Shown here: piece after piece, positions 1 through 64,000 of the stretch
Numbering within the stretch: the first letter of the stretch is position 1
Layout: every line of letters starts with the position of its first letter
NCBI GenBank assembly: GCA_963719425.1
Contig: OY970382.1
Coordinates: 522,880-586,879, forward strand
Source: an uncultured bacterium
Lineage (GTDB): Bacteria > Patescibacteriota > Minisyncoccia > UBA6257 > 2-01-FULL-56-20
Length of the DNA stretch: 64,000 bases
Reading direction: 5' to 3'
Translations under genes and position numbers: made by a program
Notes under the pieces: model-generated
Database searches by the model: none
What the model saw: only the letters and a program-made list of their open reading frames with translations
What the model was told of the DNA's origin: nothing

Positions 1-448
1 CCTGGAGAAGGTTTGACGGGTTATAGGTCATCGTAAATGCGAGGCTCAATGTGTCGTACGACGGAGGGTTTGCACGCTTTATGAACGAAAGATTGGTGAC
101 CGCCACCTTGGGGGAAGTGAGCGCCTGCAACGCGCCGCTCCCCTGTTGGAGATACACCGTGCCGCTCGAGAGCGTAAAATACGTCGGGTCCGTAGAACTG
201 GCCGCCGTCCGCAATTTGAGTGTTGAGGACGACGTATCTGCCGGCATATCAATCAAACTGGACTGTTGGACAAAAAACTGGATTTTCTGCAAGAGAAATT
301 GGCTCTGCGCTTCCACCTCCGCGGCTGCGGTCTGGCTCGTCTGCACCCGCATCACGGAAACGAAGGTGCCAACCGCAACCACCACGACAGCGGCAAAAAT
401 CGCCGCGTAAAGCAAAATTTCTACTATCCCAAATGCCTTCTTGTTCAT
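1..448 (-). CDS. Type IV pilin-like (prepilin N-terminal domain) protein, 3'-partial at window edge
   Basis: Reverse complement of 409-448 reads ATG AAC AAG... = MNKKAFGIVEILLYAAIFAAVVVVAVGTF. This is a class-III (prepilin-type) signal with a G-x-x-x-x-E motif and a hydrophobic helix. The frame stays open to position 1, so it is absent from the ORF track. It replaces the weak 51..410 plus-strand ORF. Confidence 0.5.
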   Translation of the reverse strand, partial: MNKKAFGIVEILLYAAIFAAVVVVAVGTFVSVMRVQTSQTAAAEVEAQSQFLLQKIQFFVQQSSLIDMPADTSSSTLKLRTAASSTDPTYFTLSSGTVYLQQGSGALQALTSPKVAVTNLSFIKRANPPSYDTLSLAFTMTYNPSNLLQ

Positions 449-465
449 CTCTTGCTTTTATTATA

Positions 466-2004
466 TCACCTGGCGCCCTTTTTGCCTGTGGACAAGCTTC
501 TACCCTGCCCTTGCCGTCCTTTGGGGGTTACCCAGAAGCCGAGTCGCCACCGCCCGCCGAGCATGAGCCGCGTTTGCGCTTCAAGCCCGGGAAAGGCACC
601 AAAAATAATCAGCGTGAGTGGCATGAGAATCCACTGCAAAAGATAGACGAGGTAATCGTGCCATCGGAGGCCGCCGGACGGTTTCGGCGGCAGAAGGAGA
701 ATGGCGAGGATCGCGGAGCTTGCGATGCCGATCATGGAAAGCGAGATTATGAAACGCGTAATCCGCGGCAAACTATAGGAAAGCAGCGTGTAACCGAAAT
801 GCTGGCCGCCGAGGACGAGCGGCAGCCATCCCAGAGCAAAGATCATAAGCGAGTTCGTGGCCCACGAATGAAATCCTTCAATCACGTTGAACGTCCAGTA
901 GCGTTTTTTTGCGGGCGGGATCGCGGAGTCGCGGCGGAATCCCTGGAGCATGTAGGGAATATTCTCGGCGCCCCATCCCCACCGCCGCTGCTGGCGGTAG
1001 AGATTTTTCATGGTCTGCCAGAACGTCGGCGCCGCGTTCGCGTCCATAGAGATGGGGTACAAGAGCGGCTCCACGCGGAAATCGCCGTGATACTTCAGAT
1101 AGCATTGCCAGAAAATCCGCGAATCCTCGGACACGATATCTTTCTGCCAGAAACCGATGTCCGAAAGCACCCGGAACGGAATGGATTGCGAAGAAAAGGA
1201 CGTCAGGCGCTCCGGCCGCGATTGTTGCATCATCTGCCAGAAAGTCGTGGAGAACGCGACAACGCGGGCAAGCGCCGGCGCCTCGTGGATATTGTTCGTG
1301 AAAAGCGGGATCGGCTGGTAAATGGCGCGCAGGCGATTTCGAGCGTTCAAAAATACATAGGTGAGCCGGCCGAAATATTCCGGGAAGACCTGCGTGTCCA
1401 CGTCAAATACCGACACGAGGATATTTTCATACCGTAATTTCAACGGATCAATGAGCGCTTCTTTTGCGCGGAGCGCCGCCCACGTTTCATTGGAGCCCTT
1501 GCCGGGAATCTCGCCCGGAAGGTCCGCCGGATGCACCGTGAGGAGGAAACGGAAAAACCGCGCGCCGAATTCTTTTTTGATCCGCTCCCCCACCGCCCGC
1601 GCCGCCCCTCCGCCGCGCGCCTCAACCGCGAGCACGGCAAGTAATTTTTCTTTCGGATAATGCGCCTCCGCGAGCCGCGTGAAGCTTTCGCGCACCACCT
1701 CGTACGGCTCGTAGTACATCGGGAAGATCACCACATGATATACATCTTCCCATGCAGCATCCTTGTTCGTCTTGGGGTTTGTCTCGGAAAGTTTTTGAAG
1801 CCAATTGAACCCCATATTCTGCTTCATCGCGGAAAACGCCGCGCGGAGATGGAGCGACAGATACACGGTCTTCAAAAGCCAATAGATATCAAAGAGAATG
1901 ATGAAAACGGAAACCCACACGGGCAAGAACCGCGAAAGCAAAACCATGAGGACGATCGTCGCCCACGCAAGACCGCCGGGAAGGATCTCAAAAAACCGGT
2001 TCAC
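466..2004 (-). CDS. Membrane glycosyltransferase family 2 (processive, cellulose-synthase-like)
   Basis: Multiple TM helices, a DxD-like FDVDT motif, and QQRRWGWG (QxxRW motif of processive GT2 enzymes). Confidence 0.55.
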   Translation of the reverse strand: MNRFFEILPGGLAWATIVLMVLLSRFLPVWVSVFIILFDIYWLLKTVYLSLHLRAAFSAMKQNMGFNWLQKLSETNPKTNKDAAWEDVYHVVIFPMYYEPYEVVRESFTRLAEAHYPKEKLLAVLAVEARGGGAARAVGERIKKEFGARFFRFLLTVHPADLPGEIPGKGSNETWAALRAKEALIDPLKLRYENILVSVFDVDTQVFPEYFGRLTYVFLNARNRLRAIYQPIPLFTNNIHEAPALARVVAFSTTFWQMMQQSRPERLTSFSSQSIPFRVLSDIGFWQKDIVSEDSRIFWQCYLKYHGDFRVEPLLYPISMDANAAPTFWQTMKNLYRQQRRWGWGAENIPYMLQGFRRDSAIPPAKKRYWTFNVIEGFHSWATNSLMIFALGWLPLVLGGQHFGYTLLSYSLPRITRFIISLSMIGIASSAILAILLLPPKPSGGLRWHDYLVYLLQWILMPLTLIIFGAFPGLEAQTRLMLGGRWRLGFWVTPKGRQGQGRSLSTGKKGAR

Positions 2005-2408
2005 AATCCAAAGAGGAACAACCGGTCCAACGAATAGGCTCCCGCGCCGTTCAGCGCAAGCACAAGAAGGGCAGCGAGGATGAGAAGATCAAATTCCCAT
2101 CCGCTCACAAAGGGCTGCTTCTTCGCGAGCTTCCAAACGACGATCGCCACGAACTGAAGCGCAAGCAGGGCCGCGATGGTGGGGGTGAAAATTCCGAGGA
2201 GCAGTCCGATGCCGCCGCCCACAAATTCAAGGAGTGCGACGATCGTCCCCCAGAAAAATCCCGGCTTGAACCCCATCCTATCAAACGCCGTGGCCGTCTG
2301 TTTCAAATTTTTTATTTTTTGCCAACCGTGGACAAGGAAAATGAGCGCGAGCGCGATGCGCAGCGCAAGAATCCCCATGCCGCCGTAAAAGAAAAAAATG
2401 GAAAGCAT
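2001..2408 (-). CDS. DoxX family membrane protein
   Basis: 135 aa with four TM segments and a DoxX-like LVHGWQKI / LLEFVGG pattern. Confidence 0.55.
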   Translation of the reverse strand: MLSIFFFYGGMGILALRIALALIFLVHGWQKIKNLKQTATAFDRMGFKPGFFWGTIVALLEFVGGGIGLLLGIFTPTIAALLALQFVAIVVWKLAKKQPFVSGWEFDLLILAALLVLALNGAGAYSLDRLFLFGL

Positions 2409-2534
2409 AATAGCAATACAAAAATGACCCGACCTTTCAAAATATGCGACTCTATTATATTATAGCAAGCGTAGTGGCAATCAGCCCAGCACCGCTTTTG
2501 CACCCACAACCGGTACAAGTGTGGTTGCTGCGCG

Positions 2535-2608
2535 GGGCCTCATCGTCTAATGGCTAGGACGGCGCCCTTTCACGGCGTAAATCCGGGTTCGATTCCCGGT
2601 GGGGCTAC
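2535..2608 (+). tRNA. tRNA-Glu (anticodon UUC)
   Basis: Cloverleaf folded by hand. Acceptor GGCCTCA pairs with TGGGGCT (two G.U pairs). Anticodon stem GCGCC/GGCGT, loop CTTTCAC (anticodon TTC). T-arm CCGGG-TTCGATT-CCCGG. Aligns with E. coli tRNA-Glu. CC encoded without the final A. Confidence 0.7.
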
Positions 2609-2625
2609 CTGTCAAGGCTGGAAAA

Positions 2626-2641
2626 GTTGCCGCTTGCGGCA
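2626..2641. repeat. Palindrome TTGCCG-cttg-CGGCAA (copy P0 of a motif family), 18 nt after tRNA-Glu
   Basis: Perfect 6-bp inverted arms around a 4-nt spacer. The same arms recur at 4055, 4188, 4255 and 6004. Confidence 0.7.
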
Positions 2642-2837
2642 ACATTCACCCCTTCCAGAATGCCCGAGAAATCTATCTTTCGGGCCTTTTTGGCTTTCGG
2701 ATGTCTATCACCGAACGGTGGCAAGGCGAGCGGAATCGAACCTGCGTACCAGAGAGTTCGAACTTCCTTCACTAGGGACTGGTTAGGGTTTGAACACTTC
2801 AGACACTCGGCGATTGCTATAATTATGATGTACTCTC

Positions 2838-3659
2838 ATGGCGAGAAGACGCCGTTCCCGCAAGCAGGATTCCCTAGAAGATGTCGCGTTCGATATCGCG
2901 AAGGCCTTTGTTGCTATCGTGGTGGTGGTTTTGGTGGGATGGGGCTATACGCATCCTGCCGAACTCGAAATATACAGCGGAATTGCAGTAGTAATTCTCA
3001 TTGTCGGGATAGTGCTCTATTTTGTGTTCAGGGGAAAACAGAGAACTATTGGCCTTCAAACGCTAAGCGACGATGAGATCCTGGCGATGCTCAGAGGAGT
3101 ATCGCCTTCTCAGTTTGAACAGAAAATGGCAGATATGTTTGCAAAGTTAGGCTACAAAACGGAAGTGGTAGGGGGAGCGAATGACGGCGGGATAGATGTC
3201 GTTGCCTACAAAGACGGCAAGAAATATTTTATCCAATGCAAGAAATTCATGACTCGAGAGGTGACGCCGCACGATGTGCGGGATTTCCTTGGAGCCATTA
3301 CGAACGTCAACAACCCCGCTGATAAAGGATATTTCGTGACCACGAACGGCTTCACGCTGATGGCCGAGAAAGCCGCAGAAGGAAACCCGAGAATTGAGCT
3401 GATCGACGGGACGCAGCTCGTTCAATATTACAAAATGGCTTACGGAGAAGTCGCTTCAGAACAGTCATCTACACCGCCACCCCCGGTCCCTCCGCCTATT
3501 CCATCTGCCCAACCGCAGGGTCCACGAGTGTGCCCTCAATGCGGCGGAAAGCTCGAGCTGAGGGTGGCGCACCAAGGCAGCTACGCTGGCCACCAATTTT
3601 GGGGATGTTCAAATTTTCCCAGCTGCCGATATATCGAGGACATCGAAGTCGGTGAATAG
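2838..3659 (+). CDS. Mrr-cat restriction endonuclease-domain protein with N-terminal TM helices and C-terminal topoisomerase-type C4 zinc ribbon
   Basis: Mrr_cat signature GANDGGIDVVAYKDGKKYFIQCKKF. C-terminal CPQCGG...WGCSNFPSCRY zinc finger. Two N-terminal TM helices. Confidence 0.65.
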   Translation: MARRRRSRKQDSLEDVAFDIAKAFVAIVVVVLVGWGYTHPAELEIYSGIAVVILIVGIVLYFVFRGKQRTIGLQTLSDDEILAMLRGVSPSQFEQKMADMFAKLGYKTEVVGGANDGGIDVVAYKDGKKYFIQCKKFMTREVTPHDVRDFLGAITNVNNPADKGYFVTTNGFTLMAEKAAEGNPRIELIDGTQLVQYYKMAYGEVASEQSSTPPPPVPPPIPSAQPQGPRVCPQCGGKLELRVAHQGSYAGHQFWGCSNFPSCRYIEDIEVGE

Positions 3660-3895
3660 AAACATAGCGCGTTTCTCGAGGCCTCGAAGGCTCCTGGTTG
3701 AGGATTTGCACAGACCCCCAGCGAACTGATATCCTGAGGGTGGCTGAATAAGCCGCGAATTCTACGGCTTGGGGGCTTCGGAAGAAGTCCCCTTTGCATT
3801 TCTAGCCCGCGATCCCCACAGGTGTTCCCATCTCGGCAACCGTCGCGAGAAAACCCTCCGTTGCCTCCTATAGATGCTACAATCAAGGAAAGCCA

Positions 3896-4054
3896 ATGAC
3901 CTTCGCCGAACTCTACCCCACCCTCTCTTCCGCCGAGCTTCAAGAAGCCGAAGATAACTTCCGTCGGTACCTTGAGATCGCATGGGAGATCGCACACGAA
4001 CAGGAAGCAACCAACGCAAAGCACGCGATGGAGGATCGCGGACGGGAGGAATAG
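3896..4054 (+). CDS. Small conserved ORF (52 aa; MTFAELYPTLSSAELQEAEDNFRRYLEIAWEIAHEQEATNAKHAMEDRGREE), module copy A1
   Basis: Not in the ORF track (<60 aa). A paralog at 5162..5323 is about 60% identical and a degraded third copy lies near 5942..6004. It is always followed immediately by the TTGCCG palindrome. Confidence 0.35.
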   Translation: MTFAELYPTLSSAELQEAEDNFRRYLEIAWEIAHEQEATNAKHAMEDRGREE

Positions 4055-4178
4055 TTGCCGGTTGCGGCAAATTATCCCCTCTTTAATTCCTCGTCTGAGG
4101 AATTATCCTTAAAATGTTTCTGAAGTTTGTGTAACGTTTGTTCCCAGGTTCGACAAGTGCCCCGATTAGGTCTACACG
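4049..4178. repeat. ~130 bp repeat R1 (palindrome + ...cgtctgaggaa...gtgtaacgtttgttcccaggttcgacaagtgccccgattaggtctac)
   Basis: About 85-90% identical to 5996..6127 by direct comparison. Confidence 0.7.
4055..4070. repeat. Palindrome TTGCCG-gttg-CGGCAA (P1)
   Basis: Member of the TTGCCG-N4-CGGCAA family. Confidence 0.65.
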
Positions 4179-4187
4179 GATGGAAAA

Positions 4188-4203
4188 GTTGCCGAAAACG
4201 GCA
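4188..4203. promoter_or_regulatory. Palindrome TTGCCG-aaaa-CGGCAA (P2), upstream of the 4349 gene
   Basis: Perfect palindrome. P3 follows 52 bp later and an extra ACGGCAA half-site lies at 4277-4283. This looks like a clustered operator. Confidence 0.4.
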
Positions 4204-4254
4204 AGTTTCTGAAAAAACACTGATCCGATCAGTGTTTTTTCATGGCGGGAAAAC

Positions 4255-4270
4255 TTGCCGGGGGCGGCAA
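4255..4270. promoter_or_regulatory. Palindrome TTGCCG-gggg-CGGCAA (P3)
   Basis: Perfect palindrome about 80 bp upstream of the 4349 start codon. Confidence 0.4.
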
Positions 4271-4348
4271 GAAATTACGGCAACCCTCCGGGAGTCGAAC
4301 TCAAACAAGGCACTGGCGTAATTAAGCCGGTCTCAATATAGTTAATCT

Positions 4349-5140
4349 ATGCCAAAAACTAAACCACCAGAACATCGACAGGCCAATCTTTCCTATGAGC
4401 AGATGAAGGTAGCTATACCCAAGATAGAGCGTCGCATTACAGAAGTGGAAGCGTTACTCACAGAAACCATTACTGATCCAAGCGATATAAGAATAAGCGC
4501 TCTTGAAAGTAAGTTAGACACCTTTCTTGCTGATACATTCGGAGCCGATACGTTTGAATATGAAAGGTATCGAGGAGATTTGACGAGATTATCTTCTGGA
4601 TTCTGGTATGAAGGTAGGCCACCGCAAGAATTTGCCGATGACCATCATAAAAACTTAGAGACCGCAAGGGCTCAATTGATGGCAATAAAATCGGGCTTTG
4701 AAGAGACACTTGAAGATGCCGGGGAAACTTCGGCTGGCAAATCCCTTAAGGCTTATGAGGGGCTGGAACTACATCCGGCCATCGAGCGAGCGGCGGGCAA
4801 GCTCTTTAGAGACGGCCATTATGCAAATGCAGTTGAAGATGCAGCAAAAGCCCTTAATGCCCTAGTCAGGATGAATAGCGGAGAAGAAGGTAAAGATGGA
4901 TCAGCTCTTATGGAATTCGTTTTCAGCCCCAAAAACCCCATTTTGAAGTTTAACGATCTTAAAAACGATTCCGATCTCGACGAGCAGAGGGGCTTCATGC
5001 TGTTGTTTTCGGGGGCAGTCGCAGGCCTTCGTAATCCCAGAGCTCATAAAATAATAAAAGATGATCCGGAGATGGCGCTCGAATTTATTGCGTTGATTAG
5101 TCTCCTCGCCAAGCTGGCAGATAGGGCTAAGAAGATCTGA
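4349..5140 (+). CDS. TIGR02391-like (hypoth_ymh) family protein; this family is commonly linked to restriction/abortive-infection cassettes
   Basis: The C-terminal ~120 aa (LHPAIERAAGKLFRDGHYANAVEDAAKAL ... GLRNPRAHK ...) match my recollection of the TIGR02391 consensus, including the RNP-AH motif. Confidence 0.45.
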   Translation: MPKTKPPEHRQANLSYEQMKVAIPKIERRITEVEALLTETITDPSDIRISALESKLDTFLADTFGADTFEYERYRGDLTRLSSGFWYEGRPPQEFADDHHKNLETARAQLMAIKSGFEETLEDAGETSAGKSLKAYEGLELHPAIERAAGKLFRDGHYANAVEDAAKALNALVRMNSGEEGKDGSALMEFVFSPKNPILKFNDLKNDSDLDEQRGFMLLFSGAVAGLRNPRAHKIIKDDPEMALEFIALISLLAKLADRAKKI

Positions 5141-5161
5141 TTATAAAGCTGCAACACGCGC

Positions 5162-5323
5162 ATGAAGACACTTACCAAGCTCTACCCCACCCTCTCCCCC
5201 GCCGAGCTTCAAGAAGCCGAACACAACTTCCGGCGGTATCTTGAGATCGCGATAGCCGTGGCGCAAGAACAAGTCGAAGCCAACGCAAATCAGGCAATGG
5301 AAGATCACGGGCAGGACACATAA
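5162..5323 (+). CDS. Small conserved ORF copy A2 (53 aa; MKTLTKLYPTLSPAELQEAEHNFRRYLEIAIAVAQEQVEANANQAMEDHGQDT)
   Basis: Paralog of 3896..4054. A TTGCCG half-site follows at 5324-5329. Confidence 0.35.
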   Translation: MKTLTKLYPTLSPAELQEAEHNFRRYLEIAIAVAQEQVEANANQAMEDHGQDT

Positions 5324-5414
5324 TTGCCGATACTAAATCTCCATAAAATGAGGGAGCCGGTAACCTGAAAAGGTTACCGGCTTAAGAACTAATCCCCGTA
5401 CATCTTTCTCGCAC

Positions 5415-5762
5415 CTAGGCTGCCGGGATATTCCAGCGCCAGTCAGTGCTATCGTGAGGAGCCCAAGGGTTGAGGTCAATGAGGACATCAGCCCGGTAGC
5501 CAGCGGCACGACGCGCCCGACGGACAACTTTCTCGACGTGAGGGATAATCCCGTAGATCATCCTTGCCTGCCGATGGGTCTTCACGGGACCGTCGAAAAA
5601 CGAGGGGCCGTGGACACTGACGCGGATACCATCCTCTCCGAACCGCACTTGATACGTAAAGGGGGCTTTGATTTTCTCAAATCCGCGTTGCACTGCCCTC
5701 CCGATCGCCTTCGCTGCTGGGCGAAGATACTCCTCCGACTGGTAACGAGGAAAATACAACAT
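5415..5762 (-). CDS. Hypothetical protein (115 aa)
   Basis: Open frame inside the island with no recognisable motif. Confidence 0.35.
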   Translation of the reverse strand: MLYFPRYQSEEYLRPAAKAIGRAVQRGFEKIKAPFTYQVRFGEDGIRVSVHGPSFFDGPVKTHRQARMIYGIIPHVEKVVRRARRAAGYRADVLIDLNPWAPHDSTDWRWNIPAA

Positions 5763-5941
5763 GTCACACCTCCAACTCCCGCCTGTCCTTATGGATCAGG
5801 TGCCATGCGTCATGGATATGTTTTATAGAGTTAGAACAACGACGCCTGTTAACTTACTGATAGTATTATAGCATACATAGATAATACTTGTCAAGTATCC
5901 GTTTGATGCGCTGATAAACTGGGGATTTATAGAGGGGATGA

Positions 5942-6004
5942 GGCCTACTCAAGAAGCAGCCAACACAAACCACACGATTGCAAATCGCGATAGAGAGGAA
6001 TAAT
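5942..6004 (+). pseudogene. Degraded third copy of the small conserved ORF (C-terminal remnant ...QEAANTNHTIANRDREE*)
   Basis: Translation is homologous to the C-termini of A1/A2. It sits directly before palindrome P5 and repeat R3. Confidence 0.3.
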
Positions 6005-6127
6005 TGCCGGATGCGACAAATTATCCAGCCTTCCTTTCCCCGTCTGAGGAACTATTCTTAGATTGTTCTTTCAGTTCGTGTAACGTTTGTTCCCAGGTTC
6101 GACAAGTCCCCCGATTGGGTCTACGAG
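5996..6127. repeat. ~130 bp repeat R3 (copy of 4049..4178), containing palindrome TTGCCG-gatg-CGaCAA at 6004..6019
   Basis: Direct comparison with R1. One mismatch in the palindrome arm. Confidence 0.7.
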
Positions 6128-6272
6128 AAAGAATGGGGCAGTGCTTTTGAGGGACGGGATAAAATCGCCCAGCGGCGATTTTTCCCTGGCGCTCGGACAA
6201 AAACTTTCGCTTCGCAAAAGACCGTGCTTTTTGTCCTCCGCGATCCCCTCAAAAGCACTGCCCCATTCTTTC
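6125..6272. repeat. Long-arm hairpin: ~27-30 bp inverted arms (agaaagaatggggcagtgcttttgaggg / ccctcaaaagcactgccccattctttct) around an ~80 nt internally structured spacer
   Basis: Arms compared by eye. The spacer contains the nested stems AAAATCGCC/GGCGATTTT and GGACAAAAA/TTTTTGTCC. Confidence 0.6.
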
Positions 6273-6459
6273 TTTTTGTCCTCATGAGAATCGAACGAGG
6301 AAAGGGGTCGGGGAAACCTGCGGTTTCCCCGTGTCGGAGGGTCGCGTTCTGGCGCGACAGTTCGGCACCGTGGGTGCCGAAAGCGCAGGCCAATCTTATC
6401 GGCCGAGCAGTGAGATTCCCCCGTGGGGCTACAATCGGATTCTGATAGAATAAAGGCGT

Positions 6460-7716
6460 ATGGGACCAGAGGACACACCAGCAGAATTCGAAACCAAGCA
6501 CGGCAGGCTATCCCGGGACTCGGAGAGGTACACGGAAGAAAGAAGGGAACTTAAAACGTTCTCTGAGGAGGAGACGGACACGGACGTGTTTGGTCACGAG
6601 ACGTTGGAAGAAATTGACCTGCTGCGAGATCCCCTGTACAAGTCAGGTCTGAAGCAGTCAGGCAAAAAACCCTTGGACGAACAGCAGCTCGCAACTAAAA
6701 TCGAGAAAGAACTGGAGGCCTCAAAGCGAATTTTCCTGGGGCTGGTAAGTCACGAAGAGATGTTTCTGGGAGAGTGGCCAGGAGAAGAAAATGTGACGTA
6801 TTCCTTTTTCGCGGAAGCTCTGAAGAATCAGGCTTTCTGGAAACAATTGAGAGAGCGGCGGCTTCTTGAAAACATCCCCGGTTTCAAAGGCGAGGTCCAC
6901 CCGGAGATCCTCATGCGGATCGTTGAGCCAAAAACGTTTCCTCTCGACCTGTACGAACAGATGCTGAGGATCCATGCAGAGAACTTCGCCGCGAAGCAAA
7001 AAGAGTTCGAGAAGAGGTTGCCCCAATTGATGCAAGATTTTTCGCAAAGGATTCGCGGCCTTATCGCGGAGAAACAATTGCCGCTCGACGAAACTGCTCT
7101 CAAACGAATACTCGAGGAGACGACATTCCGGCTTGCCGATGCCCTCACCACCCGCCTCAAGGAACGATGGGGAGAATATGACGTGGAAAAAGGAATGGTA
7201 AGCATAGCGGGACAAATCCCCTCCGAGGAGCAAGCGCACACTCTCGGTCACGAGATGCTGCACACCCTGAGCGGAAGAACAATCGTAACTCTGGACACCG
7301 AAGGACGCCCCGAAGACTCGTTCATTCTTCATCAACGGGTCGGCACTGACTTCTTTTCGGAGTTCGGTGGAATGATATCCCGTTTCAAATGGCTTAACGA
7401 AGCAATTACCGAAAAACTCACCACGAAGCTTTACCAATCACCGAGCCAATTTTACCCCAAGGAACGCGAGCTCATGGAATTGTTGCTTTCGCATGGGAAA
7501 TATCCCATAATAGAAGAGAAATTTCTTACTGATGCATATTTTGAAAATTACGACCCGAACCATCCGGAAAAAGTCCCTGCTTGGAAAACCTTGACCTTCG
7601 TCATCAACAAATCGTACCGGCCAGGTTTTCTCGTGGATTTGGACAAAATAATCAAACGCGACGGTATCCAGCGAGCGATTAACCTTGTGCGAAATTGGAG
7701 AAGCGAGACCGCGTAA
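6460..7716 (+). CDS. Putative zinc metallopeptidase-like protein (HExxH motif HTLGHEMLH), otherwise uncharacterised
   Basis: 418 aa with no signal peptide and a single HExxH around residue 260. Lies at the end of the defence-like island. Confidence 0.45.
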   Translation: MGPEDTPAEFETKHGRLSRDSERYTEERRELKTFSEEETDTDVFGHETLEEIDLLRDPLYKSGLKQSGKKPLDEQQLATKIEKELEASKRIFLGLVSHEEMFLGEWPGEENVTYSFFAEALKNQAFWKQLRERRLLENIPGFKGEVHPEILMRIVEPKTFPLDLYEQMLRIHAENFAAKQKEFEKRLPQLMQDFSQRIRGLIAEKQLPLDETALKRILEETTFRLADALTTRLKERWGEYDVEKGMVSIAGQIPSEEQAHTLGHEMLHTLSGRTIVTLDTEGRPEDSFILHQRVGTDFFSEFGGMISRFKWLNEAITEKLTTKLYQSPSQFYPKERELMELLLSHGKYPIIEEKFLTDAYFENYDPNHPEKVPAWKTLTFVINKSYRPGFLVDLDKIIKRDGIQRAINLVRNWRSETA

Positions 7717-7937
7717 TCGTAACGTGACGCCGATTGAATGACGCCACGGCCCACCCCACGGGGAATCGAACTGAAATCGGAAACAAAAAGTGAGATTTTA
7801 TGGGGATAAATTAACGCGGCGAGATTACCTTTGCGTCTACAAAAACCTTTGAATAATCAGATCTGAGATCGCAACGAACTTGTGAACTCAGATCTATGGT
7901 GGACGGCTCTTCGGGAACCGTCCACCGGATCAAATGT

Positions 7938-8444
7938 TCACCTCCCCCTCTTTTTTATGGCCGACAAAATCAAGCCTAGCTGCTTTGTTAAAAAACTGCG
8001 CCAGATCGCTATCCGTGAACAACTCCGGCGTCCCTGACCACCCTTTTGGTACCAGACCACCTCAGCGGGTCGCGTGAAACTTTGTTGGAGTGCCCCAATC
8101 ACCTTATCGTGTCTTGCGTGAACGACAAGGATGTATTCCCCTGGAATCTCTTCGCAGGCCAGATTGGCCCGGTTAAAGATTTCTTGGGTGGCTGGGAGAT
8201 CAATAGGGTCTGAGTAGATACGACACGACCACATGTCCTCTTCTTCATAGCACTCCACCACGACGAACTCGTTCCCCGAAACCAGGCGTCCTGCTTCCTT
8301 GTCACTCAATGTTTGAACGAATGAGAGATCCGGTCCGTGTTTGCACACCAGAATGCGCATCATAGGCAACCCCCTCCTCTGGGGCATACGCTGGCCAAAG
8401 CATAGCAGACCAGCTATGAAGGGGCAAGGATTTGCCCACTGCAA
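7938..8444 (-). CDS. Hypothetical protein (likely start at internal MMRIL, about 8363)
   Basis: ORF only. The C-terminal ~25 codons may be out of frame (an alternative frame gives a different ending). Confidence 0.35.
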   Translation of the reverse strand: MQWANPCPFIAGLLCFGQRMPQRRGLPMMRILVCKHGPDLSFVQTLSDKEAGRLVSGNEFVVVECYEEEDMWSCRIYSDPIDLPATQEIFNRANLACEEIPGEYILVVHARHDKVIGALQQSFTRPAEVVWYQKGGQGRRSCSRIAIWRSFLTKQLGLILSAIKKRGR

Positions 8445-8594
8445 TGTTTTTCACTCCCCCATTTCCCTCATAATTTGGTTCCAACTATATCCCGAGGGGC
8501 TACGGAAGTTTTGAAAAAATAATGGGCGCGTAGCGAGTGATCGTTGCCGATCTCCTGCATGCGCCCATTGTGCGATGCCCTCCCGTCGTAGCAG

Positions 8595-8861
8595 TCAGGC
8601 CGCGGGAAGGTCGTTGATCAAGAGCTCGTCCGTGAGAGACGAAGCGATACCCTTTCGGGCCTTAATTTCGGCTTTGAGATAATCGATTCGCGCTGCATCC
8701 TCGGGGCAGGATTCCATTCTTTGCGCCTCGTCCTCGACTATGCGAAGGTTTTCTTGGAGATCCGTGATTTCACCTTGAACTTGCTTCAACGTCTCCGTAA
8801 CCCTCAAACGCCGTTGTGCAACTGCCCGCGCCCGAAAATATTTTCCAATATTGATTATCAT
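8595..8861 (-). CDS. Hypothetical coiled-coil protein (88 aa)
   Basis: ORF with charged heptad-like composition. Confidence 0.35.
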   Translation of the reverse strand: MIINIGKYFRARAVAQRRLRVTETLKQVQGEITDLQENLRIVEDEAQRMESCPEDAARIDYLKAEIKARKGIASSLTDELLINDLPAA

Positions 8862-8995
8862 AGCTCCTCCTTCGTCAGGTTTCTGCTGTCATTATCATAA
8901 CATATCAGCTACAATTATGTCAACCTTTCGTGGGTACATTCAACCCTGATGTACAAAGATACTCTTTTTTCTTCCAGCACCGACAAGGTCTACGA

Positions 8996-9060
8996 GCACG
9001 AAGCATCCCTTCCTGCCAAATTCGTCTTCGTAGGAGGCAAGAAGGGATGCTTCGTGCTCC
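8996..9060. terminator. Strong hairpin (24-bp stem gagcacgaagcatcccttcctgcc / ggcaagaagggatgcttcgtgctc) just downstream of the 9064 pilin gene stop
   Basis: Perfect inverted repeat read directly. No canonical U-tract. Confidence 0.4.
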
Positions 9061-9063
9061 TCC

Positions 9064-9450
9064 TTATTGGATGGTCTGCCACGAAACGACGCTTGGCTGG
9101 TCAGTAGTGGTATTTATGGAAACGATGACACTCATCTTCCTTGTATGCCCCGAAACTGTCGCCACGGATAGGATCGTTGCAAGCCCGGCTGCCTGGGTAA
9201 CACTAACCACTGCCGTTGAACTCCCCACCGCTACCTGATAACTGCTTGTGGCGAAAGCGGGATTGCGGTCAAGCCAAAGCAGCGCGTCTTCCACCCCCGA
9301 TGTCGCTACCGCCTCTGCCTGCGCCGACGCCCGATAACCATAGCCGGTATCAACAAGCGAGTTGGCAAAAAACGCAAGGGTAAGACTGACAAGGATAACT
9401 ATCACGCCGATCAAAAGCATGAATGTCAAAAACATCTGGCCACGATTCAT
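9064..9450 (-). CDS. Pilin-like protein (prepilin N-terminal helix)
   Basis: Start moved to the internal MNRGQMFLTFMLLIGVIVIL, which is prepilin-type hydrophobic. The rest is T/S-rich and beta-rich. Confidence 0.5.
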   Translation of the reverse strand: MNRGQMFLTFMLLIGVIVILVSLTLAFFANSLVDTGYGYRASAQAEAVATSGVEDALLWLDRNPAFATSSYQVAVGSSTAVVSVTQAAGLATILSVATVSGHTRKMSVIVSINTTTDQPSVVSWQTIQ

Positions 9451-9529
9451 CTCATTGATTATACCATTCGGCCGGACCAGATCGCAGGGCGCCGCAGGCC
9501 CGGGCCGCAAGGCCGCGTCGAAATCGGAC

Positions 9530-10045
9530 TCAATAACTCACGGTCCCGGACGAAGCAATGGAAATAGTGGAGGAAAGCGACGCCGTGCCCAGCGAGTAGA
9601 GCCTAACGCTCGTTGCAACCGAAGCGGCGCCGGTGATCTGTGAAAACGTGATGTCGATCGCTGCGCCGGAAGCGAGCGTCGCGGTGGCATAGGCGACGGA
9701 CGACGGCAGGCGGTAATACCCCGCAATCGCCGACGTAGCGTAGGTAGAGGAGGCAAAGAGGGCGTAGAACGGCGTGGTCGTTGTCGTATTCGCAAGATGC
9801 ACGCCCCACGAAACGCCCTGCTCCTGCGCCATTGAATCGCTTTGCGCTTCGCGGAGCAATGCCACAATATTTTCCGTGGCGCCGTTCAAATCCGCCTCGT
9901 TGCGGCCTCCAAATAAATTGGCGGTGCGGAGCAGAACAATGAAAGCGACGAGGAGCGCAACCGCGGCGATAATTTCTATGAGCGTAAATCCCGTGCGGCG
10001 GGCGTTGGCATCGGCGTCGGCGAGCACTTCGCGGAGAGTTTTCAT
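9530..10045 (-). CDS. Type IV pilin / pseudopilin
   Basis: Canonical prepilin cleavage motif RRTGFTLIEIIAAVALLV (G|FTLIE). Confidence 0.65.
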   Translation of the reverse strand: MKTLREVLADADANARRTGFTLIEIIAAVALLVAFIVLLRTANLFGGRNEADLNGATENIVALLREAQSDSMAQEQGVSWGVHLANTTTTTPFYALFASSTYATSAIAGYYRLPSSVAYATATLASGAAIDITFSQITGAASVATSVRLYSLGTASLSSTISIASSGTVSY

Positions 10046-10054
10046 TTCCTTTCG

Positions 10055-11056
10055 CTAAATGGACTTTGCCCGATACGCTTTCGGCGCTTTGCGCAAAAAT
10101 TGCATGAGCCTCGGCTTTGTAAGCAATCCCGTCTGCGCCCCAAAGAACTGCACCACGTGCATGGATTCAATTGGCGCCCAGCGCAGCGCTTCGTGCACCG
10201 GGAGGCCGTAGATGAGCGCGCAGAGGAACCCGGTGGAGAACGCGTCACCCGCGCCCGTGCGCGAAACCGGCGGCTTGGGATCCGGATACGACGGCATGAA
10301 ATACCGCGAGGTCCCATTGGAGGCGTAGGCACCTTTGGGTCCATCCGTGATCGCGACGATCGTGGGACCTAGTTTGTGGAGCGCCTCAAAGAGCGCGCGG
10401 ATGTCGGTGCCTTCCCTTTTCTTTGCCACGAGCTCCGCTTCTTCGCGATTCACGAAAAGTACGTAGGTGCGCTTGTAAACGTCTTTCAGCTTGTCCGCGC
10501 CGAAGCGAAGTTGAAACGTGCCCGGGTTGAACCCCATCCGCACCTCGGGATGCCGCTTCATATACGCCGCAATCTTGTGATGGAGCGGCAGCGTATGTTC
10601 GCCAATGGAAGAGAAATAGAGCCAATCGGTCCGCCGGTCCAGCGCGCGCGGATCCGCATATTCGTAATCCTCGTGCTTTATCAAAATCGTCCGCTCGGCT
10701 TTGAAAGTCAGCACAAAATGATAATTCGTCGGCTTTTGTGGATTTATTTTCACGAACTCCGGCGATACGCCCTCTTTCCGATATACGTCAAGGATCTCCT
10801 CACCGTAGTAATCCTTTCCAATGGCGGCGAGCATCGCCGTACGAAGCCCGAGGCGGCTCGCGCCCACCGCAACGTTTGAGGCATTCCCCACGGCGGGAGC
10901 AACGATGAGCGATTCGTACGGAATCTTGTCCGCGAACGACATGCAAAGCTGACAGCGCTCGTGGTCCAGATCGCAATGCACTGATGCCTCGTGCAGCTGA
11001 ATGAACGCGTCAATCACCACGTCACCCACGCACACCAAGTCATATTTTTGTTTCAT
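10055..11056 (-). CDS. PfkB-family carbohydrate/nucleoside kinase (ribokinase-like)
   Basis: N-terminal DLVCVGDVVID and C-terminal GAGDAF anion-hole motif. Start set at MKQKYDLV. Confidence 0.75.
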   Translation of the reverse strand: MKQKYDLVCVGDVVIDAFIQLHEASVHCDLDHERCQLCMSFADKIPYESLIVAPAVGNASNVAVGASRLGLRTAMLAAIGKDYYGEEILDVYRKEGVSPEFVKINPQKPTNYHFVLTFKAERTILIKHEDYEYADPRALDRRTDWLYFSSIGEHTLPLHHKIAAYMKRHPEVRMGFNPGTFQLRFGADKLKDVYKRTYVLFVNREEAELVAKKREGTDIRALFEALHKLGPTIVAITDGPKGAYASNGTSRYFMPSYPDPKPPVSRTGAGDAFSTGFLCALIYGLPVHEALRWAPIESMHVVQFFGAQTGLLTKPRLMQFLRKAPKAYRAKSI

Positions 11057-11156
11057 CTTGCTTTTATTATATCGCATCCCTCTATTTCGCCAAGCATATC
11101 TAAAAGTAGCTCATCCTTGAAAGACGGCCTTTAGGGTGGTAATGTGCTCATAAACC

Positions 11157-11768
11157 ATGCCGCCAGAAATTTCACCCGAGCCCGCAGTGCAAGAAGAAGA
11201 AAGCCTGGAAGTCCAGCTCCGCATATTGAAAGAGGAAGTTGCTCGGCTCAAGCAACAAAATGTTGCATTGGAAACAGAAAATGCCCGCCTCATACAAAGG
11301 AGTGCTGACTTAGAAAAAGTCGCCACAAAGGACCTGCTTACCGGCCTTGATAATCGCAGGGGGCTTATAGAAAAGATGGATTCAAATCCTCCGCTAAAAG
11401 GCGAGGAGAGGCGCGAAAAACAGAAGCCAATGGCCGTTCTTGTTCTCGACATTGATAATTTTAAAATCGTGAATGATGCGTATGGCTACGAAAAAGGCGA
11501 TGAAGTTCTTCGGAATGTTGCTCTCATACTACAAGAAATCGTCCGACACGGGGACTGCGTCGGCCGTTGGGGAGGAGAAGAATTTGTTATCGTTTTTCGC
11601 AATGCAACCGCGCAAGACGTCATTGATAAATTCCATAAAGGAAGAGAGACTGCTGGACTGAGTTTTGGTGTGACAATCGGCGAAGAAAAAATGGATATCA
11701 CGTTCAGTGGCGGGGTTGCCGAATTCAACGTTAATGGGCCGATTGAAGCAACAATCGACAGGGTATGA
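11157..11768 (+). CDS. GGDEF-domain diguanylate cyclase with N-terminal coiled coil
   Basis: GGDEF-domain sequence LTGLDNRRG ... VLDIDNFKIVNDAYG ... RWGGEEF, containing the GGEEF active-site motif. Confidence 0.7.
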   Translation: MPPEISPEPAVQEEESLEVQLRILKEEVARLKQQNVALETENARLIQRSADLEKVATKDLLTGLDNRRGLIEKMDSNPPLKGEERREKQKPMAVLVLDIDNFKIVNDAYGYEKGDEVLRNVALILQEIVRHGDCVGRWGGEEFVIVFRNATAQDVIDKFHKGRETAGLSFGVTIGEEKMDITFSGGVAEFNVNGPIEATIDRV

Positions 11769-11825
11769 AAAACACTCCGTGTCGCCAAGGAGAGCGGAAA
11801 AAATAGAATTATAAACGCTGGCACC

Positions 11826-12818
11826 CTACCGCCCCCTGCGTAACGCCCTCTTGACCGCAGACTTAATATCTTTCACGCCCATTCCGTATTTCTCAATCAG
11901 CGCGTCCGGCGGGCCGGATTCGCCGAATACATCGTGCAAACCGATGAATTCCATGGGCGTGGGGGCGTGCTTCGCAAGCGCTTCCGCAACCGCGCCGCCC
12001 AATCCCCCGCTCACCTGATGTTCTTCCACGGTCACGACTGCGCCGATCTTTTTCGCAAGCTCCACGATCTTCTTTTCGTCCAGCGGCTTTATTGTGTGGC
12101 AATTCATAACGACCGTGCCAATTTTTTCCTTCTCCAATTCCCGCGCAGCGACGAGCGCATGATAGAGAATCCCCCCGCAGCCGATAATGAGTACCTGCGG
12201 TTTTTTTGATTCCCAGAAAATCTCCGCCTTGCCGGGCACATAGGGCGTCTCCTCAGTCGTCACAACGGGGGTCTTCTCGCGCCCGAAGCGCAGATACACG
12301 GGTCCCCAGATCCGCGCCGCCGCGAGCGTCGCTTTCTTCGCTTCCACCGCATCGCATGGCACGAACACTTTCATATTCGGCATCGCCCGCATTATGGCGA
12401 TATCCTCCGTCGCCTGGTGCGTCGCGCCGTCAGCTCCCGCGGAAACACCTGTATGATGCCCCGCAATCTTCACGTTGGCGTCGTTATAGGCAATGGTGGT
12501 CCTGATCTGCTCCCAATTGCGGCCGGGAGAAAACGTGGCGAAGGACGCAATGAACGGGGTTTTGCCCGAAACGCCCAGGCCAGCGGCGATTGCCGCCATA
12601 TTCTGTTCCGCAACGCCCATTTCTATGAATCGCTCCGGGAATTTTTTCGCGAACGCCTCGGTGCGCGTGGATTCCGTAAGGTCGGCGCACAGCGCGACCA
12701 CGTTCCGGTTTCCCTCCCCCGCCGCGAGCAAACCCCCGCCGTATCCGTCGCGCGTCGGCCTCCGTTCCACGTCGGCATCAAACAATTTCGGATTCAGTTT
12801 TGCATCAGGGTTCAGCAT
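11826..12818 (-). CDS. tkt: Transketolase, C-terminal subunit (pyrimidine-binding and C-terminal domains)
   Basis: FIEMGVAEQNM, GATHQ and related Tkt C-half motifs. About 330 aa, so a split-type transketolase. Confidence 0.85.
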   Translation of the reverse strand: MLNPDAKLNPKLFDADVERRPTRDGYGGGLLAAGEGNRNVVALCADLTESTRTEAFAKKFPERFIEMGVAEQNMAAIAAGLGVSGKTPFIASFATFSPGRNWEQIRTTIAYNDANVKIAGHHTGVSAGADGATHQATEDIAIMRAMPNMKVFVPCDAVEAKKATLAAARIWGPVYLRFGREKTPVVTTEETPYVPGKAEIFWESKKPQVLIIGCGGILYHALVAARELEKEKIGTVVMNCHTIKPLDEKKIVELAKKIGAVVTVEEHQVSGGLGGAVAEALAKHAPTPMEFIGLHDVFGESGPPDALIEKYGMGVKDIKSAVKRALRRGR

Positions 12819-12827
12819 GGCGCGTTG

Positions 12828-14387
12828 TTATTGATGCTCCGAATGTATTTTCCCGCGCAGCGTCCGGAGTTCGGCGAGCGCTTTCTGCGCTTCCCCCGGC
12901 TTGAAGGGCTTCGCGTGCCAACGGTAATCGTTTTCCATAAAATCCACGCCTTTGCCGGGGATCGTGTGCGCGATGATGCAGGTCGGCATCTCGTAAACGG
13001 CCTTCGCTTCGTTCACCGCCGCGACGATCTCTTCAAAGCTGTGGCCGTCAATTTCCAAAACATGCCAGTTGAACGCTTCGTACTTCGCGCGCAAGGGCTC
13101 TAACGGCATCACGTCCTCGGTGAAGCCGTCAATTTGGATATTGTTGCGGTCCACGATAACGGTAAGATTGCTCAAGCGATGTTTCCCGGCGAACATAACC
13201 GCTTCCCACGTGTTGCCTTCCTCATGCTCTCCGTCGGAGGTCACACAATACGTCCGCCATTTTCTGCCGTCCATGCGCGCCGCAAGCGCCATACCAACCG
13301 CCTGCGAAATACCGGAGCCAAGCGGACCGGAGGTTGTCTCAATGCCGGGAAGGGCGGTGCGGTGCGGATGGCCCTGCAGCCGCGTGCCGAGGTGCCGCAG
13401 CGTCTTCAATTCCTCCACCGGGAAATACCCGGCATGCGCGAGTGCGGCGTACTGCACAGGGCAATAATGGCCGCACGAAAGCACCAGGCGATCGCGCTCC
13501 GGCCAGCCAGGCCGCTTGGGATCATATCGCAAAATATGGAAATACAGCGCGGTAAAAATTTCGGCCATGCCGAGCGGTCCCGCGATGTGGCCGGAGCCCG
13601 CATGTGAGACCATTTCAATCACGTCCTCGCGCAGGCGTGTAGCCATCAGCTCCATCTCCCGCAATTTTTTCTCAGTGAGTGGTTCCATGAGCATGTTGCG
13701 CGCATGCGCCTCAACCGTCGCGCGGTACCATTCCGAACGCGGAAGGCGCGCGTGCACAAGGTCATCATACGCCGCAGCCGGATCGTCGCTCCCAAAAATG
13801 TAGTTCCCCGACACCACGACGTCCGCGCCGGCTGCCTTCGCGCGCCGCGCAGTCAAGGGCACGATCCCGCCATCCACTTCAATTATAGCGCGGGGCATCT
13901 TTCGCCTCAAAAACCTGATCCTCGCGAGCATGAGTGGGAGAAATTTCTGTCCCGCGGGACCGGGGTAGACCGCAAGCACCTGAAACCGCGTTATTTTCCC
14001 GAAATAGGGTTCCAGTTTTTTTACGGAGGTTTCGGGATTCAGGGCGAGCATCACCTCCGCGCCGCGCGCTGCACACTTTTCACGGATCGCATTGAGTGTT
14101 TTTTCACTTACGGTTTCTACGTGCACGATGAAGCGCCTGGCGCCTGCCGCGAGCCACCGTTCAATGTACGATTCCGGCCGTTCCACCATCAGGTGCACCT
14201 CCAGATTGAACGGCGCGCGGAGATTCGCCCATTCCGTGGGATTCGCCCACGTTTTGTGGAACGTAAACGCCCCGTCGGCGACGTCAAGATGAAAAAACGT
14301 GCCGCTCTCCAAAAACGCTTTCGCAGCTTCCACCCGCGCCCGCGCACAACGGAAGTCTGGACAATTGATAATGGGAAGGATTTCCAT
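12828..14387 (-). CDS. rpe: Fusion protein: ribulose-phosphate 3-epimerase (N-term ~220 aa) + transketolase N-terminal (TPP-binding) subunit
   Basis: N-terminal HLDVADGAFTF ... VHLMV ... IEVDGGI matches Rpe. C-terminal SGHIAGPLGMAEIF ... GHY ... SDGEHEEGNTWEA matches the Tkt TPP domain. Single ORF of 519 aa. Confidence 0.8.
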   Translation of the reverse strand: MEILPIINCPDFRCARARVEAAKAFLESGTFFHLDVADGAFTFHKTWANPTEWANLRAPFNLEVHLMVERPESYIERWLAAGARRFIVHVETVSEKTLNAIREKCAARGAEVMLALNPETSVKKLEPYFGKITRFQVLAVYPGPAGQKFLPLMLARIRFLRRKMPRAIIEVDGGIVPLTARRAKAAGADVVVSGNYIFGSDDPAAAYDDLVHARLPRSEWYRATVEAHARNMLMEPLTEKKLREMELMATRLREDVIEMVSHAGSGHIAGPLGMAEIFTALYFHILRYDPKRPGWPERDRLVLSCGHYCPVQYAALAHAGYFPVEELKTLRHLGTRLQGHPHRTALPGIETTSGPLGSGISQAVGMALAARMDGRKWRTYCVTSDGEHEEGNTWEAVMFAGKHRLSNLTVIVDRNNIQIDGFTEDVMPLEPLRAKYEAFNWHVLEIDGHSFEEIVAAVNEAKAVYEMPTCIIAHTIPGKGVDFMENDYRWHAKPFKPGEAQKALAELRTLRGKIHSEHQ

Positions 14388-14397
14388 GCTAGGTGTG

Positions 14398-14850
14398 TCA
14401 GTGATTGATCTCTATAGCCCTGACCTTTTCCAACCGGCGCGCGTATTTCTCTTCTTTCGCGAACGGCGTTCCGAGGAACACTTTCACAATCTTCAAGGCG
14501 GTCGGTTCATCCAGGAAGTCCGCCGCGAGCGCAAGGACATTCGCATCGCTGTCGTGGCGCGCCTGGTACGCGTGATCCGGTGACATTGCGAGGGCGGAGC
14601 GCACGCCGTCCACCTTGTTCGCCGTAATGTCCATACCGAATCCCGACCTACAAATCAGAATGCCGCGGTTCTGCATCGGATCCGCGCTTACTTTCTTTGC
14701 TACGATAAGCGCGTAATCGGGATAGTCATCGTCCGGCACCACCATCGCGGCGCCGCAATCCACAACCGTGTATGCTTCGTTCGCGAGCGCCGCCTTCAGA
14801 TATTCTTTCAAGTTGAATCCCCCGTGATCCGCACCGATGTAGATAGTCAT
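14398..14850 (-). CDS. rpiB: Ribose-5-phosphate isomerase B
   Basis: RpiB/LacAB fold MTIYIGADHGGFNLKEYL ... ICRSGFGMDITANK; 150 aa. Confidence 0.85.
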   Translation of the reverse strand: MTIYIGADHGGFNLKEYLKAALANEAYTVVDCGAAMVVPDDDYPDYALIVAKKVSADPMQNRGILICRSGFGMDITANKVDGVRSALAMSPDHAYQARHDSDANVLALAADFLDEPTALKIVKVFLGTPFAKEEKYARRLEKVRAIEINH

Positions 14851-14859
14851 AAAAGTTCT

Positions 14860-15891
14860 TTACAATAATGCCGCAACTTTCTCCACGTGCTTCACAAGTG
14901 TGGCAACATACCCAGCCTCGTTGTCGTACCAACTCAAAACCTTCACGAGATCGCCGTCAATCACTTTGGTGAAATTGAGGTCCACGATCGCGCCGTAGGG
15001 ATCGCCCACGATGTCCGAAGAAACCACCTGGTCGCGCGTCACTTTCAATATCCCCTGCCAGCGGGGCGAGGCGGCCGCGTCGGTGAGAATTTTGTTGATC
15101 TCTTCCGCGGAAGTTTCCCGCTTCGCCACAAAGGTAATGTCCGAGACGGAACCCGTGATGGAGGGCACGCGGAAGGCCATGCCATCAAACATTCCTTTGA
15201 GCGATGGAATCGCCCGCGTCACGGCTATTGCTGCACCCGTCGTGGATGGAGAAATGTTCTGCGCGGCTGCGCGGCCGCGCCGGTAATCCTTGCCGCCGCG
15301 AACCGGCCCGTCCACAATACCCTGCGTCGCGGTGTAGGAATGCACGGTGGAAAGCACCGCTTTCGCAATACCCGGATTCTCCCCAAGCACCTCAATCACG
15401 GGCGACGCCGAGTTCGTGGTGCACGAACCGTTGGAAGTGATGGCGCAGGTTTTTATATCGTCCTCGTTCACGCCCATTAAGATCGTCTTCCCGTCCGGCC
15501 CGTCCTCGTCCTTCGCCGGCGCCGTAATCACCACGCGCTTCGCGCCTGCCGCGAGGTGCACTTTGTTCGCGGCAAACGATTCAAAAATCCCCGTGGACTC
15601 AATGACAATATCAATATTCATCGCCTTCCACGGAAGTTGGGCTGCGTCCTTGATCTGTAAAAAATTTATTCCCGTGCCGTCAATGACAAGTTTCCCGTTC
15701 GCAAGATCTGCTTTCACCTCCTTATCGTACCGGCCATACACCGTATCGTACTTCAAAAGATATGCCAAGTTCTCCACGTCGCCCAGATCGTTCACCGCAA
15801 CAATTTCCAAATCGGGCGACTCAAACGCCGCCTTAAAAAACAACCGACCGATCCGCCCAAACCCGTTTATCGCGACGCGTGCTTTTGCCAT
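14860..15891 (-). CDS. gap: Glyceraldehyde-3-phosphate dehydrogenase (type I)
   Basis: INGFGRIGR NAD-binding motif and the SCTTN catalytic-Cys region. Start set at MAKARVAING. Confidence 0.9.
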   Translation of the reverse strand: MAKARVAINGFGRIGRLFFKAAFESPDLEIVAVNDLGDVENLAYLLKYDTVYGRYDKEVKADLANGKLVIDGTGINFLQIKDAAQLPWKAMNIDIVIESTGIFESFAANKVHLAAGAKRVVITAPAKDEDGPDGKTILMGVNEDDIKTCAITSNGSCTTNSASPVIEVLGENPGIAKAVLSTVHSYTATQGIVDGPVRGGKDYRRGRAAAQNISPSTTGAAIAVTRAIPSLKGMFDGMAFRVPSITGSVSDITFVAKRETSAEEINKILTDAAASPRWQGILKVTRDQVVSSDIVGDPYGAIVDLNFTKVIDGDLVKVLSWYDNEAGYVATLVKHVEKVAALL

Positions 15892-15929
15892 TCCTCTATT
15901 ATATACCATTCACGCGGCGAGGCGACGCC

Positions 15930-16448
15930 TCACCCGCCGAGCAACCCAATCTGCACCGCGTCGCCTACCTTTATATTGTCTTTCGCGACCGTGCCCGCAT
16001 TCACTTCAAGCACTTTGTCCGTACCGTCAGGCGAATTATATATCGTGAGTCCCCACAGCGGAGCGCCCGGCTGCGGCTCCGCATTCTGGGCGAAGCCGAG
16101 CACTTCGTAGCCACCCTTGCCGTCCCCGTTCTTGCCCGCGCCGATCCAAATCATATCAATGGGAAAATTCATGTCTTTCATCCAGAAGCTTTGGATTGAG
16201 GGCGCACTAAAGAGGAAAAGCATTCCATGATCCGCTTCCAAGCCCGCGCGGAAGGAGAGACCGCGGGCTTTTTCCATCGTGGTAGAAGCGATTTCCACCG
16301 CAAAGGTCGCCCCGGCGATGCGCACCTCGTTTTTCGCAAGCGGCGGATTCGCTTTTCCGAAAACAAAAAAGTGCGAAACGACCGCCGCCGCTCCCACTAT
16401 TACAATGCCAAGCAAAACCCAGAGCATCATTGCCCACTTCAAATTCAT
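15930..16448 (-). CDS. DUF192 (COG1430) family protein with N-terminal TM anchor
   Basis: GMLFLF ... FWMKDMNFPIDMIWI matches the DUF192 core. Confidence 0.55.
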   Translation of the reverse strand: MNLKWAMMLWVLLGIVIVGAAAVVSHFFVFGKANPPLAKNEVRIAGATFAVEIASTTMEKARGLSFRAGLEADHGMLFLFSAPSIQSFWMKDMNFPIDMIWIGAGKNGDGKGGYEVLGFAQNAEPQPGAPLWGLTIYNSPDGTDKVLEVNAGTVAKDNIKVGDAVQIGLLGG

Positions 16449-16453
16449 TTTCT

Positions 16454-18154
16454 TTATGGTACCACAAAGAAGTCGTTCGCGTTGTTGTCGGTATCTATTA
16501 GCGTGCCGTCCAGCGCGGATTTTCTTTCAAGCACTTGGTTCACCTCGGGATTCGTCTGATACGCCACGCCTTCTGCATACTGCCCGGTCCCCTCGCCCCA
16601 GGCGACGGCGTCAATTATCGTCCCCTTGGCGTCAAGGAGCGCCACGCTGTTATCTGCGGCGAGCGTCGCTGTACTTGTCGCGTTCGCGGCGACTGAATCA
16701 CCAAAACCGTTTTCTGAATTCGCCCACATGAAATATCCGCGGGAGGGCACGGAACTCCCATTTGGGAAAACGCGGAGCGAATAGTCGGTGCCGCTCTTTG
16801 ATTTTTTCCTCAATTTCCACCCGCTCACGTCCACCGCACTCGCCGTCGGATTGAATATCTTCACGAAATCATTCGTACTCACCGCGCCAGCAATCTGAAC
16901 TGCCGCAATCACGAGATGGCTCGCGGCAGTCGTACTCACAACGGTCGTACTCGTGTTCACGTTTGCACTCGCGTTCGTACCCACATCTGTAGATGACGCC
17001 GCGGTTATGGTCGCAGTTGTTGTCGTTGCGCCAGCATTGGTATCGGCATTAGTACCAGTGCTGGCGTTGGTGTTGGAATTCGTACCGGCGCCAGTGGTAG
17101 TCGTAGCATCAGCAATTGTGACGGCACTTCCTGATGTTCCCGCCGCCGCAACCGTCGCAGTTGTTGCGGTTGCAGTTGTTATAGTCGCGATCTGCGCCAC
17201 CGGCACAGAATTTTCCGCCTTTGGCGTGCCGCCGGGCGCCACGCTCGTATGCCACCCTAGGCCGTCCGCGTCGCGCTCAAGTGTCTGCTTTGTTTCGTTA
17301 TTCCCCGCCGGCCAGCCGGATGATGCATCCAAAATATCCGACGCATTGCATGCAGCGTCAACGATCGCAAGCGCGGCGCCCGCGTTGGAGAGCGCACCGG
17401 AATACGTCACATCCGCCAACACCCACGGAACCGCGTCACCGTGTTCAAGAAGTACTAATCCTCCCGCGGGCACGATCGTCCCTGCGCCGAAAACGATTCT
17501 TATGTTTCCTTTCGCATCAAGAACCTGCCAGCCGGAAATATCAAGGGCGGCACCTGAAATATTTTTGAGCTCCATCCATTCGCGACCGCTTGCCGCAAGC
17601 CCACTTTCCCCTATGAGCTGCGGCGATCCCATCCATGCAATCTCGTTCCAAACAAGTTTCCGCGAGAGCGGCGCGGACAGGGCCACTGTGCACTCCGCAG
17701 GCGCGGGCGGCTCGGCAACGGCGGGTGTTCCGGTAGCAACTGGCACTCCGGTGACGGTGGGATCGGAGCCGCTCGCCGCGCCGTTTTGCACAATACCGCT
17801 CATCGCGTCACTTTGCGCACCGTTCTCTGCCGCGGAAGTTCCCGTATCAAATATGACCGTCGGGCTTGCGGGCGCTTCAGGCACGAGAGCTTCTGGCACG
17901 GGAGCGGCAAAATCGGGACTGGAAGAAGATGTGTCGTCCGATCCAAGATCAATCTCCGAAACTTGCTCGTCGGGCGGACCGCCGAAGGTATCGTTCCATG
18001 ATTGCGCGACGATCGCAGCCGTGTTCGCAAGCACGCGGGTGGGCGCGGATGGGAAAAGTATCCATGCGGCAGCCACCGCCACAATGCCCATGCCCACCGC
18101 AACGCCGACGAAAATCCTTTTTATGCTGATAGAGTTTCTCGTACACATGCGCAC
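16454..18154 (-). CDS. Cell-surface protein with two lamin-tail-like domains and T/A-rich linker
   Basis: Two copies of the NEIAWMGS ... ELKNISGAALDISGW-type LTD pattern. N-terminal TM anchor and a long TTATATTAT low-complexity region. Confidence 0.55.
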   Translation of the reverse strand: MRMCTRNSISIKRIFVGVAVGMGIVAVAAAWILFPSAPTRVLANTAAIVAQSWNDTFGGPPDEQVSEIDLGSDDTSSSSPDFAAPVPEALVPEAPASPTVIFDTGTSAAENGAQSDAMSGIVQNGAASGSDPTVTGVPVATGTPAVAEPPAPAECTVALSAPLSRKLVWNEIAWMGSPQLIGESGLAASGREWMELKNISGAALDISGWQVLDAKGNIRIVFGAGTIVPAGGLVLLEHGDAVPWVLADVTYSGALSNAGAALAIVDAACNASDILDASSGWPAGNNETKQTLERDADGLGWHTSVAPGGTPKAENSVPVAQIATITTATATTATVAAAGTSGSAVTIADATTTTGAGTNSNTNASTGTNADTNAGATTTTATITAASSTDVGTNASANVNTSTTVVSTTAASHLVIAAVQIAGAVSTNDFVKIFNPTASAVDVSGWKLRKKSKSGTDYSLRVFPNGSSVPSRGYFMWANSENGFGDSVAANATSTATLAADNSVALLDAKGTIIDAVAWGEGTGQYAEGVAYQTNPEVNQVLERKSALDGTLIDTDNNANDFFVVP

Positions 18155-18228
18155 TGCATCCTACCACGCCGCCCATTAAAACTTTCTTAAAGGAAACTTG
18201 CGCACGGGAATTTTGCTACAATGGACAT

Positions 18229-18876
18229 ATGAAAACCGACCGGCTGAAAATGACGCTTGTCGTCCTCTCCGCTGCGGCGCTTGCCTTCGCCGTCCTCGCA
18301 GGTTTTATTGTTTTCTATCCCACCGGTTCTTACCAGCCCGTTGTACTACAAAATCGCGGCGCCACTTCTTCTTCCACTTCCTCTTCCACGGTTCTCCTAC
18401 CCTCCTCAACCACCTCATCAACAAGCACAACTTCCCCAACACCGGTGCTCACGGCAACCGCCGGCGGCTTCTCAAGCGAATATTCGTCGCCCTACCCCGT
18501 CCAGTGGTCCGAGGGCAACGAATCGTTCTCCATCACTGGCGCCGCGCTCCAAAATAACCAGCTCACGCTTTCGCTCGCCATCAAAATGGGTGCCGTTTCG
18601 GAATGCGTGCCGGTTAACCTCCGCCTCGTCGCGGACGAATTCGGAACGCTCCAACCACCGAGCGCGCCACCCGCGAGCACATTCACGTTTCCCGATACCC
18701 AATCCTGCGACGGCACGCCCGGCGCGACATACAGCGAATCGGTTGTTTTCAATATTGATCCCTCAATCCCCGCCCCGTTCCTTCTCACGACCGGCGGCGC
18801 ATCAAACGTTTTCTTCAATGTCGCAACGGACACCACGGGCGGCGTGGACGTCACGCTGCCGTCTCACTCGGGGTAA
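18229..18876 (+). CDS. Membrane-anchored S/T-rich hypothetical protein
   Basis: N-terminal TM helix followed by a poly-S/T tract. No recognisable domain. Confidence 0.4.
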   Translation: MKTDRLKMTLVVLSAAALAFAVLAGFIVFYPTGSYQPVVLQNRGATSSSTSSSTVLLPSSTTSSTSTTSPTPVLTATAGGFSSEYSSPYPVQWSEGNESFSITGAALQNNQLTLSLAIKMGAVSECVPVNLRLVADEFGTLQPPSAPPASTFTFPDTQSCDGTPGATYSESVVFNIDPSIPAPFLLTTGGASNVFFNVATDTTGGVDVTLPSHSG

Positions 18877-18971
18877 TCTTCTGAACGCAATAGTGCCGTA
18901 GCGATACCGGGACGCCGCGTGCGGTGCAGCGCTTGAAACCCTGCGCGCTTCTGTTACACTACTAATCGTAT

Positions 18972-19283
18972 TCCGGCGTAGCTCAATGGTAGAGCGGCTC
19001 CCTGTCAAAGAAGGCAGCGCGCACTGGAAACGGTGCGATGAACATCTCGGGATAACGGTGAAGGCTAACCCGCAAGGCATGCGAACACCGTGGGAACCCC
19101 AGCCGTAAATGTGCGTTGCGCGCAGTTACGGCTGGGGACTCCGTAGAGACTAGATACCGAGACGCCTAATGTCCACTTTTCGGTTTTCGTGGGCGACGGC
19201 GATGATATAGTCCACGCCTTTTGGAAACATTGGGATTACGTGTAAGGAGATGGTTCCAGGTTCGAGTCCTGGCGCCGGAGCCA
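18972..19283 (+). tRNA. Intron-containing tRNA, most likely tRNA-Asn(GUU); group I intron in the anticodon loop
   Basis: 5' exon TCCGGCG-TA-GCTC-AATGGTA-GAGC-G-GCTCC-CTGT. 3' exon TAA-GGAGA-TGGTT-CCAGG-TTCGAGT-CCTGG-CGCCGGA-G-CCA. Perfect acceptor pairing. A U|...G| splice junction with an IGS GGCAG pairing to CUGU favours a loop of CUGUUAA. Splicing after U33 would instead give UGU (Thr). Confidence 0.6.
19006..19242 (+). ncRNA. Group I intron (~237 nt, no ORF) inside the tRNA anticodon loop
   Basis: Conserved core elements seen directly: R-like GUAGAGACUAGAUA (19150-19165) and S-like GAUGAUAUAGUCC (19201-19213) forming P7. Terminal G before the 3' exon. Candidate P1/IGS GGCAG near the 5' end. 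Several stable hairpins. Confidence 0.6.
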
Positions 19284-20769
19284 GTAGTTGGATTGAATGG
19301 GTTTTATTAAAATTTTCACGCGCGGAGCGAAGCTCCGCGTATGTTGTAGTGGGGATAAACTCGACACGGCGGTTTTTAAGAAAGAGGTTCGAGCCGAAAA
19401 TTTTCTGCAGGGATACCTTCTTCAAACTTAGGTCGTCATTGGTCACCGCTTCGGTGAGTAATGACGCGTCTTTTACCCATTCCCGCATAGGTTCGAGCCA
19501 AGCACAAACGTCCCGTCCCAAACGGGCAATCTGCTCCTCTAGAGTCTTCTTCTCTGACATAAGGACACAACGACGCTCAAGATAGGCGTCGCGCTCAATA
19601 TCTTGGGCGATATATATGTCGGTTAAGCGTTCCAACTGGCGGTCTATGTCCTTAACCTGCTCGCGCAGGGTTTGGATCGCGCGGGAGGCAACGCTTCCTG
19701 CTTTCTGTTCATCCTCTTTCATCCTCTGCTCATAGTATTCGACAAAAATCGGCGGCATGACGTATTGGGACAAGAGCGTGGAAAGATCGGCGGCGAGAGT
19801 TTCTTCGCGGACGTAGGGTTGTAAACATCGAACCGCCGACTTTTTGGTACAGCGATAATAGACGTAGCGGTGGACGTTTCCATTCTTTTGTTTTTTAATC
19901 CGCTCCTCGGCAGTGATCGCCATATGGCACTCGCCGCACGTGAGCAAGCCGCACAACGCTTGCGGGTCCTTCGTCGCAGTCTGCGGGTGGCCGCGCTTCA
20001 CGATAATTTTCTGCACCTTATCCCAAAGCCGCTTCTCAATGATCGGCGTATGTTTGCCTTCAAGCAGTTCTCCCTTGTAGACGAAATGGCCGTAGTAGAA
20101 CGGATTGGTGAGAATGAACTTCACGCGGTCTTCGTGCATCTCGTTGCCGTACAGACTTTTTACGCCGTTCTCGAACAGGAACTTGCCGATGTCTTGAATA
20201 CGGGAATTGCCCTTCGCATACAACTCGAAGGCCGCCCGTATGACGGGGGCCTTCTTCTTGTCCACGACAATCAACCTCGTGCGCGGATTGTTGAGATAGC
20301 CAACAGGAGCTGTACCAGGAAACTCGCCGCGCTTCGCTTTCTGCCGCAATCCCCGCGCCGTATTGGAACTCAGATCGCGGATATACTGGTTCGCCATTCC
20401 GAATTCGACGGACATCAAAAGTACGTTGTCGGCGGGATAGTAGCTTCGATCGTAGGCCTGAATGTGTGCTATCGTCCCACTTTGCAAGAGCCACTGGATT
20501 TGTGCCGCGTCCACTGGATTACGAGCTAAGCGGTCGATTTTCCAACAGATAATACCTTGGGCTTCGCCCGCGTTTATACGGGACATCATCTCATTAAATA
20601 TGGGACGGCCAGGAATTTTAGCCGTTTGTCGTTCCTCGAACTCCGCGACGATATTCAATCCTTCCTTCTTGGCAAGCTTATGCAAGACGGCAATCTGATC
20701 TTCAATCGAATGGACTTGCCTGTCCTTATCGTCGGTTGATTTGCGAGCATAGAGAAAATAGGTGGTCAT
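19150..20769 (-). CDS. Large serine recombinase (resolvase catalytic domain + recombinase domain + zinc ribbon); C-terminal ~90 codons overlap the IR and the tRNA/intron, so the true end is uncertain
   Basis: N-terminal YARKSTDDKDRQVHSIEDQ (catalytic Ser region) and the zinc ribbon CGLLTCGECH ... YYRCTKK. The reading frame continues through the tRNA 3' exon to a TAG inside intron element R. Confidence 0.75.
   Translation of the reverse strand: MTTYFLYARKSTDDKDRQVHSIEDQIAVLHKLAKKEGLNIVAEFEERQTAKIPGRPIFNEMMSRINAGEAQGIICWKIDRLARNPVDAAQIQWLLQSGTIAHIQAYDRSYYPADNVLLMSVEFGMANQYIRDLSSNTARGLRQKAKRGEFPGTAPVGYLNNPRTRLIVVDKKKAPVIRAAFELYAKGNSRIQDIGKFLFENGVKSLYGNEMHEDRVKFILTNPFYYGHFVYKGELLEGKHTPIIEKRLWDKVQKIIVKRGHPQTATKDPQALCGLLTCGECHMAITAEERIKKQKNGNVHRYVYYRCTKKSAVRCLQPYVREETLAADLSTLLSQYVMPPIFVEYYEQRMKEDEQKAGSVASRAIQTLREQVKDIDRQLERLTDIYIAQDIERDAYLERRCVLMSEKKTLEEQIARLGRDVCAWLEPMREWVKDASLLTEAVTNDDLSLKKVSLQKIFGSNLFLKNRRVEFIPTTTYAELRSARENFNKTHSIQLLAPAPGLEPGTISLHVIPMFPKGVDYIIAVAHENRKVDIRRLGI
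19280..19417. repeat. Inverted repeat IR-L (138 bp), begins at the tRNA CCA end and covers the last ~45 codons of the recombinase
   Basis: Reverse complement equals 22972..23109 with one mismatch (checked base by base). Confidence 0.85.
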
Positions 20770-21037
20770 AGGCTTTGTTCCTTTATAACAAGATAGAATA
20801 ATAAAATCAAGAGCAATACCTATTTTCAGGCTTAATTACTGGATAATTCACCCATTTCTAGGAATAAGATTATATTGGTGAAAAGGAACACGACGATTAA
20901 TAACACCTATAAATACCGTGTTTACTCATCAATCTCAATGCTAACCACTAGCATTTACTGTACGGGGCTTGCAAGTAATCGCTAACTATGCTAGGGTCAT
21001 AAGTGCCGAGAGCCATCGGCCTTAATCAATTCAAACT

Positions 21038-21454
21038 ATGCCAAAACAACACGACATACTAAAGAAACTTTTTACGGATGATTCTGAGGTCAATCCTGAA
21101 GAACTCTTTAAGCTATTATCCCCTTTTGTCAGAATAAATAAAAAGAGTAAGGAGGTGGTTTTCTTAGACGAGGCTCATAAACAATCTGTAAAAAATAAGA
21201 TCGTCCTTTTCTTATTAGCCAAGAAGGTACTCTTTTTATTAGGTGAAGCTGATACCGATCACGTTCAACCTAAGATTATTATTAAAGAATCTGGGATGCC
21301 AAGAGGGACCGTGCTACCGACATTGAAATCTCTTCGCGATAGTAAAACTGGCTCTTTCGTAAGCACTGAAGACGGTTCTTACTATATCTCCAGTTATCAG
21401 ATCGCCAAGATAAAAGAAAAAAACATTTTTAAGAACCATGAAAAAGACAAATAA
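21038..21454 (+). CDS. Hypothetical protein (AT-rich segment)
   Basis: ORF in a compositionally distinct low-GC block. Confidence 0.4.
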   Translation: MPKQHDILKKLFTDDSEVNPEELFKLLSPFVRINKKSKEVVFLDEAHKQSVKNKIVLFLLAKKVLFLLGEADTDHVQPKIIIKESGMPRGTVLPTLKSLRDSKTGSFVSTEDGSYYISSYQIAKIKEKNIFKNHEKDK

Positions 21455-21785
21455 AGAAATCATTGATCAGATAAGAGTTCTACTGAATGAGCTAGAGGGA
21501 TCGAAGCCCAGAGAACTGAACGCCCAGACTCATCATGCTAAGCAAACGATGAAGATCGGAAGGATTCCGACGGGCTGTATAGGTGCTATCCAGACATTAG
21601 TCGATGAGGGATTCTTAGATGAACTCCGAACTGTCCAGCAGGTTGTCGTAAAACTCAGGGAAGAAGGACAACCCTACAGCAGAGCATTAGTCTCTATGAA
21701 CTTATTGAATTTAGTGAAGCCTCCTCGGAAATTACTCCGACGCGTTAAAGATCAAGATCAGTGGCAATACATACTTAGAAAATAA
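21438..21785 (+). CDS. Hypothetical protein (AT-rich segment)
   Basis: ORF overlapping the previous stop by 17 nt, suggesting an operon. Confidence 0.4.
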   Translation: MKKTNKEIIDQIRVLLNELEGSKPRELNAQTHHAKQTMKIGRIPTGCIGAIQTLVDEGFLDELRTVQQVVVKLREEGQPYSRALVSMNLLNLVKPPRKLLRRVKDQDQWQYILRK

Positions 21786-21787
21786 AC

Positions 21788-22183
21788 ATGGCCAATCAAC
21801 TTAAAGACATACTAGACCGACTGACTAGATTAGAGGAGGTGGTGTTTGGTAACAAAGAGAAACCCGATAGTAAATTAAAGATACCAAATAAGAAAGGCAG
21901 ACTAGATTTCTCTCTTAACGAGAGAGCCTTTCTAAAAAAATACTTCTTTAAGTTTAATGGTCAACAAACATTCGCTTTAATTTGCGCTGCCTTATCGAAG
22001 GGAAAAACGGACACTCCAATCAATCTCTCGGGTATAAAGAAGACTTGGAAAAATTGCCAAGGAATCATTAAGTATCCATACAGTTCTATCTACTCTACCA
22101 GAGCGAAAGAGAACAATTGGGTTGTTCCAGGAAATAAGGCTACCTATTCGATTCGGCCTTCGTGGATAGAAATATTTAATTAA
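21788..22183 (+). CDS. Hypothetical protein (AT-rich segment)
   Basis: ORF tightly packed with its neighbours. Confidence 0.4.
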   Translation: MANQLKDILDRLTRLEEVVFGNKEKPDSKLKIPNKKGRLDFSLNERAFLKKYFFKFNGQQTFALICAALSKGKTDTPINLSGIKKTWKNCQGIIKYPYSSIYSTRAKENNWVVPGNKATYSIRPSWIEIFN

Positions 22184-22187
22184 TCCG

Positions 22188-22964
22188 ATGACAGAGGAAG
22201 AAGCTATCAAAAATGTATTGATCAAGGTCTTCCCTGCCAAGCACATTACCTCCGCGCTCGAACACTTCTCAGAGGCAGAGACAAAGTACCAACAGGAGGA
22301 TTGGGAAAAATCCTTATTGAGAAGTGGCAAGTTTATCGAATCAACATTAAAAGCCTTGTACGTTTATGCTGGTAAAACATTGCCGCCTAGTCGGCAATTT
22401 AAGGTCAGCACGGTCATTCAACAATTAGGACAACTTAGTAATAGCTACGACGACACTATCAGGCTAACCATCCCTCGTAGCTGCTCTTTCATTTACGATA
22501 TAGTTAGCAATCGAGGTGCGCGGCACGATTCAGACGATTTTGATCCAAATAAGATGGACGCTAGTGTTTCGATACCAACAATTTCATGGATATTGTCTGA
22601 AATGATCCGTTTCGCGAGTCAAACATCGCCGAGTAACGATGACGTTACTTCATTCACTGAGAGTCTGATGGAGAAAAAACATCCCCTATTTGAAACGATA
22701 GATGGCAGAATCTATGTTAACCACAAAGGATTGACTCCAAAGGATTTAGCCCTACTACTCTTATACGCGTACTATCCTAAAAGAATATCGCGAAAGGAAC
22801 TAACAGATTCTATAGAGAGGCATGGCAACTTTACCAGAAATGCAATTGCTATCGCGCTAACGAATATCAAAGACTTGGTTGATGATGACGGGACTGGTAA
22901 TTGGAAACTTCGTGAAATCGGCAGAGCTAAAGCCGCGCGGATATTAAATACATTACACTCATAG
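22188..22964 (+). CDS. Hypothetical protein (AT-rich segment)
   Basis: 258 aa ORF with no motif recognised. Confidence 0.4.
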   Translation: MTEEEAIKNVLIKVFPAKHITSALEHFSEAETKYQQEDWEKSLLRSGKFIESTLKALYVYAGKTLPPSRQFKVSTVIQQLGQLSNSYDDTIRLTIPRSCSFIYDIVSNRGARHDSDDFDPNKMDASVSIPTISWILSEMIRFASQTSPSNDDVTSFTESLMEKKHPLFETIDGRIYVNHKGLTPKDLALLLLYAYYPKRISRKELTDSIERHGNFTRNAIAIALTNIKDLVDDDGTGNWKLREIGRAKAARILNTLHS

Positions 22965-22971
22965 TTTATAA

Positions 22972-23109
22972 GGTATCCCTCCAGAAAATTTTCGGCTCGA
23001 ACCTCTTTCTTAAAAACCGCCGTGTCGAGTTTATCCCCACTACAACATACGCGGAGCTTCGCTCCGCGCGTGAAAATTTTAATAAAACCCATTCAATCCA
23101 ACTACTGGC
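22972..23109. repeat. Inverted repeat IR-R (partner of 19280..19417); on the + strand it encodes ...KVSLQKIFGSNLFLKNRRVEFIPTTTYAELRSARENFNKTHSIQLL then ASSYESTRTYFARNLS*
   Basis: Direct comparison. It would provide an alternative, stop-terminated 3' end for the recombinase if the segment inverted. Confidence 0.85.
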
Positions 23110-23149
23110 TAGTTCGTATGAGTCCACTCGTACCTATTTTGCCCGAAAT

Positions 23150-23520
23150 TTGAGCTGATTTACCCCATCATTCACCCCATCATTCGGGTATACTCGGAAT
23201 GATGGGGTAGGAAACCGAAATGCCCCCGTATATGCTCGCTTTTCTGTCGCACCGCCTCACAAACCTCAGACCCTACTTCACTCCGGTTTACCCCTACGTT
23301 CACCCCTACGTTCGGGATATGCCGGAACGTAGGGGTATGAAGTCTCAATCTCCTTACAAACGTTGGGATTTTTGATCCTCGCCGTTCAAAACTGGAAGTC
23401 CTACTTCACTCCGTTTCTGCCCTACCCAAGTGGTGTGCTCAGCCCCTCAGCCGCTCGCTGCTGCTCGGGCTTCGGGGCTTCGCGTATGGCGCGCCCAAAT
23501 TCCTCCCCCACAAAATAGCT
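23150..23520. repeat. Left arm of a ~400 bp imperfect inverted-repeat pair; contains two doubled-arm hairpin modules (23166-23215 and 23290-23340), three ctacttcactccg motifs and a 74-bp block (23436-23509) perfectly mirrored at 26465-26540
   Basis: Reverse-complement comparison with 26430..26800. Confidence 0.75.
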
Positions 23521-23571
23521 CACGGCCGCATGGCCGAGAAAATTAATAAAGATGTAAAATGTAGATGAATC

Positions 23572-25956
23572 ATGTCCAAACTAACAAAACAACAAAGACG
23601 TTCGAGAAGGAAGAGGCGGAAAGATAAGAAACGCAGAGAGAAACGCCTAAGCAGCAAAAAGACTAGGCAAAAAGCCGAGCCGTGGGTTCCTGTAAAAATG
23701 AAAATGTTTGAATTCCCCAATCCATTTCCCTCAAATGTCCCACAAGAGAAACGTTTGGAGATAATCAGATCGATAGGGGCAAACGCTAAAAGGGAGTTTG
23801 ATTTGAAATATCCAAAGATCGAAGAGTGGTTTAAAAAGTATGATCCCTTATATCTATTATCTTTTTGTCTTACTTATTTCGCATCAACACCAGAAGGAAT
23901 AGACCCAGAGGCTACTGGAGAAATGGACTTCTTTCCGTTCTATATAGAAATTATGCAAGCATTTGCGTTATATCAGGAGAGGAATTACTCTCCTAACCCC
24001 CTTTTCGGCGATGCTTCTGTTTTGAATAAAGAAATCAAAGAAATTGGAGAGCTTATGAGCGTAAGATTGATAGACATTCCTAAGGATCTAAAGACTGATG
24101 AAGAAATCCTTGCCTATAAATTAAGGACTGAAATGATGATGCAAACAACAGCTGTGAGGAATTGGGCATATTTTCATCAAATGAAAAGAGTCTCCTTGGC
24201 GTTGGCTAGTAAGATTGATAGTGATTTTAAAAAAAGCTTTGGCATCGGATCTTCTGATTTGATGAAGCTATTATTTAAACTTTCTGAAGAAAGAAATGAC
24301 TTATTAAACGACCATCTGGATAGAGTAAGAAGTTTTATAAATAAGCCTGATTATAAAGAAATAATGGAGGCGTACAACCAAGCATTCCCATCTAACAAAC
24401 GAATTGAGGCGAATGAAATGGAAGAACTCTGGAACAAAGCTGGCAAGAATAAGAAACATTTGACCGAGATGCTAATTTGCCACGCTGATTTAAAGTTGGA
24501 GAATATTTACTCTTTCACGGTAGACCATGCACTATCTCTCCTCGATGGAAATATAACCAAAGAAACTCTTAAAAATATCCTAAAAAAACTTTCTTACAAT
24601 TTTGGGGGGCTGAAAGATTTTAATAAAGAGCACATTATTCTTAGCAATCCAGTGCACAGTAAACCATTCATTAAGATTGATGAGGAAAAGTTCTATTCCG
24701 CAATTTGGGTGATATTGCCGCACCTTACATTAGACCTACTAGAAGATTTTGTCTGGGAAGATGAGGATCTTCGAGAAAAATATTCTGATATAAGATCGAA
24801 ATATCTGGAAGATGAAATAGTCAAGCTTTTTAAGAGTAATTTTCCGAATGGTACAGTTAGCAGGGGCAGTCTTTGGAAAAGTGGAATTCTTGGAAGGGAG
24901 TATGAAAACGATCTCACTCTTACTATTGATACATTCGCCATTGTAGTTGAAGCGAAATCTCAGAAATTAAGCGATCCGGCCAAACGGGGCGCACCCAAAA
25001 GATTGTTCGAAACCCTTAAAGAGTTAATAGAAGAACCATCTGAACAGGCTTTGAGATTTATAGATTATTTACAAAAGAATAAAAAGGTTCATGCATTTAA
25101 AAATAAACACGGAGAAACCAATACCATCGACAGCACCAAAATTAAGTATTACGTACCTCTCGGAGTAACTTTCTCTCATTTGGGTATGATTGGAAGTAAC
25201 TTAAAGAAACTGATTGAAGCCAAAGTCACAGACAAGCCTCTCGAAAAACTGGCTCCATCCATAAATTTTACCGACCTTGAAGGGGTCTTTGAGTTACTCC
25301 CGCTAGAAGCGGAGAAGATTCACTACCTAGCGAGAAGAAGAGAATTTGAAGCTCACGTTGAATACGATGGCGATGAGTTAGATCTTCTGGCCCTCTATCT
25401 CGAAAACGGATTCAATATCGGAGTTGCTGAGTACGACAAGAAGCATGTCTTCTTTCTTGGCATTAAATCAAAAGAATTAGATCCATATTTCATTGGAATA
25501 AACGAAGGAAGGAAGATCGCTAAACCAGAATTTGCTATGACTCAGTGGTGGAAAGATCTACTGACTACTATTTCTATGAGGAAATTTGATGGTTGGATAG
25601 AAACTTCCTTTGTTTTACTTAACAGCACCAAAGAAGATCAGGAGAAGTTTGAGGCGGGATTAAAAGAACTAATGGGACGCATTAAATCTGGGAAGGTTGA
25701 GAAGCCTCATAATTGGGTAGCTTTTATAACGGGGCCGGAAAGACGGCGATATGCAATTATTGGATATCCATATACCACTTCAGACAAAGAACTACGCGAT
25801 ACAATAATGTCTGAGGCAATTGACGGATCCGAAAAAGAGCACAAGGACATTCGAGGGATTGTGGTAATAGGAATAGACATGAATCATGCCAACTATCCTT
25901 ATAGTGTCTTCGCGCGAAGATTATCCACAAATCTTTTTGATACACTCACGCTTTAA
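23572..25956 (+). CDS. Large hypothetical protein (794 aa), extremely basic N-terminus (KQQRRSRRKRRKDKKRREKR...), possible PD-(D/E)xK-like motif (TIDTFAIVVEAKS)
   Basis: Single long ORF at ~35-40% GC. The nuclease-like motif is a weak visual call only. Confidence 0.45.
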   Translation: MSKLTKQQRRSRRKRRKDKKRREKRLSSKKTRQKAEPWVPVKMKMFEFPNPFPSNVPQEKRLEIIRSIGANAKREFDLKYPKIEEWFKKYDPLYLLSFCLTYFASTPEGIDPEATGEMDFFPFYIEIMQAFALYQERNYSPNPLFGDASVLNKEIKEIGELMSVRLIDIPKDLKTDEEILAYKLRTEMMMQTTAVRNWAYFHQMKRVSLALASKIDSDFKKSFGIGSSDLMKLLFKLSEERNDLLNDHLDRVRSFINKPDYKEIMEAYNQAFPSNKRIEANEMEELWNKAGKNKKHLTEMLICHADLKLENIYSFTVDHALSLLDGNITKETLKNILKKLSYNFGGLKDFNKEHIILSNPVHSKPFIKIDEEKFYSAIWVILPHLTLDLLEDFVWEDEDLREKYSDIRSKYLEDEIVKLFKSNFPNGTVSRGSLWKSGILGREYENDLTLTIDTFAIVVEAKSQKLSDPAKRGAPKRLFETLKELIEEPSEQALRFIDYLQKNKKVHAFKNKHGETNTIDSTKIKYYVPLGVTFSHLGMIGSNLKKLIEAKVTDKPLEKLAPSINFTDLEGVFELLPLEAEKIHYLARRREFEAHVEYDGDELDLLALYLENGFNIGVAEYDKKHVFFLGIKSKELDPYFIGINEGRKIAKPEFAMTQWWKDLLTTISMRKFDGWIETSFVLLNSTKEDQEKFEAGLKELMGRIKSGKVEKPHNWVAFITGPERRRYAIIGYPYTTSDKELRDTIMSEAIDGSEKEHKDIRGIVVIGIDMNHANYPYSVFARRLSTNLFDTLTL

Positions 25957-25968
25957 TAACAAGAGGGC

Positions 25969-26346
25969 TTAGTTTTTGAATTTTTCCAAAATCAGCCCAA
26001 CCAGCCAGTAGCAGAATCGGTAGAGCACGAAAGTGAGCACGTCAAAATAGGGATTGAAAATGATTCCCCATCCTGCTATCCAGATGATGATTGCCAGAAT
26101 CCCAAAAAAGAATATGTGGTAGAGCAGACTGCCGAGCATACCCGTTTCTCCTAGCAGGGCTTTTACCGAAGCGAGAACGAGAAGGAAGAAAAGGCCTCCG
26201 ACTATCCACGGCAGATAAGGCACTGAAGCACGCAGAGTTGCGGTGGCGACAGTTTGGAATATGAAGGTGCCCATTTCCGTTGAGGAGGCCAGAATCCTTT
26301 GGCCTAAATCCGGCGGTAGCTTGATAACTGGCAGGGTCGAGGTCAT
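25969..26346 (-). CDS. Small integral membrane protein (125 aa, 4 TM)
   Basis: Hydrophobic ORF convergent with the 794 aa gene. Confidence 0.4.
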   Translation of the reverse strand: MTSTLPVIKLPPDLGQRILASSTEMGTFIFQTVATATLRASVPYLPWIVGGLFFLLVLASVKALLGETGMLGSLLYHIFFFGILAIIIWIAGWGIIFNPYFDVLTFVLYRFCYWLVGLILEKFKN

Positions 26347-26429
26347 TTCAAGCCAAACATAAGCCAGTAGGACGATAAGGTCAAATCAAGCGTAGTTTCA
26401 TAGAAAACCACCTATTCAGAAAGATGTTG

Positions 26430-26800
26430 AGCTACCACCCTCGGGCGCGCCAAAAGGAGGGGTTGGGGGAGGAATTTGGGCGCGCCATACGCGAAGCCCC
26501 GAAGCCCGAGCAGCAGCGAGCGGCTGAGGGGCTGAGCACAGACCCGTTTAGGGGTATTGTCGGGGGTCAGGGTTTTCGAGAAAAGCGAGGTCTTGTAAGG
26601 GCAGAAGGCCGTCAGGGTAGTCAATCGTGATTGACGGGGTGATTGACTAGGTAAACCGGAGTGAAGTAGGACTTTGGATTTTGTCCGGCGAAACTCAAAA
26701 AGCCCAGCGTTTGCGGGGCGATCTGGACTTGCTACCCCTTCATTCCGAGCATACCCGAATGAAGGGGTGAATGAAGGGGTAAAACAATCAGGAATTTGCC
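26430..26800. repeat. Right arm of the ~400 bp imperfect inverted-repeat pair; contains one doubled-arm hairpin module (26737-26790) in inverted orientation
   Basis: See the left arm. Hairpin loop CGAGCATACCC is the reverse complement of left-arm loop GGGTATACTCG with one change. Confidence 0.75.
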
Positions 26801-27014
26801 ATAAAATACGCTTGGATCTGCTCATACAAGCGAGCAGTACTGGACTTTGAGAGTACAAATCGAATAAATCGCTAAGTTTCATGCGCTTTCTGTGGTCATG
26901 TCACTATTAGACCACACGGATCATTAAAAAATTCTAAAATCCGAGCCTTGCGAAAACCCGTTTCAGGAACATGTCAGGTAGAATAATTGACGTCTGATCC
27001 GACATAAGCGTACC

Positions 27015-27524
27015 ATGGGCTCCATGAGGATGCCCTGGCCCAAGAAAGTCCTAATAAAAAAGATCGGGGAGATCCTGAAGGACGGCGTTACTTACGTACT
27101 CATCGTCCTTGCATTCCTGCTCTGGCGCTTCGCCTTCGGAAATAAGTTCAAATGGGTAGAGATAAGCCCCCTGGCGCCACCTAGCATCTTTATCCGCTCG
27201 TTCTACAGCGCATTTACGTTCCTAACGCTAGGGGCACTCCTCTACGTGGCGAAATTTTATAAAGTTCTACACGACATCCTTGTGAAGGGCTTTGGACTCT
27301 GGGGCTTGTATAACGCCGTCAAGGCCGTCGTCTGGCTTATTTTGATGTTCATATCTTACGAATATGTCGTCCCGGCCATTTTTGCCGTTTTCAACACGAG
27401 TGCTACGATCCTCTACAACGTCATGGCGATCGTTTTGTATGTCGCCCCTCCGCTTGGCATTGCCATCATCCTGATCGCCGCCTATGGCCTCATTAAATAT
27501 AAATGGTTGAGCGCCAAAAGCTGA
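27015..27524 (+). CDS. Integral membrane protein (169 aa)
   Basis: Four to five hydrophobic helices with no motif. Confidence 0.4.
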   Translation: MGSMRMPWPKKVLIKKIGEILKDGVTYVLIVLAFLLWRFAFGNKFKWVEISPLAPPSIFIRSFYSAFTFLTLGALLYVAKFYKVLHDILVKGFGLWGLYNAVKAVVWLILMFISYEYVVPAIFAVFNTSATILYNVMAIVLYVAPPLGIAIILIAAYGLIKYKWLSAKS

Positions 27525-27533
27525 GGAAAATCG

Positions 27534-28652
27534 CTATAGACCAACCGAGTTAGCCCCATACTCTGCTTGTGCTTGCGTGAATTTGTCGTACTCCAACTGT
27601 GCAATGAGACTGCCGCGTGAAAAAGCGGAATACGACATGTACTGTTGCGCCGCTTTAGCCGCTTCGTCATTCCAGTTGGCTCCAGAATTATCTGCGCCAT
27701 AAACTGCTTGAGATTGTGTAAATTGATCGTGCACCAATTGAGCAACCAGCCCATCGTGAGAAAATGCCGTGTAGCTCAAATAAGATTGTGCCGCCTTAAT
27801 CGCCTGTGCGTTCCAGTCGGCGCCAACGTTATCCGCACCGTAAACCGCGTCAGACTGTGAGAATTGATCGTGCACCAATTGAGCAACCAACCCATCATGA
27901 GAAAATGCTGTGTAGTTTAAGTAAGACTGCGCCGCCCTAACCGCGTTCTGTTGGCTAACCGTTTCGTTTGATGCGGCTGATGTATTTTGACTGTTTGTTT
28001 GTTCAACTTGGGTCGGCGGCGGACTAGAAACGGTAATTATTCCGCTGCAAACCTGATTCATCGATTGGCTTCCCGAAACGATCTTCACGCTTGCACCCTT
28101 CGTACCCGTGGTCGAATACGTGAGCGACGTTGATTTTCCAGTACCGGATAGTCCGTCTGTTCCAGACCAAGAATACGAGTAACTACCGGTTCCTCCGGAG
28201 GCCTGAACTACCCATATCCCCGTCTGACCAGTGGTGAGGGTACTTTGTGCAGGAGAACATGTCGCGGAAATCGCCGGTGTCGGTGTCGGCTGTGGAGCAG
28301 TTGTTTGAGTCGTTTGATTTGGTGCAGCCGCATCGGTAACCGTTTTATTAGGCGTTGGCGTTTGCTGCGGAACGTTGGTGACTACAGGAGCCGAGGTGGT
28401 TGCAGTAGTTGACGCCGAAGGAACTGTTGCCGATTCGTTCGCGACTTGCTGGTTGGAATTTTCTACTGGGGAATTGCTTGTGGGGGTAGATGGGCTCGTG
28501 ACACCGATCAAAATAAAGAAAACTATTATTGCGCCGCCGAAAAGGAATCCGGCTTCCCTGCGGGATCGGAGCTTCAAAGACGAGGGCTTGCTAAGGCCCA
28601 CGATAAAACCAGCGATTGAAACGAGTAAGAGAAGGAAGAATAGACTGGTCAT
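27534..28652 (-). CDS. Membrane-anchored S/T-rich protein with three tandem Ltp-family-like repeats (host cell surface-exposed lipoprotein / superinfection-exclusion type)
   Basis: Three copies of AAQSYL-YTAFS-DGLVAQLVHDQF-QS-AVYGAD, matching the Ltp repeat pattern (SYL.YS.FSR.GL..QL.FD.F...A.YAV). N-terminal TM helix. Confidence 0.5.
   Translation of the reverse strand: MTSLFFLLLLVSIAGFIVGLSKPSSLKLRSRREAGFLFGGAIIVFFILIGVTSPSTPTSNSPVENSNQQVANESATVPSASTTATTSAPVVTNVPQQTPTPNKTVTDAAAPNQTTQTTAPQPTPTPAISATCSPAQSTLTTGQTGIWVVQASGGTGSYSYSWSGTDGLSGTGKSTSLTYSTTGTKGASVKIVSGSQSMNQVCSGIITVSSPPPTQVEQTNSQNTSAASNETVSQQNAVRAAQSYLNYTAFSHDGLVAQLVHDQFSQSDAVYGADNVGADWNAQAIKAAQSYLSYTAFSHDGLVAQLVHDQFTQSQAVYGADNSGANWNDEAAKAAQQYMSYSAFSRGSLIAQLEYDKFTQAQAEYGANSVGL
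27560..27960. repeat. Three ~123-bp tandem DNA repeats encoding the Ltp-like repeats
   Basis: Direct nucleotide-level repetition visible in the sequence. Confidence 0.7.
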
Positions 28653-28799
28653 TTCCTTATGGGTTCAGTGTACTATTCCATAATGAAGTTGCAAATCGGT
28701 TTGGTGTATTCCTAGGGGGCATATGACGTCCGCTCGCCGACGGTCTTAGCGGCAAGTTCCGCCAAATTGCGCCGTTCCATCATTCTTTCCTCAATGATG

Positions 28800-28865
28800 C
28801 AGGTTCGTACAGCCACTAAGCCGCCGGAGCACCTAGGAAAAGTATCGGGGAGACCGAGAGGTATC
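28800..28865. repeat. Junction motif copy a (..gGTTCgtacAgCCActaaGCCGCCGGAGCACCTAGGAAAAGTATCGGGGAGACCGAGAGGTATCG)
   Basis: Shares GCCGCCGGAGCACCTA..AAAAGT.TCGG..GAC..AGA.GG.TAT with copy d. Confidence 0.55.
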
Positions 28866-28932
28866 GCTTGATGTAACTAATTTTTTCCGTTACACTGTTG
28901 CTCGGAACGCAGTTATTTCAAGGAGGAGTACA

Positions 28933-29208
28933 ATGGCGAAGCCAATGAATCTAGGCAGCGGCGCTAATGCCGTGATTCTAAACGAACTCAGGAGGAAGGG
29001 AGGCACCGCCCGTTTGAATCTCAAGGTGCTTTCAGCCCAATCCAGCTTTAAACATGGGACTGTCAGCCATGCTCTCCATCGTTTGCAGAGAGAGGGGTTT
29101 GTCAAAATTGAAGAAGAGGGGGCCGGGTTGCGCTCACCCTTGGTCAGCCTCTGCTACCAGAACATTAATCTCCTGCCCTGCACAATCTCTACCCTGGGGC
29201 AGACGTAA
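28933..29208 (+). CDS. Small hypothetical protein, possibly winged-helix DNA-binding
   Basis: 91 aa with an HTH-like VSHALHRLQREGFV. Weak. Confidence 0.3.
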   Translation: MAKPMNLGSGANAVILNELRRKGGTARLNLKVLSAQSSFKHGTVSHALHRLQREGFVKIEEEGAGLRSPLVSLCYQNINLLPCTISTLGQT

Positions 29209-29282
29209 GCGTCTTTCACGCTTGACTTTTGCCCCTCCCACCTAAGATTGGCAACAAAAGTTGATAGTTTTAGGTGAGACAG

Positions 29283-29326
29283 GAGGTTCTCACGTCGTCC
29301 AGTCGCCGGAGCGGAGAATATCGCGG
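29283..29326. repeat. Junction motif copy b (GAGGTTCTCACGTCGTCCAGTCGCCGGAGCGGAGAATATCGCGG)
   Basis: Core GGTTCTC.C.TCGTCCAG.CGCCGGAGCGGA shared with copies d, e and f. Confidence 0.55.
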
Positions 29327-29330
29327 TAAT

Positions 29331-29702
29331 CTATTTGTCTTTATCGTCTCTGCGCACTTCGTTGGCGCCCACCTGGTTCCAATCGTGACGCCAGCGGCGC
29401 TTTTCCTCCAGGAGTTCGGCGGTGGGATTTTGAGCCCACCAACCGCCATCGGATCCCTTAAAGACAATGACATCCTTTTCCAAAACATCCGCAGGGAGGC
29501 CGTGGATATTTCTCTCTTCATCGATGATTATCGGCCAGAAAAGATGTCCTTTCAGGCTATCAACTTCTTTTGGTGTTAGCCTTCGCTTCGCCAGAACATC
29601 AAATACCTCGGAGACCTCGCCAGCATACACTTCTTTATCGGTTTCCCTGGCGTCGCCCTCGTTTGGGAGGGATTCGCTTGGCACCTCGGCGACGTTTTTC
29701 AC
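29331..29702 (-). CDS. Hypothetical protein (123 aa)
   Basis: ORF only. Confidence 0.35.
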   Translation of the reverse strand: MKNVAEVPSESLPNEGDARETDKEVYAGEVSEVFDVLAKRRLTPKEVDSLKGHLFWPIIIDEERNIHGLPADVLEKDVIVFKGSDGGWWAQNPTAELLEEKRRWRHDWNQVGANEVRRDDKDK

Positions 29703-29751
29703 ATTATCATTATAGCCTTAGTTCAATTAATTGTGCATTAGAGAGGTTCTA

Positions 29752-29784
29752 ACGAAGCGGAGAGATGAAATAATCAATAAACAG
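29752..29784. repeat. Junction motif copy c (degenerate: GAGGTTCTAACGAAGCGGAGAGATGAAATAATC)
   Basis: Matches the 5' and 3' ends of copy f. Confidence 0.4.
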
Positions 29785-29922
29785 GCGCTATTCCATACTT
29801 ACAGTAGGTTCGAACAGTTTCTACGATTCGGAGCGGATTTGACTTATCTATGATACATGTGATATAACATGCTCGGATGTTTTGAATTGGCGGCTATGCC
29901 TTAAAACAGCAGGAGGTGATAC

Positions 29923-30501
29923 TTGAGACCCTTCTTTTCCTATCTTGGCGGTGCCGTTGTTTTCCTCGTTTCGCTCTGGTACGCCTGGCGAATCTGGAGA
30001 AAGCGCGTCGAGCCTCAAAACTCGGCAAGTTGGCTGATGTGGGCCGTTATAGATGCCACCGTTCTGGCGTGTACAATCGCTGCGTACAAACCAATGTGGT
30101 TGCCTCTTGGCTACATGGTTGGTGCCTCGACTATCACTCTAGCCCTCTTTATTCGAGGCACATGGCAATGGTCCGAGAAAGAAACATTCTGTGCAGTTGG
30201 CGCAGCGGTCGCCGTAGCAATTTGGCTGACGTGGAGTGCTGCGTATGGCATCCTCGCAGGAGTCGTCGCAATGACACTTGCAGGAACACCGCTTTACGTC
30301 GATCTCATCCGGAATCCAATCCGCAAGACCTGGCCAGTGTGGTTTTTCACGGCAGTGGCCTGTGTATGTACCCTTCTTGGTTCCGATTGGAGCTTCGCAG
30401 GGACGACGCTTGCCTGGGGCGGTCTCGCTTTCAACGGGAGCCTTACGCTGGTCGTGCTGCGACCCAACCGAAGAGGTCAACAGTGTCACAAAATAAATTA
30501 A
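29923..30501 (+). CDS. Integral membrane protein (192 aa, ~6 TM)
   Basis: Hydrophobic ORF. Confidence 0.45.
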   Translation: MRPFFSYLGGAVVFLVSLWYAWRIWRKRVEPQNSASWLMWAVIDATVLACTIAAYKPMWLPLGYMVGASTITLALFIRGTWQWSEKETFCAVGAAVAVAIWLTWSAAYGILAGVVAMTLAGTPLYVDLIRNPIRKTWPVWFFTAVACVCTLLGSDWSFAGTTLAWGGLAFNGSLTLVVLRPNRRGQQCHKIN

Positions 30502-30580
30502 CCTAGCCCGATCCACAAAAGGAGGTTTGATCGGGCCCAGTCCTAAGGTTGTAATTGAATTATAATTTCAGGACTGCAGA

Positions 30581-30646
30581 TGGGTTCTCCCATCGTCCAG
30601 CCGCCGGAGCACCTAACAAAAGTTTCGGACGGACCAAGATGGGTAT
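30581..30646. repeat. Junction motif copy d (GGGTTCTCCCATCGTCCAGCCGCCGGAGCACCTAACAAAAGTTTCGGACGGACCAAGATGGGTATA)
   Basis: Best-preserved copy. Lies 65 bp upstream of the 30711 start. Confidence 0.6.
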
Positions 30647-30710
30647 AGTTCCAATGGTCGAATTAGTTCAAATCCAAGCCGTGAGTCAAAGTGTTTGATA
30701 TAATTCAATT

Positions 30711-31487
30711 ATGGAGTCCTCGCCCAGCCCGGAACCAAAAGCGGCAATCCCCAAACCAGAACATTTCCCAAACCACCTCAAAGAAGGTGTTCCCGCAATC
30801 ATGGCTTGCATCGGAACCCCCGATGATTTCAGAGAAAGTCCCGGCCTTGAGAAATTCGTCTTTCGAAAAACCTCGTTTATGGATATTCCGGGGGCTTACA
30901 ATGTAGACTATTCCGGGCCTCACCGCCTCTTGGTAGAACAAAATTTCAAAAATCCCGAAACCGGATCCTATGTCATATCTCCGATTGACGATTTTAATAA
31001 GTTTTCTCAAACATTCCATGATTGCACGGGGTTGGTGGTCGCCGGTTATGACAAAAAGACTGGTCAAAACATATCCTTTTTGAGCCATCAAGATCCAAAA
31101 TATTTTTCGGAAACTAAAGCCAATCGGGACACTCTCATATCCGACCTGAGGGAACGCCTACTGGAGCTAAAGGAAAGGTGCCGCGAGGGAACTATTGATG
31201 CGGCAATCTTCGGAGGGAAGTATCTGAAACCGGTCAATTCGGAAAATTCTCGATTATACCAGAAAAACTATCTTGACTCCATCAAACTTTTAGCGGATGA
31301 GACGAAAAAAGTCCTCGGCTTCGAACCGATTGTAATGACCGGTCCGAAGAAAGCAAGGTATGGAGCAGATGATGTTTTTTATGACAATGAACACAGAAGG
31401 CTTTATATCGCGAGACCTGAGGTTGGCGACAGTTCAACGCAAAGTTTTACTCCGAGTGCCATAGAAGACCAAGAGAAAAAGTGGTAG
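30711..31487 (+). CDS. Hypothetical protein (258 aa)
   Basis: ORF only. Confidence 0.45.
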   Translation: MESSPSPEPKAAIPKPEHFPNHLKEGVPAIMACIGTPDDFRESPGLEKFVFRKTSFMDIPGAYNVDYSGPHRLLVEQNFKNPETGSYVISPIDDFNKFSQTFHDCTGLVVAGYDKKTGQNISFLSHQDPKYFSETKANRDTLISDLRERLLELKERCREGTIDAAIFGGKYLKPVNSENSRLYQKNYLDSIKLLADETKKVLGFEPIVMTGPKKARYGADDVFYDNEHRRLYIARPEVGDSSTQSFTPSAIEDQEKKW

Positions 31488-31524
31488 TTAACCACCGAGA
31501 AGCGTCCCAGTTCTACCCTGACCC

Positions 31525-31568
31525 CAGCACAATTGAGGTTCTCCCATCCTCCAGCCGCCGGAGCGGAT
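31525..31568. repeat. Junction motif copy e (GAGGTTCTCCCATCCTCCAGCCGCCGGAGCGGATTATGG)
   Basis: Lies 20 bp upstream of the 31586 start. Confidence 0.6.
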
Positions 31569-31585
31569 TATGGTAAACTGATGCC

Positions 31586-32029
31586 ATGATTTTTGCCCAT
31601 CTTATTGTAGGGGCAATGCCGGTTGATGAGGCTCAGTTTTCCTGGTTTTGGTTTGTAGGCTCAATTATTCCCGACATCGATCACGTGTTGGTCCTCGCGC
31701 ATCGTAGAATTTTCGCATGGGATAAGATTGTTGATAGTTTGCGGCACGAGGAACAATACGGCATCCGGTTCAAAACAAAATACTTCCATTCACTGTTTGG
31801 AGCTCTTATCGTTTCTGCCCTAGTAACTTTTTTCAACCTTACGGGAGGCATATACTTCTTTTTGGCGTATCTGTTCCATCTTCTTCTTGATTGGCCAGAT
31901 AGAGATGTAAAACAATACCTGTATCCCTTCAAGAAAGAATTTCGAGGATTCTTGCCTATCTTTTCCAAAACAGAGCAAGCACTTACGGGCATTCTGTTCC
32001 TTTTAATGCTCCTGTTATACAGGTTCTAA
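31586..32029 (+). CDS. Membrane-bound metal-dependent hydrolase-like protein (YdjM/DUF457-like)
   Basis: IIPDIDHV ... HLLLDWPD histidine/aspartate motifs in a multi-TM protein. Moderate to weak. Confidence 0.4.
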   Translation: MIFAHLIVGAMPVDEAQFSWFWFVGSIIPDIDHVLVLAHRRIFAWDKIVDSLRHEEQYGIRFKTKYFHSLFGALIVSALVTFFNLTGGIYFFLAYLFHLLLDWPDRDVKQYLYPFKKEFRGFLPIFSKTEQALTGILFLLMLLLYRF

Positions 32030-32067
32030 CGTCGTCCACGCTTCGGAGCGGAGATGAGATAATCAGG
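32022..32067. repeat. Junction motif copy f (CAGGTTCTAACGTCGTCCACGCTTCGGAGCGGAGATGAGATAATC), overlapping the stop codon of the 31586 gene
   Basis: The motif begins within the final codons ...YRF* (tac agg ttc taa). Confidence 0.55.
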
Positions 32068-32143
32068 GATTTTAGCTTCTTGCGGTAGCAAAGCGTGGCA
32101 ACTCGCCGTTTTCTTTTTACTGATTCCGCGATACTATGAGCAT

Positions 32144-33445
32144 ATGAAGCCGCCCTACATTATGCGGGACATTGTGCGTCCCAAGCCCGTCGTGAGATCC
32201 AACGGCAGGAAGTTCGTTCAAGCGGTTTTTAAATTATTCGGCGCAAAGATCCCCTTTTTTATTTGGCTCGTCATCATCTTTGCCGAAACGGTTGGCGCGG
32301 TGAGAATCGCGAAGGTGTCTCAACCCGACGTGGTGACGAACGTTCCCCAAGCGGCGATTATGGTGCAAAACGTCGTCGCGCCTCCCACTTCTATCTCTAC
32401 TTCCTCTACTTCTACCGCTATTTCTACTTCTACTGTTTCCACTTCTACCGCGGCCACCATAAGGTTTGGATCATTGCCCGTAGTCAAGGTGCCTCCCTTC
32501 AAAGCAACAAGTACGGCAGTATCCAGTAGAAAAACCGCCACCCAACCGAGCCAGCCAAAGTCAGCACCAATGCCAACAGTAGTTACTGCGAGGTCGCTCT
32601 TGGACGCCACCACGCTTTCCGTGAGCGAGGAGCGTGACGATCCCTATAAAGCTACATTCGTAACAGACGCAGGCACCTACGGCAAGATAACATGGAGTCT
32701 GGACGATGCCACGCTCACCGCGAGTGATTCCATGCCGAGTTTCTCCATTTCTTTCTCTTGCAATCCGTCACCCAACATACCGGATCCCAGCGCACTTGAC
32801 CAGAATCCGACGTTCAACGTAAGGACTTCCTATACCTGCACTATAGATTTCGCTCCTGCTTCCGGGAGTGACCAGCGAACACAATCCAAGCAATTCTCTT
32901 TCACGACCGGCGCCGGGCAACTCATTATTACACCGCCGTCGTCCATGAATACTTTGCTTAATAACAACACAAACTTTGGAGGATTTACTTTCAGGAATGA
33001 CGATACCCAACCGATCACTATTACCGGCTTGGATATTGATGTTTCGTATAAGGGCTTAAATATCGCAAATACCCCTTTGGTTTTGAGGGTTGAAAATCCC
33101 GTGAGCGGAGCCTCGCTCGCCGATTACCATCTGGAAAATCTGGCGGCAGATCCGTCCTCTTCTTATGCGTATGCCGGAACGGACATTCACATCCCGCTTT
33201 CCTTCACGCTCGGCGCCGCAAGCCAGAAGATGCTTCCCGTTGATATTTTGGGGGTGCAGAGATTGAACATCTACGGGGTTAATCCAACTATCGCCGTCAC
33301 GTTGCGTGGGGTAACGACAAATCAAAGCGCGAACAAAATAGTGCTCAGCTCCCCTACCATTTCGTGGTCATGCGTCGTTCCCCTTGGCGCGTACGATCCC
33401 AATGCGACCAGCGGCCCCTATGCAACCGGTCAGGCGTGTCAGTAG
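32144..33445 (+). CDS. Secreted/membrane-anchored S/T-rich hypothetical protein (433 aa)
   Basis: N-terminal TM helix and an STSTAISTSTVSTSTAAT linker. Confidence 0.45.
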   Translation: MKPPYIMRDIVRPKPVVRSNGRKFVQAVFKLFGAKIPFFIWLVIIFAETVGAVRIAKVSQPDVVTNVPQAAIMVQNVVAPPTSISTSSTSTAISTSTVSTSTAATIRFGSLPVVKVPPFKATSTAVSSRKTATQPSQPKSAPMPTVVTARSLLDATTLSVSEERDDPYKATFVTDAGTYGKITWSLDDATLTASDSMPSFSISFSCNPSPNIPDPSALDQNPTFNVRTSYTCTIDFAPASGSDQRTQSKQFSFTTGAGQLIITPPSSMNTLLNNNTNFGGFTFRNDDTQPITITGLDIDVSYKGLNIANTPLVLRVENPVSGASLADYHLENLAADPSSSYAYAGTDIHIPLSFTLGAASQKMLPVDILGVQRLNIYGVNPTIAVTLRGVTTNQSANKIVLSSPTISWSCVVPLGAYDPNATSGPYATGQACQ

Positions 33446-33466
33446 CAACCCCGGATGGAGAACCCA

Positions 33467-33862
33467 TTAGTCCGCGTTCAACCTCTCATACACTTCACCG
33501 GCCAATTTTCTGAACAACGCCCGCTTTCTCCAGAAAAAATTGCTCTCGGAAAACTCCTGATTCCGGATCCGACCTAGGTCCCGGACGTTCATGTAGCGCG
33601 CATGTCCAAGATCCTTATTGGTTTTCACACCGGCATCCTCCAGCCCCTGATAAATTTGCCGCAGATAACCGTATTTGGTCGGGATATTGAGCTCGCGGCT
33701 GATCTTTGTGCGGTACGTAAGGCCGTCGGAAAAGGCCGGATTCAATTCAATATATTTAATGAAACCGTGGATGGCCTCAAAGAGGCCGAATCCCTCGGGC
33801 GCTTGTAAAACCTTTTGAAATTTCTTATCCAGATCAAGTTTTGTCTTTTTAAGGAGTTTCAT
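33467..33862 (-). CDS. Hypothetical protein (131 aa)
   Basis: ORF only. Confidence 0.4.
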   Translation of the reverse strand: MKLLKKTKLDLDKKFQKVLQAPEGFGLFEAIHGFIKYIELNPAFSDGLTYRTKISRELNIPTKYGYLRQIYQGLEDAGVKTNKDLGHARYMNVRDLGRIRNQEFSESNFFWRKRALFRKLAGEVYERLNAD

Positions 33863-33969
33863 ACTGGTATATAAAGACTAACACGTTCCAGATCAAAAAG
33901 CCACCGAGTCCCCTCCATGGTGGCTTTCCAGAAGAAGGCCGCAGATAGTACGCCCGGGCTGGCGCACGC

Positions 33970-34386
33970 TTACATAAATCCCAAGTACAGCAAAACCAAG
34001 CCCAGAATAAAGGCAACAATCCCCCCGAACACGAGCACGACGTCTGTATTGCACTTTCGGTACAGCGAGATGGCGGGGCCGGGAAGCAGGAGGAGGTAAG
34101 CCCCCTTTATGAGCGTGAGCCATCCGAGGATCGTGACGAGCAAGGGCAGTCCTGAGGTCCAGACATTATTCATCACAATGAGCACGGCGCCCATGGTCAA
34201 AATGAGAAAGCCCCACAACCACAAGAATCCTCGGTCCTGCGTTACCTTTTCAAGAGCAGCAGCCACATTCCTTCTATCGAAGACCACCGATATGCCCATT
34301 ACCGCGATAACAATCCCCAGTACTTGAGTAATAGCGACGGAAACGTTCATATATTTATGTTGGTGATATAAAACCGACCTTTCCAT
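33970..34386 (-). CDS. Integral membrane protein (138 aa)
   Basis: Four hydrophobic helices. Confidence 0.4.
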   Translation of the reverse strand: MERSVLYHQHKYMNVSVAITQVLGIVIAVMGISVVFDRRNVAAALEKVTQDRGFLWLWGFLILTMGAVLIVMNNVWTSGLPLLVTILGWLTLIKGAYLLLLPGPAISLYRKCNTDVVLVFGGIVAFILGLVLLYLGFM

Positions 34387-34542
34387 TATTATAACGCTAT
34401 TGAGGGCGAGAATATCGGCATTCAGGAATTTTGCGGCTTCCAGCGGTTCTGGTTCCTGCCGCCGGTACGGGTTTGTGATCTCGGCTTGGGCAAAAGAAAA
34501 AAGCGCCCTGAGAAGGCACTTTCTTCTTTTGGAACAAGACTC

Positions 34543-34854
34543 TTACATCTTTCCTTCGTGCTTTGCCCAACAACCGCAGGATCTCTTGCCCAGCTTCACG
34601 CATCCCACGATGATAACGAGGATCGGCCAGATGACGTTGACAAACCCCCACGTGAGGATGCCGAGCGCCCCGAGCAGGAAATCCAACCCGAAAAGGATGA
34701 CGAGAATCGGCATAGCCTTATGGCACCCGCACCCGCACGTCTTCCCGCCCATTTTTACACCGTTATTTTCCATGATACGTAGTTTGGAGTATACCGACCT
34801 TTCGCTGACTATGTGTTCCATTTCATTATACCTCGTCCAGCTGTCGGTAATCAA
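34543..34854 (-). CDS. Small Cys-rich membrane protein (CGCGCH ... CGCW motifs)
   Basis: Short ORF. The start is uncertain. Confidence 0.3.
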   Translation of the reverse strand: MITDSWTRYNEMEHIVSERSVYSKLRIMENNGVKMGGKTCGCGCHKAMPILVILFGLDFLLGALGILTWGFVNVIWPILVIIVGCVKLGKRSCGCWAKHEGKM

Positions 34855-34872
34855 TCTCTCACGCGTTACCTA

Positions 34873-35331
34873 TCAGCCCTGCTGTTCCGCCATTGACATA
34901 AGCTGCTTCACCAAGTCCTCTTTGGAAAATCGCTCGTAGTTTACGGCAATGCTGCCGTCACTCACGTAGGTGATTCTATCTCCGAAGACAATCAGGGTGA
35001 TCCGTAACTTTTCGAAATTGCTGCGCCCAATCCGCTTGGCCGTTTCCTCGAATGCATCAATAAGTTTCCACAACTGATACTGCTCCTTATCTTTGCCTCG
35101 GGAGATGAACCCAGCGAAATCCACATTGGGATAGCGGATTACCAATTGCTCAAGGCTTGAGATAGTCGAGACTGCGCTGTGAGGATCTTGCCCCGTGGCC
35201 GACGCGTCACGAGCCAACATCTTCTTAAGGTACTCCATGACAAGCTCTTGCTGGGCACGGGGAAGAGAAGAGAGTTTTGTCATAACCTCTTCGAAAACGA
35301 TTCCCCTATCTTCATGGTATGGAGAACTCAC
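34873..35331 (-). CDS. Hypothetical protein (152 aa)
   Basis: ORF only. Confidence 0.4.
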   Translation of the reverse strand: MSSPYHEDRGIVFEEVMTKLSSLPRAQQELVMEYLKKMLARDASATGQDPHSAVSTISSLEQLVIRYPNVDFAGFISRGKDKEQYQLWKLIDAFEETAKRIGRSNFEKLRITLIVFGDRITYVSDGSIAVNYERFSKEDLVKQLMSMAEQQG

Positions 35332-35406
35332 CTTTGCAGTATACTCCAGGCTCTCACATCGTCCAACGCCGGATCCCTCTCGAATTCGAAATGATATTGG
35401 AGCTTT

Positions 35407-36018
35407 TTATAGCGCCGCCAATATTTCTTTTGTTTTCCGCACAAGGCCAATGCGTGGAAATGTTTTGGTGATAGTGAACGTATGCTCTTCAGCCGACATG
35501 GCGGACATGGCATCTTCCGCAAAGATCTGCTGATACCCGTATTCATACGCGAACCGCGCGGTGCTCTCAACACCGATGTTTGTTGATATGCCGCACAGCA
35601 CCACGGTGGTTATGCCGCGCCGTCTGAATTCCAAATCAAGCCCCGTGCCGTAGAAAGCGCCCCATTGATGCTTCGTGATCACGAAATCACCCTGCTTCGG
35701 TCCCATCTGGGGAACGATTTCCGCCCAATCCGGCGGAAAAGGTTGCGCGGGCACTGGCCTCGCCACATCAGCGATGGGATGCAACGCGTCTTTTCCATCC
35801 GGAGACGGGGTGACCCGCACCAGAAATACCGGCATGCCGTTCTTTCTGAAGGCCTCGGCAAGCGCAGCCGCATTTTTTACGACGGTTGCGGACGCATATG
35901 GCACGGTTTGCCGCCCCGCGATACCTTTTTGGAGATCAATGACGACCAACGCCGTCTTTGATCTATCAATGGATAGGTTGCTCATCTCTGTTATATTACC
36001 ACTTTCGGGTAGAACCAC
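35407..36018 (-). CDS. Isochorismatase-family cysteine hydrolase
   Basis: ALVVIDLQKG, FLVRV, TTVVLCGISTNIGVEST (catalytic Cys region). Confidence 0.7.
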   Translation of the reverse strand: MVLPESGNITEMSNLSIDRSKTALVVIDLQKGIAGRQTVPYASATVVKNAAALAEAFRKNGMPVFLVRVTPSPDGKDALHPIADVARPVPAQPFPPDWAEIVPQMGPKQGDFVITKHQWGAFYGTGLDLEFRRRGITTVVLCGISTNIGVESTARFAYEYGYQQIFAEDAMSAMSAEEHTFTITKTFPRIGLVRKTKEILAAL

Positions 36019-36114
36019 GCACTAAGCATGGATATAAGCAGCGTGACAACGGCAAGCATGCCGACATCATAACCACCGACAGGGGCCACGATGAGAACGT
36101 GTCTTATTGTTGTT

Positions 36115-37839
36115 TTATTCCCCCGCGTTCAGCGCCGCGCGCGTGCTTGGGCCGACATAACCAGCCGGATCAATGCCGTGCGCGGCCTGATATTGTCCAA
36201 CGGCGGTTTCAGTGAGCGCCCCGTAAAACCCAGTGATCGGGCCGGAATAGAACCCTTTTTGCGTGAGATACTCTTGGAGTGCCGTGACCTCCGCACCTTG
36301 CGATCCTGCACTCAAAAATTGGGTGAAGGTGTACGCATTTGTGGTGGCGGCGGTGGGGGTGGCGGATGTGCCGCTTGTCGTTGCTCTGCCGCTCGCACTT
36401 CCGGCGAGCTCTGTGAGTGTGGTTGCCATGGTTTGGATCTGCGTCACAATCTGCGCGAGCTCACTTTGCATGGACTGAATCGCGGCGAGAAGCGTGCTCG
36501 CCGACGTACTTTGCGTTGCCGCCGTTGTCGCTTGGCCCGTCACCGTAACGTAGAGCGTGTTGCAGCTGCCGCCTGAGGCGCATACCGTAATTGAGTCCGA
36601 ACCGATGTTCGTGCCGTAGAGCGTAAGCGTGCTGCCGTTCACACTCGCCTGTGCGACATTAGAATTCGCATTTGACGAAACATAATAGCTCGCGCTCCCC
36701 GAAAGCGAGATGTTCATGCTTCCCCCGACGGCGAGCGTCGGGTTCGTAACGCCGAACGTCACCTGGCCGGTGTTCGTCGCACCGACGGTAACATAAAGCG
36801 TCCCACAACCGTTGGAAGTGGAACACACTGTGACCGTCGTCGCGCCGTTCGTGAGTCCGGAGATTGTGAGCGTATTGCCATTCAGGGATTCCGACGCCAC
36901 GCTGGGATTTGAATTCCCGGTCATGTAGTAGCCAGACCCGCCGGAAATGGTAACGGGAACGATCTGACCGACTATGATAGATGGATTGGAACTGCTGAAG
37001 TACAACGATCCGTTCGTGGTGGTGCTGCCGACGGTAATGTACAGCGTGCCGCAGTTCCCGGACGTATCGCACACCGTAACGTTCGTATTGCCGAGGGCCG
37101 AAGCGGTTACCGTTATAGTATTCCCGCTTAAGACGGCGGAAGCAATGCTCGGACTGGAATTGCCCGTGACGGAATAGCTGCCGCTGCCTCCGGTCACGAC
37201 GACCGTCGTGCCCTGCCCGACGGCGAGCGTGAAATTATTCTGACTGAAGGAAAGCACGCTTCCGGCCTGAACGATGATGTTTAAGTTTGCACAGTTGGAA
37301 GCCGTGCCTGAGTAGCAGATTGTGGCGTTCGTCCCGCCGATCTGGTTGGCAACGACGGTGATCTGCGTTCCGTTCGTCTGAATGGAGGCGACGGATGGAT
37401 TGGAATTCGTCGCCATGTATACCGGCGCGGAACTGCCCTGCGAATATACGGTGGCAGACTGCCCGAGGCCGAGCGTGACGCTTGTCTGATTGAGCGACGG
37501 CGTTCCCGTGGGGGCGGGCCATGTTTGCATTGCGGACTGTTGGCTGTTCACGATGACGTACACGGATCGGCCTGCGTTGATGCCGTAGGAAGACGCGCTC
37601 ACGGTTGTTGAAAAATATCCGCTTGCATTCGTCGTGCCAAGCGTCATCGTCTGCATCCCCGAGGCGCTCGCAACGTTGTAGTAGAACATTACGCTCGCGT
37701 TCGAATCTCCCGACACGCCCACCTGAACGGAATTGCCCCCCACGCTTGAAAGCGAAAGCGTCGGCGTCGCCGCATAGGCGCTCGTCGCCGCGAGGAGCGA
37801 GAGAACTACCCCGACAATTGCGATTTTGATAAATTTCAT
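36115..37839 (-). CDS. Secreted cell-surface protein with repeated beta-rich (Ig-like) segments and C-terminal peptidoglycan-binding domain
   Basis: Signal peptide. The C-terminus FLSAGSQGAEVTALQEYLTQKGFYSGPITGFYGALTETAVGQYQAAHGI matches the PG_binding_1 pattern. Confidence 0.6.
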   Translation of the reverse strand: MKFIKIAIVGVVLSLLAATSAYAATPTLSLSSVGGNSVQVGVSGDSNASVMFYYNVASASGMQTMTLGTTNASGYFSTTVSASSYGINAGRSVYVIVNSQQSAMQTWPAPTGTPSLNQTSVTLGLGQSATVYSQGSSAPVYMATNSNPSVASIQTNGTQITVVANQIGGTNATICYSGTASNCANLNIIVQAGSVLSFSQNNFTLAVGQGTTVVVTGGSGSYSVTGNSSPSIASAVLSGNTITVTASALGNTNVTVCDTSGNCGTLYITVGSTTTNGSLYFSSSNPSIIVGQIVPVTISGGSGYYMTGNSNPSVASESLNGNTLTISGLTNGATTVTVCSTSNGCGTLYVTVGATNTGQVTFGVTNPTLAVGGSMNISLSGSASYYVSSNANSNVAQASVNGSTLTLYGTNIGSDSITVCASGGSCNTLYVTVTGQATTAATQSTSASTLLAAIQSMQSELAQIVTQIQTMATTLTELAGSASGRATTSGTSATPTAATTNAYTFTQFLSAGSQGAEVTALQEYLTQKGFYSGPITGFYGALTETAVGQYQAAHGIDPAGYVGPSTRAALNAGE

Positions 37840-38075
37840 GGCTGCATATTTATGGTACCTCTGATGCGAACGGTCTGCCAGTCGCGGAGCCCCGCCTCGC
37901 GATTTCTTCGTCGGTATGTTCCAATATCCTATTTACGATTCAGAAAGCAATAAGGTTGCGCGCCTGCCATGCCTGCATCGCAGCAGGGCCGGGCGCGAAA
38001 CCTCGCTTGGCGAAAGCGGACAGACCGACAAAGGGAGCCACAGTAAAACTCGAAGCTGTATTGCTTTTAAAGCAT

Positions 38076-39389
38076 TTAGGGATTGACCACTCTACCCATA
38101 AACAGGATGTCGCCGGTCTGATTTTCCTGAATGAAGAAAGTAAATGGATGGTTTGCATTAAAGACAATCGGCTTTGGTGGTTCGGGCATGGCAATTGCTG
38201 CCTGGAACATCAGAACCGCCGTCGCAGCGGCCGCCTCGGTCCCGTTTTCATCCGTGTCGATGAACGCCTTATGAATGACATCGCCGATGTAAAGATTTTG
38301 TGAAGGATCTTTTATCGGGGCAATTCCTGAAAAGTCAGCAGCGGTGGGCGAAAAAGCGGTCGGCATCCCCATCGCTTCTAAATCCGATGGCATATGTTCT
38401 TCCGTTTCAATCTTGAACTTGGGCAGAGAAACGTCAACGAATTGATTCTGTATTTCTTTTTCCCAACCACTGATTTTTTGACAATCCAAAGCCTCTTCAA
38501 AAGCAGATAAATCGTTCCCTTTTGGCAGAAGTACAAACATGGAAACGTCATCGCCCCGATACGGGAGTCGTAGCAGTTGCGCATTGCCCACGTCCGCATA
38601 CGCGAAATTAGACGTTTGTTCCATCATCGACACTTGAGAATGACTGCCGCTGCCCGTCGTGAAATCCTTTTCTTGCGTCGCCGATTTATCGAATGTGCTA
38701 CTCCACGCGGCCTTGAAATAGATGGCGTTTGTAAGAATAAGGCGCGTGTATTGGTTGATGTCGCTCATTGATAAAATATTTTGAATCTTGTTTGCGGTCT
38801 TATCGGCGACCCACTGATTGATTGTGCTGACGGCAACCGATGGATTGTCGATGAAGTCCAGACCGGTAATATTTCCACCATAATAAGTTTTTATTGCACT
38901 CGCGTAACTGTCTAAAAGCTGATAATTGTTTTGAACCCATAATGCATTGGCGGTATTGAGGGTATAAGAACCTGAACTGTTATTGATGTCGGCGAAGGCA
39001 TTTTGGTAAGCGTCTCTCACTTGTGTAATATCTGCGGGGAAGTGAAAGACGCTTCCTATCTCTTGTGCTGTTTGTCCTTTGGCCCCCTCGTAGACCATAG
39101 CCATTGCCGAGGAAATGCTGAATGGGGAAAAGAAAAGATTCGCGTCAGAATTTTTCTCGATCGCGTATCTCGAATAAAGGTCGATGGCGAATTGATTGTT
39201 TGCGTCAGAAACGTTGCTTAATTGGAATAAATGGGGTGGGGTTGGCGGAGTCGGCGCGGTTTGCGGGGTCTTGATACCTGCTGAACCTTGAGAGATATAT
39301 TTGGCGTAGTAATACCATGCTCCGCCCACAACAAGCGCAGCAAGCACAATCGCAAGCACCCCAATCAGTGCGAAACCCCTTTCATCCAT
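38076..39389 (-). CDS. Serpin (serine protease inhibitor) family protein with N-terminal membrane anchor
   Basis: NAIYFKAAW, the reactive-centre-loop region and C-terminal NHPFTFFIQENQTGDILFMGRVVNP, which is the classic serpin signature. Confidence 0.75.
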   Translation of the reverse strand: MDERGFALIGVLAIVLAALVVGGAWYYYAKYISQGSAGIKTPQTAPTPPTPPHLFQLSNVSDANNQFAIDLYSRYAIEKNSDANLFFSPFSISSAMAMVYEGAKGQTAQEIGSVFHFPADITQVRDAYQNAFADINNSSGSYTLNTANALWVQNNYQLLDSYASAIKTYYGGNITGLDFIDNPSVAVSTINQWVADKTANKIQNILSMSDINQYTRLILTNAIYFKAAWSSTFDKSATQEKDFTTGSGSHSQVSMMEQTSNFAYADVGNAQLLRLPYRGDDVSMFVLLPKGNDLSAFEEALDCQKISGWEKEIQNQFVDVSLPKFKIETEEHMPSDLEAMGMPTAFSPTAADFSGIAPIKDPSQNLYIGDVIHKAFIDTDENGTEAAAATAVLMFQAAIAMPEPPKPIVFNANHPFTFFIQENQTGDILFMGRVVNP

Positions 39390-39458
39390 TTGTTTATTTT
39401 AGCATACCGTGACCCACGCTGCCTCTGCTCCTGTCACAAGGAGTGATATAATGATGGG

Positions 39459-40463
39459 ATGAAAAAACGTAAATTAGGCAGCAGTGATTTGTTGGTTTCG
39501 GAAATCGCGCTGGGCTCATGGCTCACCTATTCGGGGGGTGTTTCGCGGGACCAAACGGAGGCCTGCACAAGAGCGGCCTATGAATCGGGTATTAACTTCT
39601 TTGACACTGCAAATGTTTACGGGAGAGGCGTTTCTGAAACGGCATGGGGTGAGATTCTCTCGGACTATCCCCGCGACTCCTACGTCCTCGCGACGAAGGT
39701 CTTTTTTCCCATGTCGGATACCGACCGGGGCCTCTCGGCAGCGCAAATCAACAAACAAATTGACGCCTCGCTCGCGCGGCTCAAGACCGATTACGTAGAC
39801 CTCTACTATTGCCACCGCTTTGATGTCACCGTGCCGATTGAAGAAACGATGGAGGCCTTGAGCGCGCTCGTCACGGCGGGCAAGGTCCGCTACCTTGGGT
39901 TCAGCGAATGGACTCCCGAGCAAATCAAGGCAGGGCTCGCAGTCGCGGGCACCGAAAAGTTTGTCGCCTCGCAGCCCCAGTACAATATGCTCTGGCGAAG
40001 CCCCGAAGGCGAGGTTTTCCCGCTGTGCGAAAAGAACGGCATATCGCAGGTAGTATGGTCGCCGCTTGCGCAAGGAGTACTCACAGGCAAGTACAAGCCG
40101 GGCGAGCCGCCGCCGAGCGACTCTCGCGCCGCGAGCAGCGCAATGAATGAGTGGCTGACAAAACAACAACAATACATGAACGATGCTACGCTTTCCACGG
40201 TGCAACGGCTAAGGCCGATCGCCGACAAGTTGGGCATCAGCATGGCGCAGCTCGCACTCGCGTGGGTGCTACGGCGCAAGGAAGTGGCCGCGGCCATCAT
40301 CGGCGCTTCAAGACCAGAGCAAGTGCGGGAGAACATTGCCGCGCTAGACGTGCAGCTCTCCGATGAAACTTTACAAGCAATTGACGAGGCGCTTCGCGAT
40401 GTCGTCACGCGCCGCTTTACGCTCTCGGGCGGCGCGCAAGAAGGCGTCAAACACCGGACATGA
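39459..40463 (+). CDS. Aldo/keto reductase (Kv-beta-like oxidoreductase)
   Basis: LGSSDLLVSEIALGSW ... GINFFDTANVYG AKR N-terminal motifs; 334 aa. Confidence 0.8.
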   Translation: MKKRKLGSSDLLVSEIALGSWLTYSGGVSRDQTEACTRAAYESGINFFDTANVYGRGVSETAWGEILSDYPRDSYVLATKVFFPMSDTDRGLSAAQINKQIDASLARLKTDYVDLYYCHRFDVTVPIEETMEALSALVTAGKVRYLGFSEWTPEQIKAGLAVAGTEKFVASQPQYNMLWRSPEGEVFPLCEKNGISQVVWSPLAQGVLTGKYKPGEPPPSDSRAASSAMNEWLTKQQQYMNDATLSTVQRLRPIADKLGISMAQLALAWVLRRKEVAAAIIGASRPEQVRENIAALDVQLSDETLQAIDEALRDVVTRRFTLSGGAQEGVKHRT

Positions 40464-40759
40464 CCCTCCGCGTCAACAATCTACAATATAATCTCCCCGA
40501 TCTCGCCCGTACGTTGAGCTATCGGCCTCTCGGCTATACCGAGAAGGGCGAACTGAATTGCGTCCGTCCGCTGGGCGCGGCCTATCCCCGCTTTCACGTT
40601 TATATGAAAGCTACCCCCGACATCCTTACGCTGAACATCCATCTTGATCAAAAAAAGGTTTCGTACGAAGGTGCTACGGCACACAGTGGCGACTACGATA
40701 GCGATACGGTGAAGGAAGAGGTGGCGCGGATTAAGGAGATCATCTTCCGGATGCACTAA
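40460..40759 (+). CDS. Hypothetical protein (99 aa)
   Basis: ORF overlapping the AKR stop (ATGA). Confidence 0.35.
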   Translation: MTLRVNNLQYNLPDLARTLSYRPLGYTEKGELNCVRPLGAAYPRFHVYMKATPDILTLNIHLDQKKVSYEGATAHSGDYDSDTVKEEVARIKEIIFRMH

Positions 40760-40764
40760 ACTCC

Positions 40765-41628
40765 ATGAGCGCTTCCCTCAAAAAACTATTTGCGGAACTC
40801 TACCCGAAGCGAAAACCGTGGGCACATAAGGGCGAGCATGGTTCCGTTTTGATCATTGGCGGCAGCGGGCGGTATTCCGGCTCCCCCGCCCTGAACGCGC
40901 TCGCCGCCCTGCGGAGCGGCGCGGACCTTGTGACAATATTCGGCGCGGAACGGGCTATGAACATTGCGGCAACCTTCGCGCCGGACCTCATTACTTGCTC
41001 GCTGGGCAACGGGCTTGCGCCCCTGCACATTCCCCTTCTTCTCAAAGAATCAAAGAAATTTGATTCGCTCGTCGTCGGCTGTGGACTTGATCGGAATGAA
41101 AAGACGCACCAGGCCATCGCTGACCTCATCACAAAAATAAACCTACCGATGGTAGTAGATGCAGAAGGCATCCGTGCAGTAGCAAAACACCCCCGCGCCC
41201 TTCGCGCCCTTTCCAGAAGGAGAGCTATTCTTACGCCGCACGCGGAGGAATTCCGCGTGTTGACCGGAGAGGTCGTGAAGCCGAATGTTGCCGATAGAAT
41301 ACTGAAAGTAAAACGATGGGCGAAACGACTGGGGGTCGTCATTCTCTTGAAGGGCCACGCGGACGTGATCTCCGACGGGCGGCGCGTGGAAACGAATGCG
41401 ACAGGAACGCCTTTCATGACCAAGGGCGGTTTTGGGGACACTTTGAGCGGGATATGCGGCGCACTGCTTGCGCGTGGCGCCGATCCGTTCCGAGCCGCAG
41501 CGCTTGCCCCCTACATTAACGGACAGGCCGGAGCGCTGGCATCAAAAAAATATGGCGAAGGAACTTTGGCGAGTGATCTCATCACGTTCATCCCGCTCGT
41601 TCTGACTCGCTTCTCTCACGCCCGATAA
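40765..41628 (+). CDS. nnrD: ADP-dependent NAD(P)H-hydrate dehydratase (YjeF C-terminal / Nnr-like carbohydrate-kinase fold)
   Basis: HKGEHGSVLIIGGSGRYSGSPALNALAALRSGADLV ... GFGDTLSG. Confidence 0.7.
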   Translation: MSASLKKLFAELYPKRKPWAHKGEHGSVLIIGGSGRYSGSPALNALAALRSGADLVTIFGAERAMNIAATFAPDLITCSLGNGLAPLHIPLLLKESKKFDSLVVGCGLDRNEKTHQAIADLITKINLPMVVDAEGIRAVAKHPRALRALSRRRAILTPHAEEFRVLTGEVVKPNVADRILKVKRWAKRLGVVILLKGHADVISDGRRVETNATGTPFMTKGGFGDTLSGICGALLARGADPFRAAALAPYINGQAGALASKKYGEGTLASDLITFIPLVLTRFSHAR

Positions 41629-41631
41629 CGC

Positions 41632-42177
41632 TTACGGAACGAGGACGGCGGCTGCGAAGACGGTGGTCCAGAGGCCATCCTTGTTGCCGATCGCCGATTG
41701 CGTGATATTTGTCGTCGTGACGATCTTGCCGCTCATTTTATAAATCTGCTCGCGTTCGTCCCACGCCTTATCAGGATCAAATTCAATGCCGAGCGTTGTG
41801 GCGAGCATTGACGCGGCGAGATCCTCCGCGTAATCCCCTGCTTTGTCGGCGGTCTCGCCAAATGAATGATGCTCGGAAAGATAACCATACTGGGCGGTGG
41901 CATCGGCAGGAATAGCCACGCCGACGGATGCCGCAAGAAGGCGATTCGGCTCGTTGGTATTGTTTCTCGCATACACTACGAAAACCACTTCTCCAGGCGA
42001 GAGTAGCTTGATCCCCTCTTCTTTTGAAATCCGCTTGCAGCCGGGAGGGAAAATACTTGAAACAAGGACAAGATTGTATGGCGCGATGCCCGCCTCGCGG
42101 AGCGCCAGCTCAAACGAGCTCAGGCGATCCTTGTGCACACCGACTCCCTTGGTAAAAAATATTTTGGACGGGACCAT
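41632..42177 (-). CDS. pdaD: Pyruvoyl-dependent arginine decarboxylase
   Basis: [28 protein letters not shown] ... [12 protein letters not shown], including the self-cleavage SS site region. Confidence 0.7.
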
Positions 42178-42179
42178 GA

Positions 42180-43247
42180 TTAATCGGACTCAATACCCCG
42201 AAGCACTTTGACGAGCGTTTCTGCGATGGCCGGCGCCATATTGACCTCTTCCACGCGCCCGCCCGTGGAACCCTCATATTCGGTTTCATAGAGCCCCCGC
42301 GGCCTCGTGTTGCCGAGCCAAATGGCGTCAAACGGCTGCGGTTCGTTATAGGGAAATAGTTTCATTTTCCAACCCGGAGAGCACACGGGGTGCGTCGCCG
42401 CGAGCCGGACGCTTTTTGCTCCTATTTCGCGCAATTTGTACGCCGTCATAACAGCAGTTCCGCCGGTATCCACCTCGTCTTCCCGCATTATGACATTCAT
42501 GCCGCGGAGGTCGTTCACCTCGCAGGTCAGAGGAGCATCGGCGCCGTATCTCTTGCGGATGGCATCCAAAAAATCCCTGCTTTCCATCGGGGTAATACGG
42601 CCATTGATGCGCTTCTTCGGCGTCGCGACTACCGCGATGCCGAGTTCCTTCGCGAGCGCGATCGCCCGGCCCACCGAACCGAAATCCGGCGAATAGATCC
42701 GCACCGTGTCAGCTCCCCCCAATGTCTCTACGACGCCGCGCAATTTCTCCGCAAAAAGTTTTGTAGGATCGCTTATGTAAAGCTCCAATCCGAACTCTTT
42801 GCAATATGCTTCGGTGTTATCTACCGAGTGCGGCTCGCAGACAATGAGCTTCGTCGCACCCCAGTGCTTGAGGTTGCTTATAAACCAGCGAAGCCGCGTT
42901 ACTTCGTAGCTGTTCTCCGACCGATCCTGCCGGCGGTAGCGGAGGAACGGCAGCACCACCGTGACGGAGCGTGCCCCGTACTGCTTCTTCGCGCTCGTCA
43001 CGAGGTCCATAAGCTCGCTCTCCAGTTTGACCGTGACGGGAGAAGAAAAAATAATCACGTGCCGGCCTTTTATCCGTTCCGGATCCTCGGGCCGGAACCC
43101 CGGCTCCCCGTCCGGCCAGACATGGTACCACAAATGGCTGAACCGGATGCCGAGGCCGGTCGCAGCATTCACGAGCTTCAATATTTCGTCGTCAAGCTTA
43201 TGGTGACCTGTACCCCCATACACGATAAATTTTTCTCTCGGCGGCAT
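42180..43247 (-). CDS. prs: Ribose-phosphate pyrophosphokinase (PRPP synthetase), divergent
   Basis: PRPP-binding loop [13 protein letters not shown] with N- and C-terminal PRTase-type halves. Confidence 0.75.
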
Positions 43248-43573
43248 AGAAGATATGATAACAAATTATTTATTTTTCCCCAAACGCCCCCCGCATTTGA
43301 TATTGACAAATATAGAGCAAATAGAGTATAATGTTAATCGGAAGCTAATACACGATGGAGGCCTAGCAATATGTTGCAGAAAATGATGTATGTGGCGTTG
43401 TTGCTTTTTTGTCTTGTATGGGTAAGTGCAACCCCGTCATGTTTCCCGCCGCCACGGCAAGTTCCGATCCCGCTGCCACACCTGCCGCCCCATTAACCGA
43501 CCCGCCCGACCGGAGGTGAAATCAATTTACTACCGGTCGGGCGCACTCCTGAATTCGTAACTTTGTTACAACT

Positions 43574-43803
43574 TCAGGAGTGTCTTTCGTTCATCGTTTC
43601 CCAATCCCATGCGCGGTCTTCGTTGTGGCCGATTTTCTTTAAAATTTCATTCTGAATATCAATATCAAATATTCCGCAGAGATGCAGAATCCGTTGCACG
43701 ACATCGCCCAACTCTTCTTTGAACCCATCCTTGCCATCCATATTTTTATGGCGATAGGCTTCAGAATAAGCTCGGTGAGCTCACGCACAGTGAGGTCCTT
43801 CAT
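43574..43803 (-). pseudogene. MazG-like nucleotide pyrophosphohydrolase remnant (frameshifted/truncated)
   Basis: Frame 1 gives MKDLTVRELTELILK..., then a frame switch to ...KNMDGKDGFKEELGDVVQRILHLCGIFDIDIQNEILKKIGHNEDRAW. The MazG EExxD helix is present but the middle of the protein is missing. Confidence 0.3.
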
Positions 43804-43807
43804 GGCG

Positions 43808-45457
43808 CTAGTGCTGGTAAAACCCGCGGGCGACGGCGTCGGGAATCATAATGAGCGGGACGCCGTACTTTGCGCACATGGCTTTTACGTCGCCGTCTTT
43901 CACCGAGCCGCTTGTGGCAAGAATGGCTTTGATGCCCGCCTTCGCAAGCACTTCGGGACCGTCGGGGAACGGGAAGAAGCTGTCGCTGTAGGCAGCCGCG
44001 CCCGCAACCTCGTGGCCGGCGTCCTTCGCGCGCTTGATCGCGAGCTCACAGCAGCTTACCCTGTCCTGCTGGCCCACGCCGTTGCCGATGAGCTGGTTCC
44101 CCATGACGAGCGTGACGGTGTTGCTGTTGCTCGTTGAGCCGATCGCCCACGCGAGGAGAAGATCATTTTCTTGTTCCGGCGTGCAATTGCCATTCCGCTC
44201 CACACGGGGATCTTTGAGGTCCAGGACAAACGCGTAATTCGGCTGGGTGAGAAATCCGCCGCGCACGGCGCGAAATCTTGTTTCATAGTTCAGGCTGCCT
44301 GCGGTGAGCGAGCCGAGTGCCGCGTTTTCCAAGAGGCGGCACTTCCCGCCTTTCCGCGCAAGGAGTTCCACTGCCTCAGGCGCAAAGCTCGGCGCGACGA
44401 CGCCGTCCAAGAGCCGCCTTGCACCCGCGGGCATTTGCGCGTGGATAAGCGTTTCGGCGACCGCTCCGTCAACGGGAAACATTAGCATCACAAGTCCGCC
44501 AAAAATGGCGCGAAGGTCGCCCGAAAGCATATTTTTTATAACTTCGGTCGGATCGTTTCCCACTGCCGCGCCGCAGGGATTGCCGTGCTTTACGCCGACC
44601 GCGATGTGCGGGACCTTTTTGCGGTTCACGTCAAATACGGCGGCAATATGCGTCGCGGTCTGAAGCATACGATCCACATCACAAAGATTGTTATAGCTCA
44701 GCGCGTCACCGGCGACGGTGCGGAACCGGAAAAGCGCGAGTGGATCGCCGCCCGCATCTTGTGCCGTGCCAGTCGTGCCCACCGTGCCCGTTGAATCCGC
44801 TGTAATTTCCGTCGCATAGAGCGCCGCCGGCGTCTGCCAGGCATTCTCCCCATATTTGCACGTGAGAACGCGCGACCCGATAAAGCCGTCAAACTGCCCG
44901 CCGCTCCGATAACGGCTTGCGGTCAAACAATATTCGGCGACAATCGCGTCGGCTTTCGCATTAAGTTGATCAATGAATTTTTCCCTGTCGGGATATCCTT
45001 TATCAATCCACTCTATGACCTTCGCGCGGTCGGCGGGATCGGAGATGACGATGCGCTCCCCTTTTGCAGCGGAGTGCAGCATGGTCGGGCCGCCCACGTC
45101 CGTCATCTCTATGACTGAAGCGCGCGTGCTGCCTTCTTTTGCGATCGCATCATGCAAGGGATAAAGATCAACGCAAACAAGGTCAATGCGCGGGAGCCCG
45201 AGCCGTTTCAGTTCCTCTTCGTCTTCGGGAATATTCCGCGCGAGAAGCCCCGCATGGATCTGTCGCGACAACGTGACTACGCGATGCCCCAGGATCGGCT
45301 CGCCCACGATATCACCCACGTCCCGCACCGCAACGCCCGCTTCGCGGAGCGCCTTCGCCGTGCCGCCCGAGGCGAGGATCTGCCACCCGCGCGAAACCAA
45401 ATCGCGCGCGAATTCAACGACTCCCTCCTTGTGATACACAGACAGCAACGCGGTCAT
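43808..45457 (-). CDS. purH: Bifunctional AICAR transformylase / IMP cyclohydrolase
   Basis: N-terminal MGS-like ALLSVYHKEGVVEFARDL ... ASGGTAKAL and the C-terminal AICARFT domain. Confidence 0.85.
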   Translation of the reverse strand: MTALLSVYHKEGVVEFARDLVSRGWQILASGGTAKALREAGVAVRDVGDIVGEPILGHRVVTLSRQIHAGLLARNIPEDEEELKRLGLPRIDLVCVDLYPLHDAIAKEGSTRASVIEMTDVGGPTMLHSAAKGERIVISDPADRAKVIEWIDKGYPDREKFIDQLNAKADAIVAEYCLTASRYRSGGQFDGFIGSRVLTCKYGENAWQTPAALYATEITADSTGTVGTTGTAQDAGGDPLALFRFRTVAGDALSYNNLCDVDRMLQTATHIAAVFDVNRKKVPHIAVGVKHGNPCGAAVGNDPTEVIKNMLSGDLRAIFGGLVMLMFPVDGAVAETLIHAQMPAGARRLLDGVVAPSFAPEAVELLARKGGKCRLLENAALGSLTAGSLNYETRFRAVRGGFLTQPNYAFVLDLKDPRVERNGNCTPEQENDLLLAWAIGSTSNSNTVTLVMGNQLIGNGVGQQDRVSCCELAIKRAKDAGHEVAGAAAYSDSFFPFPDGPEVLAKAGIKAILATSGSVKDGDVKAMCAKYGVPLIMIPDAVARGFYQH

Positions 45458-45491
45458 TTTTTCATAAGGAGGTTTTTGTAGGTAAGTTTTT

Positions 45492-48128
45492 TCATAATGA
45501 TATATTTAATATCTTCTCTGGCTCTTTTTCTATTTTACTCAATGCTTTCGTCTCTGTTCTACGAGCCTCTTCTGCTATCTCAATATTATTGTCAATCATT
45601 CTCTCCAATCTCACAGTATTCCTTGGAATAGGTATGATGAAATATTCTTTCAGGTATTCATCGTTCAGCTCCCTTTGTGTGTAACCGCTTGCAAGGTGGC
45701 GGAATTGCTTTTGAACCAACTCCGATCTAAAGAGTGCCCAAAGGAGAAATGCCTCTTTCGGGTTCTTCGGTCTTATCCCGTAGAACCCGCTACTTCCTAG
45801 TTCTCCGTCGAGATGTTTCGGTATAACCACAACTTTTTTAAGCGATCTATATGGTTTAGAAAACAATAAATCGTTTTCCTTAAGAAGCAATTTTGCTCTA
45901 TCGGGGAGGAATTCCCTCATTCCTTCTTGTAATTCGTCTTGATCAACAACACCCCTCTCCTTGTTTAAGTTCCCGATTTCAATATATTTATATACTTTGT
46001 CCTCATCTTTCTCCTCTTTGCTTATATTTTTTATCTTCTCAAAATCTTCGAGTTTTTTAATGGTGCATTTTCCTTGTTTCTCTCGCTCCCTTAATGCGAC
46101 TAAAAGTTGCCGATAGCTCGGTTGATGGAAAAAAACATCGAATCTATCGGAAATGGAATCGGGGCTCATCAAGAAAAGATCATCGTCTTCATAATCCCCA
46201 ATCCGAACACTTCCGTTTTTATAGAGTTTTCCGGTTTCTTCATATTTTCTATACTCTTTTAAGACACTTTCAAAGTCATCATGTTTTTCTTCTTTGCCGG
46301 ACTTCGTATGGCCGATATTTTCTACGTATCTTGCGAACACATGGGGTTGTTGTTGCTCACCTCCCTTTCTTTTTTCAAGATAGAGAATTGAAGTGATGCC
46401 TCCTGCTTCCTGATTTACAAATGCATGAGTTGGAAGTTGGAAAACCGCTTTCACCAAAAACTTCTCCCTTATAAAATCTCTGTATTCTCTGTTAGAGTCG
46501 CTGTTCAAGACAGAGTTATCTAAGATAATAAACATTCTTCCCCCCTCTTTAAGAAAATCCACATAGCGAGCCACAAATAAGACATTCGACTGGACTGAAG
46601 GTTTTAATTCATTTGTTCCCTTTTTATATGCTATCTCTCCATATTCTTCCAAGACGGTTTTTTCGTCTTTGTCTTTTGTTTGATAGTGCATACTGAAAGG
46701 AGGATTAGTAAGCACTACGTCGAAGCGTAATTTCCCTTCATCCAGTTTCTGTTTCAACTCTTCAAGTTCTCTTTTGGTTTCTTGATGCGTCCCTTTTGAG
46801 ATAAGCAGATTTTTGTCGAGTGAATCCGCACAGTATATTCTGCTCCCTCCATCTCCGTGAACATACATGTTCATTCGAGCAATCCGAGAGATTTTCGGAT
46901 TTGCTTCTATGCCAAATAAACTTTCCATCTTGATGTTGTTGATTATCTCTTCCTTCCTGTCTCGAAGCGATTTATTATCTTTGATTTTTTCTACCAAATC
47001 TGCCATGGCATCAATTAAGAATCCTCCGCTTCCACAACACGCATCCAATACCAGTTCGCTTCGCATCATATTTCCATCCTTGATTATTTTCAAGTCCGCC
47101 AATTTAGTCATGAACTTTACAATTTTTCTCGGAGTGAAATATTGACCGAGTTCTCTCCCTCTTATAGTCGCGTTAAGGAACGTCTCAAACATTCTGCCAT
47201 TCAAATCCTCGTCAATCATGTAAAGATCATAATTCTGTAAAACCCTTACTACTTCCCTAATGGTAGGGGACTTAAGGTCAATTTCTTCGTCTTTCTGGAA
47301 GATTGATTTCTTCTTATTTTTCTCAACTTGCTCTTGGAGGTCTTTTCTAAGTTCTGAAAAAAGAATTGAACTTACGGGATTCTCTGTCTCGGTCTCTCTT
47401 TCATCTATCCAATCAATTGAAAATTTGAAATCTGATCTCTTTGGGGTCTGTTTCTTATCTATAATATTCCTGATTCTCTTATCCTCGTTTAACTTCACAA
47501 AAATTATTTTTGAGAACTCATAAAAAGCATCCGTAGGGCTGATTTTCTCTTTCTTCCAAATGATATTATGACACTTGTTAAACGAGGCCTTGACTTCTTC
47601 AACTGATGGCCTGCTTAAAAATATCTCTATGGAAAGTTCGTTTTTTCCCGATCGCTTTTCAATGTTTTCCGCAGAAAGTAAATCTATCAACCGTTTAAAC
47701 TCTTCGTTCCCGCGAGAGAAATCTTCAAATGAGAGCTTGACTATTGCCTCCTCTTCGTCCCAATTGTAAACCTTTAGAGATTTCCCGTTTGTCAATACGG
47801 CAAAACGTACAGGATTTTCACCCTTGAACCTTTTATTTAGTTCGAGGGCATATCCCGAAACTTGGTACGTATAATCATCTATAATTTCCGTTGGGGATTT
47901 TGCATCAATAACAATTTTTGGTTTGCCATCACTAAAAAGAACGTAGTCTGGCTTATATTTTTCTTTCTTCGATCCCTTACTGATTACAAGTTCATCTAGG
48001 GATGTTTTTGTTTTTATAAATTTCTCGTCATAGCCTAAATGCTTTATGAGTTTTATTGCAAAGAACTGCTCAACATCACTCTCGTTTTTTAAGGTGTCGA
48101 GGTTACAAAACAAGTTCTTCTTTTCCAT
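45492..48128 (-). CDS. Type IIG-like single-chain restriction-modification enzyme (N-terminal PD-(D/E)xK endonuclease + N6-adenine methyltransferase), AT-rich
   Basis: N-terminal KPDYVLF ... IVIDAKS (HsdR_N/Mrr-like). MTase motif I LDACCGSGGFL and motif IV NPPFS. 878 aa at markedly lower GC than the flanking pur genes. Confidence 0.7.
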   Translation of the reverse strand: MEKKNLFCNLDTLKNESDVEQFFAIKLIKHLGYDEKFIKTKTSLDELVISKGSKKEKYKPDYVLFSDGKPKIVIDAKSPTEIIDDYTYQVSGYALELNKRFKGENPVRFAVLTNGKSLKVYNWDEEEAIVKLSFEDFSRGNEEFKRLIDLLSAENIEKRSGKNELSIEIFLSRPSVEEVKASFNKCHNIIWKKEKISPTDAFYEFSKIIFVKLNEDKRIRNIIDKKQTPKRSDFKFSIDWIDERETETENPVSSILFSELRKDLQEQVEKNKKKSIFQKDEEIDLKSPTIREVVRVLQNYDLYMIDEDLNGRMFETFLNATIRGRELGQYFTPRKIVKFMTKLADLKIIKDGNMMRSELVLDACCGSGGFLIDAMADLVEKIKDNKSLRDRKEEIINNIKMESLFGIEANPKISRIARMNMYVHGDGGSRIYCADSLDKNLLISKGTHQETKRELEELKQKLDEGKLRFDVVLTNPPFSMHYQTKDKDEKTVLEEYGEIAYKKGTNELKPSVQSNVLFVARYVDFLKEGGRMFIILDNSVLNSDSNREYRDFIREKFLVKAVFQLPTHAFVNQEAGGITSILYLEKRKGGEQQQPHVFARYVENIGHTKSGKEEKHDDFESVLKEYRKYEETGKLYKNGSVRIGDYEDDDLFLMSPDSISDRFDVFFHQPSYRQLLVALREREKQGKCTIKKLEDFEKIKNISKEEKDEDKVYKYIEIGNLNKERGVVDQDELQEGMREFLPDRAKLLLKENDLLFSKPYRSLKKVVVIPKHLDGELGSSGFYGIRPKNPKEAFLLWALFRSELVQKQFRHLASGYTQRELNDEYLKEYFIIPIPRNTVRLERMIDNNIEIAEEARRTETKALSKIEKEPEKILNISL

Positions 48129-48321
48129 AATTAAATTGGAACATTTTTTGTGTCAAAACACGAATTGTGCAAAACACAAGGGCAATACGCGGAAAGCATT
48201 GAAAAATCACGACTTATGGCGACCATAAAAAAGTTATCCACACCCCATCTATTCAAAACAATGAATAAAACCTCAAAAATAGTCCGACTCCCTATGCCTG
48301 CCCCTAAGGGATATTCGCCTT

Positions 48322-49809
48322 TCACTTTATGTAAATCGTTTCTTTGCGGTCGGGGCCGACGGAAAGGATTGAAACGCTCACCCCCACCCGTTTTTCCAAA
48401 ACAGAAATTGCTTCGCGAAGCTCCTTGGGAAGTTTCGCGTAGGTCCGTATGGAACCAATGGGGCCTTTCCAACCGCGAAGTTTTATATACCGCGGTTTGC
48501 AATACTTCATAATCTCAAGGTCGGGTATCGCCACGCGGATCCGATCGCCTTTTTTATACACCTTTCCGCCGTGCACATAATTAGGTCCCGTATATTCATA
48601 TTCATCGCATACCTTGAATGACTCAATGCCGTCCAAAACGTCCAGCTTCGTGAGAATCACGTTCGGCCCGGTGAGCTTCACCGCCGAATAGCGGACAAGC
48701 GGAAGATCCAGCCAGCCGGTCCGGCGCGCGCGGCCGGTCGTCGCCCCATATTCATTCCCCTTTTGCCGGATCGCGATCCCCTGCACAAATTCGTCGCGGT
48801 CGTTTATGGATGCCGCGGGATATTCCTCCGCCTCCGTCCTGCGGCTCGCGCGCCGCACGTGCTCGGCGGATTTCTCACCTCCGAGCTCCGTTGGGAACGG
48901 CCCTTCGCCGACGCGCGTCATATAGAAAGCTTTTACGATGCCGAAAGTAAGATCAACATTCTGCTCGCGGAGCCCGACGCCCTTCGCAAGCCCCTGGATG
49001 GAGCAATCCGACGAGGTGACGTACGGATATGTCCCGTAATCAACGGAGAGCATGTTGCCCTGCGCGCCTTCAAGAAGAATGTTCTTTTTGCCGAGGAGAC
49101 CGCGCAGCATCGCGTCGGTATCCGCAATGAACGGACGCAGCGCTTTCCCGTACTGCAGATAGCGCTTCGTGATGCGTCCGGCGTCAAAAATATTTCTCGG
49201 ATGATAGAACTCGCCGCGATGCAGAATCTCCTGGTGCATGATCTCGCGAACAACGCGCGGATCGTAGGTTTTGATCAATCGGATCTTCTCTTCCAGATTC
49301 CTGCGCAATTTTTCCCTGAACACTTTCGGGTTCAGAAGATCGTTCACTATGAGCCCCAGGCGCGCGACGTGGTCGGTGTACGCCGGGCCCATGCCCCGCC
49401 CCGTCGTGCCTATCTTTCCGGTTCTTCCCGCTGCTTCTCGGACGCGGTCCAAAACGACGTGCTGCGGCAGCACGAGCCGCGCGTTCAGGGCAATCCGCAA
49501 CTTTTCCAGCGAAACGCCCGCTTTTTTAAGTGTGGTGATTTCATCCAAAATCGTCCCCGGCTCCACCGCGACCCCCGAGCCAATCACGTTGAGCTTCTTA
49601 TGCAGCATCCCCGACGGCAGAAGGTGGAATACGAATTCCTTTTTGCCCAGTTTGACGGTGTGGCCCGCATTCGCGCCGCCCGTGCCGCGCGCGATGACAT
49701 CCGCCCAGTGTTCGGCGAAATAATCAACGAATTTTCCCTTCCCCGTGTCTCCCCACTGCGTGCAAACGATTCCCAGCGTCCGAACGCCTTTCAAAATGTT
49801 AGAACTCAT
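48322..49809 (-). CDS. purA: Adenylosuccinate synthetase
   Basis: GDTGKGK P-loop and GANAGHTV. Start set at MSSNILKG; the longer track ORF is an upstream in-frame extension into guaB. Confidence 0.85.
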   Translation of the reverse strand: MSSNILKGVRTLGIVCTQWGDTGKGKFVDYFAEHWADVIARGTGGANAGHTVKLGKKEFVFHLLPSGMLHKKLNVIGSGVAVEPGTILDEITTLKKAGVSLEKLRIALNARLVLPQHVVLDRVREAAGRTGKIGTTGRGMGPAYTDHVARLGLIVNDLLNPKVFREKLRRNLEEKIRLIKTYDPRVVREIMHQEILHRGEFYHPRNIFDAGRITKRYLQYGKALRPFIADTDAMLRGLLGKKNILLEGAQGNMLSVDYGTYPYVTSSDCSIQGLAKGVGLREQNVDLTFGIVKAFYMTRVGEGPFPTELGGEKSAEHVRRASRRTEAEEYPAASINDRDEFVQGIAIRQKGNEYGATTGRARRTGWLDLPLVRYSAVKLTGPNVILTKLDVLDGIESFKVCDEYEYTGPNYVHGGKVYKKGDRIRVAIPDLEIMKYCKPRYIKLRGWKGPIGSIRTYAKLPKELREAISVLEKRVGVSVSILSVGPDRKETIYIK

Positions 49810-51301
49810 GGTCTCTCCGGTAGTTTGGCGCATCGCGCACGATGCGTACCCCGTGCGGATGGGATTCCTTGATGCCAGCGGCGCTGATGCGGATGAACTC
49901 CGCCTTGTTCCGCAATTCTTCAATCGTCCGCGCGCCGACGTATCCCATCCCCTTTTGCAAACCGCCGACGTACTGATGCATCACGGTTTCCAGTTCGCCC
50001 ACGTACGGCACCAATCCTTCCACCCCTTCTGGCACAAGTCGATCCTTCGCGGTATTCGCCTCGCGATACCGCTCGCGCGAACCGCGGCTCTCTTCCATTG
50101 CGGAAAGCGATCCCATACCGCGGTATCGCTTCATCGGCGTTTCAAAACGGAAGTCAACTTCGCCCGGAGCTTCTTTGGTACCCGCAAGCAATTTGCCGAG
50201 CATCACTGAATGGGCTCCCGCACCGATCGCGATTGGGATATCGCCCGAATTCTCAATGCCGCCGTCCGCGCAGATCGGCACATCGGTCTTTTCAAGCGCT
50301 TTCGCCACTTCGTAAGTCGCCGTCACTTGCGGACAGCCGATGCCGGCGACGATCCGCGTCGTGCAGATGGAACCCGGGCCCTGCCCCACCTTCACGCCAT
50401 CGGCCCCCGCCTGTACGAGCCGCTTTGCCGATTCTCCGCGTGAAATATTGCCCGCCACGACGTCAACGTCGTACTTCTTCTTGAGCGCCTTAATCGTCTG
50501 GATAACGTCTTTTGAATCGCCGTGCGCGGTGTCAATGACCAGAACATCCACAAATCCTTTGAGTGCTTCCGCCCGCTCCATCGCATCGTCCTGGACGCCC
50601 ACCGCCGCGGCCACGCGGAGGCGCCCGTGGCTGTCCACGTTATACCGTCCCGACCGGCCGGACTTGATCCGCTTGAGGTCAGAAAAGAGATACATGCCGA
50701 CAAGATTGCTCCTATCCACAAGCGGAAGCACTTTTTTCTTCGCCTTGAGCATGATCTCGTACGCCTTATCAATTGAGGTACCCTTCGGCGCCGTCACAAG
50801 GTCGCGCGTCATGACGTTTTTCACCTTCTGTGAGCCGTCGCCCGAAAAATCAAAATCATTCTCTGTGATAAGCCCCGCGAGCTTGCCGCGCGCGTCCACG
50901 ACCGGAAAGCTGTGGAAAGAAAATCCCTTCTCCCTACGCATCGCTTCCACTTCCTGGAACGTCATGTCGTCACGGATCGTGATCGGCGTCGCTATGAGAC
51001 CCGAGAGATGGAACTTCACGCGGCGGACCTCGTCGCTCTGCTCCTTGGGCGTAAACCCCCTGTGGATCACGCCTAAACCGCCGAGCTTCGCCATCGCGAT
51101 CGCCATCCGACTCTCCGTCACCGTATCCATCGCCGCGCTCGTGATCGGGATCTTGAGCGGCACGTGGCGCGAGAACCGGCTCGTGAGCACGGTGGCGCTC
51201 GGCATCACATCTGAATAATCCGTCTTCAGCCGCACCTCGTCGTAGGTGACCGCAAGGCCCAGTTCGGCGAGCTGCTTAAAAAATGTATCGCACTTCCGCA
51301 T
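49799..51301 (-). CDS. guaB: IMP dehydrogenase (with CBS pair)
   Basis: GLGVIHR, the catalytic Cys loop GIGCPQ, and CBS domains. Confidence 0.85.
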
Positions 51302-51404
51302 AGGTTATGGAATTCATTATATGAGATTTCCTAAGTTTTGCAAAAGCAGGCCTCCCCGCTAATAGTGAAGGGCGGGCTGCAACATTACAACCCGCCCAAC
51401 TCCC

Positions 51405-51647
51405 CTACGCTCGCCCGGCGGAATCGACCCTCACGGGAGACCCCTCCGCCACGACGGTCAGCTTGAGCACGACTTGCTGCCCGTCCCTCAGCAAACCGCG
51501 CTGCCCGGCGAGTATTGTTGCTTGCTGCTGGAGCAGCTCCTCTAGCTGATCCAGCCCTTCCCTCCTGATCCTTCTTTCAATTCTTTCCAACTTGTTCCGT
51601 GACATATTCGGCCACCTCCGAGGCCAGCTACCCACCTTATACACCAT
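51405..51647 (-). CDS. Small hypothetical coiled-coil protein
   Basis: ORF between purM and guaB. Weak. Confidence 0.3.
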   Translation of the reverse strand: MVYKVGSWPRRWPNMSRNKLERIERRIRREGLDQLEELLQQQATILAGQRGLLRDGQQVVLKLTVVAEGSPVRVDSAGRA

Positions 51648-51675
51648 TATCCATCTCTTTCAAAGGAGCTAAGGA

Positions 51676-52800
51676 TCAACCCGCGCCGGGCGGCGGGAGA
51701 ACAATACTTTCGGGCTCAAAGACGACTTCGCGCCTCCCTTCTTTCACAACGCCGAGGTCAAAAAGCTCGTAACCAGCTTTTTTGCCAAGAGAGACGGTCC
51801 GGTCAACTTCTTCCTTGGGCACAAAAAGGTAATAGCCGACACCCCAGTTGAAGGTCTTGAGACAATCGCGAAGGGAAACGCCGAGTCCGCGCATGAATTG
51901 AAAAAGCGGCGGCACGACTGGCCAATTTTGGATACGGTAGGTGAATGGTCTTTTATCAAATGCGAGCTTGCCGATGCCGTCACCCGTGCCGGGCAGGATC
52001 GCCGCGATTCGCACGTGGGCATCCTGGAGTGCCTCTACAAGCGCGACGTACGAGCGCGTGGGAATCAGCGCCTCCTCGCCGAGCGAGGTACCGTTCGGAA
52101 GCTTCGTGAGGAATCTGTCGGGAAGCGCCATCGCCCGCTTGATGACAAGCGATATGCCGTTCGCGTGGAGGCCGGAGGATGCAGCGCCGACGATATGGCA
52201 TCCCGGCTTCAACTCTTTTCCAGTGATAAGATTTGTATTCGGCGCGATAATGCCCGTCGCACAGCCCGAAAGCGAAGGCGCGGCGAGGACCGGCGGCTCC
52301 GGCTTCAGAAGATACTTGAGCGCGGGCGATTCCCCCGCTGGGAGGGCCATCCCAACCTCTTTGCAAATTTCGAAAAAACCCTCTGCCAAATCATGGCTGC
52401 GCTTCTCATCCGAGAACCACGCAGCGTCACCCACCGCAACCTCGTCGGTAAAAATGACGGGCATTGCCCCTTGCGCGATAAGATCGTTCACCGCCATGAG
52501 CGCGGTATCAACGCCGATCGTTTCGTAGTACGTCCTGCCGGTGCCGGCGTTCTCGTACATCCATTCCGCGATCCAGTTCTTGTTGCCGAGCCCTTCCTGC
52601 GTCTTGCACCAGAGGTGCGGCAGGCCGCCGCGATATTCAAACACCGCGCCGTGCGCGTGGAGCACGTCCTCGTTCAAATAAACCCCGCGGCGGTTCGGGA
52701 AGGAAAGCGTCCGTTTCCCCATCGCGATCATCGCCTGCTTGAACGGCTCTAATTGCGTGTAATCCACTCCCGCCTTTGCGTATTCGCTCTTGGCCATCAC
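51676..52800 (-). CDS. purM: AIR synthase-related protein (PurM-like phosphoribosylformylglycinamidine cyclo-ligase), divergent
   Basis: AIRS N/C two-domain organisation with a Gly-rich segment. Its position in the pur operon supports the call. Confidence 0.6.
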   Translation of the reverse strand: MMAKSEYAKAGVDYTQLEPFKQAMIAMGKRTLSFPNRRGVYLNEDVLHAHGAVFEYRGGLPHLWCKTQEGLGNKNWIAEWMYENAGTGRTYYETIGVDTALMAVNDLIAQGAMPVIFTDEVAVGDAAWFSDEKRSHDLAEGFFEICKEVGMALPAGESPALKYLLKPEPPVLAAPSLSGCATGIIAPNTNLITGKELKPGCHIVGAASSGLHANGISLVIKRAMALPDRFLTKLPNGTSLGEEALIPTRSYVALVEALQDAHVRIAAILPGTGDGIGKLAFDKRPFTYRIQNWPVVPPLFQFMRGLGVSLRDCLKTFNWGVGYYLFVPKEEVDRTVSLGKKAGYELFDLGVVKEGRREVVFEPESIVLPPPGAG

Positions 52801-54212
52801 TTCCGTGCAAGCTTCTTCGCAATGCCGAGATAATTTTGGGGGGTGAAACTTTTAAGCTCTTTTTTTAATTTGTCCGGTACATGGAGGGAATCCACGAACG
52901 CGCGAATATCTTCCAGGGTCACTTGCCGCCCGCGCGTGAGTTCCTTCAATTTCTCGTACGGCATGGGAACGCCCTCCCGACGCAGAACGGTCTGGATAGC
53001 TTCGGAAACGATCTCGGAATGTTCTGCGAGCGCTTCCACAACCCTCGCTTCGTGCACCGAGATCCGCCCAAGGCCGTTCAGAAGATATGAGTAACCGATC
53101 GCGCAATGCGCGAGCGCAACGCCGAAGTTCCGCTCCACGGTGGAATCGGAAAGGTCGCGCTGCAGGCGCGACACGGGGAGCTTCGTCACAAAATGCGTAA
53201 AGAGCGCGTTCGCAATCCCCAAATTGCCCTCGCTGTTCTCAAATTTTATTGGGTTCACCTTGTGCGGCATCGTGGAGGAACCAACCTCGCCCTCTTTTGT
53301 TTTCTGCACGATCCATCCATCGCTTATGTAGCGCCACACATCCTGGTCAAAATTGATGAGGATCGTGTTTGCGCGGTGGAGGATGTCAAAAAGTTCTGCA
53401 TACGTATCGTGCGGCTCTATCTGCGTCGTAAGGAAGTTCGGCGTGAGTATTGCGGCGCTTCCGCGGCCAGAATGCAGCCGGTTCAGGCGGGCGATGAATC
53501 GCTCTGTAAACGCCATCCAGTCAACTTTCGGAAAGGCGGCCACGTGCGCATTATAATTCCCGCTTGCGCCGTTCAATTTCGCCGAAATGCGGAATTCGCC
53601 GAGCTGCGCGATTTGCCGTGCAAGCCGCGCACGGAACACATTCATTTCTTTCCCGAAAGTGGTCGGCGTCGCTGGCTGGCCGTGCGTCCGCGCGAGCATC
53701 GGCAATGCCGCGTTCCGCTTCGCGAGCCGTTCCAGTACGGAAGCGATATTTTTGAGCAACGGCAGGAGCACCTCGCGGACCGCGCCGCCGAGCATCAGGC
53801 CATAAGCAAGATTGTTGGTGTCCTCGGAAGTCAGCGCAAAATGCAGCCAGCCGAGAGAATCCTTGAGCGAGGTCCTTTTCAATTTCTCGCGCATGAAATA
53901 CTCCACCGCCTTCACGTCATGGTCGGTCGCCTTGATGCCGCGATATCCCACACGCTCAATGTCGCTGATTATTTTTGCATCTTTGAGCGGCAGTTTGTAA
54001 AGGTTGCGGATGAGCGCTTTCTCATGCTTGGAAAATTTGCGGAGGCCAACGCCGCGCGTCTCCGAAAGCGCGATAAGATATTCTCCTTCCACGACGAGCC
54101 GGTAGCGCATGAGCGCCGCTTCGCTGAAGATCTTTGCGAGGCCCTCCCCGTAGCTCCGATACCGCCCATCAACAGGGCTTATCGCTTCAAGCTGGTCTAT
54201 GAGCTGGTCCAT
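52797..54212 (-). CDS. purB: Adenylosuccinate lyase
   Basis: Fumarate-lyase signature GSSTMPHKVNP. Start set at MDQLIDQLEA. Confidence 0.85.
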   Translation of the reverse strand: MDQLIDQLEAISPVDGRYRSYGEGLAKIFSEAALMRYRLVVEGEYLIALSETRGVGLRKFSKHEKALIRNLYKLPLKDAKIISDIERVGYRGIKATDHDVKAVEYFMREKLKRTSLKDSLGWLHFALTSEDTNNLAYGLMLGGAVREVLLPLLKNIASVLERLAKRNAALPMLARTHGQPATPTTFGKEMNVFRARLARQIAQLGEFRISAKLNGASGNYNAHVAAFPKVDWMAFTERFIARLNRLHSGRGSAAILTPNFLTTQIEPHDTYAELFDILHRANTILINFDQDVWRYISDGWIVQKTKEGEVGSSTMPHKVNPIKFENSEGNLGIANALFTHFVTKLPVSRLQRDLSDSTVERNFGVALAHCAIGYSYLLNGLGRISVHEARVVEALAEHSEIVSEAIQTVLRREGVPMPYEKLKELTRGRQVTLEDIRAFVDSLHVPDKLKKELKSFTPQNYLGIAKKLARK

Positions 54213-54216
54213 AGTA

Positions 54217-55494
54217 TTACAAAGCTTTTGTGCCGATGTCCTTTCTATAATACATCCCCTCAAATTTTATTTTCTCCACCCCGGCGTACGCCTTGCGGAG
54301 CGCCTCCGCGAGCGTGGACCCCGTCGCGCTCACGCCGAGCACTCTTCCACCTGACGTGACGAGTCCGCCATCCGCGAGTTTGGTTCCGGCGTGGAACACT
54401 ATGACGTCTTCCCTTTTCTCTGCCTCGGAAATGCCCGCAATCGGAAGCCCCCTTTTGTAAACGCCGGGATACCCTCCCGATGCCATAACTATACACACCG
54501 CATAGCCCGAATTCCACTCTATTGAAACTTCGTTCAATTTCCCGGAAGCGCACGCGTGAAGAATATCCAAAAGGTCCGTTCTTAAAAGTCGCATGAGTGA
54601 TTGCGTTTCGGGATCGCCGAAGCGTGCATTGAACTCAAGCACCTTGGGCCCTTCTGGCGTGATCTTCAGCCCGGGATAAAGACACCCTGAAAAGGTGCAC
54701 CCTTTTTTCTTCATGGCGCGGAGCGTGGGATCAAGGATCGTCCGTGCGATCTGGTTTTGAAGCTCGTCAGTCACCCATGGCACGGGAGCGATCGTCCCCA
54801 TGCCGCCGGTATTCGGTCCCATGTCGCCCTCGCCCACCGGCTTGTGGTCCTGCGCGGTTGGCATCACTGCGCGCGAGATCCCGTCGGAGAATGCGTGAAT
54901 GGAAATCTCTTGTCCTTCCAAAAATTCCTCTATCACCACTTCATTGCCCGCGTTTCCGAACGTGCGATCAATCATGATGCTCTTGAGTGCTGCCCTCCCT
55001 TCTTCCATCGTCTTACACACTATCGCCCCTTTGCCAAGCGCAAGCCCGCTTGCTTTAACAACGATCGGCACGGGTTGCGATGCAAGGTATCGCGACGCCT
55101 CATTGTAATCCGTGAATACTTGGAATGCCGCCGTAGGAATATATTCCTCCTGCATGAGCTGCTTTGCGAACACTTTTGACGCCTCTATCTGCGCCGCGGC
55201 CTTCGTCGGGCCAAAGACCAAGAACTTTTCTTTTTGAAATTGATCCACAATGCCAAATGCTAAAGGATCGTCAGGGCCCACAACCACAAGATCAATGGAC
55301 GATCTTTTCGCAAAAGCGATGAGCGCTGGAATGTCGTCCCCTTTTATAGGAACATTTTCGCCGAGCCGTGCGGTACCACCGTTGCCCGGTGCGATAAAAA
55401 GCTTCCCGAGCCGCGGCGACTGCGCAAGTTTCCATGCAAGCGCATGCTCGCGCCCGCCGCTCCCTATCAAAAGCACAGTTTTCGGCGTTGGCAT
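54217..55494 (-). CDS. purD: Phosphoribosylamine--glycine ligase
   Basis: MPTPKTVLLIGSGGREHALAWKL plus the ATP-grasp domain. Confidence 0.85.
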   Translation of the reverse strand: MPTPKTVLLIGSGGREHALAWKLAQSPRLGKLFIAPGNGGTARLGENVPIKGDDIPALIAFAKRSSIDLVVVGPDDPLAFGIVDQFQKEKFLVFGPTKAAAQIEASKVFAKQLMQEEYIPTAAFQVFTDYNEASRYLASQPVPIVVKASGLALGKGAIVCKTMEEGRAALKSIMIDRTFGNAGNEVVIEEFLEGQEISIHAFSDGISRAVMPTAQDHKPVGEGDMGPNTGGMGTIAPVPWVTDELQNQIARTILDPTLRAMKKKGCTFSGCLYPGLKITPEGPKVLEFNARFGDPETQSLMRLLRTDLLDILHACASGKLNEVSIEWNSGYAVCIVMASGGYPGVYKRGLPIAGISEAEKREDVIVFHAGTKLADGGLVTSGGRVLGVSATGSTLAEALRKAYAGVEKIKFEGMYYRKDIGTKAL

Positions 55495-55507
55495 CCTGTC
55501 GCGAAAA

Positions 55508-56248
55508 TTATCCCTGCGGAAAAAGAAGCATGGCGGCCTTTTTTGATTCCTCAAGAATTGCTTCTTCCCCTTTGCGGACAAGCGGCATTTCGCGCACGAA
55601 CTCCCGCACGCGGCCGTTCATAAAGTCCTCCAGAGTTGCAATCTGCGTTTCGTGCTCCAAGGGGAGCAGCCGCGCCGCAAGCGACCGCGGATCATCGGCC
55701 GGCAAAATTGCGAGCCGCGTGCACGCGAGAACCGCGCCTTCGTCAAACTGCTCCGCCACTCGCTGCGCCGTCGCCTCGGTCCAAAAGTCGCGACCCACGC
55801 TCCGCACGAAAAGAAGCCGCGCCGCGTGGACGCGCACGCCGAACATCCCCTTCCCGCCGAAATCGGGACGGCCCGGGTCAAGCGGCCCCGGGTGCTGGTT
55901 GATCATAAAATTTTGGTATGCGGCGATCACGTTGCCGGGCGTTTTTATCATCCATCCGTACTGGCCGACGAGATCAACATTCTGTTCCTTAAGAACTCTC
56001 AGGATCGCATTCCCGAACTCCTCTTCGTTGGAAAATTTCTTCGGCTCAATAACAAAAATATTTTCGCGCGGCATTCCCAACTGCTGCATTTTTTTGATCG
56101 CCCCGGCATCGGGCCTGCTTGCGACAAGGCACGCAGGATTGATCCCCGAGAGCCGTCCGGACTGACATGCTTTCATGATCGCCTCGGCGGTCGTGCCGCC
56201 CCCCGAAGCAAGTATGGCCAAACGAAACGTTTTCATACCTTTCATGCC
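55508..56248 (-). CDS. purN: Phosphoribosylglycinamide formyltransferase
   Basis: MKTFRLAILASGGGT ... formyl-transferase fold. Start set at the internal Met; the longer ORF overlaps purF. Confidence 0.75.
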   Translation of the reverse strand, partial: GMKGMKTFRLAILASGGGTTAEAIMKACQSGRLSGINPACLVASRPDAGAIKKMQQLGMPRENIFVIEPKKFSNEEEFGNAILRVLKEQNVDLVGQYGWMIKTPGNVIAAYQNFMINQHPGPLDPGRPDFGGKGMFGVRVHAARLLFVRSVGRDFWTEATAQRVAEQFDEGAVLACTRLAILPADDPRSLAARLLPLEHETQIATLEDFMNGRVREFVREMPLVRKGEEAILEESKKAAMLLFPQG

Positions 56249-57648
56249 CAAGTTTCCTGCAGGGCTGGTATGCCGACCTCCGCCTTCCGCTCGCGGATGT
56301 CTAAGGGATATCTCCCGGTGAAACAAGACGTACACAGTTTGTCTTCGGGAACGCCAATTCCTCGGAGGATCCCCTGATACGAAAGATAGTGGAGCGATGT
56401 CGCGCCTAGAAATTCCCTGATCTCGGGAATTGTCTTTTGGAAGGCAAGGAGGCACGCTTGCCTGGGTGTGTCAATGCCGTAAAAATCGGGAAAGCGCACG
56501 GGCGGAGAGTTCACTAAGAAATGCACTTCTTTCGCACCCGCTTCAAAAAGGATCTTCACGATCTGCGGACTCGTGTTACCGCGCACGATGGAATCATCTA
56601 TTACGATGACGCGCTTGCCTCCTACAATGTCGGGAATGGCCGCAAGCTTCGTTTTCACCCCCTGCTTGCGCATCCGGTCGTCCGGATCAATGAATGTCCG
56701 ATACACGTAGCGGTTTTTAACGAGCGCGAGTTCCAAAGGAATCCCCGCCTCCCCCGAGTAGCCGACCGCGGCAGGAATGCCGGTTTCGGGGATGGGGATC
56801 ACCATGTCGGCGTCAATTTTGCGTTCCCGGGCAAGTTCAATGCCGCACCGTTTGCGGGCGGCATACACCGAGGTCCCCAAGAGCACGCTGCTTGAACGCG
56901 CAAAATACACGAATTCAAAGATGTCCATCTTTTGATCGGGGGGCACAAGTTGAATTGACCGCATGCCTTTCTCGTCCACCACAATCATCTCGCCGGGAAG
57001 GACGTCGCGCATGAAGGTCGCTCCGACCGAGGGAAAGCTGCACGTCTCGGAAGAGAATGTAAACCCACCGTTCAACTGCCCCATGGAGAACGGTTTGAGG
57101 CCATAGGGATCGCGCACGGCGACGAGCGTCGTCTTGTCCATAATGAGAAGCGAGAACGAGCCGGTGAAAAGCGGGTAGGCCTTCCGCACTGCGTCCTCAA
57201 GCAGAAGGCCCTGCTTCGTGAAATGTTCGATGGCGAGCGTCATCATGTAAGAATCCGAGCGGCCTGTCACGTCCACCCCTTCTTTTTTCAAAAATTCCGC
57301 GAGCACCTTCACGCTCGGCAAATTGCCGTTGTGCGCAAGCGCGACGTACCCATTCCCCGTCATGATCGGCTGTGCGTGCCGAATGCCAGTTCCCGATGAA
57401 GTGGAATACCGGTTTTGCCCGATCGCAATGTGGCCTTTCAAACTATCAATTTTTGCTTCGTTAAAAACCTGCGTGATAAGACCGTTGTCTTTGTGACAAT
57501 CAATGTGCGAGCCGTCGGCAACCGCCATTCCCGCGCTTTCCTGCCCGCGATGCTGGATGGCGAGAACGCCGAAGAATGTGATCCGCGCCACGTCCAGGCC
57601 CTTCCCGTAAATGCCAAAGACGCCGCACTTTTCGTTGAGTTCGTGCAT
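56242..57648 (-). CDS. purF: Amidophosphoribosyltransferase
   Basis: N-terminal nucleophile MHELNEKCGVFGIYG plus the PRTase domain. Confidence 0.85.
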   Translation of the reverse strand: MHELNEKCGVFGIYGKGLDVARITFFGVLAIQHRGQESAGMAVADGSHIDCHKDNGLITQVFNEAKIDSLKGHIAIGQNRYSTSSGTGIRHAQPIMTGNGYVALAHNGNLPSVKVLAEFLKKEGVDVTGRSDSYMMTLAIEHFTKQGLLLEDAVRKAYPLFTGSFSLLIMDKTTLVAVRDPYGLKPFSMGQLNGGFTFSSETCSFPSVGATFMRDVLPGEMIVVDEKGMRSIQLVPPDQKMDIFEFVYFARSSSVLLGTSVYAARKRCGIELARERKIDADMVIPIPETGIPAAVGYSGEAGIPLELALVKNRYVYRTFIDPDDRMRKQGVKTKLAAIPDIVGGKRVIVIDDSIVRGNTSPQIVKILFEAGAKEVHFLVNSPPVRFPDFYGIDTPRQACLLAFQKTIPEIREFLGATSLHYLSYQGILRGIGVPEDKLCTSCFTGRYPLDIRERKAEVGIPALQETWA

Positions 57649-57660
57649 ATTGTTCGTGTG

Positions 57661-58635
57661 CTATGGTTCGTGCAGGGCGAACGCCTGGAGATTCTTCTGT
57701 ATGCGATCCAACGCCGGCATCGTGAAGTCCGGCGCAAACGTTCGTCCGGTGATCTGTTCAAAAATTTTTACGTACCGGCTCGCGAGCTCCACCACCATCT
57801 CGCGGGGAGCTTCGGGCAGCGTGGCATCCTTATAGGGATCGCAGTGCTCTTTGAACCAAAGCCGTAGAAATTCCTTATCAAAATTTTCCGGCTCTTCGCC
57901 CTTTGCGATGCGCGCCTCGTAACTTGCTGCCTGCCAGTAACGGGAAGAATCGGGAGTATGTATCTCATCAACGAGCATCACTTCTCCTTTCGGCGAAATG
58001 CCGAATTCGTATTTCGTATCCACAAGGATCAGACCGCGCTGTTTCGCCAGTTCCTGCCCACGCGCAAAAAGCCGGAGCGCGGCGTTTTCAATCTGTTCCC
58101 ATATTTCCTTTTTTACGAGGCCTTCGTTTATAATCTCGTCCCGCGTGACCGGCCGATCGTGCGCTTCCGATTTTGTGGTAGGCGTGAGGATGGCATGCGG
58201 AAGTTTCTGGTTCTTTTTCATCCCGTCTGGCAGCGTAAGGTCACCGAACCGCCGCTCGCCTTTTTGGTACAGCGTCCAGATGGCGGTCCCCGTAACCCCA
58301 GTAATATAGCCCCTTACGACGACCTCTATGGGAACCACTTCACATTTTTCGACCACCATCACGTTCGGATCCGGGACCGCGATCACGTGGTTTTTCACGA
58401 TATCCGTGGTCTTTTCAAACCAAAACGCGCTTACTTGCGTAAGCACGTTTCCCTTGAATGGGATGAGGCACAGGTTCCTGTCAAACGCGGAATAGCGGTC
58501 GGTTGCGACGAGGATCAGCCGATCCGGCTGCACGTACACATCTCGCACTTTCCCCGAGCGGCGCTCGCCGAGTCCGCGGAAACCCGTCTTATCAATAACA
58601 TCCCCGATGTGCGCTTCTATGGTTGCCTTATCCAT
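57661..58635 (-). CDS. purC: SAICAR synthetase (long form)
   Basis: GKVRDVY ... LILVATDRYSAFD. Confidence 0.85.
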   Translation of the reverse strand: MDKATIEAHIGDVIDKTGFRGLGERRSGKVRDVYVQPDRLILVATDRYSAFDRNLCLIPFKGNVLTQVSAFWFEKTTDIVKNHVIAVPDPNVMVVEKCEVVPIEVVVRGYITGVTGTAIWTLYQKGERRFGDLTLPDGMKKNQKLPHAILTPTTKSEAHDRPVTRDEIINEGLVKKEIWEQIENAALRLFARGQELAKQRGLILVDTKYEFGISPKGEVMLVDEIHTPDSSRYWQAASYEARIAKGEEPENFDKEFLRLWFKEHCDPYKDATLPEAPREMVVELASRYVKIFEQITGRTFAPDFTMPALDRIQKNLQAFALHEP

Positions 58636-58643
58636 TGGTCGTC

Positions 58644-59138
58644 TTATCCATTCGTTTCCACTTTTTTCGCTTTTTCCATCACTGCGTCGCGAAGTTTCTC
58701 TTTGTAGCCCACGATCTTTTTCTGGAGCGCCGCATCTCCCACCCCCAAGATCTGCACGGCGAGAATCGCGGCGTTTTTCGCGCCGTTGATTGCCACGGTC
58801 GCGACGGGAACTCCGGGCGGCATCTGAACGGTGGAAAATAACGAATCAAGACCGCTCAGGGTCTTGGATTGCATGGGAACTCCAATCACGGGCAGCGGCG
58901 TCATGGCGGCGATCACTCCCGCAAGGTGCGCGGCGCCACCGGCTCCCGCAATGATCACCTTCAATCCGTGATCAGCCGCACTCTTCGCATACTCGTGCGC
59001 GCGGTCCGGCGTGCGGTGCGCGGAGATGACCATCATCTCGTACGGCACGCCGAATTCCTTGAGCGCGTCCGCCGCCTCCTGCATCACAGGCAGGTCGGAA
59101 TCGGAACCCATAATAATACCTACAAGCGGTTTAGGCAT
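58644..59138 (-). CDS. purE: N5-CAIR mutase / AIR carboxylase catalytic subunit
   Basis: [14 protein letters not shown] ... [10 protein letters not shown]. Confidence 0.85.
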
Positions 59139-59260
59139 TGTTCTCGGTCAGTTTATGTTTCCATTTTAGCATACCCCGGGACCCCGTCAAAACAAAAATG
59201 GCCATCCTCGGTGCCTTCTCGCGCTTGTCGAGAAAACACCGAGAATGGCGATGGGGGAGG

Positions 59261-59461
59261 TTACTCCCTCAGGCGCAACACCTTCCGAGGAACACCTCCC
59301 AGTTCCCCGGCTCTTTCATATAAAAACAAAGCGCTTGATCCAAAAAGCGCCAGGGTGATAGCGCCAGCCACTGCGATGGTCGTGCTCACTACGGCCATCG
59401 CGAACATCACCAATCCTATCATCCGCAACCACCACGGTCGCGGATTTATCGCTTCCTCCAT
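59261..59461 (-). CDS. Small hydrophobic ORF (66 aa), doubtful
   Basis: ORF only, in the purE-HD spacer. Confidence 0.2.
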   Translation of the reverse strand: MEEAINPRPWWLRMIGLVMFAMAVVSTTIAVAGAITLALFGSSALFLYERAGELGGVPRKVLRLRE

Positions 59462-59559
59462 AAGCCCTCCTCGCGTTGAGTTTCTTGCCTTACTGTTTCT
59501 TACCTTACTAAAGAATAAAGAAAATAGTTGTGCGCGTCAAGAAATTTTTCTTGCTATTC

Positions 59560-60138
59560 CTAAATCATCCTTTTCCTCCGCGCCGAGGCGAGCAGCCGCT
59601 CGTAGATCGTGAGAATTTTTTTGTCGTGCAGCATGTAATCGCGTTTGTATTTTTGGAGCTCGGCCTCGGTGATCCCGTGTTCTTTCCACGGAGGCGTGCC
59701 GGAAGCGAGGCCCTGGAGCATGGGCTGCAAGCGGTCTATGGAAATCGCCACTTTTGCCTCCTTGGTGCGCCCGGCTTCAAACTCCGCCCAGAGCCGGTGA
59801 AATTTCTTTTTAAGGTCAGGCGGCAAACGCCCGAAGAGCTTCTTCACGGCTGCGTCCTCGCGCGCCTTTTTTGACCTGCGCGCCGCATGATCAAAAAGAA
59901 AGGTGTCTCCCGCATAAATTTCCACAAGATCATGCGCGAGAATCAATTCCAACGTCCGCAGAAGATCAAGGTCGCGCGGCAAGTCCCGCGAAAGAACCAC
60001 GGCCCACAGCGCGAGATCGTAAGAATGCTCCGCGCTGCTCTCCGGACGCTTTCCGCCCGCAATCCTCGTTCGGCGCTCAACCAACTTCAACTTTGTGGCC
60101 TCCGCAAGAAACGAGAGTAGGGACTCAATCCTGTTCAT
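59560..60138 (-). CDS. HD-domain phosphohydrolase (YfbR-like 5'-deoxynucleotidase type)
   Basis: H ... HD ... D motif: EHSYDLALWAVVL ... LAHDLVEIYAGD. Start set at MNRIESLL. Confidence 0.65.
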   Translation of the reverse strand: MNRIESLLSFLAEATKLKLVERRTRIAGGKRPESSAEHSYDLALWAVVLSRDLPRDLDLLRTLELILAHDLVEIYAGDTFLFDHAARRSKKAREDAAVKKLFGRLPPDLKKKFHRLWAEFEAGRTKEAKVAISIDRLQPMLQGLASGTPPWKEHGITEAELQKYKRDYMLHDKKILTIYERLLASARRKRMI

Positions 60139-60295
60139 TTTCCCACCTTCCCGGCTGTTCACCGTTCCGTGCCATCTCAATATTCCCTTTCTCGACTATC
60201 AACCTTTCTTTAAAGGCCGAGAGAGGGCTGCTGCTCCAAAGATTGTTAAAATCACCGCCATAGATCTGTTTGGCAATCTCTTCTTTAATGGTCAT
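60125..60295 (-). CDS. Small ORF (56 aa), translationally coupled between the 60285 ORF and the HD gene
   Basis: The ATG overlaps the upstream stop (ATGACCATTAA). No motif recognised. Confidence 0.25.
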   Translation of the reverse strand: MTIKEEIAKQIYGGDFNNLWSSSPLSAFKERLIVEKGNIEMARNGEQPGRWENEQD

Positions 60296-60572
60296 TACAA
60301 CTTCCTGTACATGCGTGGAATCCTTCCTGGATTGGTTGAGCTTTGTCGATGATCGCCTTAAGCCGTTCAATGACGCTGCCCAGCGGCAAGTCATCAGAAA
60401 TGCCGAAATTGCCATGATCGGCGCAGCGTCCGAGCTCGTCAAGGACAGATTCAATGAGCCGCAAGCGGACCTCCATTTTCGTCGCCTTCCGCCTTTCCTC
60501 CCTATTCAATCTCTTGAGTTCTTCAAATCCCGGATCTACCTCCCGCTCGGGGTATGGCGCTCTTTCATTCAT
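60285..60572 (-). CDS. Hypothetical protein (95 aa), coupled to the purQ stop (ATGA overlap); its position suggests it may be a divergent PurS, but no PurS motifs were recognised
   Basis: Operon context only. Confidence 0.3.
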   Translation of the reverse strand: MNERAPYPEREVDPGFEELKRLNREERRKATKMEVRLRLIESVLDELGRCADHGNFGISDDLPLGSVIERLKAIIDKAQPIQEGFHACTGSCNDH

Positions 60573-61339
60573 TTAAAATACCCTACCGCGTTCCTGAAAA
60601 CTTGCAAGCCGGGGCCGTGGACGGGAAGCTTTTTCCCTTGGCGTTCCAGCTTCTCTTTAAGGTATGGCCAGTGCGGAAGCTGCGTGAAGAACATCGCGCG
60701 CTCGGGATGCGGCATTGTCCCCAAAATCCTGCCCTCGCGAGCGGTAATGGAGGCAATATCCTTCACCGCGCCGTTCGGATTCGCGGCGAGATCCTGATAC
60801 TTGCAAATCTCTCCCTTTGTGTATTTCGCAGCGATGGCGTTGGTTTTTTGCAGTGCGGCGAGCGTCCGCGGGTCTGCAAAGTATCTCCCCTCGCCGTGGG
60901 CGATCGGAACCATAAGCGTTTTTATCCCGCGCAGCCACGGCGTCTCGCCCGTAATCTTTAAATCAACCCAACGGTCGGTATATCGCGCGGAGGTGTTCGG
61001 CAGGAGTGCGCCGGGCAGAAGGCCGAGGTTCGTGAGGATCTGGAAACCGTTGCAGATGCCGATCACGAGCCGGTCGCCGCTCACGAACTTTTCCAACTCC
61101 TCGCGGAGATGGTTCTTAAGCTTGTTGGCATACGCCTTGCCGGAGCCGGTGTCGTCGCCGTAGGAAAATCCACCGGGAATTGCAAGGATCTGATAATTTT
61201 TTAATTTCCCTTTTTCCGCAACGAGGTCGTTCACATGGACGATGTCCGCCCGCGCGTCCGCAAGATCAAACGCGAATTTCGTCTCATCCTCGCAATTGAG
61301 GCCGTATCCCGAAAGAACAATGGCGCGCGGCGGTTTCAT
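60569..61339 (-). CDS. purQ: FGAM synthase, glutamine amidotransferase subunit
   Basis: Class I GATase triad GICNGFQ ... HPER. Confidence 0.85.
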   Translation of the reverse strand: MKPPRAIVLSGYGLNCEDETKFAFDLADARADIVHVNDLVAEKGKLKNYQILAIPGGFSYGDDTGSGKAYANKLKNHLREELEKFVSGDRLVIGICNGFQILTNLGLLPGALLPNTSARYTDRWVDLKITGETPWLRGIKTLMVPIAHGEGRYFADPRTLAALQKTNAIAAKYTKGEICKYQDLAANPNGAVKDIASITAREGRILGTMPHPERAMFFTQLPHWPYLKEKLERQGKKLPVHGPGLQVFRNAVGYFK

Positions 61340-61352
61340 GGTTAATGTTTTT

Positions 61353-64000
61353 TTAATATCCCTTGAACGTGGATTTATACGCCCGCAACATTTCGCCGAG
61401 CGGCATCTTCGCCACTTTCCTGCGGCGGATTACGACGTGCTCTTTATTCGTCACACGGCCGATGCATGCGAACGGATTGCCGCGTATCTTTTTTTCAAAC
61501 TCGCGGTGGCGGCGCGGAGCGACGGTCGCGACGATCCTCCCCTGGCTTTCGGAGAACAACGCCGCCTCGTCGCTTGAGACCGTTCCAGGCAGTTTCGCAA
61601 GCGAAATATCCAATCCGAGCTTCCCTGCCATCGCCATCTTCGCAAGCGCGACCGCAAGACCGCCTCGGGCCACGCTTATGGCCGACGCCACCGTGTCCGC
61701 GCGCACACAGGAGTAGAACGCATCATACAACCGCTTGTTTTTCTTTGCGTCCACATGCGGCACCCTTCCGGTGGAAAAATATTCACTGCCGCCGAGTTCG
61801 TCAAAGGTCTCGCCCAAAACATACACAAGGTCGCCCGCCAACTTTGCGTCAAGCGACACCGACTTCGCGGCATCGGGAACGACGCCGATCGCGGAGATCA
61901 AAAGCGTCGGCGGAATGGAAATTTTCAATGGATTCCCCTTCTCGTCGTACCCTTTAAAATCATTGAACATACTGTCCTTCCCCGAAATGAACGGCGTCCC
62001 ATATGCAACTGCGTAGTCGTAACACGCCTGCACGGCGCGCTTCAGTTGGAACAGCCGCTCCGGCTCGTTTGAACTGCACCAGCAGAAATTATCAAGCAGT
62101 GCGAGATAGTCGGGGTCAGCGCCCGCAGCCACGGCGGACCGGATCGCGGTGTCAATTGCACACGCTGCCATCGCATAGGGATCGCGCTCCGAGTACGTTG
62201 GGACAATGCCGGACGAAAGCACGACTCCTTTCGGAGAATCAAGAACCGGTCGGAAAACCGACGCGTCCGCATTCACCCTTCCCTTTCCTACGAGCGGCTT
62301 CAGCACGGAACTCGCCTGCACTTCGTGGTCGTATTGCATGGAAATAAATTCGTAGCTTGCGATGCTTGGCCGCGCGAGCATGCGAAGGACCGCGGCGCCG
62401 AGATCACGCTCATTGGGAAGCGGAGAGTCAATTTTAAGTGCGAGCGAGATTGGTTCACGGGTCGTGAGGTACTTCGTAGGCAGGCCTTCATGCAAAAACT
62501 CCAGATCGATATCCATTGCGGTCTTCCCTTTAAATTTCACAACGCACTTTCCAGAGTTTGTAAATCGCCCGATCACGGTCGCCTCCACGCCGCGCGCCCG
62601 CAAAAGTTTTGAGAGTTCCGGCCACTTTGCTTTCGGCACGGCGAGCGTCATGCGCTCCTGCGATTCCGAAACCCAAATCTTCCACGGCTCAAGGCCGGGA
62701 TATTTAAGCGGCACCTTATCCAGATCAACCAGACAGCCGTTGCACTCCTTTGCCATCTCGGCGACCGAGCACGAAAGTCCGCCGGCGCCGTTGTCCGTAA
62801 TGCTGTGATAGAGGCCACGGTCGCGCGCTTCTTTTATCAAGGCGTCGCTCATTTTTTTCTGCGTGATCGGATCGCCAATCTGCACCGCAGTTGCAGGGCT
62901 TCCCGAATCCATCGCCTCCGAAGAGAACGTCGCGCCGTGGATGCCGTCCTGCCCGACGCGCCCGCCCGTCATCACGATATAGTCCCCCGGCTGCGCCCGC
63001 TTTTTGTACAAAGGTTTGCCTCCGTGCACCCGCGGAATGAGCCCTACCGTCCCCACGAACACAAGCGGCTTCCCGCGATAACGCTTGTCAAAAAGGACAA
63101 ATCCCTGCGGCGTGGGGATGCCGGAGCAATTTCCGCCGACGTTCACGCCCTTCACCACGCCGTCCATGATCCGCCGCGCAGAAAGCATTTTCTGCTTTTT
63201 CTCCGCGTCGCGGTAGAGCACGCTCGTATCGCGCGGATCGGCGAAGCAAAAACCGTAAAGGTTCGCAACCGGCTTCGCGCCGAGCCCGAACCCCATCGTA
63301 TCGCGATTCACGCCCACAATGCCCGTGACGGAACCGCCGAACGGATCAAGCGCGGAAGGGCTGTTGTGCGTTTCCACTTTGTGCGTGATCAAATACTTGT
63401 CATCAAACGCGATTGCGCCGGAGTTGTCGGTGAAAACCGAAACGCAAAAATCTTCTTTGTCTTTCTTCTCACGGATGTCGTTCGTCGCCTGCTTGATGTA
63501 CGAACGAAAGAGGCCTCCCCGTACCTCGTCAATCGGATCCGCGAAGATCGTGTGCTTGCAGTGCTCCGACCACGTCTGCGCGAGCGATTCAAGCTCCACG
63601 TCGGTCGGATGGCGCTTTTTCTTCATGAAATAATCGCGGATCATTTTCATGCTCGGGAGATCAAGCGCGAGCGGCCCGTTCCTTGTCCCATCTTTGTTCC
63701 GGATCCCCTCTTTCCCAACGCGGGAAAGCTCCTCGTCACTTACCTCCAAATTCACGTTTTCCACGGACGGCCTCGTGTGAAGTTTCACTCTCGGAACCAC
63801 GGCTCCCATTCCCTTGTCACGCCTGAATTCACCCGCGCTTTTTATCCGCACCCGCTGGATGAGTGGGTTATAAAGGCCTTCCGCGATGGCCGTGGCATCC
63901 ACTTTTCGCAATCTTCCCGAGAGAAAGAAAACCTGCGAGGAGTACACGCCCTGGCCATTTTTGAATTTTCTTCCCAGGAAATCTTCTATCGTCTCCCTTG
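61353..64000 (-). CDS. purL: FGAM synthase large subunit (5'-partial; the reading frame stays open to the window edge, and >100 aa precede the WSEHCKH motif)
   Basis: QTWSEHCKHTIF and AIRS-like repeats. The listed start is a GTG, and the frame continues upstream without a stop. Confidence 0.85.
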   Translation of the reverse strand, partial: RETIEDFLGRKFKNGQGVYSSQVFFLSGRLRKVDATAIAEGLYNPLIQRVRIKSAGEFRRDKGMGAVVPRVKLHTRPSVENVNLEVSDEELSRVGKEGIRNKDGTRNGPLALDLPSMKMIRDYFMKKKRHPTDVELESLAQTWSEHCKHTIFADPIDEVRGGLFRSYIKQATNDIREKKDKEDFCVSVFTDNSGAIAFDDKYLITHKVETHNSPSALDPFGGSVTGIVGVNRDTMGFGLGAKPVANLYGFCFADPRDTSVLYRDAEKKQKMLSARRIMDGVVKGVNVGGNCSGIPTPQGFVLFDKRYRGKPLVFVGTVGLIPRVHGGKPLYKKRAQPGDYIVMTGGRVGQDGIHGATFSSEAMDSGSPATAVQIGDPITQKKMSDALIKEARDRGLYHSITDNGAGGLSCSVAEMAKECNGCLVDLDKVPLKYPGLEPWKIWVSESQERMTLAVPKAKWPELSKLLRARGVEATVIGRFTNSGKCVVKFKGKTAMDIDLEFLHEGLPTKYLTTREPISLALKIDSPLPNERDLGAAVLRMLARPSIASYEFISMQYDHEVQASSVLKPLVGKGRVNADASVFRPVLDSPKGVVLSSGIVPTYSERDPYAMAACAIDTAIRSAVAAGADPDYLALLDNFCWCSSNEPERLFQLKRAVQACYDYAVAYGTPFISGKDSMFNDFKGYDEKGNPLKISIPPTLLISAIGVVPDAAKSVSLDAKLAGDLVYVLGETFDELGGSEYFSTGRVPHVDAKKNKRLYDAFYSCVRADTVASAISVARGGLAVALAKMAMAGKLGLDISLAKLPGTVSSDEAALFSESQGRIVATVAPRRHREFEKKIRGNPFACIGRVTNKEHVVIRRRKVAKMPLGEMLRAYKSTFKGY

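Follow-up and report, generated by a model that had tools for sequence, protein, structure and literature searches.

The window (the whole stretch of DNA analysed, 64,000 nucleotides) contains, near 19 kb, two halves of a tRNA gene that stand apart, separated by an insert with the look of a group I intron. This locus raises three questions: whether the insert is a group I intron, which tRNA it interrupts, and whether such a gene would still yield a working tRNA.

A split tRNA gene in the window

ARAGORN in intron mode found a split tRNA at 18972-19283 with an insert of 237 nt in the anticodon loop, which is the size that an earlier reading of the letters, made without database searches (hereafter the sequence-only reading), had estimated. 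The gene reads TCCGGCGTAGCTCAATGGTAGAGCGGCTCCCTGT, then the 237-nt insert, then TAAGGAGATGGTTCCAGGTTCGAGTCCTGGCGCCGGAGCCA. When the two halves were joined at 19005/19243, ARAGORN folded them into a canonical 75-nt tRNA-Asn(GUU) cloverleaf with a 7-nt loop and an encoded CCA, as had been expected from the exons. The acceptor end, UCCGGCG...CGCCGGA-G-CCA, has a U1-A72 pair and the discriminator G73, which are of the Asn type and not of the Thr type (G1-C72). The tRNA has a G.A mismatch at 27:43. The coordinates of the predicted features are collected in Table 1.

The locus was missed by ARAGORN with default settings and by Rfam at its gathering threshold, and the sole tRNA reported in the window was a tRNA-Glu elsewhere. 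A composite pattern, made up of the core motifs, G/UAA (the slash marks the splice site) and an appropriately spaced T-loop, had a single match in the window and no match in 100 shuffles. The folding energy of the region was -96.7 kcal/mol (z = -3.68); P2, P3, P4, P5, P6 and P8 were already seen when the sequence was folded singly. Since standard tools miss or mislabel the gene, the genome would seem to be without tRNA-Asn, and less complete than it really is.

Table 1. Predicted features of the interrupted tRNA gene and its 3' flank (positions of the window)
Feature	Position	Strand	Description	Basis
tRNA-Asn 5' exon	18972..19005	+	positions 1-35, ending C32 U33 G34 U35	ARAGORN intron mode, splice enumeration
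Group I intron	19006..19242	+	237 nt, without ORF, between anticodon nucleotides 35 and 36	Rfam alignment, RNAalifold/pair counts, family junctions
P1	19002..19017	+	CUGU and intron C (19002-19006) paired with the GGCAG guide (19013-19017); wobble U19005.G19014 at the 5' splice site	
P2	19020..19037	+	hairpin, 7 bp, GAAA loop	compensatory changes at 7/7 pairs
P3, 5' strand	19045..19050	+	partner 19157-19162	6 pairs, 3 compensatory, 100% paired
P4 and P5	19055..19091	+	P4 (19055-19060 with 19086-19091) around P5 (19064-19065 with 19081-19082), GCAA-capped tip	RNAalifold, pair counts
P6 and P6a	19092..19142	+	P6 (19092-19093 with 19141-19142) and long extension P6a (19097-19108 with 19126-19137)	18-sequence alignment, single-sequence fold
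P7, 5' strand	19146..19152	+	G, bulged A, GACUA; in R motif; guanosine-binding site; pairs with 19208-19213	Rfam consensus core match
P3, 3' strand	19157..19162	+	CCGAGA	pair counts
P8	19163..19201	+	19163-19166 with 19198-19201; inner stem 19171-19176 with 19189-19194	7/8 pairs compensatory
P7, 3' strand	19208..19213	+	UAGUCC, in S motif	Rfam alignment, pair counts
P9	19217..19234	+	hairpin, GAAA loop, two internal U.U mismatches	both-sided changes at 6/7 pairs
tRNA-Asn 3' exon	19243..19283	+	U36 A37 A38 through A72, G73, CCA	ARAGORN, splice enumeration, relatives
Large serine recombinase ORF	19150-20769	-	539 aa; Resolvase, Recombinase and Zn_ribbon_recom domains; converges on tRNA-Asn	
Inverted repeat	19279-19419 and 22970-23110		141 nt, 99%; brackets a 3.8-kb module of the recombinase and four small ORFs	
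Apparent first stacked insertion	~19.28-28.83 kb		includes Ltp-type lipoprotein gene 27534-28652	
Apparent second stacked insertion	~28.87-30.6 kb		includes MarR-like ORF 28933-29208	

Group I elements of the insert

The R and S core elements that the sequence-only reading had recognized were located at 19143-19154 (GTAGAGACTAGA) and 19201-19213 (GATGATATAGTCC). Its terminal G was also recovered, as the omega G at 19242, and all parsed family members among the matches listed likewise end in G. The proposed P1, in which the internal guide GGCAG pairs with CUGU and the first intron nucleotide, was borne out by relatives, in which CUGU and GCAG never vary and the adjoining pair covaries.

In a sensitive Rfam scan of 18850-19400 (551 nt), Intron_gpI (RF00028) aligned over model positions 1-253 to 18991-19234 with 22.5 bits and E = 0.0015. 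At the Rfam gathering threshold of 50, there was no Intron_gpI match in this region. The covariance model, which had been proposed as a check, therefore gave an end-to-end alignment with a score below the curated threshold. Failure to fold P3-P9 with covariance models had been named as evidence against a group I intron, and this objection holds for the Rfam score but not for the comparative fold, which was strong. The Rfam seed of 12 sequences includes none from bacteria (Williams 2020, bioRxiv 10.1101/2020.01.27.920355).

Relatives and comparative fold

One scan of species-representative genomes, with the core motifs, G/UAA and the T-loop, gave at least 119 loci. The full pre-tRNA was 67-82% identical to many of the listed loci, and the nearest relatives among the matches listed were L075 (82% identity) and L094, L070, L117, L115 and L083 (77-78%). 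The window and L075 have upstream genes in common, and these are partly shared by L083 also. All 112 parsed loci among the matches listed had a 5' exon ending in CUGU, GCAG near the start of the intron, a terminal G and a 3' exon starting with UAA, and the anticodon loop was CUGUUAA in all 112. The relatives keep the T stem and all anticodon-stem pairs besides 27:43 across 97 distinct spliced sequences (among the matches listed).

The window and 17 relatives at 67-82% identity were aligned with MAFFT (18 sequences, 80 invariant columns). RNAalifold, run on this alignment with no group I prior, found P1, P2, P3, P4, P5, P6 and P8, with compensatory changes at 23 of the 41 pairs it drew. Before pairs were counted, this structure was completed with P9 and the P7 pseudoknot. 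Over P1-P9, standard pairs occupied 93.3% of cells, compared with 36-48% when the partners were slid; compensatory pairs numbered 29 of 54, compared with 13-18; and the covariation score was 0.444, compared with 0.07-0.13. None of 500 shuffles matched the observed pairing values.

The signal differed between helices. Nearly every pair of P2, P6a and P8 covaries. P1 has four invariant pairs and a fifth that covaries (CG 12, AU 3, GC 3). P6a, which exceeds that of the closest relatives listed by ~26 nt, has compensatory changes at four of five pairs. P4 is nearly invariant, and a single P5 pair covaries between GC and CG. P7, which forms a pseudoknot with P3, is invariant at six of six pairs in the 18 sequences. 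The invariant P4 and P7 are thus consistent with the fold without giving a covariation signal of their own. P9 was the weakest helix, paired in 70% of cells of the unstructured MAFFT alignment, partly because MAFFT displaces P9 by one column in some rows. Among the 85 short family members in the matches listed, GAAA was found in the L2 region of 80 and in the L9 region of 70, and canonical 11-nt tetraloop receptors were scarce (P8, 6/85; P5, 5/85).

Of the features that define a group I intron, helices P3-P8 with the P3/P7 pseudoknot, a P1 guide with its U.G wobble, and the omega G were found. The claim of a tRNA gene with a group I intron in its anticodon loop is thus upheld by the split ARAGORN call and by a fold backed by covariation in relatives.

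Asparagine or threonine

Only two junctions fit a U before the 5' site, a terminal G and a 7-nt loop. The junction 19005/19243 gives the loop CUGUUAA and the Asn anticodon GUU, and the junction 19003/19241 gives CUUGUAA and the Thr anticodon UGU. With the latter, this would be a tRNA-Thr(UGU) gene whose intron, 19004-19240, sits at 33/34 after a 5' exon that ends at 19003. Intron-mode ARAGORN calls exactly this, a Thr(tgt) with a 237-nt intron, and the Thr junction, too, has U as the last base of the 5' exon and G as the last base of the intron. A splice after U33, however, allows no P1 containing a U.G pair, and it is CUGU that the conserved GCAG pairs with. The partner of the P1 extension covaries with the base after U35: among the 112 parsed loci of the matches listed, the base after U35 and the base 5' of GCAG were G-C in 41, C-G in 31, A-U in 18 and G.U or U.G in 8. 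This covariation fixes the 5' splice site. Furthermore, relatives whose junction reads CAUG/UAA or AACG/UAA (e.g. L058 and L056) cannot yield UGU.

The acceptor end also argues against tRNA-Thr. An automatic check of 7-bp acceptor pairing and G73 was passed by 106 of the 112 parsed members among the matches listed; the other six were start-call or truncation artefacts and had U1-A72 and G73 by inspection, which makes 112 of 112. Among the retrieved loci, an intron-less tRNA-Thr(UGU) gene had G1-C72/U73, whereas an intron-less tRNA-Asn gene had U1-A72/G73. The U1-A72 pair and G73 of the window tRNA would presumably fit Asn identity and not Thr identity. Only these acceptor-end features told the isotypes apart; overall identity to the intron-less tRNAs of the retrieved loci failed to do so. 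Annotated E. coli tRNAs gave matches that were too weak to settle the isotype, with tRNA-Asn best at E = 0.01 and Arg and Thr close behind.

The Thr(tgt) label, which ARAGORN puts on most family members, arises from the two-base ambiguity of GU...GUG. Exactly this miscall has been documented by Nakagawa et al. 2026 (mSystems, PMC13011429; preprint 10.1101/2025.07.03.662931), who found that annotation tools overlook introns of the family or call Thr(UGU) at 33/34 via a two-base shift, and who sequenced the Asn junction. From the P1 covariation, the CAUG and AACG intron ends, U1-A72 with G73 and the published junction, we regard a tRNA-Thr gene as extremely unlikely, in agreement with the preference for Asn(GUU) over Thr(UGU) in the sequence-only reading. 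We concluded that the locus is very probably a tRNA-Asn(GUU) gene cut between U35 and U36 by a 237-nt, ORF-less group I self-splicing ribozyme.

Predicted splicing and function

In the proposed reaction, the precursor would be transcribed as a single RNA, and P1 would arise by pairing of the guide GGCAG with the exon CUGU, U35.G being the wobble. P7 would bind a free guanosine, which would attack after U35. The intron-terminal G (19242) would next occupy the same P7 pocket, and the 3'-OH of U35 would attack before U36, so that the exons are ligated into a normal 75-nt tRNA-Asn. Self-splicing in vitro was reported for a tRNA-Asn family member from GCA_016700035.1, for which the ligated junction was sequenced and an omega-G-to-C control was included (PMC13011429). 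By homology to this family, we infer that the window copy splices as well.

The intron could instead be a decayed relic that no longer splices, in which case the window copy would be a tRNA pseudogene and another tRNA-Asn gene would be used. The sub-threshold Rfam score, the two U.U mismatches in P9, the G.A at 27:43 and the mobile island inserted at the 3' end of the gene are all in line with decay. However, the window copy has the consensus base at every invariant or near-invariant column of the 18-sequence alignment, and its core helices are all intact. The G.A at 27:43 is common to 25 of 98 relatives among the matches listed, and the acceptor stem is still perfectly paired after insertion of the island. 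In addition, intron-bearing and intron-less copies of the same tRNA seldom coexist in genomes (PMC13011429). We therefore consider a relic very unlikely. The interrupted tRNA-Asn gene is real and almost certainly functional. The window copy would probably be the working tRNA-Asn gene of the cell, although an intron-less copy may lie in the genome beyond these 64 kb.

A member of a known intron family

The sequence-only reading had described group I introns in tRNA as rare outside cyanobacteria, plastids and some alpha-proteobacteria. This view is out of date, because group I introns occur in ~40% of Patescibacteria genomes (PMC13011429) and the family alone has at least 119 loci here. Nakagawa et al. 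described introns at site 35/36 of tRNA-Asn in Patescibacteria, where this is the commonest tRNA intron; they counted 28 such introns in 4,934 complete genomes, 19 of the 28 in Patescibacteria (PMC13011429). The site was first listed by tFind as Asn.4Ug (Williams 2020, bioRxiv 10.1101/2020.01.27.920355), as credited in the later paper (PMC13011429). Since an intron at the same tRNA and site has already been described and validated, the window intron is a further member of this family, and is not itself novel. It resembles the published 35/36 introns in its tRNA, its site, the CUGU/...G/UAA junction and the ARAGORN miscall as Thr(UGU) at 33/34, as well as in its size class (~185-270 nt without an ORF) and in being sub-threshold for or missed by standard tools. 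It differs in its P6 extension, which is longer than that of the nearest relatives listed, and in the encoded CCA and the serine-recombinase island at the 3' end.

The family is much larger, with at least 119 species-representative genomes, than the 15 complete-genome cases of the published survey. Its size supports the view that Patescibacteria carry the introns as a stable trait passed on by vertical descent.

Minisyncoccia is placed in the phylum Minisyncoccota (NCBI taxonomy). We take Minisyncoccota to be the validated name for Patescibacteria. The record titles of the listed loci were overwhelmingly those of Patescibacteria/CPR MAGs (Saccharibacteria, Paceibacteria, Peregrinibacteria, Yanofskybacteria and others). 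Among the six nearest relatives in the matches listed, three carry the labels Paceibacteria, Paceibacterota or Minisyncoccia, two that of "uncultured bacterium", and one, L075, that of Ignavibacteriota. Going by the labels of its relatives, the host of the window intron would most likely be a patescibacterium of the Paceibacteria/Minisyncoccia type; the label of L075 and the presence of purF, purH and purL in the window speak against this. Other labels from outside Patescibacteria were Gammaproteobacteria (L035, L050, L058, L102), Bdellovibrionales (L073, L076, L111, L121), Bacteroidetes/Bacteroidia (L053, L133), Limisphaerales (L134) and Brevinematales (L145). L075 shares the upstream gene order of the window, and it has its intron lineage in common with Paceibacteria relatives. 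At least some of the non-Patescibacteria labels may thus reflect mis-binning or mis-assignment rather than true spread across phyla.

Long introns were also seen in the family. In 27 of 112 members among the matches listed (L040, L043, L044, L056, L069, L134, L142 and 20 others), the intron was 503-558 nt long with a sense-strand ORF in the P1 loop, typically of 100-129 aa, with two shorter ones of 73 and 78 aa. These ORFs carry CxxC...HH...CANCH, the signature of HNH endonucleases that has been published for long tRNA-Asn introns; HNH endonuclease genes are carried by introns >500 nt (PMC13011429).

Comparison with classical IC3 introns

The window intron shares the core strings GUAGAGACUAGA and GAUAUAGUC with classical IC3 tRNA introns, and we take these to be identical to the core strings of Azoarcus. 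Phage tRNA-Leu introns contain these strings too. Those of cyanobacterial and plastid tRNA-Leu(UAA), Azoarcus tRNA-Ile(CAU) and Agrobacterium tRNA-Arg(CCU) are among the classical introns treated by Reinhold-Hurek and Shub (1992). Like these, the window intron is a compact, ORF-less ribozyme in the anticodon loop with one P8 between P3' and P7', without P7.1/P7.2, and with GAAA loops on P2 and P9. It differs in its host tRNA and in its site, 35/36 as against 33/34, 34/35 or 36/37 in the classical introns, and members of its family seldom have canonical 11-nt tetraloop receptors. The family was assigned to subgroup IA, not IC, with the covariance models of Selles Vidal et al. 2025 (PMC13011429). 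Against this published label, the window intron looks IC3-like by eye, as P7.1/P7.2 are absent.

A core-motif scan of viral contigs (IMG/VR, L001-L032) gave 32 matches carrying GTAGAGACTAGA...GATATAGTC. For nine of the 32, ARAGORN in intron mode reported a split tRNA, e.g. Leu-UAA in L009 and L019, and most of the remaining tRNA calls on viral contigs were unconvincing. The other 23 contigs had no tRNA call, so their introns presumably lie in other genes.

A serine recombinase island at the 3' end of the tRNA

The recombinase ORF that converges on the tRNA has no stop codon of its own before reaching it, and its final 44 codons lie antisense to the 3' exon and extend into P8/P9 of the intron (overlap 19150-19283). 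The homologous ORF of L083 likewise crosses the 3' exon, with its stop at the edge of the intron. The left arm of the inverted repeat begins at A72 of the tRNA and includes the last ~46 conserved codons of the recombinase. Within the module, the four small ORFs lie at 21038-22964, one of them with a weak HEPN match. The module could be an invertible segment, a pair of transposon ends or an assembly artefact. The GC content drops from ~0.56 to 0.38-0.43 between 20 and 26 kb.

When the last 25 nt of the tRNA were searched for as a direct repeat bordering the island, only the gene itself matched in the window, and the borders emerged only when the downstream sequence of relatives was used as a probe. 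In L075, L094 and L070, which are free of the element, the tRNA is followed by GGAGCACCTAGTAAAAGTATCGG... (GCCGCCGGAGCACCTAGGAAAAGTATCGG...), and this sequence recurs in the window at 28822-28869 and 30596-30652. Each recurrence is preceded by a decayed T-arm-like stretch, the first decayed copy of the tRNA 3' end spanning 28801-28869. In the predicted empty-site arrangement, the tRNA would be followed by GGAGCACCTAG... From the two decayed copies of the tRNA 3' end and its downstream sequence, two insertions seem to be stacked at the 3' end of tRNA-Asn, each with one of the copies as its far border. The island is the probable source of the present A72-G73-CCA, since L075 has GGAGCACC without CCA.

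Homologues of the recombinase (24-51% identity) lay directly downstream of, and convergent with, tRNA-Asn in all 15 of the parsed loci having one among the matches listed (L103, L137, L056, L083, L132, L038, L094, L078, L125, L037, L041, L035, L120, L087 and L033). A search of IMG/VR found no close relative of the window recombinase, and a literature search found no paper on a recombinase family integrating at the 3' end of tRNA-Asn. The convergent arrangement suggests that in Patescibacteria this recombinase family has long used the 3' end of tRNA-Asn as an integration site. We tentatively propose, although we hold it to be rather doubtful, that integration both rebuilds the end of the tRNA (here with the encoded CCA) and sets the C-terminus of the recombinase.

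Other genes in the window

At 12828-14387 on the reverse strand, a single ORF joins a ribulose-phosphate 3-epimerase domain to the N-terminal half of transketolase, and a separate ORF at 11826-12818 on the same strand encodes the C-terminal half. A GAPDH gene is also encoded in the window, together with the de novo purine genes purF (56242-57648), purH (43808-45457) and purL (61353-63947). The epimerase-transketolase fusion and the presence of purF, purH and purL are unusual for a reduced CPR genome.

Follow-up and report, generated by a model that had tools for sequence, protein, structure and literature searches.

The 138-bp inverted repeats found in the 64-kb stretch of DNA analysed here (the window) are two copies of one half of the attachment site of a genomic island. 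The island is probably an integrative element of approximately 7.55 kb (~19284-26837), mobilised by a large serine recombinase (LSR) and inserted at the 3' end of what is best read as a tRNA-Asn gene in a Patescibacteria (CPR) genome. Its layout is conserved in most of the relatives sampled and lets the integrase-bearing segment flip, most likely by homologous exchange between the repeat arms. A search of a literature collection returned no description of such an inverted internal attP layout. The features discussed below are as follows.

18972-19283, plus strand: tRNA gene used as target, its anticodon loop interrupted by a 237-nt intron (ARAGORN with introns allowed)
19150-20769, minus strand: LSR gene, 539 aa (Pfam Resolvase, Recombinase and Zn_ribbon_recom)
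19279-19419, minus strand: IR-L, the near P arm, i.e., the integrase-proximal half of attP, coding for the last 47 codons of the enzyme
19282-19286, unstranded: crossover core at the tRNA junction (site 3), CAGTA, overlapping the CCA and common to all three sites
19321-19339, unstranded: GC-rich hairpin in the P arm, with an 8-bp stem and a 3-nt loop, ~40 nt from the core
21038-22964, plus strand: segment A cargo, four ORFs of 138, 115, 131 and 258 aa, 39-41% GC
22970-23110, plus strand: IR-R, the far P arm, an inverted, untranslated copy of the integrase 3' end
23103-23158, plus strand: core and P' arm of the internal attP copy (site 2), encoding the native tail SSYESTRTYFARNLS and its stop
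23111-23510, plus strand: left arm of the second inverted-repeat pair, on the P' side (repeat search)
23572-26346: segment B cargo, a 794-aa ORF (plus strand) and a 125-aa ORF (minus strand), low GC
26464-26838, minus strand: right arm of the second inverted-repeat pair, with a 77-nt perfect stretch (26464-26540)
26835-26839, unstranded: far-junction core (site 1; host-core-P', attL-type), the presumed right end of the island

The integrase and its tail

The ORF at 19150-20769 encodes a large serine integrase with putative activity on the sites of the island. The resolvase catalytic domain (PF00239, E 3.8e-21) covers residues 5-149, the recombinase and zinc-ribbon domains (PF07508 and PF13408) are present, and the YARKST motif, including the nucleophilic serine, is invariant in an alignment of 64 sequences (Y7, R9, K10 and S11). 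The protein can be aligned with the serine integrases of SPbeta and A118, the PDB match being SPbeta integrase 9dxh (E 8e-13, residues 7-411), and its AF2 model contains long helices at 340-443 followed by a beta-hairpin and a helix. More than 4500 homologues were found, mostly from Patescibacteria. A serine invertase switch of the Hin/Gin/Cin/Pin type was ruled out by the size of the enzyme (~500 aa) and its LSR domains, by the 141-bp length of the repeats and by the attP/attR-type asymmetry outside the core. The JGI label "DNA invertase Pin-like" is a generic annotation.

Residues 1-497 constitute the enzyme, and the final 42 codons derive from translation continuing antisense through the tRNA 3' exon into the intron. 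As described in the initial annotation, the frame stays open through the tRNA 3' exon and part of the intron (~90 nt) and reaches a stop only at 19150-19152. That annotation also had the same peptide, read from IR-R, ending after 16 further codons; a clean stop is indeed found there (23156-23158), the extension being 15 codons plus the stop. Most homologues end in antisense-tRNA peptides, and a minority end in a conserved native tail of the same type as the one encoded beside IR-R. The consensus of this tail, approximately LYxxARTYFxxN followed by a stop, is conserved across the family, both beside far arms and in native-tail proteins. The islands form a very large family, in which the attP crossover is located inside the ORF of the LSR itself, ~15 codons before the native stop, so that integration would swap the short native tail for tRNA read-through at the junction with IR-L.

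The earlier suggestion that the segment serves to toggle the C-terminus of the recombinase seems unlikely. The crossover falls just past the last folded element, and arbitrary tRNA-encoded tails occur in ~95% of the relatives. Since AlphaFold predicts the swapped tail to be disordered and the P-arm-encoded part to be folded, the C-terminal toggle is probably a by-product.

The target tRNA and its intron

The tRNA gene was missed by ARAGORN with default settings and called once introns were allowed. Its exons match the orthologous, intron-less tRNA-Asn(GTT) of relative L003 (loop CTGTTAA), and the gene is thus best read as tRNA-Asn(GUU), the alternative ARAGORN parse being Thr(UGU). The intron is a candidate group-I-type intron; Rfam Intron_gpI (RF00028) matched 18991-19234 with 22.5 bits, a score under the gathering score of 50, and the group-I boundary marks (a U preceding the 5' splice site and a G as the last nucleotide of the intron) are found at both candidate boundary pairs. 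Because the CCA sits at 19281-19283, the final 5 nt of the tRNA (AGCCA) fall within the repeat, and the last nucleotides of the tRNA gene carry the crossover core. The possibility, raised as an alternative in the initial annotation, that an element targets the tRNA 3' end was borne out, although the repeats are not the termini of that element. A clean empty tRNA site was sought in relatives and none was found, L005 being syntenic on the tRNA side only.

The inverted repeats and the three sites

A repeat search of the window recovered the arms 19279-19419 and 22970-23110 as a 141-nt inverted repeat (99% complementary) with a spacer of 3550 nt. Its one mismatch, CTG/CTC, is synonymous. No other inverted repeat in the whole window is as long or anywhere near as perfect, and a match of this length cannot have arisen by chance. 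The previously noted 138-bp repeat (19280-19417 and 22972-23109, 137/138 identical) corresponds to this one with its ends cut slightly short. Numerous metagenome contigs end at these repeats, as a collapsed or mis-joined repeat would predict; however, the same architecture occurs in more than 80 independent assemblies, including complete-chromosome MAGs, and the repeat is resolved in 20-55-kb scaffolds from several assemblers. Mis-assembly could affect only the orientation of the repeat and not its existence, and an assembly artefact was rejected as having a negligible probability.

The P-arm hairpin has a mirror copy within IR-R (23050-23068). A perfect stem of at least 6 bp occupies this position in 126 of 127 distinct P arms of the family, with 41 different stem sequences, and a stem of at least 7 bp was found in 88/122 arms vs. 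14/610 control windows.

Three sites can be delineated around these arms. At site 3, IR-L joined to the tRNA constitutes an attR-type junction, P-core-B'. At site 2, IR-R is joined to an intact P' arm (23111-23158) and the pair thus forms a complete, inverted, internal copy of attP (P arm-core-P' arm, with native tail and stop). The core itself appears to lie where identity starts and stops in the three-site comparison. The P' arm holds a T-loop-like motif, CTCGTACC, positioned 4 nt farther from the core than TCGAACC in the tRNA half, and this offset, measured by hand in site alignments, holds in the window and in L014, L034, L052, L069 and L073. In serine integrases the attP and attB half-sites are reportedly offset from each other, and the 4-nt shift seen here resembles that arrangement.

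Beyond site 2, a module search revealed two modules of the form X X loop X' in the left P'-side arm (23160-23210 and 23288-23338) and one in the right arm (26734-26782), which also contains a degenerate remnant of the P' tail (26826-26788, ending in LYEQIQAYFMANS and a stop). The far boundary of the island in this window would be site 1, since a third, host-core-P' junction lies near 26837. This placement is suggested by the common CAGTA / CTG(G)CT core and by the identical three-site layout of ten loci (L010, L014, L024, L034, L052, L069, L070, L073, L076 and L177), in which two hybrid junctions with a short common core, whose P and P' arms rebuild attP, are clear. Site 1 of the window is more diverged than in these loci (17/35 probe matches, TCGAAC motif lost), but it retains the core, the tail remnant and the flanking repeat, and site 3 is clear. 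In 9 of 11 aligned loci, as well as in an element from the Rifle aquifer, site 2 is an exact chimera of the left half of site 3 and the right half of site 1; the two exceptions are the window, due to its diverged site 1, and L051, which gave no clean alignment. In L070, L073 and L076, site 1 is bordered on its outer side by a hairpin that resembles a host terminator.

The alternative in the initial annotation took the repeats for the terminal inverted repeats of a mobile element with the tRNA 3' end as its target, and here this would be a transposon-like element covering 19279-23110. In its favor, the repeat begins where the tRNA ends, and the recombinase gene falls within this interval; however, what follows IR-R is conserved element sequence (native tail and stop, terminal module, second inverted-repeat pair and third junction), and not host DNA or a target duplication. 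In addition, the simple relatives L044 and L064, which lack the repeat, are integrated at tRNAs with a direct host-core-P' junction, and two inverted sites yield inversion rather than excision. IR-R is thus an internal, complete attP copy in an island that runs on to ~26837, and this highly improbable transposon reading was rejected.

Conservation of the layout among relatives

The inverted copy of the integrase 3' end was found in 47 of 61 loci (~77%) with at least 6 kb of upstream flank and in 85 of 119 with at least 500 nt of flank, and in the family loci the native tail follows the far arm in frame. The integrase reads into the tRNA in ~95% of the relatives, a strong bias, and the window has this common orientation. 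Many divergent loci carry a far-arm-specific insertion of 9-11 nt, TT(C/T)TGAATTT, ~118 nt from the core, and their far arms also carry a conserved GGGAGGGTGGGGCAAG motif. These features suggest a dedicated function, one that the explanation we favor does not supply.

Such conservation bears on a very unlikely reading, namely that IR-R and P' are the leftover 3' end of a second, decayed copy (a nested or tandem insertion) and that no inversion takes place here. This reading is consistent with the degenerate site 1 of the window, with the P' arm of site 1 being closer to that of L026 than to that of site 2 (23103-23158, itself 98% identical to P' of L026), indicating a mosaic history, and with the existence of P-arm scars beside tRNAs, as in the sister strain L186. 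Against it, most of the well-flanked relatives have this inverted copy too, with its native tail intact and with conserved far-specific features, the opposite orientation occurs in relatives, and the arms stay identical within loci while diverging between loci. Moreover, tandem integration by LSR chemistry would give direct and not inverted copies.

Inversion and exchange between the arms

Both orientations and both junctions were found among relatives, so the invertible segment put forward in the initial annotation is supported at the level of the family and is a putative feature of the genome analysed here. In L001 and L002 the integrase-bearing segment is opposite relative to the tRNA and the native tail is restored, L001 reading tRNA-P fragment-cargo-LSR-P-core-P', while L026 and the window have the reverse arrangement. 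The Rifle-aquifer element presents both junctions, LSR-tRNA and LSR-P', at 99.96% identity: L164 equals L165 over 2275 nt with one mismatch and then crosses the core into P'. The identical arm stretch is ~115 nt and the contig name (k127_...) suggests a k of 127, in which case the L164 junction is supported by reads, the stretch being shorter than k. This junction could represent an excised circle rather than an inversion product, and the SNP allele found there weakly favors inversion.

The arms are identical over 112-175 nt within loci. Those of L001 are 100% identical to each other and ~83% identical to those of the window, and in both L073 and L076 substitutions are common to the two arms of the locus. 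For a SNP scored at site 2 and site 1, in that order, one population gave the haplotypes A,G in three cases and A,A and G,G in one case each. The arms thus evolve in concert, and the SNP reveals gene conversion between them within this population.

Taken together, we consider it probable that this is an integrative island with two cargo segments, A (the 3.8-kb segment) between the inverted P arms and B between the inverted P' arms, in which homologous exchange keeps the arms identical and occasionally flips a segment. Integration would give the attR-type junction at IR-L, IR-R would be the family-typical second, inverted P arm joined to an intact P' arm, and the attL-type junction would end the island. 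Flipping of segment A would swap which P arm meets the tRNA and which meets P', and therefore exchange the disordered tail of the LSR and reverse the four cargo genes, while the make-up of the three sites would remain unchanged. RecA-type exchange is favored because of the length of arm identity, the concerted evolution and the gene-conversion SNP pattern. However, the orientation bias counts against this explanation, as frequent neutral flipping would not yield it, and any regulatory role of the layout would be conjectural.

An alternative that we regard as unlikely is a programmed, integrase-catalysed flip-flop, in which the LSR recombines site 2 with site 3. As the non-tRNA half of attB is not conserved, the enzyme would treat any sequence joined to a tRNA half as attB, and since inversion regenerates the same two site types it would be freely reversible without a directionality factor, possibly turning integrase expression or excision competence on and off. 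In line with this, the B half of attB is arbitrary host sequence, the outer repeat ends coincide with the core, and the long, structured P arms contain repeats and the covarying hairpin. The architecture is also ancient and conserved, the far-arm insertion duplicates a TTGAA motif and a G-rich motif lies upstream, and the orientation bias implies non-equivalent states. On the other hand, the arms, which are identical over more than a hundred nucleotides and show gene conversion, could not be homogenised by exchange at the core. Furthermore, to our knowledge, known large serine integrases recombine attP x attB only and are auto-inhibited on hybrid sites with one P-type and one B-type half.

It is quite doubtful, in our opinion, that the attL / inverted complete attP / attR layout is a purpose-built, directionality-factor-independent switch, and equally doubtful that, in this capacity, the LSR carries out recombination between the internal attP copy and the tRNA junction. 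If so, the island would toggle between a locked state, in which the LSR and tRNA genes converge and the integrase lacks its native tail and 3' module, and a mobilisable state with a properly terminated integrase. A still more speculative variant is that both inverted-repeat pairs let a single-stranded island, e.g., after natural transformation, fold into a duplex attP.

Comparison with known systems

The island resembles LSR elements and prophages (phiC31, Bxb1, A118, SPbeta) in its resolvase, recombinase and zinc-ribbon/coiled-coil enzyme, the short core with hybrid junctions, the small cargo and the P-type and B-type half-sites with a shifted recognition motif. Unlike them, its attP lies within the integrase ORF, its family targets the 3' terminal nucleotides of many different tRNAs, the universal T-loop apparently serves as half-site motif while the other attB half is arbitrary, and the integrated form has an extra complete, inverted attP copy with arms of 112-175 bp.

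In the Hin/hix, Gin/gix (Mu) and Cin (P1, 0.6-kb inverted repeats) switches the recombinase gene also lies in or beside a segment bracketed by inverted repeats, and inversion gives a gene a different C-terminal coding end. However, these rely on a ~190-aa invertase with a C-terminal HTH instead of a 500-aa integrase, and no 26-bp hix-type sites or enhancer were identified at the island. The gene end swapped here is the recombinase's own and is predicted to be disordered, and catalysis by the enzyme is putative.

The yeast 2-micron plasmid, with FLP/FRT within 599-bp inverted repeats, would be matched by a presumed circular form of the island, in which two unique segments would be split by a pair of inverted repeats of ~0.2-0.55 kb, each with a recombinase crossover site. 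FLP is a tyrosine recombinase, in contrast to the serine recombinase of the island, in which no replication function was identified, and a 2-micron-like amplification role is purely speculative. Mycobacteriophage integration-dependent immunity (attP in the repressor gene) and SSV1-type split integrases share an attP within a coding sequence, and integration therefore changes the C-terminus of the encoded protein, as in the island. Those systems employ tyrosine integrases, whereas the serine integrase of the island is intact to its last folded element, and no evidence was found for its tail acting as a degron or activity switch.

Cargo

Three of the four segment A cargo ORFs are common to L045, and the last one (258 aa) had a weak, sub-threshold HEPN match. 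A search for family matches to the two segment B ORFs (794 and 125 aa) returned none. The shorter of the two appeared hydrophobic by eye.

Integrase, Inverted Repeat, and tRNA in the Window

The large serine integrase (LSR; 19150-20769, minus strand) carries Resolvase, Recombinase and Zn_ribbon_recom domains, and its residues 7-411 can be aligned to the SPbeta integrase; it is also alignable to the A118 integrase. The initial annotation had described this recombinase as reading into the tRNA and its intron, next to a near-perfect inverted repeat of 138 bp whose far copy restores a stop codon, and all of this was borne out. The arms are slightly longer than first reported (IR-L at the tRNA, 19279-19419, and IR-R, 22970-23110; 141 nt with a single mismatch). 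The LSR frame extends through the 3' exon and roughly 90 nt into the intron. From IR-R the same peptide ends cleanly in SSYESTRTYFARNLS with a stop at 23156-23158. The possibility that the repeat is an assembly artefact was rejected, and the repeat is real.

No tRNA was called at this locus by ARAGORN under default settings. With introns allowed, a tRNA was predicted at 18972-19283 with an intron of 237 nt in the anticodon loop, and a sub-threshold Rfam match to a group I intron covers 18991-19234. A GT dinucleotide at both intron boundaries renders the anticodon ambiguous. ARAGORN calls Thr-UGU, but Asn-GUU is the better reading, since the intron-less orthologue in the related locus L003 is a tRNA-Asn with the loop CTGTTAA. 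The same tRNA in related loci is either intron-less or carries an intron of 209-573 nt. The outer end of the inverted repeat covers the final five tRNA nucleotides (AGCCA).

C-Terminal Tails of the Integrase Family

A single search returned more than 4500 homologues of the window LSR above threshold, nearly all of them from metagenome-assembled genomes of Patescibacteria/CPR. The majority of the called C-termini are antisense tRNA (e.g., ending in APRVGLEPTTNSLTGSCSTIELPRN), and a minority consist of a short conserved tail followed by a stop (e.g., LYQIARTYFSKHDE, KPYESTRSDFAQNLS or TLYDQVRTFFQQQS), of the same type as that encoded beside IR-R. Clusters at 90% identity repeatedly hold both forms, as in the protein pairs P0190/P0181, P0152/P0160 and P0228/P0222. 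Because the tails are either antisense tRNA or of the conserved native type, the attP crossover of this family can be placed within the LSR ORF, about 15 codons upstream of the native stop, and the tail would be exchanged upon integration at the discriminator/CCA end of the tRNA.

An AlphaFold2 model of the native-tail homologue P0003 (mean pLDDT 86, 64-sequence alignment) shows the repeat-encoded part folded into a helix (447-458), a beta-hairpin (462-471) and a second helix (475-488). Residues 491-512, native tail included, have a pLDDT below 50, which is weak evidence, as the native tail occurs in only five alignment rows. According to the model, the crossover would lie directly behind the last folded element, which agrees with arbitrary tRNA-encoded tails, 5-90 residues long, being tolerated. 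Codon usage in the native tail is biased (GCT in 46 of 50 Ala codons, CGA in 60 of 81 Arg codons), which shows that the P' motif is under nucleotide-level constraint. The codon test of protein- versus DNA-level selection is confounded by regex ascertainment, and only the nucleotide-level bias is safe.

Three Sites in the Window and in Related Loci

Three sites sharing a short core were recognized in the window, where attP has the order P arm-core-P' arm.

Sites of the window island
Site 3: IR-L / tRNA, core CAGTA at 19282-19286; P arm-core-tRNA
Site 2: IR-R plus 23103-23158; P arm-core-P' arm
Site 1: core at 26835-26839, then remnant tail LYEQIQAYFMANS and stop (26826-26788, minus strand); host-core-P' arm

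Relatives (loci designated by L and a number) were fetched as 80 genome loci and 80 metagenome loci. In most of them the LSR reads into a tRNA, be it Asn, Gln, Thr, Leu, Val, Glu, Arg, Tyr, Gly, Ile, Ala, Trp, Phe or Lys. The LSR 3' end is also found as an inverted copy, located between 130 nt and 8.8 kb upstream of the gene. When only loci whose 3' end is complete are counted, this copy was present in 47 of 61 where the upstream flank was 6 kb or longer and in 85 of 119 where it was 500 nt or longer. The native tail and stop continue in frame from this far arm. Loci with long flanks have a third site further upstream, with the same tail on the integrase strand and unrelated sequence before it. 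A terminator-like hairpin of a neighbouring gene forms the outer flank of site 1 in L070, L073 and L076, so this flank is ordinary host DNA. The core common to the three sites comprises 3-6 nt, antisense of the tRNA discriminator and CCA. Site 2 is an exact chimera of sites 1 and 3 in 9 of 11 aligned loci and in the Rifle element, a related island at tRNA-Val in Rifle-aquifer Giovannonibacteria; the exceptions are the window, with its diverged site 1, and L051. IR-R together with P' forms an internal complete attP copy, which is typical of the family. The earlier alternative of a transposon with terminal inverted repeats was rejected, IR-R being such an internal copy.

The P' arm contains GCTCGAACC, a mimic of the antisense T-loop, which in the hand-measured loci of the site alignments lies 4 nt farther from the core than the TCGAACC of the tRNA half. 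The zinc-domain motif in attP half-sites of serine integrases is reportedly located ~5 bp farther out than in attB half-sites. It appears that the universal tRNA T-loop is read by these integrases as one half-site, the other half being arbitrary.

Two loci have unusual junctions. In L051 (11490-11580) the integrase-side junction is shifted about 27 nt into the P' arm and ends right after GCTCGAAC, with the tRNA-Leu 57 nt beyond it, maybe through illegitimate exchange at the T-loop-like motif. The 12-kb contig L074 carries two complete P-core-P' sites (7542-7941 and 11134-11468) in mutually inverted orientation, and a search of this contig found no tRNA; it may represent the free (excised) form of a two-attP element. 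In addition, many short metagenome contigs stop exactly at the inner edge of the LSR 3' repeat or begin within the far arm (L087, L088, L096, L107, L141, L143, L148, L152, L153, L155, L157, and others).

Extent of the Window Island

A second inverted-repeat pair (23111-23510 and 26464-26838, 75-100% identity with a perfect 77-nt stretch) brackets an ORF of 794 aa and one of 125 aa. Based on this pair and the three sites, we infer an island of about 19284-26837. The main GC trough (20-26 kb, 36-47% GC, flanks 50-60%) falls within this span. Site 1 is more degenerate than in other loci and has lost the TCGAAC motif. The P' of site 2 shares 98% identity with its L026 counterpart. The window island looks mosaic, and its far end may now be recombination-incompetent.

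No clean unoccupied site was found, the related locus L005 being syntenic with the window on the tRNA side only, and a recognisable P' is absent from the fetched flanks of the close relatives L003, L004, L005 and L085. Sister strains of the Rifle host have a P-arm scar in place of a clean attB. One element-free sister (L186, 1150-1250) carries an in-frame P-arm fragment of ~100 nt directly 3' of tRNA-Val, which derives from a different integrase lineage and looks like the scar of a lost island. For the empty tRNA-Asn site we predict a tRNA ending in GGAGCCAGTA followed by CTGGACTTTGAGAG.

Orientation of the Integrase Segment

The proposal that the segment between the arms is invertible proved right in essence, as L001/L002 have the orientation opposite to L026 and L164 carries the alternative junction. 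L001/L002, from two JGI samples, encode an integrase with 86% protein and 83% nucleotide identity to the window LSR. Their order is the 3' part of tRNA-Asn, a 115-nt P fragment, AAA_15 and HTH genes, and then the integrase, which is directed away from the tRNA and ends in the native tail; this element's own inverted repeat, of 115 nt, is perfect. Compared with L026, the far-type arm, inner flank and integrase segment are reversed relative to the tRNA and the P' flanks.

The Rifle island (8.25 kb) has an integrase reading into tRNA-Val and carries a Schlafen/AlbA gene, HTH, DNA methylase and LexA-like genes, and a ThiF/E2/ubiquitin-like set. The common orientation was present in 10 of the 10 neighbourhoods shown of the adjacent host gene, and the reciprocal junction (tRNA-far arm) was not recovered among these ten long neighbourhoods. 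L164, a contig from the same aquifer, matches the Rifle island over 2275 nt with one mismatch and then continues across the core into the P' arm. The contig name suggests a k of 127, which exceeds the identical stretch of the arms (~115 nt); if that value holds, the junction requires real reads. It would have arisen by inversion or else represent attP in a circle after excision. For a P' SNP with the alleles A and G, three of five Rifle contigs carry A at site 2 together with G at site 1; L164 carries A, which weakly favours inversion.

Across the family the integrase-into-tRNA orientation is commoner by about 15:1, native-tail cases being L001/L002, L043, L074, L139, L162 and L164. Since neutral flipping would equalize the two states, flipping is rare relative to element turnover, or the flipped state is counter-selected, or it is transient, e.g., excision-prone.

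Homogenization of the Arms and Mechanism of Flipping

The arms of L001 are 100% identical to each other and ~83% identical to the window arms, and substitutions within each of the sister loci, L073 and L076, affect both of its arms alike. The Rifle P' haplotypes (site 2, site 1) are (A,G) in three contigs, (A,A) in one and (G,G) in one. These patterns bear the signature of gene conversion between inverted arms. Serine-recombinase exchange at the core would move the arms and could not homogenize them, whereas homologous exchange between the arms, perhaps stimulated by breaks at the cores, would produce both homogenization and flipping. Given the conversion seen, homologous exchange has the best support as the route to both. 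Flipping by the integrase itself seems unlikely, yet the idea is kept alive by the conserved far-arm and P-arm features, which point to an old, selected design, and by the resemblance of the tRNA junction to attB, which follows from the B half of attB being arbitrary.

Concerning the far arm, many divergent loci have a conserved 9-11-nt insertion, TT(C/T)TGAATTT, before T(C>T)GAACC and ~118 nt from the core (L011, L042, L046, L049, L053, L057, L067, L073, L075, L078, L106, and others). The insertion introduces a stop codon, adds a further TTGAA motif at a distance of one helical turn from the existing one, and is flanked on both sides by sequence identical to the near arm. A G-rich GCGCGCACGGGAGGGTGGGGCAAG lies just internal to many far arms (L001, L012, L015, L022, L026, L041, L050, L061, L071). 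The window far arm has neither, and no Rfam family matched the insertion, the G-rich motif or the other conserved non-coding motifs.

In addition to TCGAACC, the highly structured P arm contains CCCTCCAAAAAATC in two copies and a GC hairpin, whose end lies ~40 nt from the core within the LSR coding sequence (window copies at 19321-19339 and 23050-23068). Of 127 distinct arms, 126 have the hairpin, its stem occurring in 41 versions, and stems of at least 7 bp occur in 88 of 122 P arms versus 14 of 610 control windows. By eye, the palindrome seems to force covarying residue pairs in the protein (S/E, E/S, T/V, A/A).

Directly after the native integrase stop lies a conserved module, a tandem 12-mer (x2), a spacer of ~11 nt and an inverted copy, laid out as TTTACCCC-N4-TTC ACCCC-N4-TTC GGG..CG GAA-N4'-GGGGT, with the central 4 nt covarying in all three copies. 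It occurs in the window at 23160-23210, 23288-23338 and 26734-26782 (minus strand), and among the matches listed, from the tail of a scan output otherwise flooded by N runs, in L021, L023, L027, L116, L117, L119, L120 and L164. The Rifle gene-conversion SNP falls inside it. A terminator, a protein-binding site and an oriT-like site are candidate functions.

Cargo Genes

Searches of the six window cargo ORFs against PADLOC, Pfam, NCBIfam and PDB sequences were empty except for a sub-threshold HEPN match. The 794-aa ORF (23572-25956), without a match in family and PDB searches, has a D..(E)AK stretch (TIDTFAIVVEAKSQK) reminiscent, by eye, of the PD-(D/E)xK nuclease motif. Apart from three genes common to the window and L045, cargo is not conserved between loci, so segment B, the two ORFs between the P' arms, is not a core module. 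Defence-type cargo in relatives includes restriction-modification, GmrSD, Mrr, AAA_15, a Bil-like ubiquitin system and a Schlafen/AlbA gene.

Relation to Known Systems

With its enzyme domains and hybrid junctions, the window element belongs to the serine-integrase integrative islands and would work as they do. Like the invertase switches (Hin, Gin, Cin), it has an invertible segment that is linked to a recombinase and exchanges the 3' end of a gene, but the small enzyme and short sites that define those switches are lacking. The inferred circular island would be like the 2-micron plasmid, with two unique segments and crossover sites within inverted repeats. Integration-dependent immunity and SSV-type integrases also have attP inside coding sequence, but those are tyrosine systems. 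IMG/VR contained no relatives, which gives no support for a phage.

In our full-text literature search we found neither this CPR family described nor the combination of an internal inverted attP with an attP located in a serine-integrase ORF. To our knowledge, the current view of serine-integrase elements includes neither an attP within the integrase ORF nor a conserved inverted attP copy inside the integrated element, and the window region is one case of a widespread, apparently undescribed variant of such islands. A very abundant family of small tRNA-targeting islands is hereby defined in the Patescibacteria, a major radiation of bacteria about which little is understood. A T-loop half-site with an arbitrary other half would be relevant to integrase engineering, while retention of the inverted attP copy and the orientation dominance bear on directionality control in a testable manner. 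The repeats also account for frequent contig breaks beside tRNAs in CPR metagenome assemblies and for spurious integrase C-termini in databases, made up of 5-90 tRNA-encoded residues.

Other Repeats in the Window

Right of the island, in a region of slightly lowered GC (28819-32052), a 33-41-nt repeat (containing GGTTCTCCCATCGTCCAGCCGCCGGAGC) recurs in direct orientation four to six times, the copies being 0.5-1.8 kb apart. Repeated 35-nt hairpin-like units (GTTGCCG..CGGCAAC) occur at 2613-2647 and 4041-4275, beginning right after tRNA-Glu (2536-2609), and direct repeats of 155-175 nt with 78-81% identity lie at 3906-6124.

What the first reader, a model, noticed from the sequence alone, without database searches (positions are those of the whole stretch)
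20770..26400. Compositional island: ~5.6 kb of markedly AT-rich DNA carrying six hypothetical genes
GC falls abruptly from roughly 60% to roughly 35-40% after the recombinase gene. It recovers only beyond the inverted-repeat arm at about 26.4 kb. The genes here (21038-22964 and 23572-26346) have no recognisable housekeeping function. Horizontal acquisition is likely, with the serine recombinase as the probable vehicle.
Basis: seen in the sequence. Interest (0 to 1): 0.55.

Follow-up and report, generated by a model that had tools for sequence, protein, structure and literature searches.

The report
Recombinase-borne defence island at a tRNA
The AT-rich stretch is real and is the cargo of a small mobile element that a large serine recombinase inserted at the end of a tRNA-Asn gene in a Patescibacteria (Minisyncoccia-like) genome; the kind of element is familiar, but its conserved inverted-repeat layout and its likely anti-phage cargo genes have not been described.

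Summary
Observation confirmed, boundaries corrected. GC is 0.35-0.44 across 20.75-26.0 kb, against 0.55-0.60 in the host, with one internal GC-rich spike at 23.0-23.75 kb. GC3 of five of the six ORFs lies 4.5-5.7 sd below host genes.

Interpretation supported and extended. Two close relatives are syntenic at 84-85% nt identity exactly up to the tRNA-Asn 3' end (window 19281) and have no recombinase there. Their tRNA-downstream sequence reappears in the window at 28832. So 19282-28831 is an insertion. Its young part (E1, 19282-26832) consists of:
- an intact large serine recombinase (LSR) whose ORF runs antisense into the tRNA;
- a four-gene module ending in a HEPN-like/wHTH protein;
- a 794-aa protein with an invariant PD-(D/E)xK motif, plus a 125-aa membrane protein.

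LSR relatives (70-87% identity) sit at tRNA-Asn or tRNA-Gln with other cargo: type I R-M, Mrr, AAA_15/21, Vsr+Dcm.

Unexpected features:
- The crossover lies inside the LSR ORF.
- An inverted copy of the LSR 3' end, its native tail and a ~350-450-nt non-coding module lies inside the element. This layout is conserved in five loci, and one related locus shows the flipped orientation.
- The tRNA heads an array of pseudo-tRNA-end repeats that separate strain-variable cassettes.

Cargo function is inferred, not shown.

The parts
18972..19283 (+). tRNA-Asn(GUU), the integration target. It is split by a 237-nt group I intron (19006-19242); the exons are 18972-19005 and 19243-about 19283.
   Evidence: The intronless allele in L146 is called tRNA-Asn GTT by ARAGORN. 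blastn joins window 19011 to 19243. Rfam RF00028 scores 22.5 bits, E 1.4e-3, below the gathering score. Exon 1 ends in U and the intron ends in G. ARAGORN misses the split gene in the window.
19273..19300 (.). Left junction S1: tRNA end CGCCGGAGC joined to the antisense 3' end of the recombinase gene (CAGTAGTTGG...).
   Evidence: Synteny with L145 and L146 stops at 19281. Empty sites read ...CGCCGGAGC|ACCTAG....
19150..20769 (-). Large serine recombinase gene (539-aa ORF). Residues 1-497 (19279-20769) are recombinase; the last 42 codons are antisense tRNA and intron.
   Evidence: Pfam Resolvase 3.8e-21, Recombinase 2.6e-15, Zn_ribbon_recom 4.3e-7. More than 4500 homologues, mostly Patescibacteria, align over 100% of the query. 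The tail ...APAPGLEPGT matches only tRNA DNA in L049.
19279..19419 (-). IR-a: the last 141 nt of the recombinase coding sequence, one arm of the 141-nt inverted repeat.
   Evidence: 99% complementary to 22970-23110.
20770..21037 (.). AT-rich (GC 0.36) divergent intergenic region between the recombinase and cargo module A.
21038..22964 (+). Cargo module A, four tightly packed genes: p138 (21038-21454), p115 (21438-21785), p131 (21788-22183) and p258 (22188-22964). p258 has an N-terminal HEPN-like helical domain and a C-terminal winged helix.
   Evidence: ORFs. No Pfam, PADLOC, PHROG or NCBIfam family reaches its cut-off. p258 has 643 representative homologues. AF2 pLDDT is 92.5. Foldseek hits HEPN structures and MarR/PadR wHTH. 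Invariant residues are E51, R109, H113, D124, R141.
22970..23110 (+). IR-b: inverted copy of the recombinase 3' end, with no gene body attached.
   Evidence: The same feature occurs in L051/52, L053, L143 and L144.
23111..23158 (+). tail1: in frame with IR-b, it encodes SSYESTRTYFARNLS*, the native C-terminal tail of this recombinase family.
   Evidence: Translation. The same tail ends recombinases P0123, P0128 and P0147 and follows the repeat in L051, L143 and L144.
23159..23571 (+). ncR1: GC-rich conserved non-coding module. It contains triple-arm hairpin modules at 23159-23211 and 23287-23339, the box CCTACTTCACTCCG at 23272 and 23400, a 77-nt core at 23434-23510, and a terminal hairpin GCTCACGGCCGCATGGCCGAG.
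   Evidence: Homologous blocks follow the recombinase in L051, L053, L143 and L144. No Rfam family matches.
23572..25956 (+). Cargo module B, gene 1: a 794-aa protein with an N-terminal helical region, a PD-(D/E)xK nuclease core (invariant E445, D447, E460, K462) and C-terminal alpha/beta domains.
   Evidence: 258 homologues with E <= 0.001 among the 8000 candidates scored; the 120 listed are 47-70% identical and come from several phyla. Alignment invariants. AF2 pLDDT 87, pTM 0.87. Foldseek PDB gives only weak hits, many of them PD-(D/E)xK nucleases. No Pfam, PADLOC or PDB sequence match.
25969..26346 (-). Cargo module B, gene 2: a 125-aa hydrophobic (membrane-like) protein, lineage-specific.
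   Evidence: ORF. No homologue next to p794 relatives. GC3 is 0.579.
26347..26832 (-). ncR2 plus tail2 (26788-26832, encoding RLYEQIQAYFMANS*): a second, diverged copy of the tail and non-coding module, inverted relative to ncR1. It is the proposed right end of element E1.
   Evidence: tail1 versus tail2 local alignment is matched by 12 of 2000 shuffles.
26833..28831 (.). Older strain-variable insertion: a 169-aa membrane protein (27015-27524 +) and a 372-aa protein with three Ltp repeats (27534-28652 -). It is closed by a degenerate copy of the tRNA 3' end (28801-28831, ...GCCGCCGGAGC).
   Evidence: Pfam Lipoprotein_Ltp 2.2e-32. Absent from L145 and L146. Sequence.
28832..28867 (+). Original tRNA-downstream sequence (ACCTAGGAAAAGTATCGGGGAGACCGAGAGG), displaced 9.55 kb from the tRNA.
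   Evidence: 95% identical to the sequence that directly follows the tRNA in L146, and also in L145.
28832..32051 (+). Array of four small cassettes, each closed by a direct pseudo-tRNA-3'-end repeat (29285-29312, 30583-30610, 31537-31564, 32023-32051). Synteny with L145 resumes at 32021.

Best explanation
The AT-rich DNA is the cargo of a 7.55-kb integrative element (E1, 19282-26832). A large serine recombinase (LSR) inserted it at the 3' end of tRNA-Asn(GUU) in a Patescibacteria (Minisyncoccia-like) genome.

Shown:
- The insertion is absent from two close relatives, whose synteny breaks exactly at the tRNA end.
- The recombinase gene is intact and abuts the tRNA.
- Related recombinases sit in the same position at tRNA-Asn or tRNA-Gln with different cargo, much of it restriction or other defence genes.

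Inferred mechanism:
- The element's attachment site lies inside the recombinase ORF, about 15 codons before its native stop, at a conserved GCT/AGC.
- Integration therefore swaps the native tail (xxYxxxR[ST]xF[AS][QR]N...) for codons read off the antisense tRNA.
- The displaced tail and its downstream non-coding module (tail2-ncR2) end up at the far end of the element. Excision would rebuild the native gene.
- The element also carries an internal inverted copy of this whole region (IR-b, tail1, ncR1). As a result the recombinase plus module A is bracketed by 141-nt inverted repeats, and module B by about 350-nt inverted repeats.
- This lets the recombinase block sit in either orientation, through integration by either copy or through later inversion. 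Both orientations are seen among relatives.

The cargo most likely serves phage or foreign-DNA defence. Module A is a HEPN-like/wHTH protein with three small partners. Module B is a stand-alone 794-aa PD-(D/E)xK nuclease-type protein. E1 is the youngest layer of a tRNA-anchored stack of strain-variable cassettes.
For: Composition and codon bias.

Empty sites and exact breakpoints:
- L145 4669-10980 matches window 12847-19281.
- L146 matches to 19011 and then 19243-19281. The 41 nt that include and follow the tRNA end in L146 are 95% identical to window 28822-28862.

Recombinase:
- Domains. Family size and hosts.
- C-terminal tails of 40 homologues: about 30 read through a tRNA T-arm (GLEPGT, GFEPTT and similar). 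Three (P0123, P0128, P0147) carry the native tail.
- The same tail is encoded in frame after IR-b and in ncR2.

Relatives:
- L050: tRNA-Asn, cargo HTH + Mrr.
- L053: tRNA-Gln.
- L144: tRNA-Asn, cargo Vsr + Dcm and others, plus Replic_Relax + NfeD between a second repeat pair.
- L143: syntenic host, type I R-M cargo.
- L051/52: cargo HTH + AAA_15/21.

Inverted copy of the recombinase 3' end:
- L051/52 115 nt at 100%, L053 170 nt at 92%, L143 174 nt at 85%, L144 173 nt at 90%.
- L052 has the tRNA next to the cargo side, so it is the flipped isomer.

794-aa family:
- Found inside a type I R-M/toxin-antitoxin island (L003).
- Found next to an LSR at tmRNA (L004/5), next to tmRNA (L046), and next to an nSTAND ATPase (L006).
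- AT-richer than its far flanks in 32 of 37 loci.
- Invariant D...ExK. Among its weak Foldseek matches, PD-(D/E)xK nucleases are the recurring class.

p258 fold.

Independent assembly: a Logan contig of the same sample breaks inside the 77-nt perfect repeat.
Against: - No circular or excised form was observed, and no within-population inversion; both need reads.
- The crossover dinucleotide is not determined. Only a shared AGC/GCT is seen at all junctions.
- Canonical LSRs recombine attP with attB only, so recombinase-catalysed inversion between the observed sites would be non-canonical. RecA-dependent inversion is equally possible.
- The closest recombinase relative (L050, 87%) lacks the inverted copy, so the copy is not indispensable.
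- The repeat copies are only 85-92% alike in L143, L144 and L053. That fits decay as well as function.
- The DNA just right of tail2 is not significantly recombinase-like (160 of 2000 shuffles). The right end of E1 therefore rests on the tail2/ncR2 homology and its reading frame.
- No cargo protein matches a known defence family (PADLOC). Foldseek E-values are weak (>= 0.036 and >= 0.06). The p258 motif is R-x3-H, not the canonical HEPN R-x4-6-H.
Confidence: 0.8

Rival explanations
1. The recombinase is mainly an invertase. The 141-nt and roughly 350-nt inverted repeats make this a phase-variable, shufflon-like switch that flips the recombinase/cargo blocks, and the island was not brought in by the recombinase.
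For: Inverted repeats bracket both blocks. The layout is conserved in five loci. Opposite orientations are seen in the window and L052. Repeat pairs are near-identical in some loci (99-100%), as expected under ongoing exchange.
Against: The protein has the integrase-type large architecture (Resolvase + Recombinase + Zn ribbon, 497 aa), not the roughly 190-aa invertase type. The whole block is missing from relatives, with a flush breakpoint at the tRNA. Most homologues are fused to antisense tRNA, the mark of integration. L050 has no repeat. Flipping changes no obvious promoter-gene relation. The two roles are not exclusive.
Confidence: 0.12
2. The region is a decayed prophage, and the AT-rich genes are phage moron or lysogeny genes.
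For: It has a tRNA-adjacent recombinase, an Ltp-type (superinfection-exclusion-like) protein next door, and atypical composition.
Against: No PHROG match reaches significance for any of the seven cargo and neighbour ORFs scanned; the best E-values are 0.2 and 0.51. There are no structural, packaging or lysis genes in 19-32 kb. No relative was found in IMG/VR with the recombinase. Relatives of the element are 4-10 kb and carry R-M or other defence cargo only.
Confidence: 0.04
3. The low GC is intrinsic to these gene families or due to local selection, not a mark of recent transfer. Alternatively the inverted repeats are assembly artefacts (141 equals MEGAHIT's default largest k; 77 is a k-mer size SPAdes uses; both k values are from my own knowledge).
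For: The 794-aa family is AT-rich almost everywhere. The repeat lengths coincide with common k values.
Against: Presence/absence polymorphism is direct. Repeats of other lengths (115, 170, 173, 174, 318 nt) occur in the same position in independent assemblies from JGI, NCBI and ENA. The 141-nt pair has one mismatch, and the 77-nt core is embedded in a longer 75-83% repeat.
Confidence: 0.03

Closest known systems
Large-serine-recombinase integrative elements that stack at one chromosomal site and carry defence cargo (staphylococcal SCC/SCCmec-type arrays at rlmH; PMC11470126, seen as title and abstract only, the rest from my own knowledge)
   Same: A large serine recombinase encoded at the edge of a small non-conjugative island. 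Insertion at the 3' end of a conserved gene. Tandem accretion with short direct repeats. Anti-phage cargo exchanged between elements.
   Different: The target here is a tRNA or tmRNA 3' end in Patescibacteria. The crossover lies inside the recombinase ORF, so the C-terminal tail is swapped. There is an internal inverted copy of the attachment region. Kinship with Ccr recombinases was not tested.
tRNA/tmRNA-targeting genomic islands (classically tyrosine-integrase islands)
   Same: Integration at the tRNA 3' end, atypical GC, strain-specific presence, and arrays of partial tRNA-end repeats downstream (28801-32051).
   Different: The young element uses a serine recombinase. Its own far end (tail2) does not mimic the tRNA acceptor arm. 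Which enzyme built the pseudo-tRNA-end cassette array is unknown.
Integrases whose attP lies inside their own gene (SSV1-type integrases of Sulfolobus viruses; own knowledge)
   Same: Integration alters the integrase ORF, and excision restores it.
   Different: Those are tyrosine recombinases whose gene is split into two parts. Here only about 15 C-terminal codons are exchanged, and the enzyme probably stays functional.
Serine-invertase switches (Hin/Gin/Pin; PinQ/PinR inversion linked to phage defence, PMC12529663, abstract only)
   Same: A DNA segment bracketed by inverted repeats next to a serine recombinase. Both orientations exist.
   Different: The repeats are 115-174 nt and include coding sequence of the recombinase itself. 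The recombinase lies inside the invertible block. The enzyme is of the large, integrase type.
Genomic islands with R-M systems in Patescibacteria (PMC12455944)
   Same: Patescibacteria genomes carry islands with complete type I R-M systems, as seen in L143.
   Different: In that paper's main text the words recombinase, integrase and tRNA do not occur. The vehicle and target described here are not addressed there.

Membership tests
Large serine recombinase (integrase-type) | N-terminal resolvase catalytic domain with the Ser nucleophile, followed by the recombinase domain and zinc-ribbon domain | tested here: met
   Pfam PF00239 3.8e-21, PF07508 2.6e-15, PF13408 4.3e-7. The N-terminus reads YARKST....
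Large serine recombinase (integrase-type) | Element inserted at a defined attB, with flush junctions and an intact empty site in relatives | tested here: met
   Synteny with L145 and L146 ends at 19281. The tRNA-downstream sequence is found again at 28832.
Large serine recombinase (integrase-type) | Crossover at a 2-bp core within roughly 40-50-bp attP and attB sites made of imperfect inverted half-sites | tested here: inconclusive
   All junctions share AGC/GCT. The tail in reverse complement partly resembles the tRNA T-arm (GGTaCGAGT). Half-sites and the core dinucleotide are not resolved.
Large serine recombinase (integrase-type) | Excision to a circle that restores attP and attB | not testable with these tools
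   Needs reads or an experiment.
Genomic / defence island | Atypical composition, tRNA adjacency, a mobility gene, and strain-specific presence | tested here: met
Genomic / defence island | Cargo belongs to recognised defence systems | tested here: not met
   There are no significant PADLOC hits for the six cargo proteins or for 37 members of the 794-aa family. Sister elements do carry type I R-M, Mrr, Vsr+Dcm and AAA_15/21, with GmrSD + MvaI/BcnI R-M next to one of them.
Serine invertase switch (Hin/Gin type) | Small (about 190 aa) recombinase with a C-terminal HTH, acting on short (about 26 bp) inverted sites | tested here: not met
   The enzyme is 497 aa or more with a zinc ribbon, and the repeats are 115-174 nt.
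Serine invertase switch (Hin/Gin type) | Both orientations of the segment occur | tested here: inconclusive
   Opposite orientations occur in different genomes (window, L053, L143, L144 versus L051/52). A mixed population within one sample was not testable.
PD-(D/E)xK nuclease superfamily (p794) | Conserved D...(D/E)xK on an alpha-beta-beta-beta-alpha-beta core | tested here: met
   D447, E460 and K462 (with E445) are invariant in 37 sequences. They lie on strands 443-462 of a confident model. Fold matches are to the R2 endonuclease domain, McrC, Can2, Cdn1, Cap4 and Cas4, but with E >= 0.036.
HEPN (p258 N-terminal domain) | Four-helix up-down bundle | tested here: met
   Foldseek hits TT1696, AF0298, TM0613, sacsin HEPN and ST0689 with probability 0.99-1.0 and target TM-score 0.59-0.66. 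Pfam HEPN is at 6e-3, below its cut-off.
HEPN (p258 N-terminal domain) | Catalytic R-x4-6-H motif | tested here: not met
   The invariant R109 and H113 are spaced R-x3-H (RGARH). A ribonuclease function is therefore uncertain.
Group I intron (in the tRNA) | Match to the RF00028 covariance model at the gathering score | tested here: not met
   22.5 bits against a gathering score of 50 (E 1.4e-3). The P7 hallmarks AGACUA and GAUAUAGUC do align.
Group I intron (in the tRNA) | Precise insertion relative to an intronless allele, with U before the 5' splice site and a terminal G | tested here: met
   The L146 tRNA-Asn lacks window 19006-19242. Exon 1 ends in T and the intron ends in G.
Prophage | Phage structural, packaging or lysis genes | tested here: not met
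   No PHROG match reaches significance; the best E-values are 0.2 and 0.51. No such Pfam domains occur in 19-34 kb.

The most novel reading that the evidence does not exclude
This recombinase family forms a distinct class of self-rearranging integrative elements. The attachment site is embedded in the recombinase ORF and duplicated in inverted orientation. The conserved 350-450-nt GC-rich module downstream contains triple-arm hairpins whose 4-nt cores differ between modules but are identical within a module. Under this reading the module is a functional RNA or DNA device, for example a switch or specificity element that controls which site pair the recombinase uses, and so whether it integrates, inverts or excises. 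In addition, the 794-aa PD-(D/E)xK family would be a new single-gene anti-phage system.
Probability: 0.12. Interest if true: 0.8.

Novelty: new variant of a known kind. Interest (0 to 1): 0.55.

Why it matters
Patescibacteria have tiny genomes and few recognised defence systems, and how they acquire and exchange such genes is poorly described. This locus, read together with its relatives, shows several things:
- a concrete vehicle: an abundant large-serine-recombinase family with more than 4500 homologues;
- its targets: tRNA-Asn and tRNA-Gln 3' ends for this family, and tmRNA for a more distant recombinase that carries a p794 homologue;
- a cargo-swapping pattern: type I R-M, Mrr, Dcm/Vsr, an AAA_15/21 ATPase, a HEPN-like module and the 794-aa nuclease protein, with GmrSD + MvaI/BcnI R-M next to one relative.

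It also supplies two uncharacterised protein families with good structural models as candidate defence genes. If the ORF-embedded, inverted-duplicated attachment site is functional, these recombinases would be of interest as natural examples of orientation control. They would also be a source of new tRNA-targeting integrases.

Tried and rejected
- Pfam, PADLOC, PHROGs and NCBIfam scans of the cargo found nothing above the cut-offs.
- PDB sequence search with the 794-aa profile gave no hit; the p258 profile gave only weak wHTH hits.
- Rfam on the non-coding modules gave only chance-level hits.
- My first hairpin pattern was mis-specified and found nothing. The corrected pattern matches only the three window copies and none of the loci that hold a 794-aa homologue.
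- A 14-mer scan of IMG/VR for the CCTACTTCACTCCG box returned 89 chance matches, none with a recombinase or module homology. The recombinase has no relative in IMG/VR.
- The idea that the 794-aa gene is a transposon with terminal inverted repeats is rejected. Homologues elsewhere have no flanking inverted repeat beyond one 18-nt chance-level match, and several have direct repeats.
- The idea that DNA right of tail2 (26833-26892) and left of the outer repeat in L144 are remnants of a second recombinase gene is not supported.
- I searched for further copies of the tRNA end, the recombinase end or the tail in the window; there are none beyond those listed.
- p115 and p258 show no detectable similarity to each other.
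- The promoter/terminator scan is not above shuffles.

Full report
**1. The observation**

A sliding-window profile confirms the compositional break.
- GC is 0.55-0.60 from 14 to 19 kb and 0.50-0.54 over the recombinase gene.
- It is 0.35-0.44 from 20750 to 22999.
- It rises to 0.49-0.51 in a short spike at 23000-23749.
- It falls to 0.35-0.41 again until about 26.0 kb, then reaches 0.51-0.54 at 26.0-26.75 kb.

The stated interval has GC 0.406, against 0.547 for the rest of the window. Twenty host genes have GC3 0.663 +/- 0.052. The 138-, 115-, 131-, 258- and 794-aa ORFs have GC3 0.37-0.43 (z = -4.5 to -5.7). The 125-aa ORF and the recombinase gene are near host values. Two amendments apply: there is an internal GC-rich non-coding block, and GC to the right stays below host level until about 32 kb.

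**2. Anatomy**

*The tRNA.* Immediately left of the recombinase gene lies a tRNA that ARAGORN misses because it is split.
- Positions 18972-19005 and 19243-about 19283 are the halves of tRNA-Asn(GUU).
- They are separated by a 237-nt group I intron. The Rfam score is 22.5 bits, below the gathering score, but the P7 hallmarks align.
- A close relative, L146, has the same tRNA without the insert.

*The recombinase.* It has Resolvase, Recombinase and Zn-ribbon domains and is encoded on the minus strand. Its ORF continues 42 codons into antisense tRNA and intron (...APAPGLEPGT...). That part matches only tRNA DNA in the unrelated locus L049.

*Two pairs of inverted repeats* organise the rest.
- The last 141 nt of the recombinase gene (19279-19419) recur inverted at 22970-23110 with 99% identity. 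They bracket the recombinase and the four small genes.
- A roughly 350-nt imperfect repeat with a 77-nt perfect core (23156-23510 and 26464-26786) brackets the 794-aa and 125-aa genes.

After the inverted copy the frame continues for 15 codons, SSYESTRTYFARNLS*. A diverged version, RLYEQIQAYFMANS*, lies in frame at the inner edge of the right-hand repeat (26832 downwards).

**3. The insertion is real**

The protein encoded just left of the tRNA has 87%-identical orthologues on two long contigs.
- Both loci (L145, L146) share the transketolase, GAPDH and LTD-protein flank with the window at 84-85% nucleotide identity.
- The alignment ends at window base 19281, the ...CGCCGGAGC of the tRNA.
- Neither locus has a recombinase downstream.
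- In both, the tRNA is followed by ACCTAGTAAAAGTATC..GAGACCG.GA... The window has that sequence at 28832-28867, preceded by a degenerate copy of the tRNA 3' end at 28801-28831.

Hence 19282-28831 (9.55 kb) is inserted relative to these relatives.

Within it, the tail2 and non-coding module at 26347-26832 mark the end of the young element E1. The 2-kb remainder holds a membrane protein and an Ltp-repeat protein. It resembles the small cassettes further right. Those cassettes are each closed by a direct pseudo-tRNA-end repeat, GGTTCTnnCnTCnTCCAGCCGCCGGAGC, at 29285, 30583, 31537 and 32023. The same repeats separate other cassettes in L145 and L146, and synteny with L145 resumes at 32021. The tRNA therefore heads a stack of strain-variable insertions, of which E1 is the newest.

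**4. The vehicle**

The recombinase has more than 4500 homologues with E <= 1e-30. The few that carry source names are Patescibacteria: Paceibacteria, Minisyncoccia, Moranbacteria. I read the C-termini of 40 of them.
- About 30 run through an antisense tRNA T-arm (GLEPGT, GFEPTT and similar).
- Three (P0123, P0128, P0147) end in the tail consensus xxYxxxR[ST]xF[AS][QR]N.

The same tail follows the inverted repeat copy in L051, L143 and L144. It is therefore the native C-terminus. The crossover lies inside the ORF at a conserved GCT codon, about 15 codons before the stop. Integration exchanges the tail for tRNA-derived codons.

Contexts of close relatives agree:

| Locus | Recombinase identity | Target | Cargo |
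|---|---|---|---|
| L050 | 87% | reads into tRNA-Asn | HTH + Mrr |
| L053 | 81% | reads into tRNA-Gln | DUF347 + ABC transporter genes |
| L144 | 70% | reads into tRNA-Asn | Vsr, Dcm and others |
| L143 | 71% | same host locus as the window | complete type I R-M operon |
| L051/52 | 86% | reads away from tRNA-Asn (flipped) | HTH + AAA_15/21 ATPase; GmrSD and a MvaI/BcnI R-M lie next to it |

A more distant recombinase carries a 794-aa homologue next to tmRNA in L004/L005.

**5. The inverted duplication is a conserved design**

An inverted partial copy of the recombinase 3' end sits at the far side of the first cargo block in four further elements:
- L051/52: 115 nt, 100%.
- L053: 170 nt, 92%.
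- L143: 174 nt, 85%.
- L144: 173 nt, 90%.

In each it is followed by the tail and by a non-coding module homologous to 23159-23571. L144 also has the second repeat pair (318 nt, 99.7%) around a second cargo block, as in the window.

In L052 the tRNA abuts the cargo side, and the recombinase reads away from it into its native tail. This is the flipped isomer of the window's arrangement. L050 lacks the copy.

The simplest account is as follows. The free element carries two inverted copies of its attachment region. Integration through the copy inside the gene gives the window's form. Integration through the other copy, or later inversion by the recombinase or by homologous recombination, gives the L052 form. 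This step is inference; no reads were available.

The repeats are not assembly artefacts. Their lengths differ between independent assemblies. A Logan contig of the same sample breaks inside the 77-nt core.

**6. The non-coding module**

It is GC-rich (0.51-0.53) and has no Rfam match. It contains:
- the invariant box ACTTCACTCCG;
- a terminal hairpin;
- modules of the form arm-arm-loop-arm(reverse complement).

The 12-nt arms read ACCCCnnCnTTC. They share one variable core within a module, but the core differs between modules (ATCA, TACG, TTCA, TACA). Either 5' arm can pair with the 3' arm: 95-97% of cells are paired, with three covarying pairs in five copies. Five copies are too few for a firm structure call. 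The function is unexplained.

**7. Cargo**

*p794.*
- It belongs to a family with 258 hits at E <= 0.001; the 120 listed are 47-70% identical.
- The family is spread over Bacteroidota, Proteobacteria, Saccharibacteria and other Patescibacteria, Omnitrophota and Firmicutes-type MAGs.
- It has no Pfam, PADLOC or PDB sequence match.
- The AlphaFold model is confident (pLDDT 87, pTM 0.87). Foldseek finds only weak matches, among which PD-(D/E)xK nucleases recur (R2 endonuclease domain, McrC, Can2, Cdn1, Cap4, Cas4).
- E445, D447, E460 and K462 are invariant.
- Homologues sit inside a type I R-M/toxin-antitoxin island (L003), beside an nSTAND ATPase (L006), and in minimal islands next to tmRNA (L005, L046).
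- They are AT-richer than their far flanks in 32 of 37 loci. They are flanked, if at all, by direct repeats.

*p258.*
- It has 643 representative homologues.
- Its model (pLDDT 92.5) has a HEPN-like bundle plus a winged helix.
- Invariant R109 and H113 are spaced R-x3-H rather than the canonical HEPN motif.

*The other cargo genes.* The three small upstream genes and p125 have no informative matches.

A defence role is the best-supported guess, on three grounds: context, mobility and nuclease-type folds. It is not demonstrated.

**8. Comparison and verdict**

The thing works like a large-serine-recombinase integrative island that accretes at one site and trades defence cargo. The nearest described analogues are SCC-type arrays in staphylococci (PMC11470126) and tRNA-linked islands in general.

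Patescibacterial islands with type I R-M systems have been reported (PMC12455944). In that paper's main text the words recombinase, integrase and tRNA do not occur.

Four features are new relative to what I could find:
- the ORF-embedded crossover with tail exchange;
- the conserved inverted duplicate of the attachment region, with both orientations observed;
- the associated non-coding module;
- the two uncharacterised cargo families.

I rate it a new variant of a known kind, of moderate interest.

Noticed in passing
window 18972-19283: tRNA-Asn(GUU) is interrupted in the anticodon by a 237-nt group I intron (19006-19242). The intron is present in L145 and L143, absent in L146, and longer with an HNH-like ORF in the metagenomic locus L049.
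   Followed up: partly
window 45492-48128 (-): A second AT-rich (GC 0.376) single-gene island lies between purH and purA. It encodes an 878-aa fused HSDR_N + N6_Mtase/Eco57I/MmeI-like type IIG restriction-modification enzyme.
   Followed up: partly
window 28801-32051; L145 13650-17150; L146 10790-18390: A tRNA-anchored array of direct pseudo-tRNA-3'-end repeats (..GGTTCTnnCnTCnTCCAGCCGCCGGAGC). About half are followed by a copy of the tRNA-downstream sequence. The repeats separate small cassettes that differ between strains (MarR-like, YdjM-like and unknown proteins). The enzyme responsible is unknown.
   Followed up: partly
window 23159-23211, 23287-23339, 26731-26783 (rc); L053, L143, L144, L051: Triple-arm hairpin modules (two direct copies and one inverted copy of a 12-nt arm). 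The 4-nt core is uniform within a module but differs between modules. Either 5' arm can pair with the 3' arm.
   Followed up: partly
window 27534-28652 (-): A 372-aa secreted or membrane protein with three Ltp repeats (PF07553, the family of a phage superinfection-exclusion lipoprotein). It sits in the older insertion next to E1, and its repeats give a 250-nt internal direct repeat (27553-27944).
   Followed up: no
L046 7591-7629 and 10532-10571; L012, L027, L021: Homologues of the 794-aa gene form minimal single-gene islands flanked by 40-174-nt direct repeats. In L046 the island sits directly after a tmRNA gene.
   Followed up: partly
L144 1208-4058: In a related element the second inverted-repeat pair (318 nt, 99.7%) brackets a Replic_Relax (replication-relaxation) gene and an NfeD/SDH-type protease. 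This hints that some family members may replicate or be mobilised as plasmid-like circles.
   Followed up: no
window 3911-4175, 5180-5329, 5950-6124: Direct repeats of 150-175 nt at about 80% identity near the start of the window, unrelated to the island.
   Followed up: no
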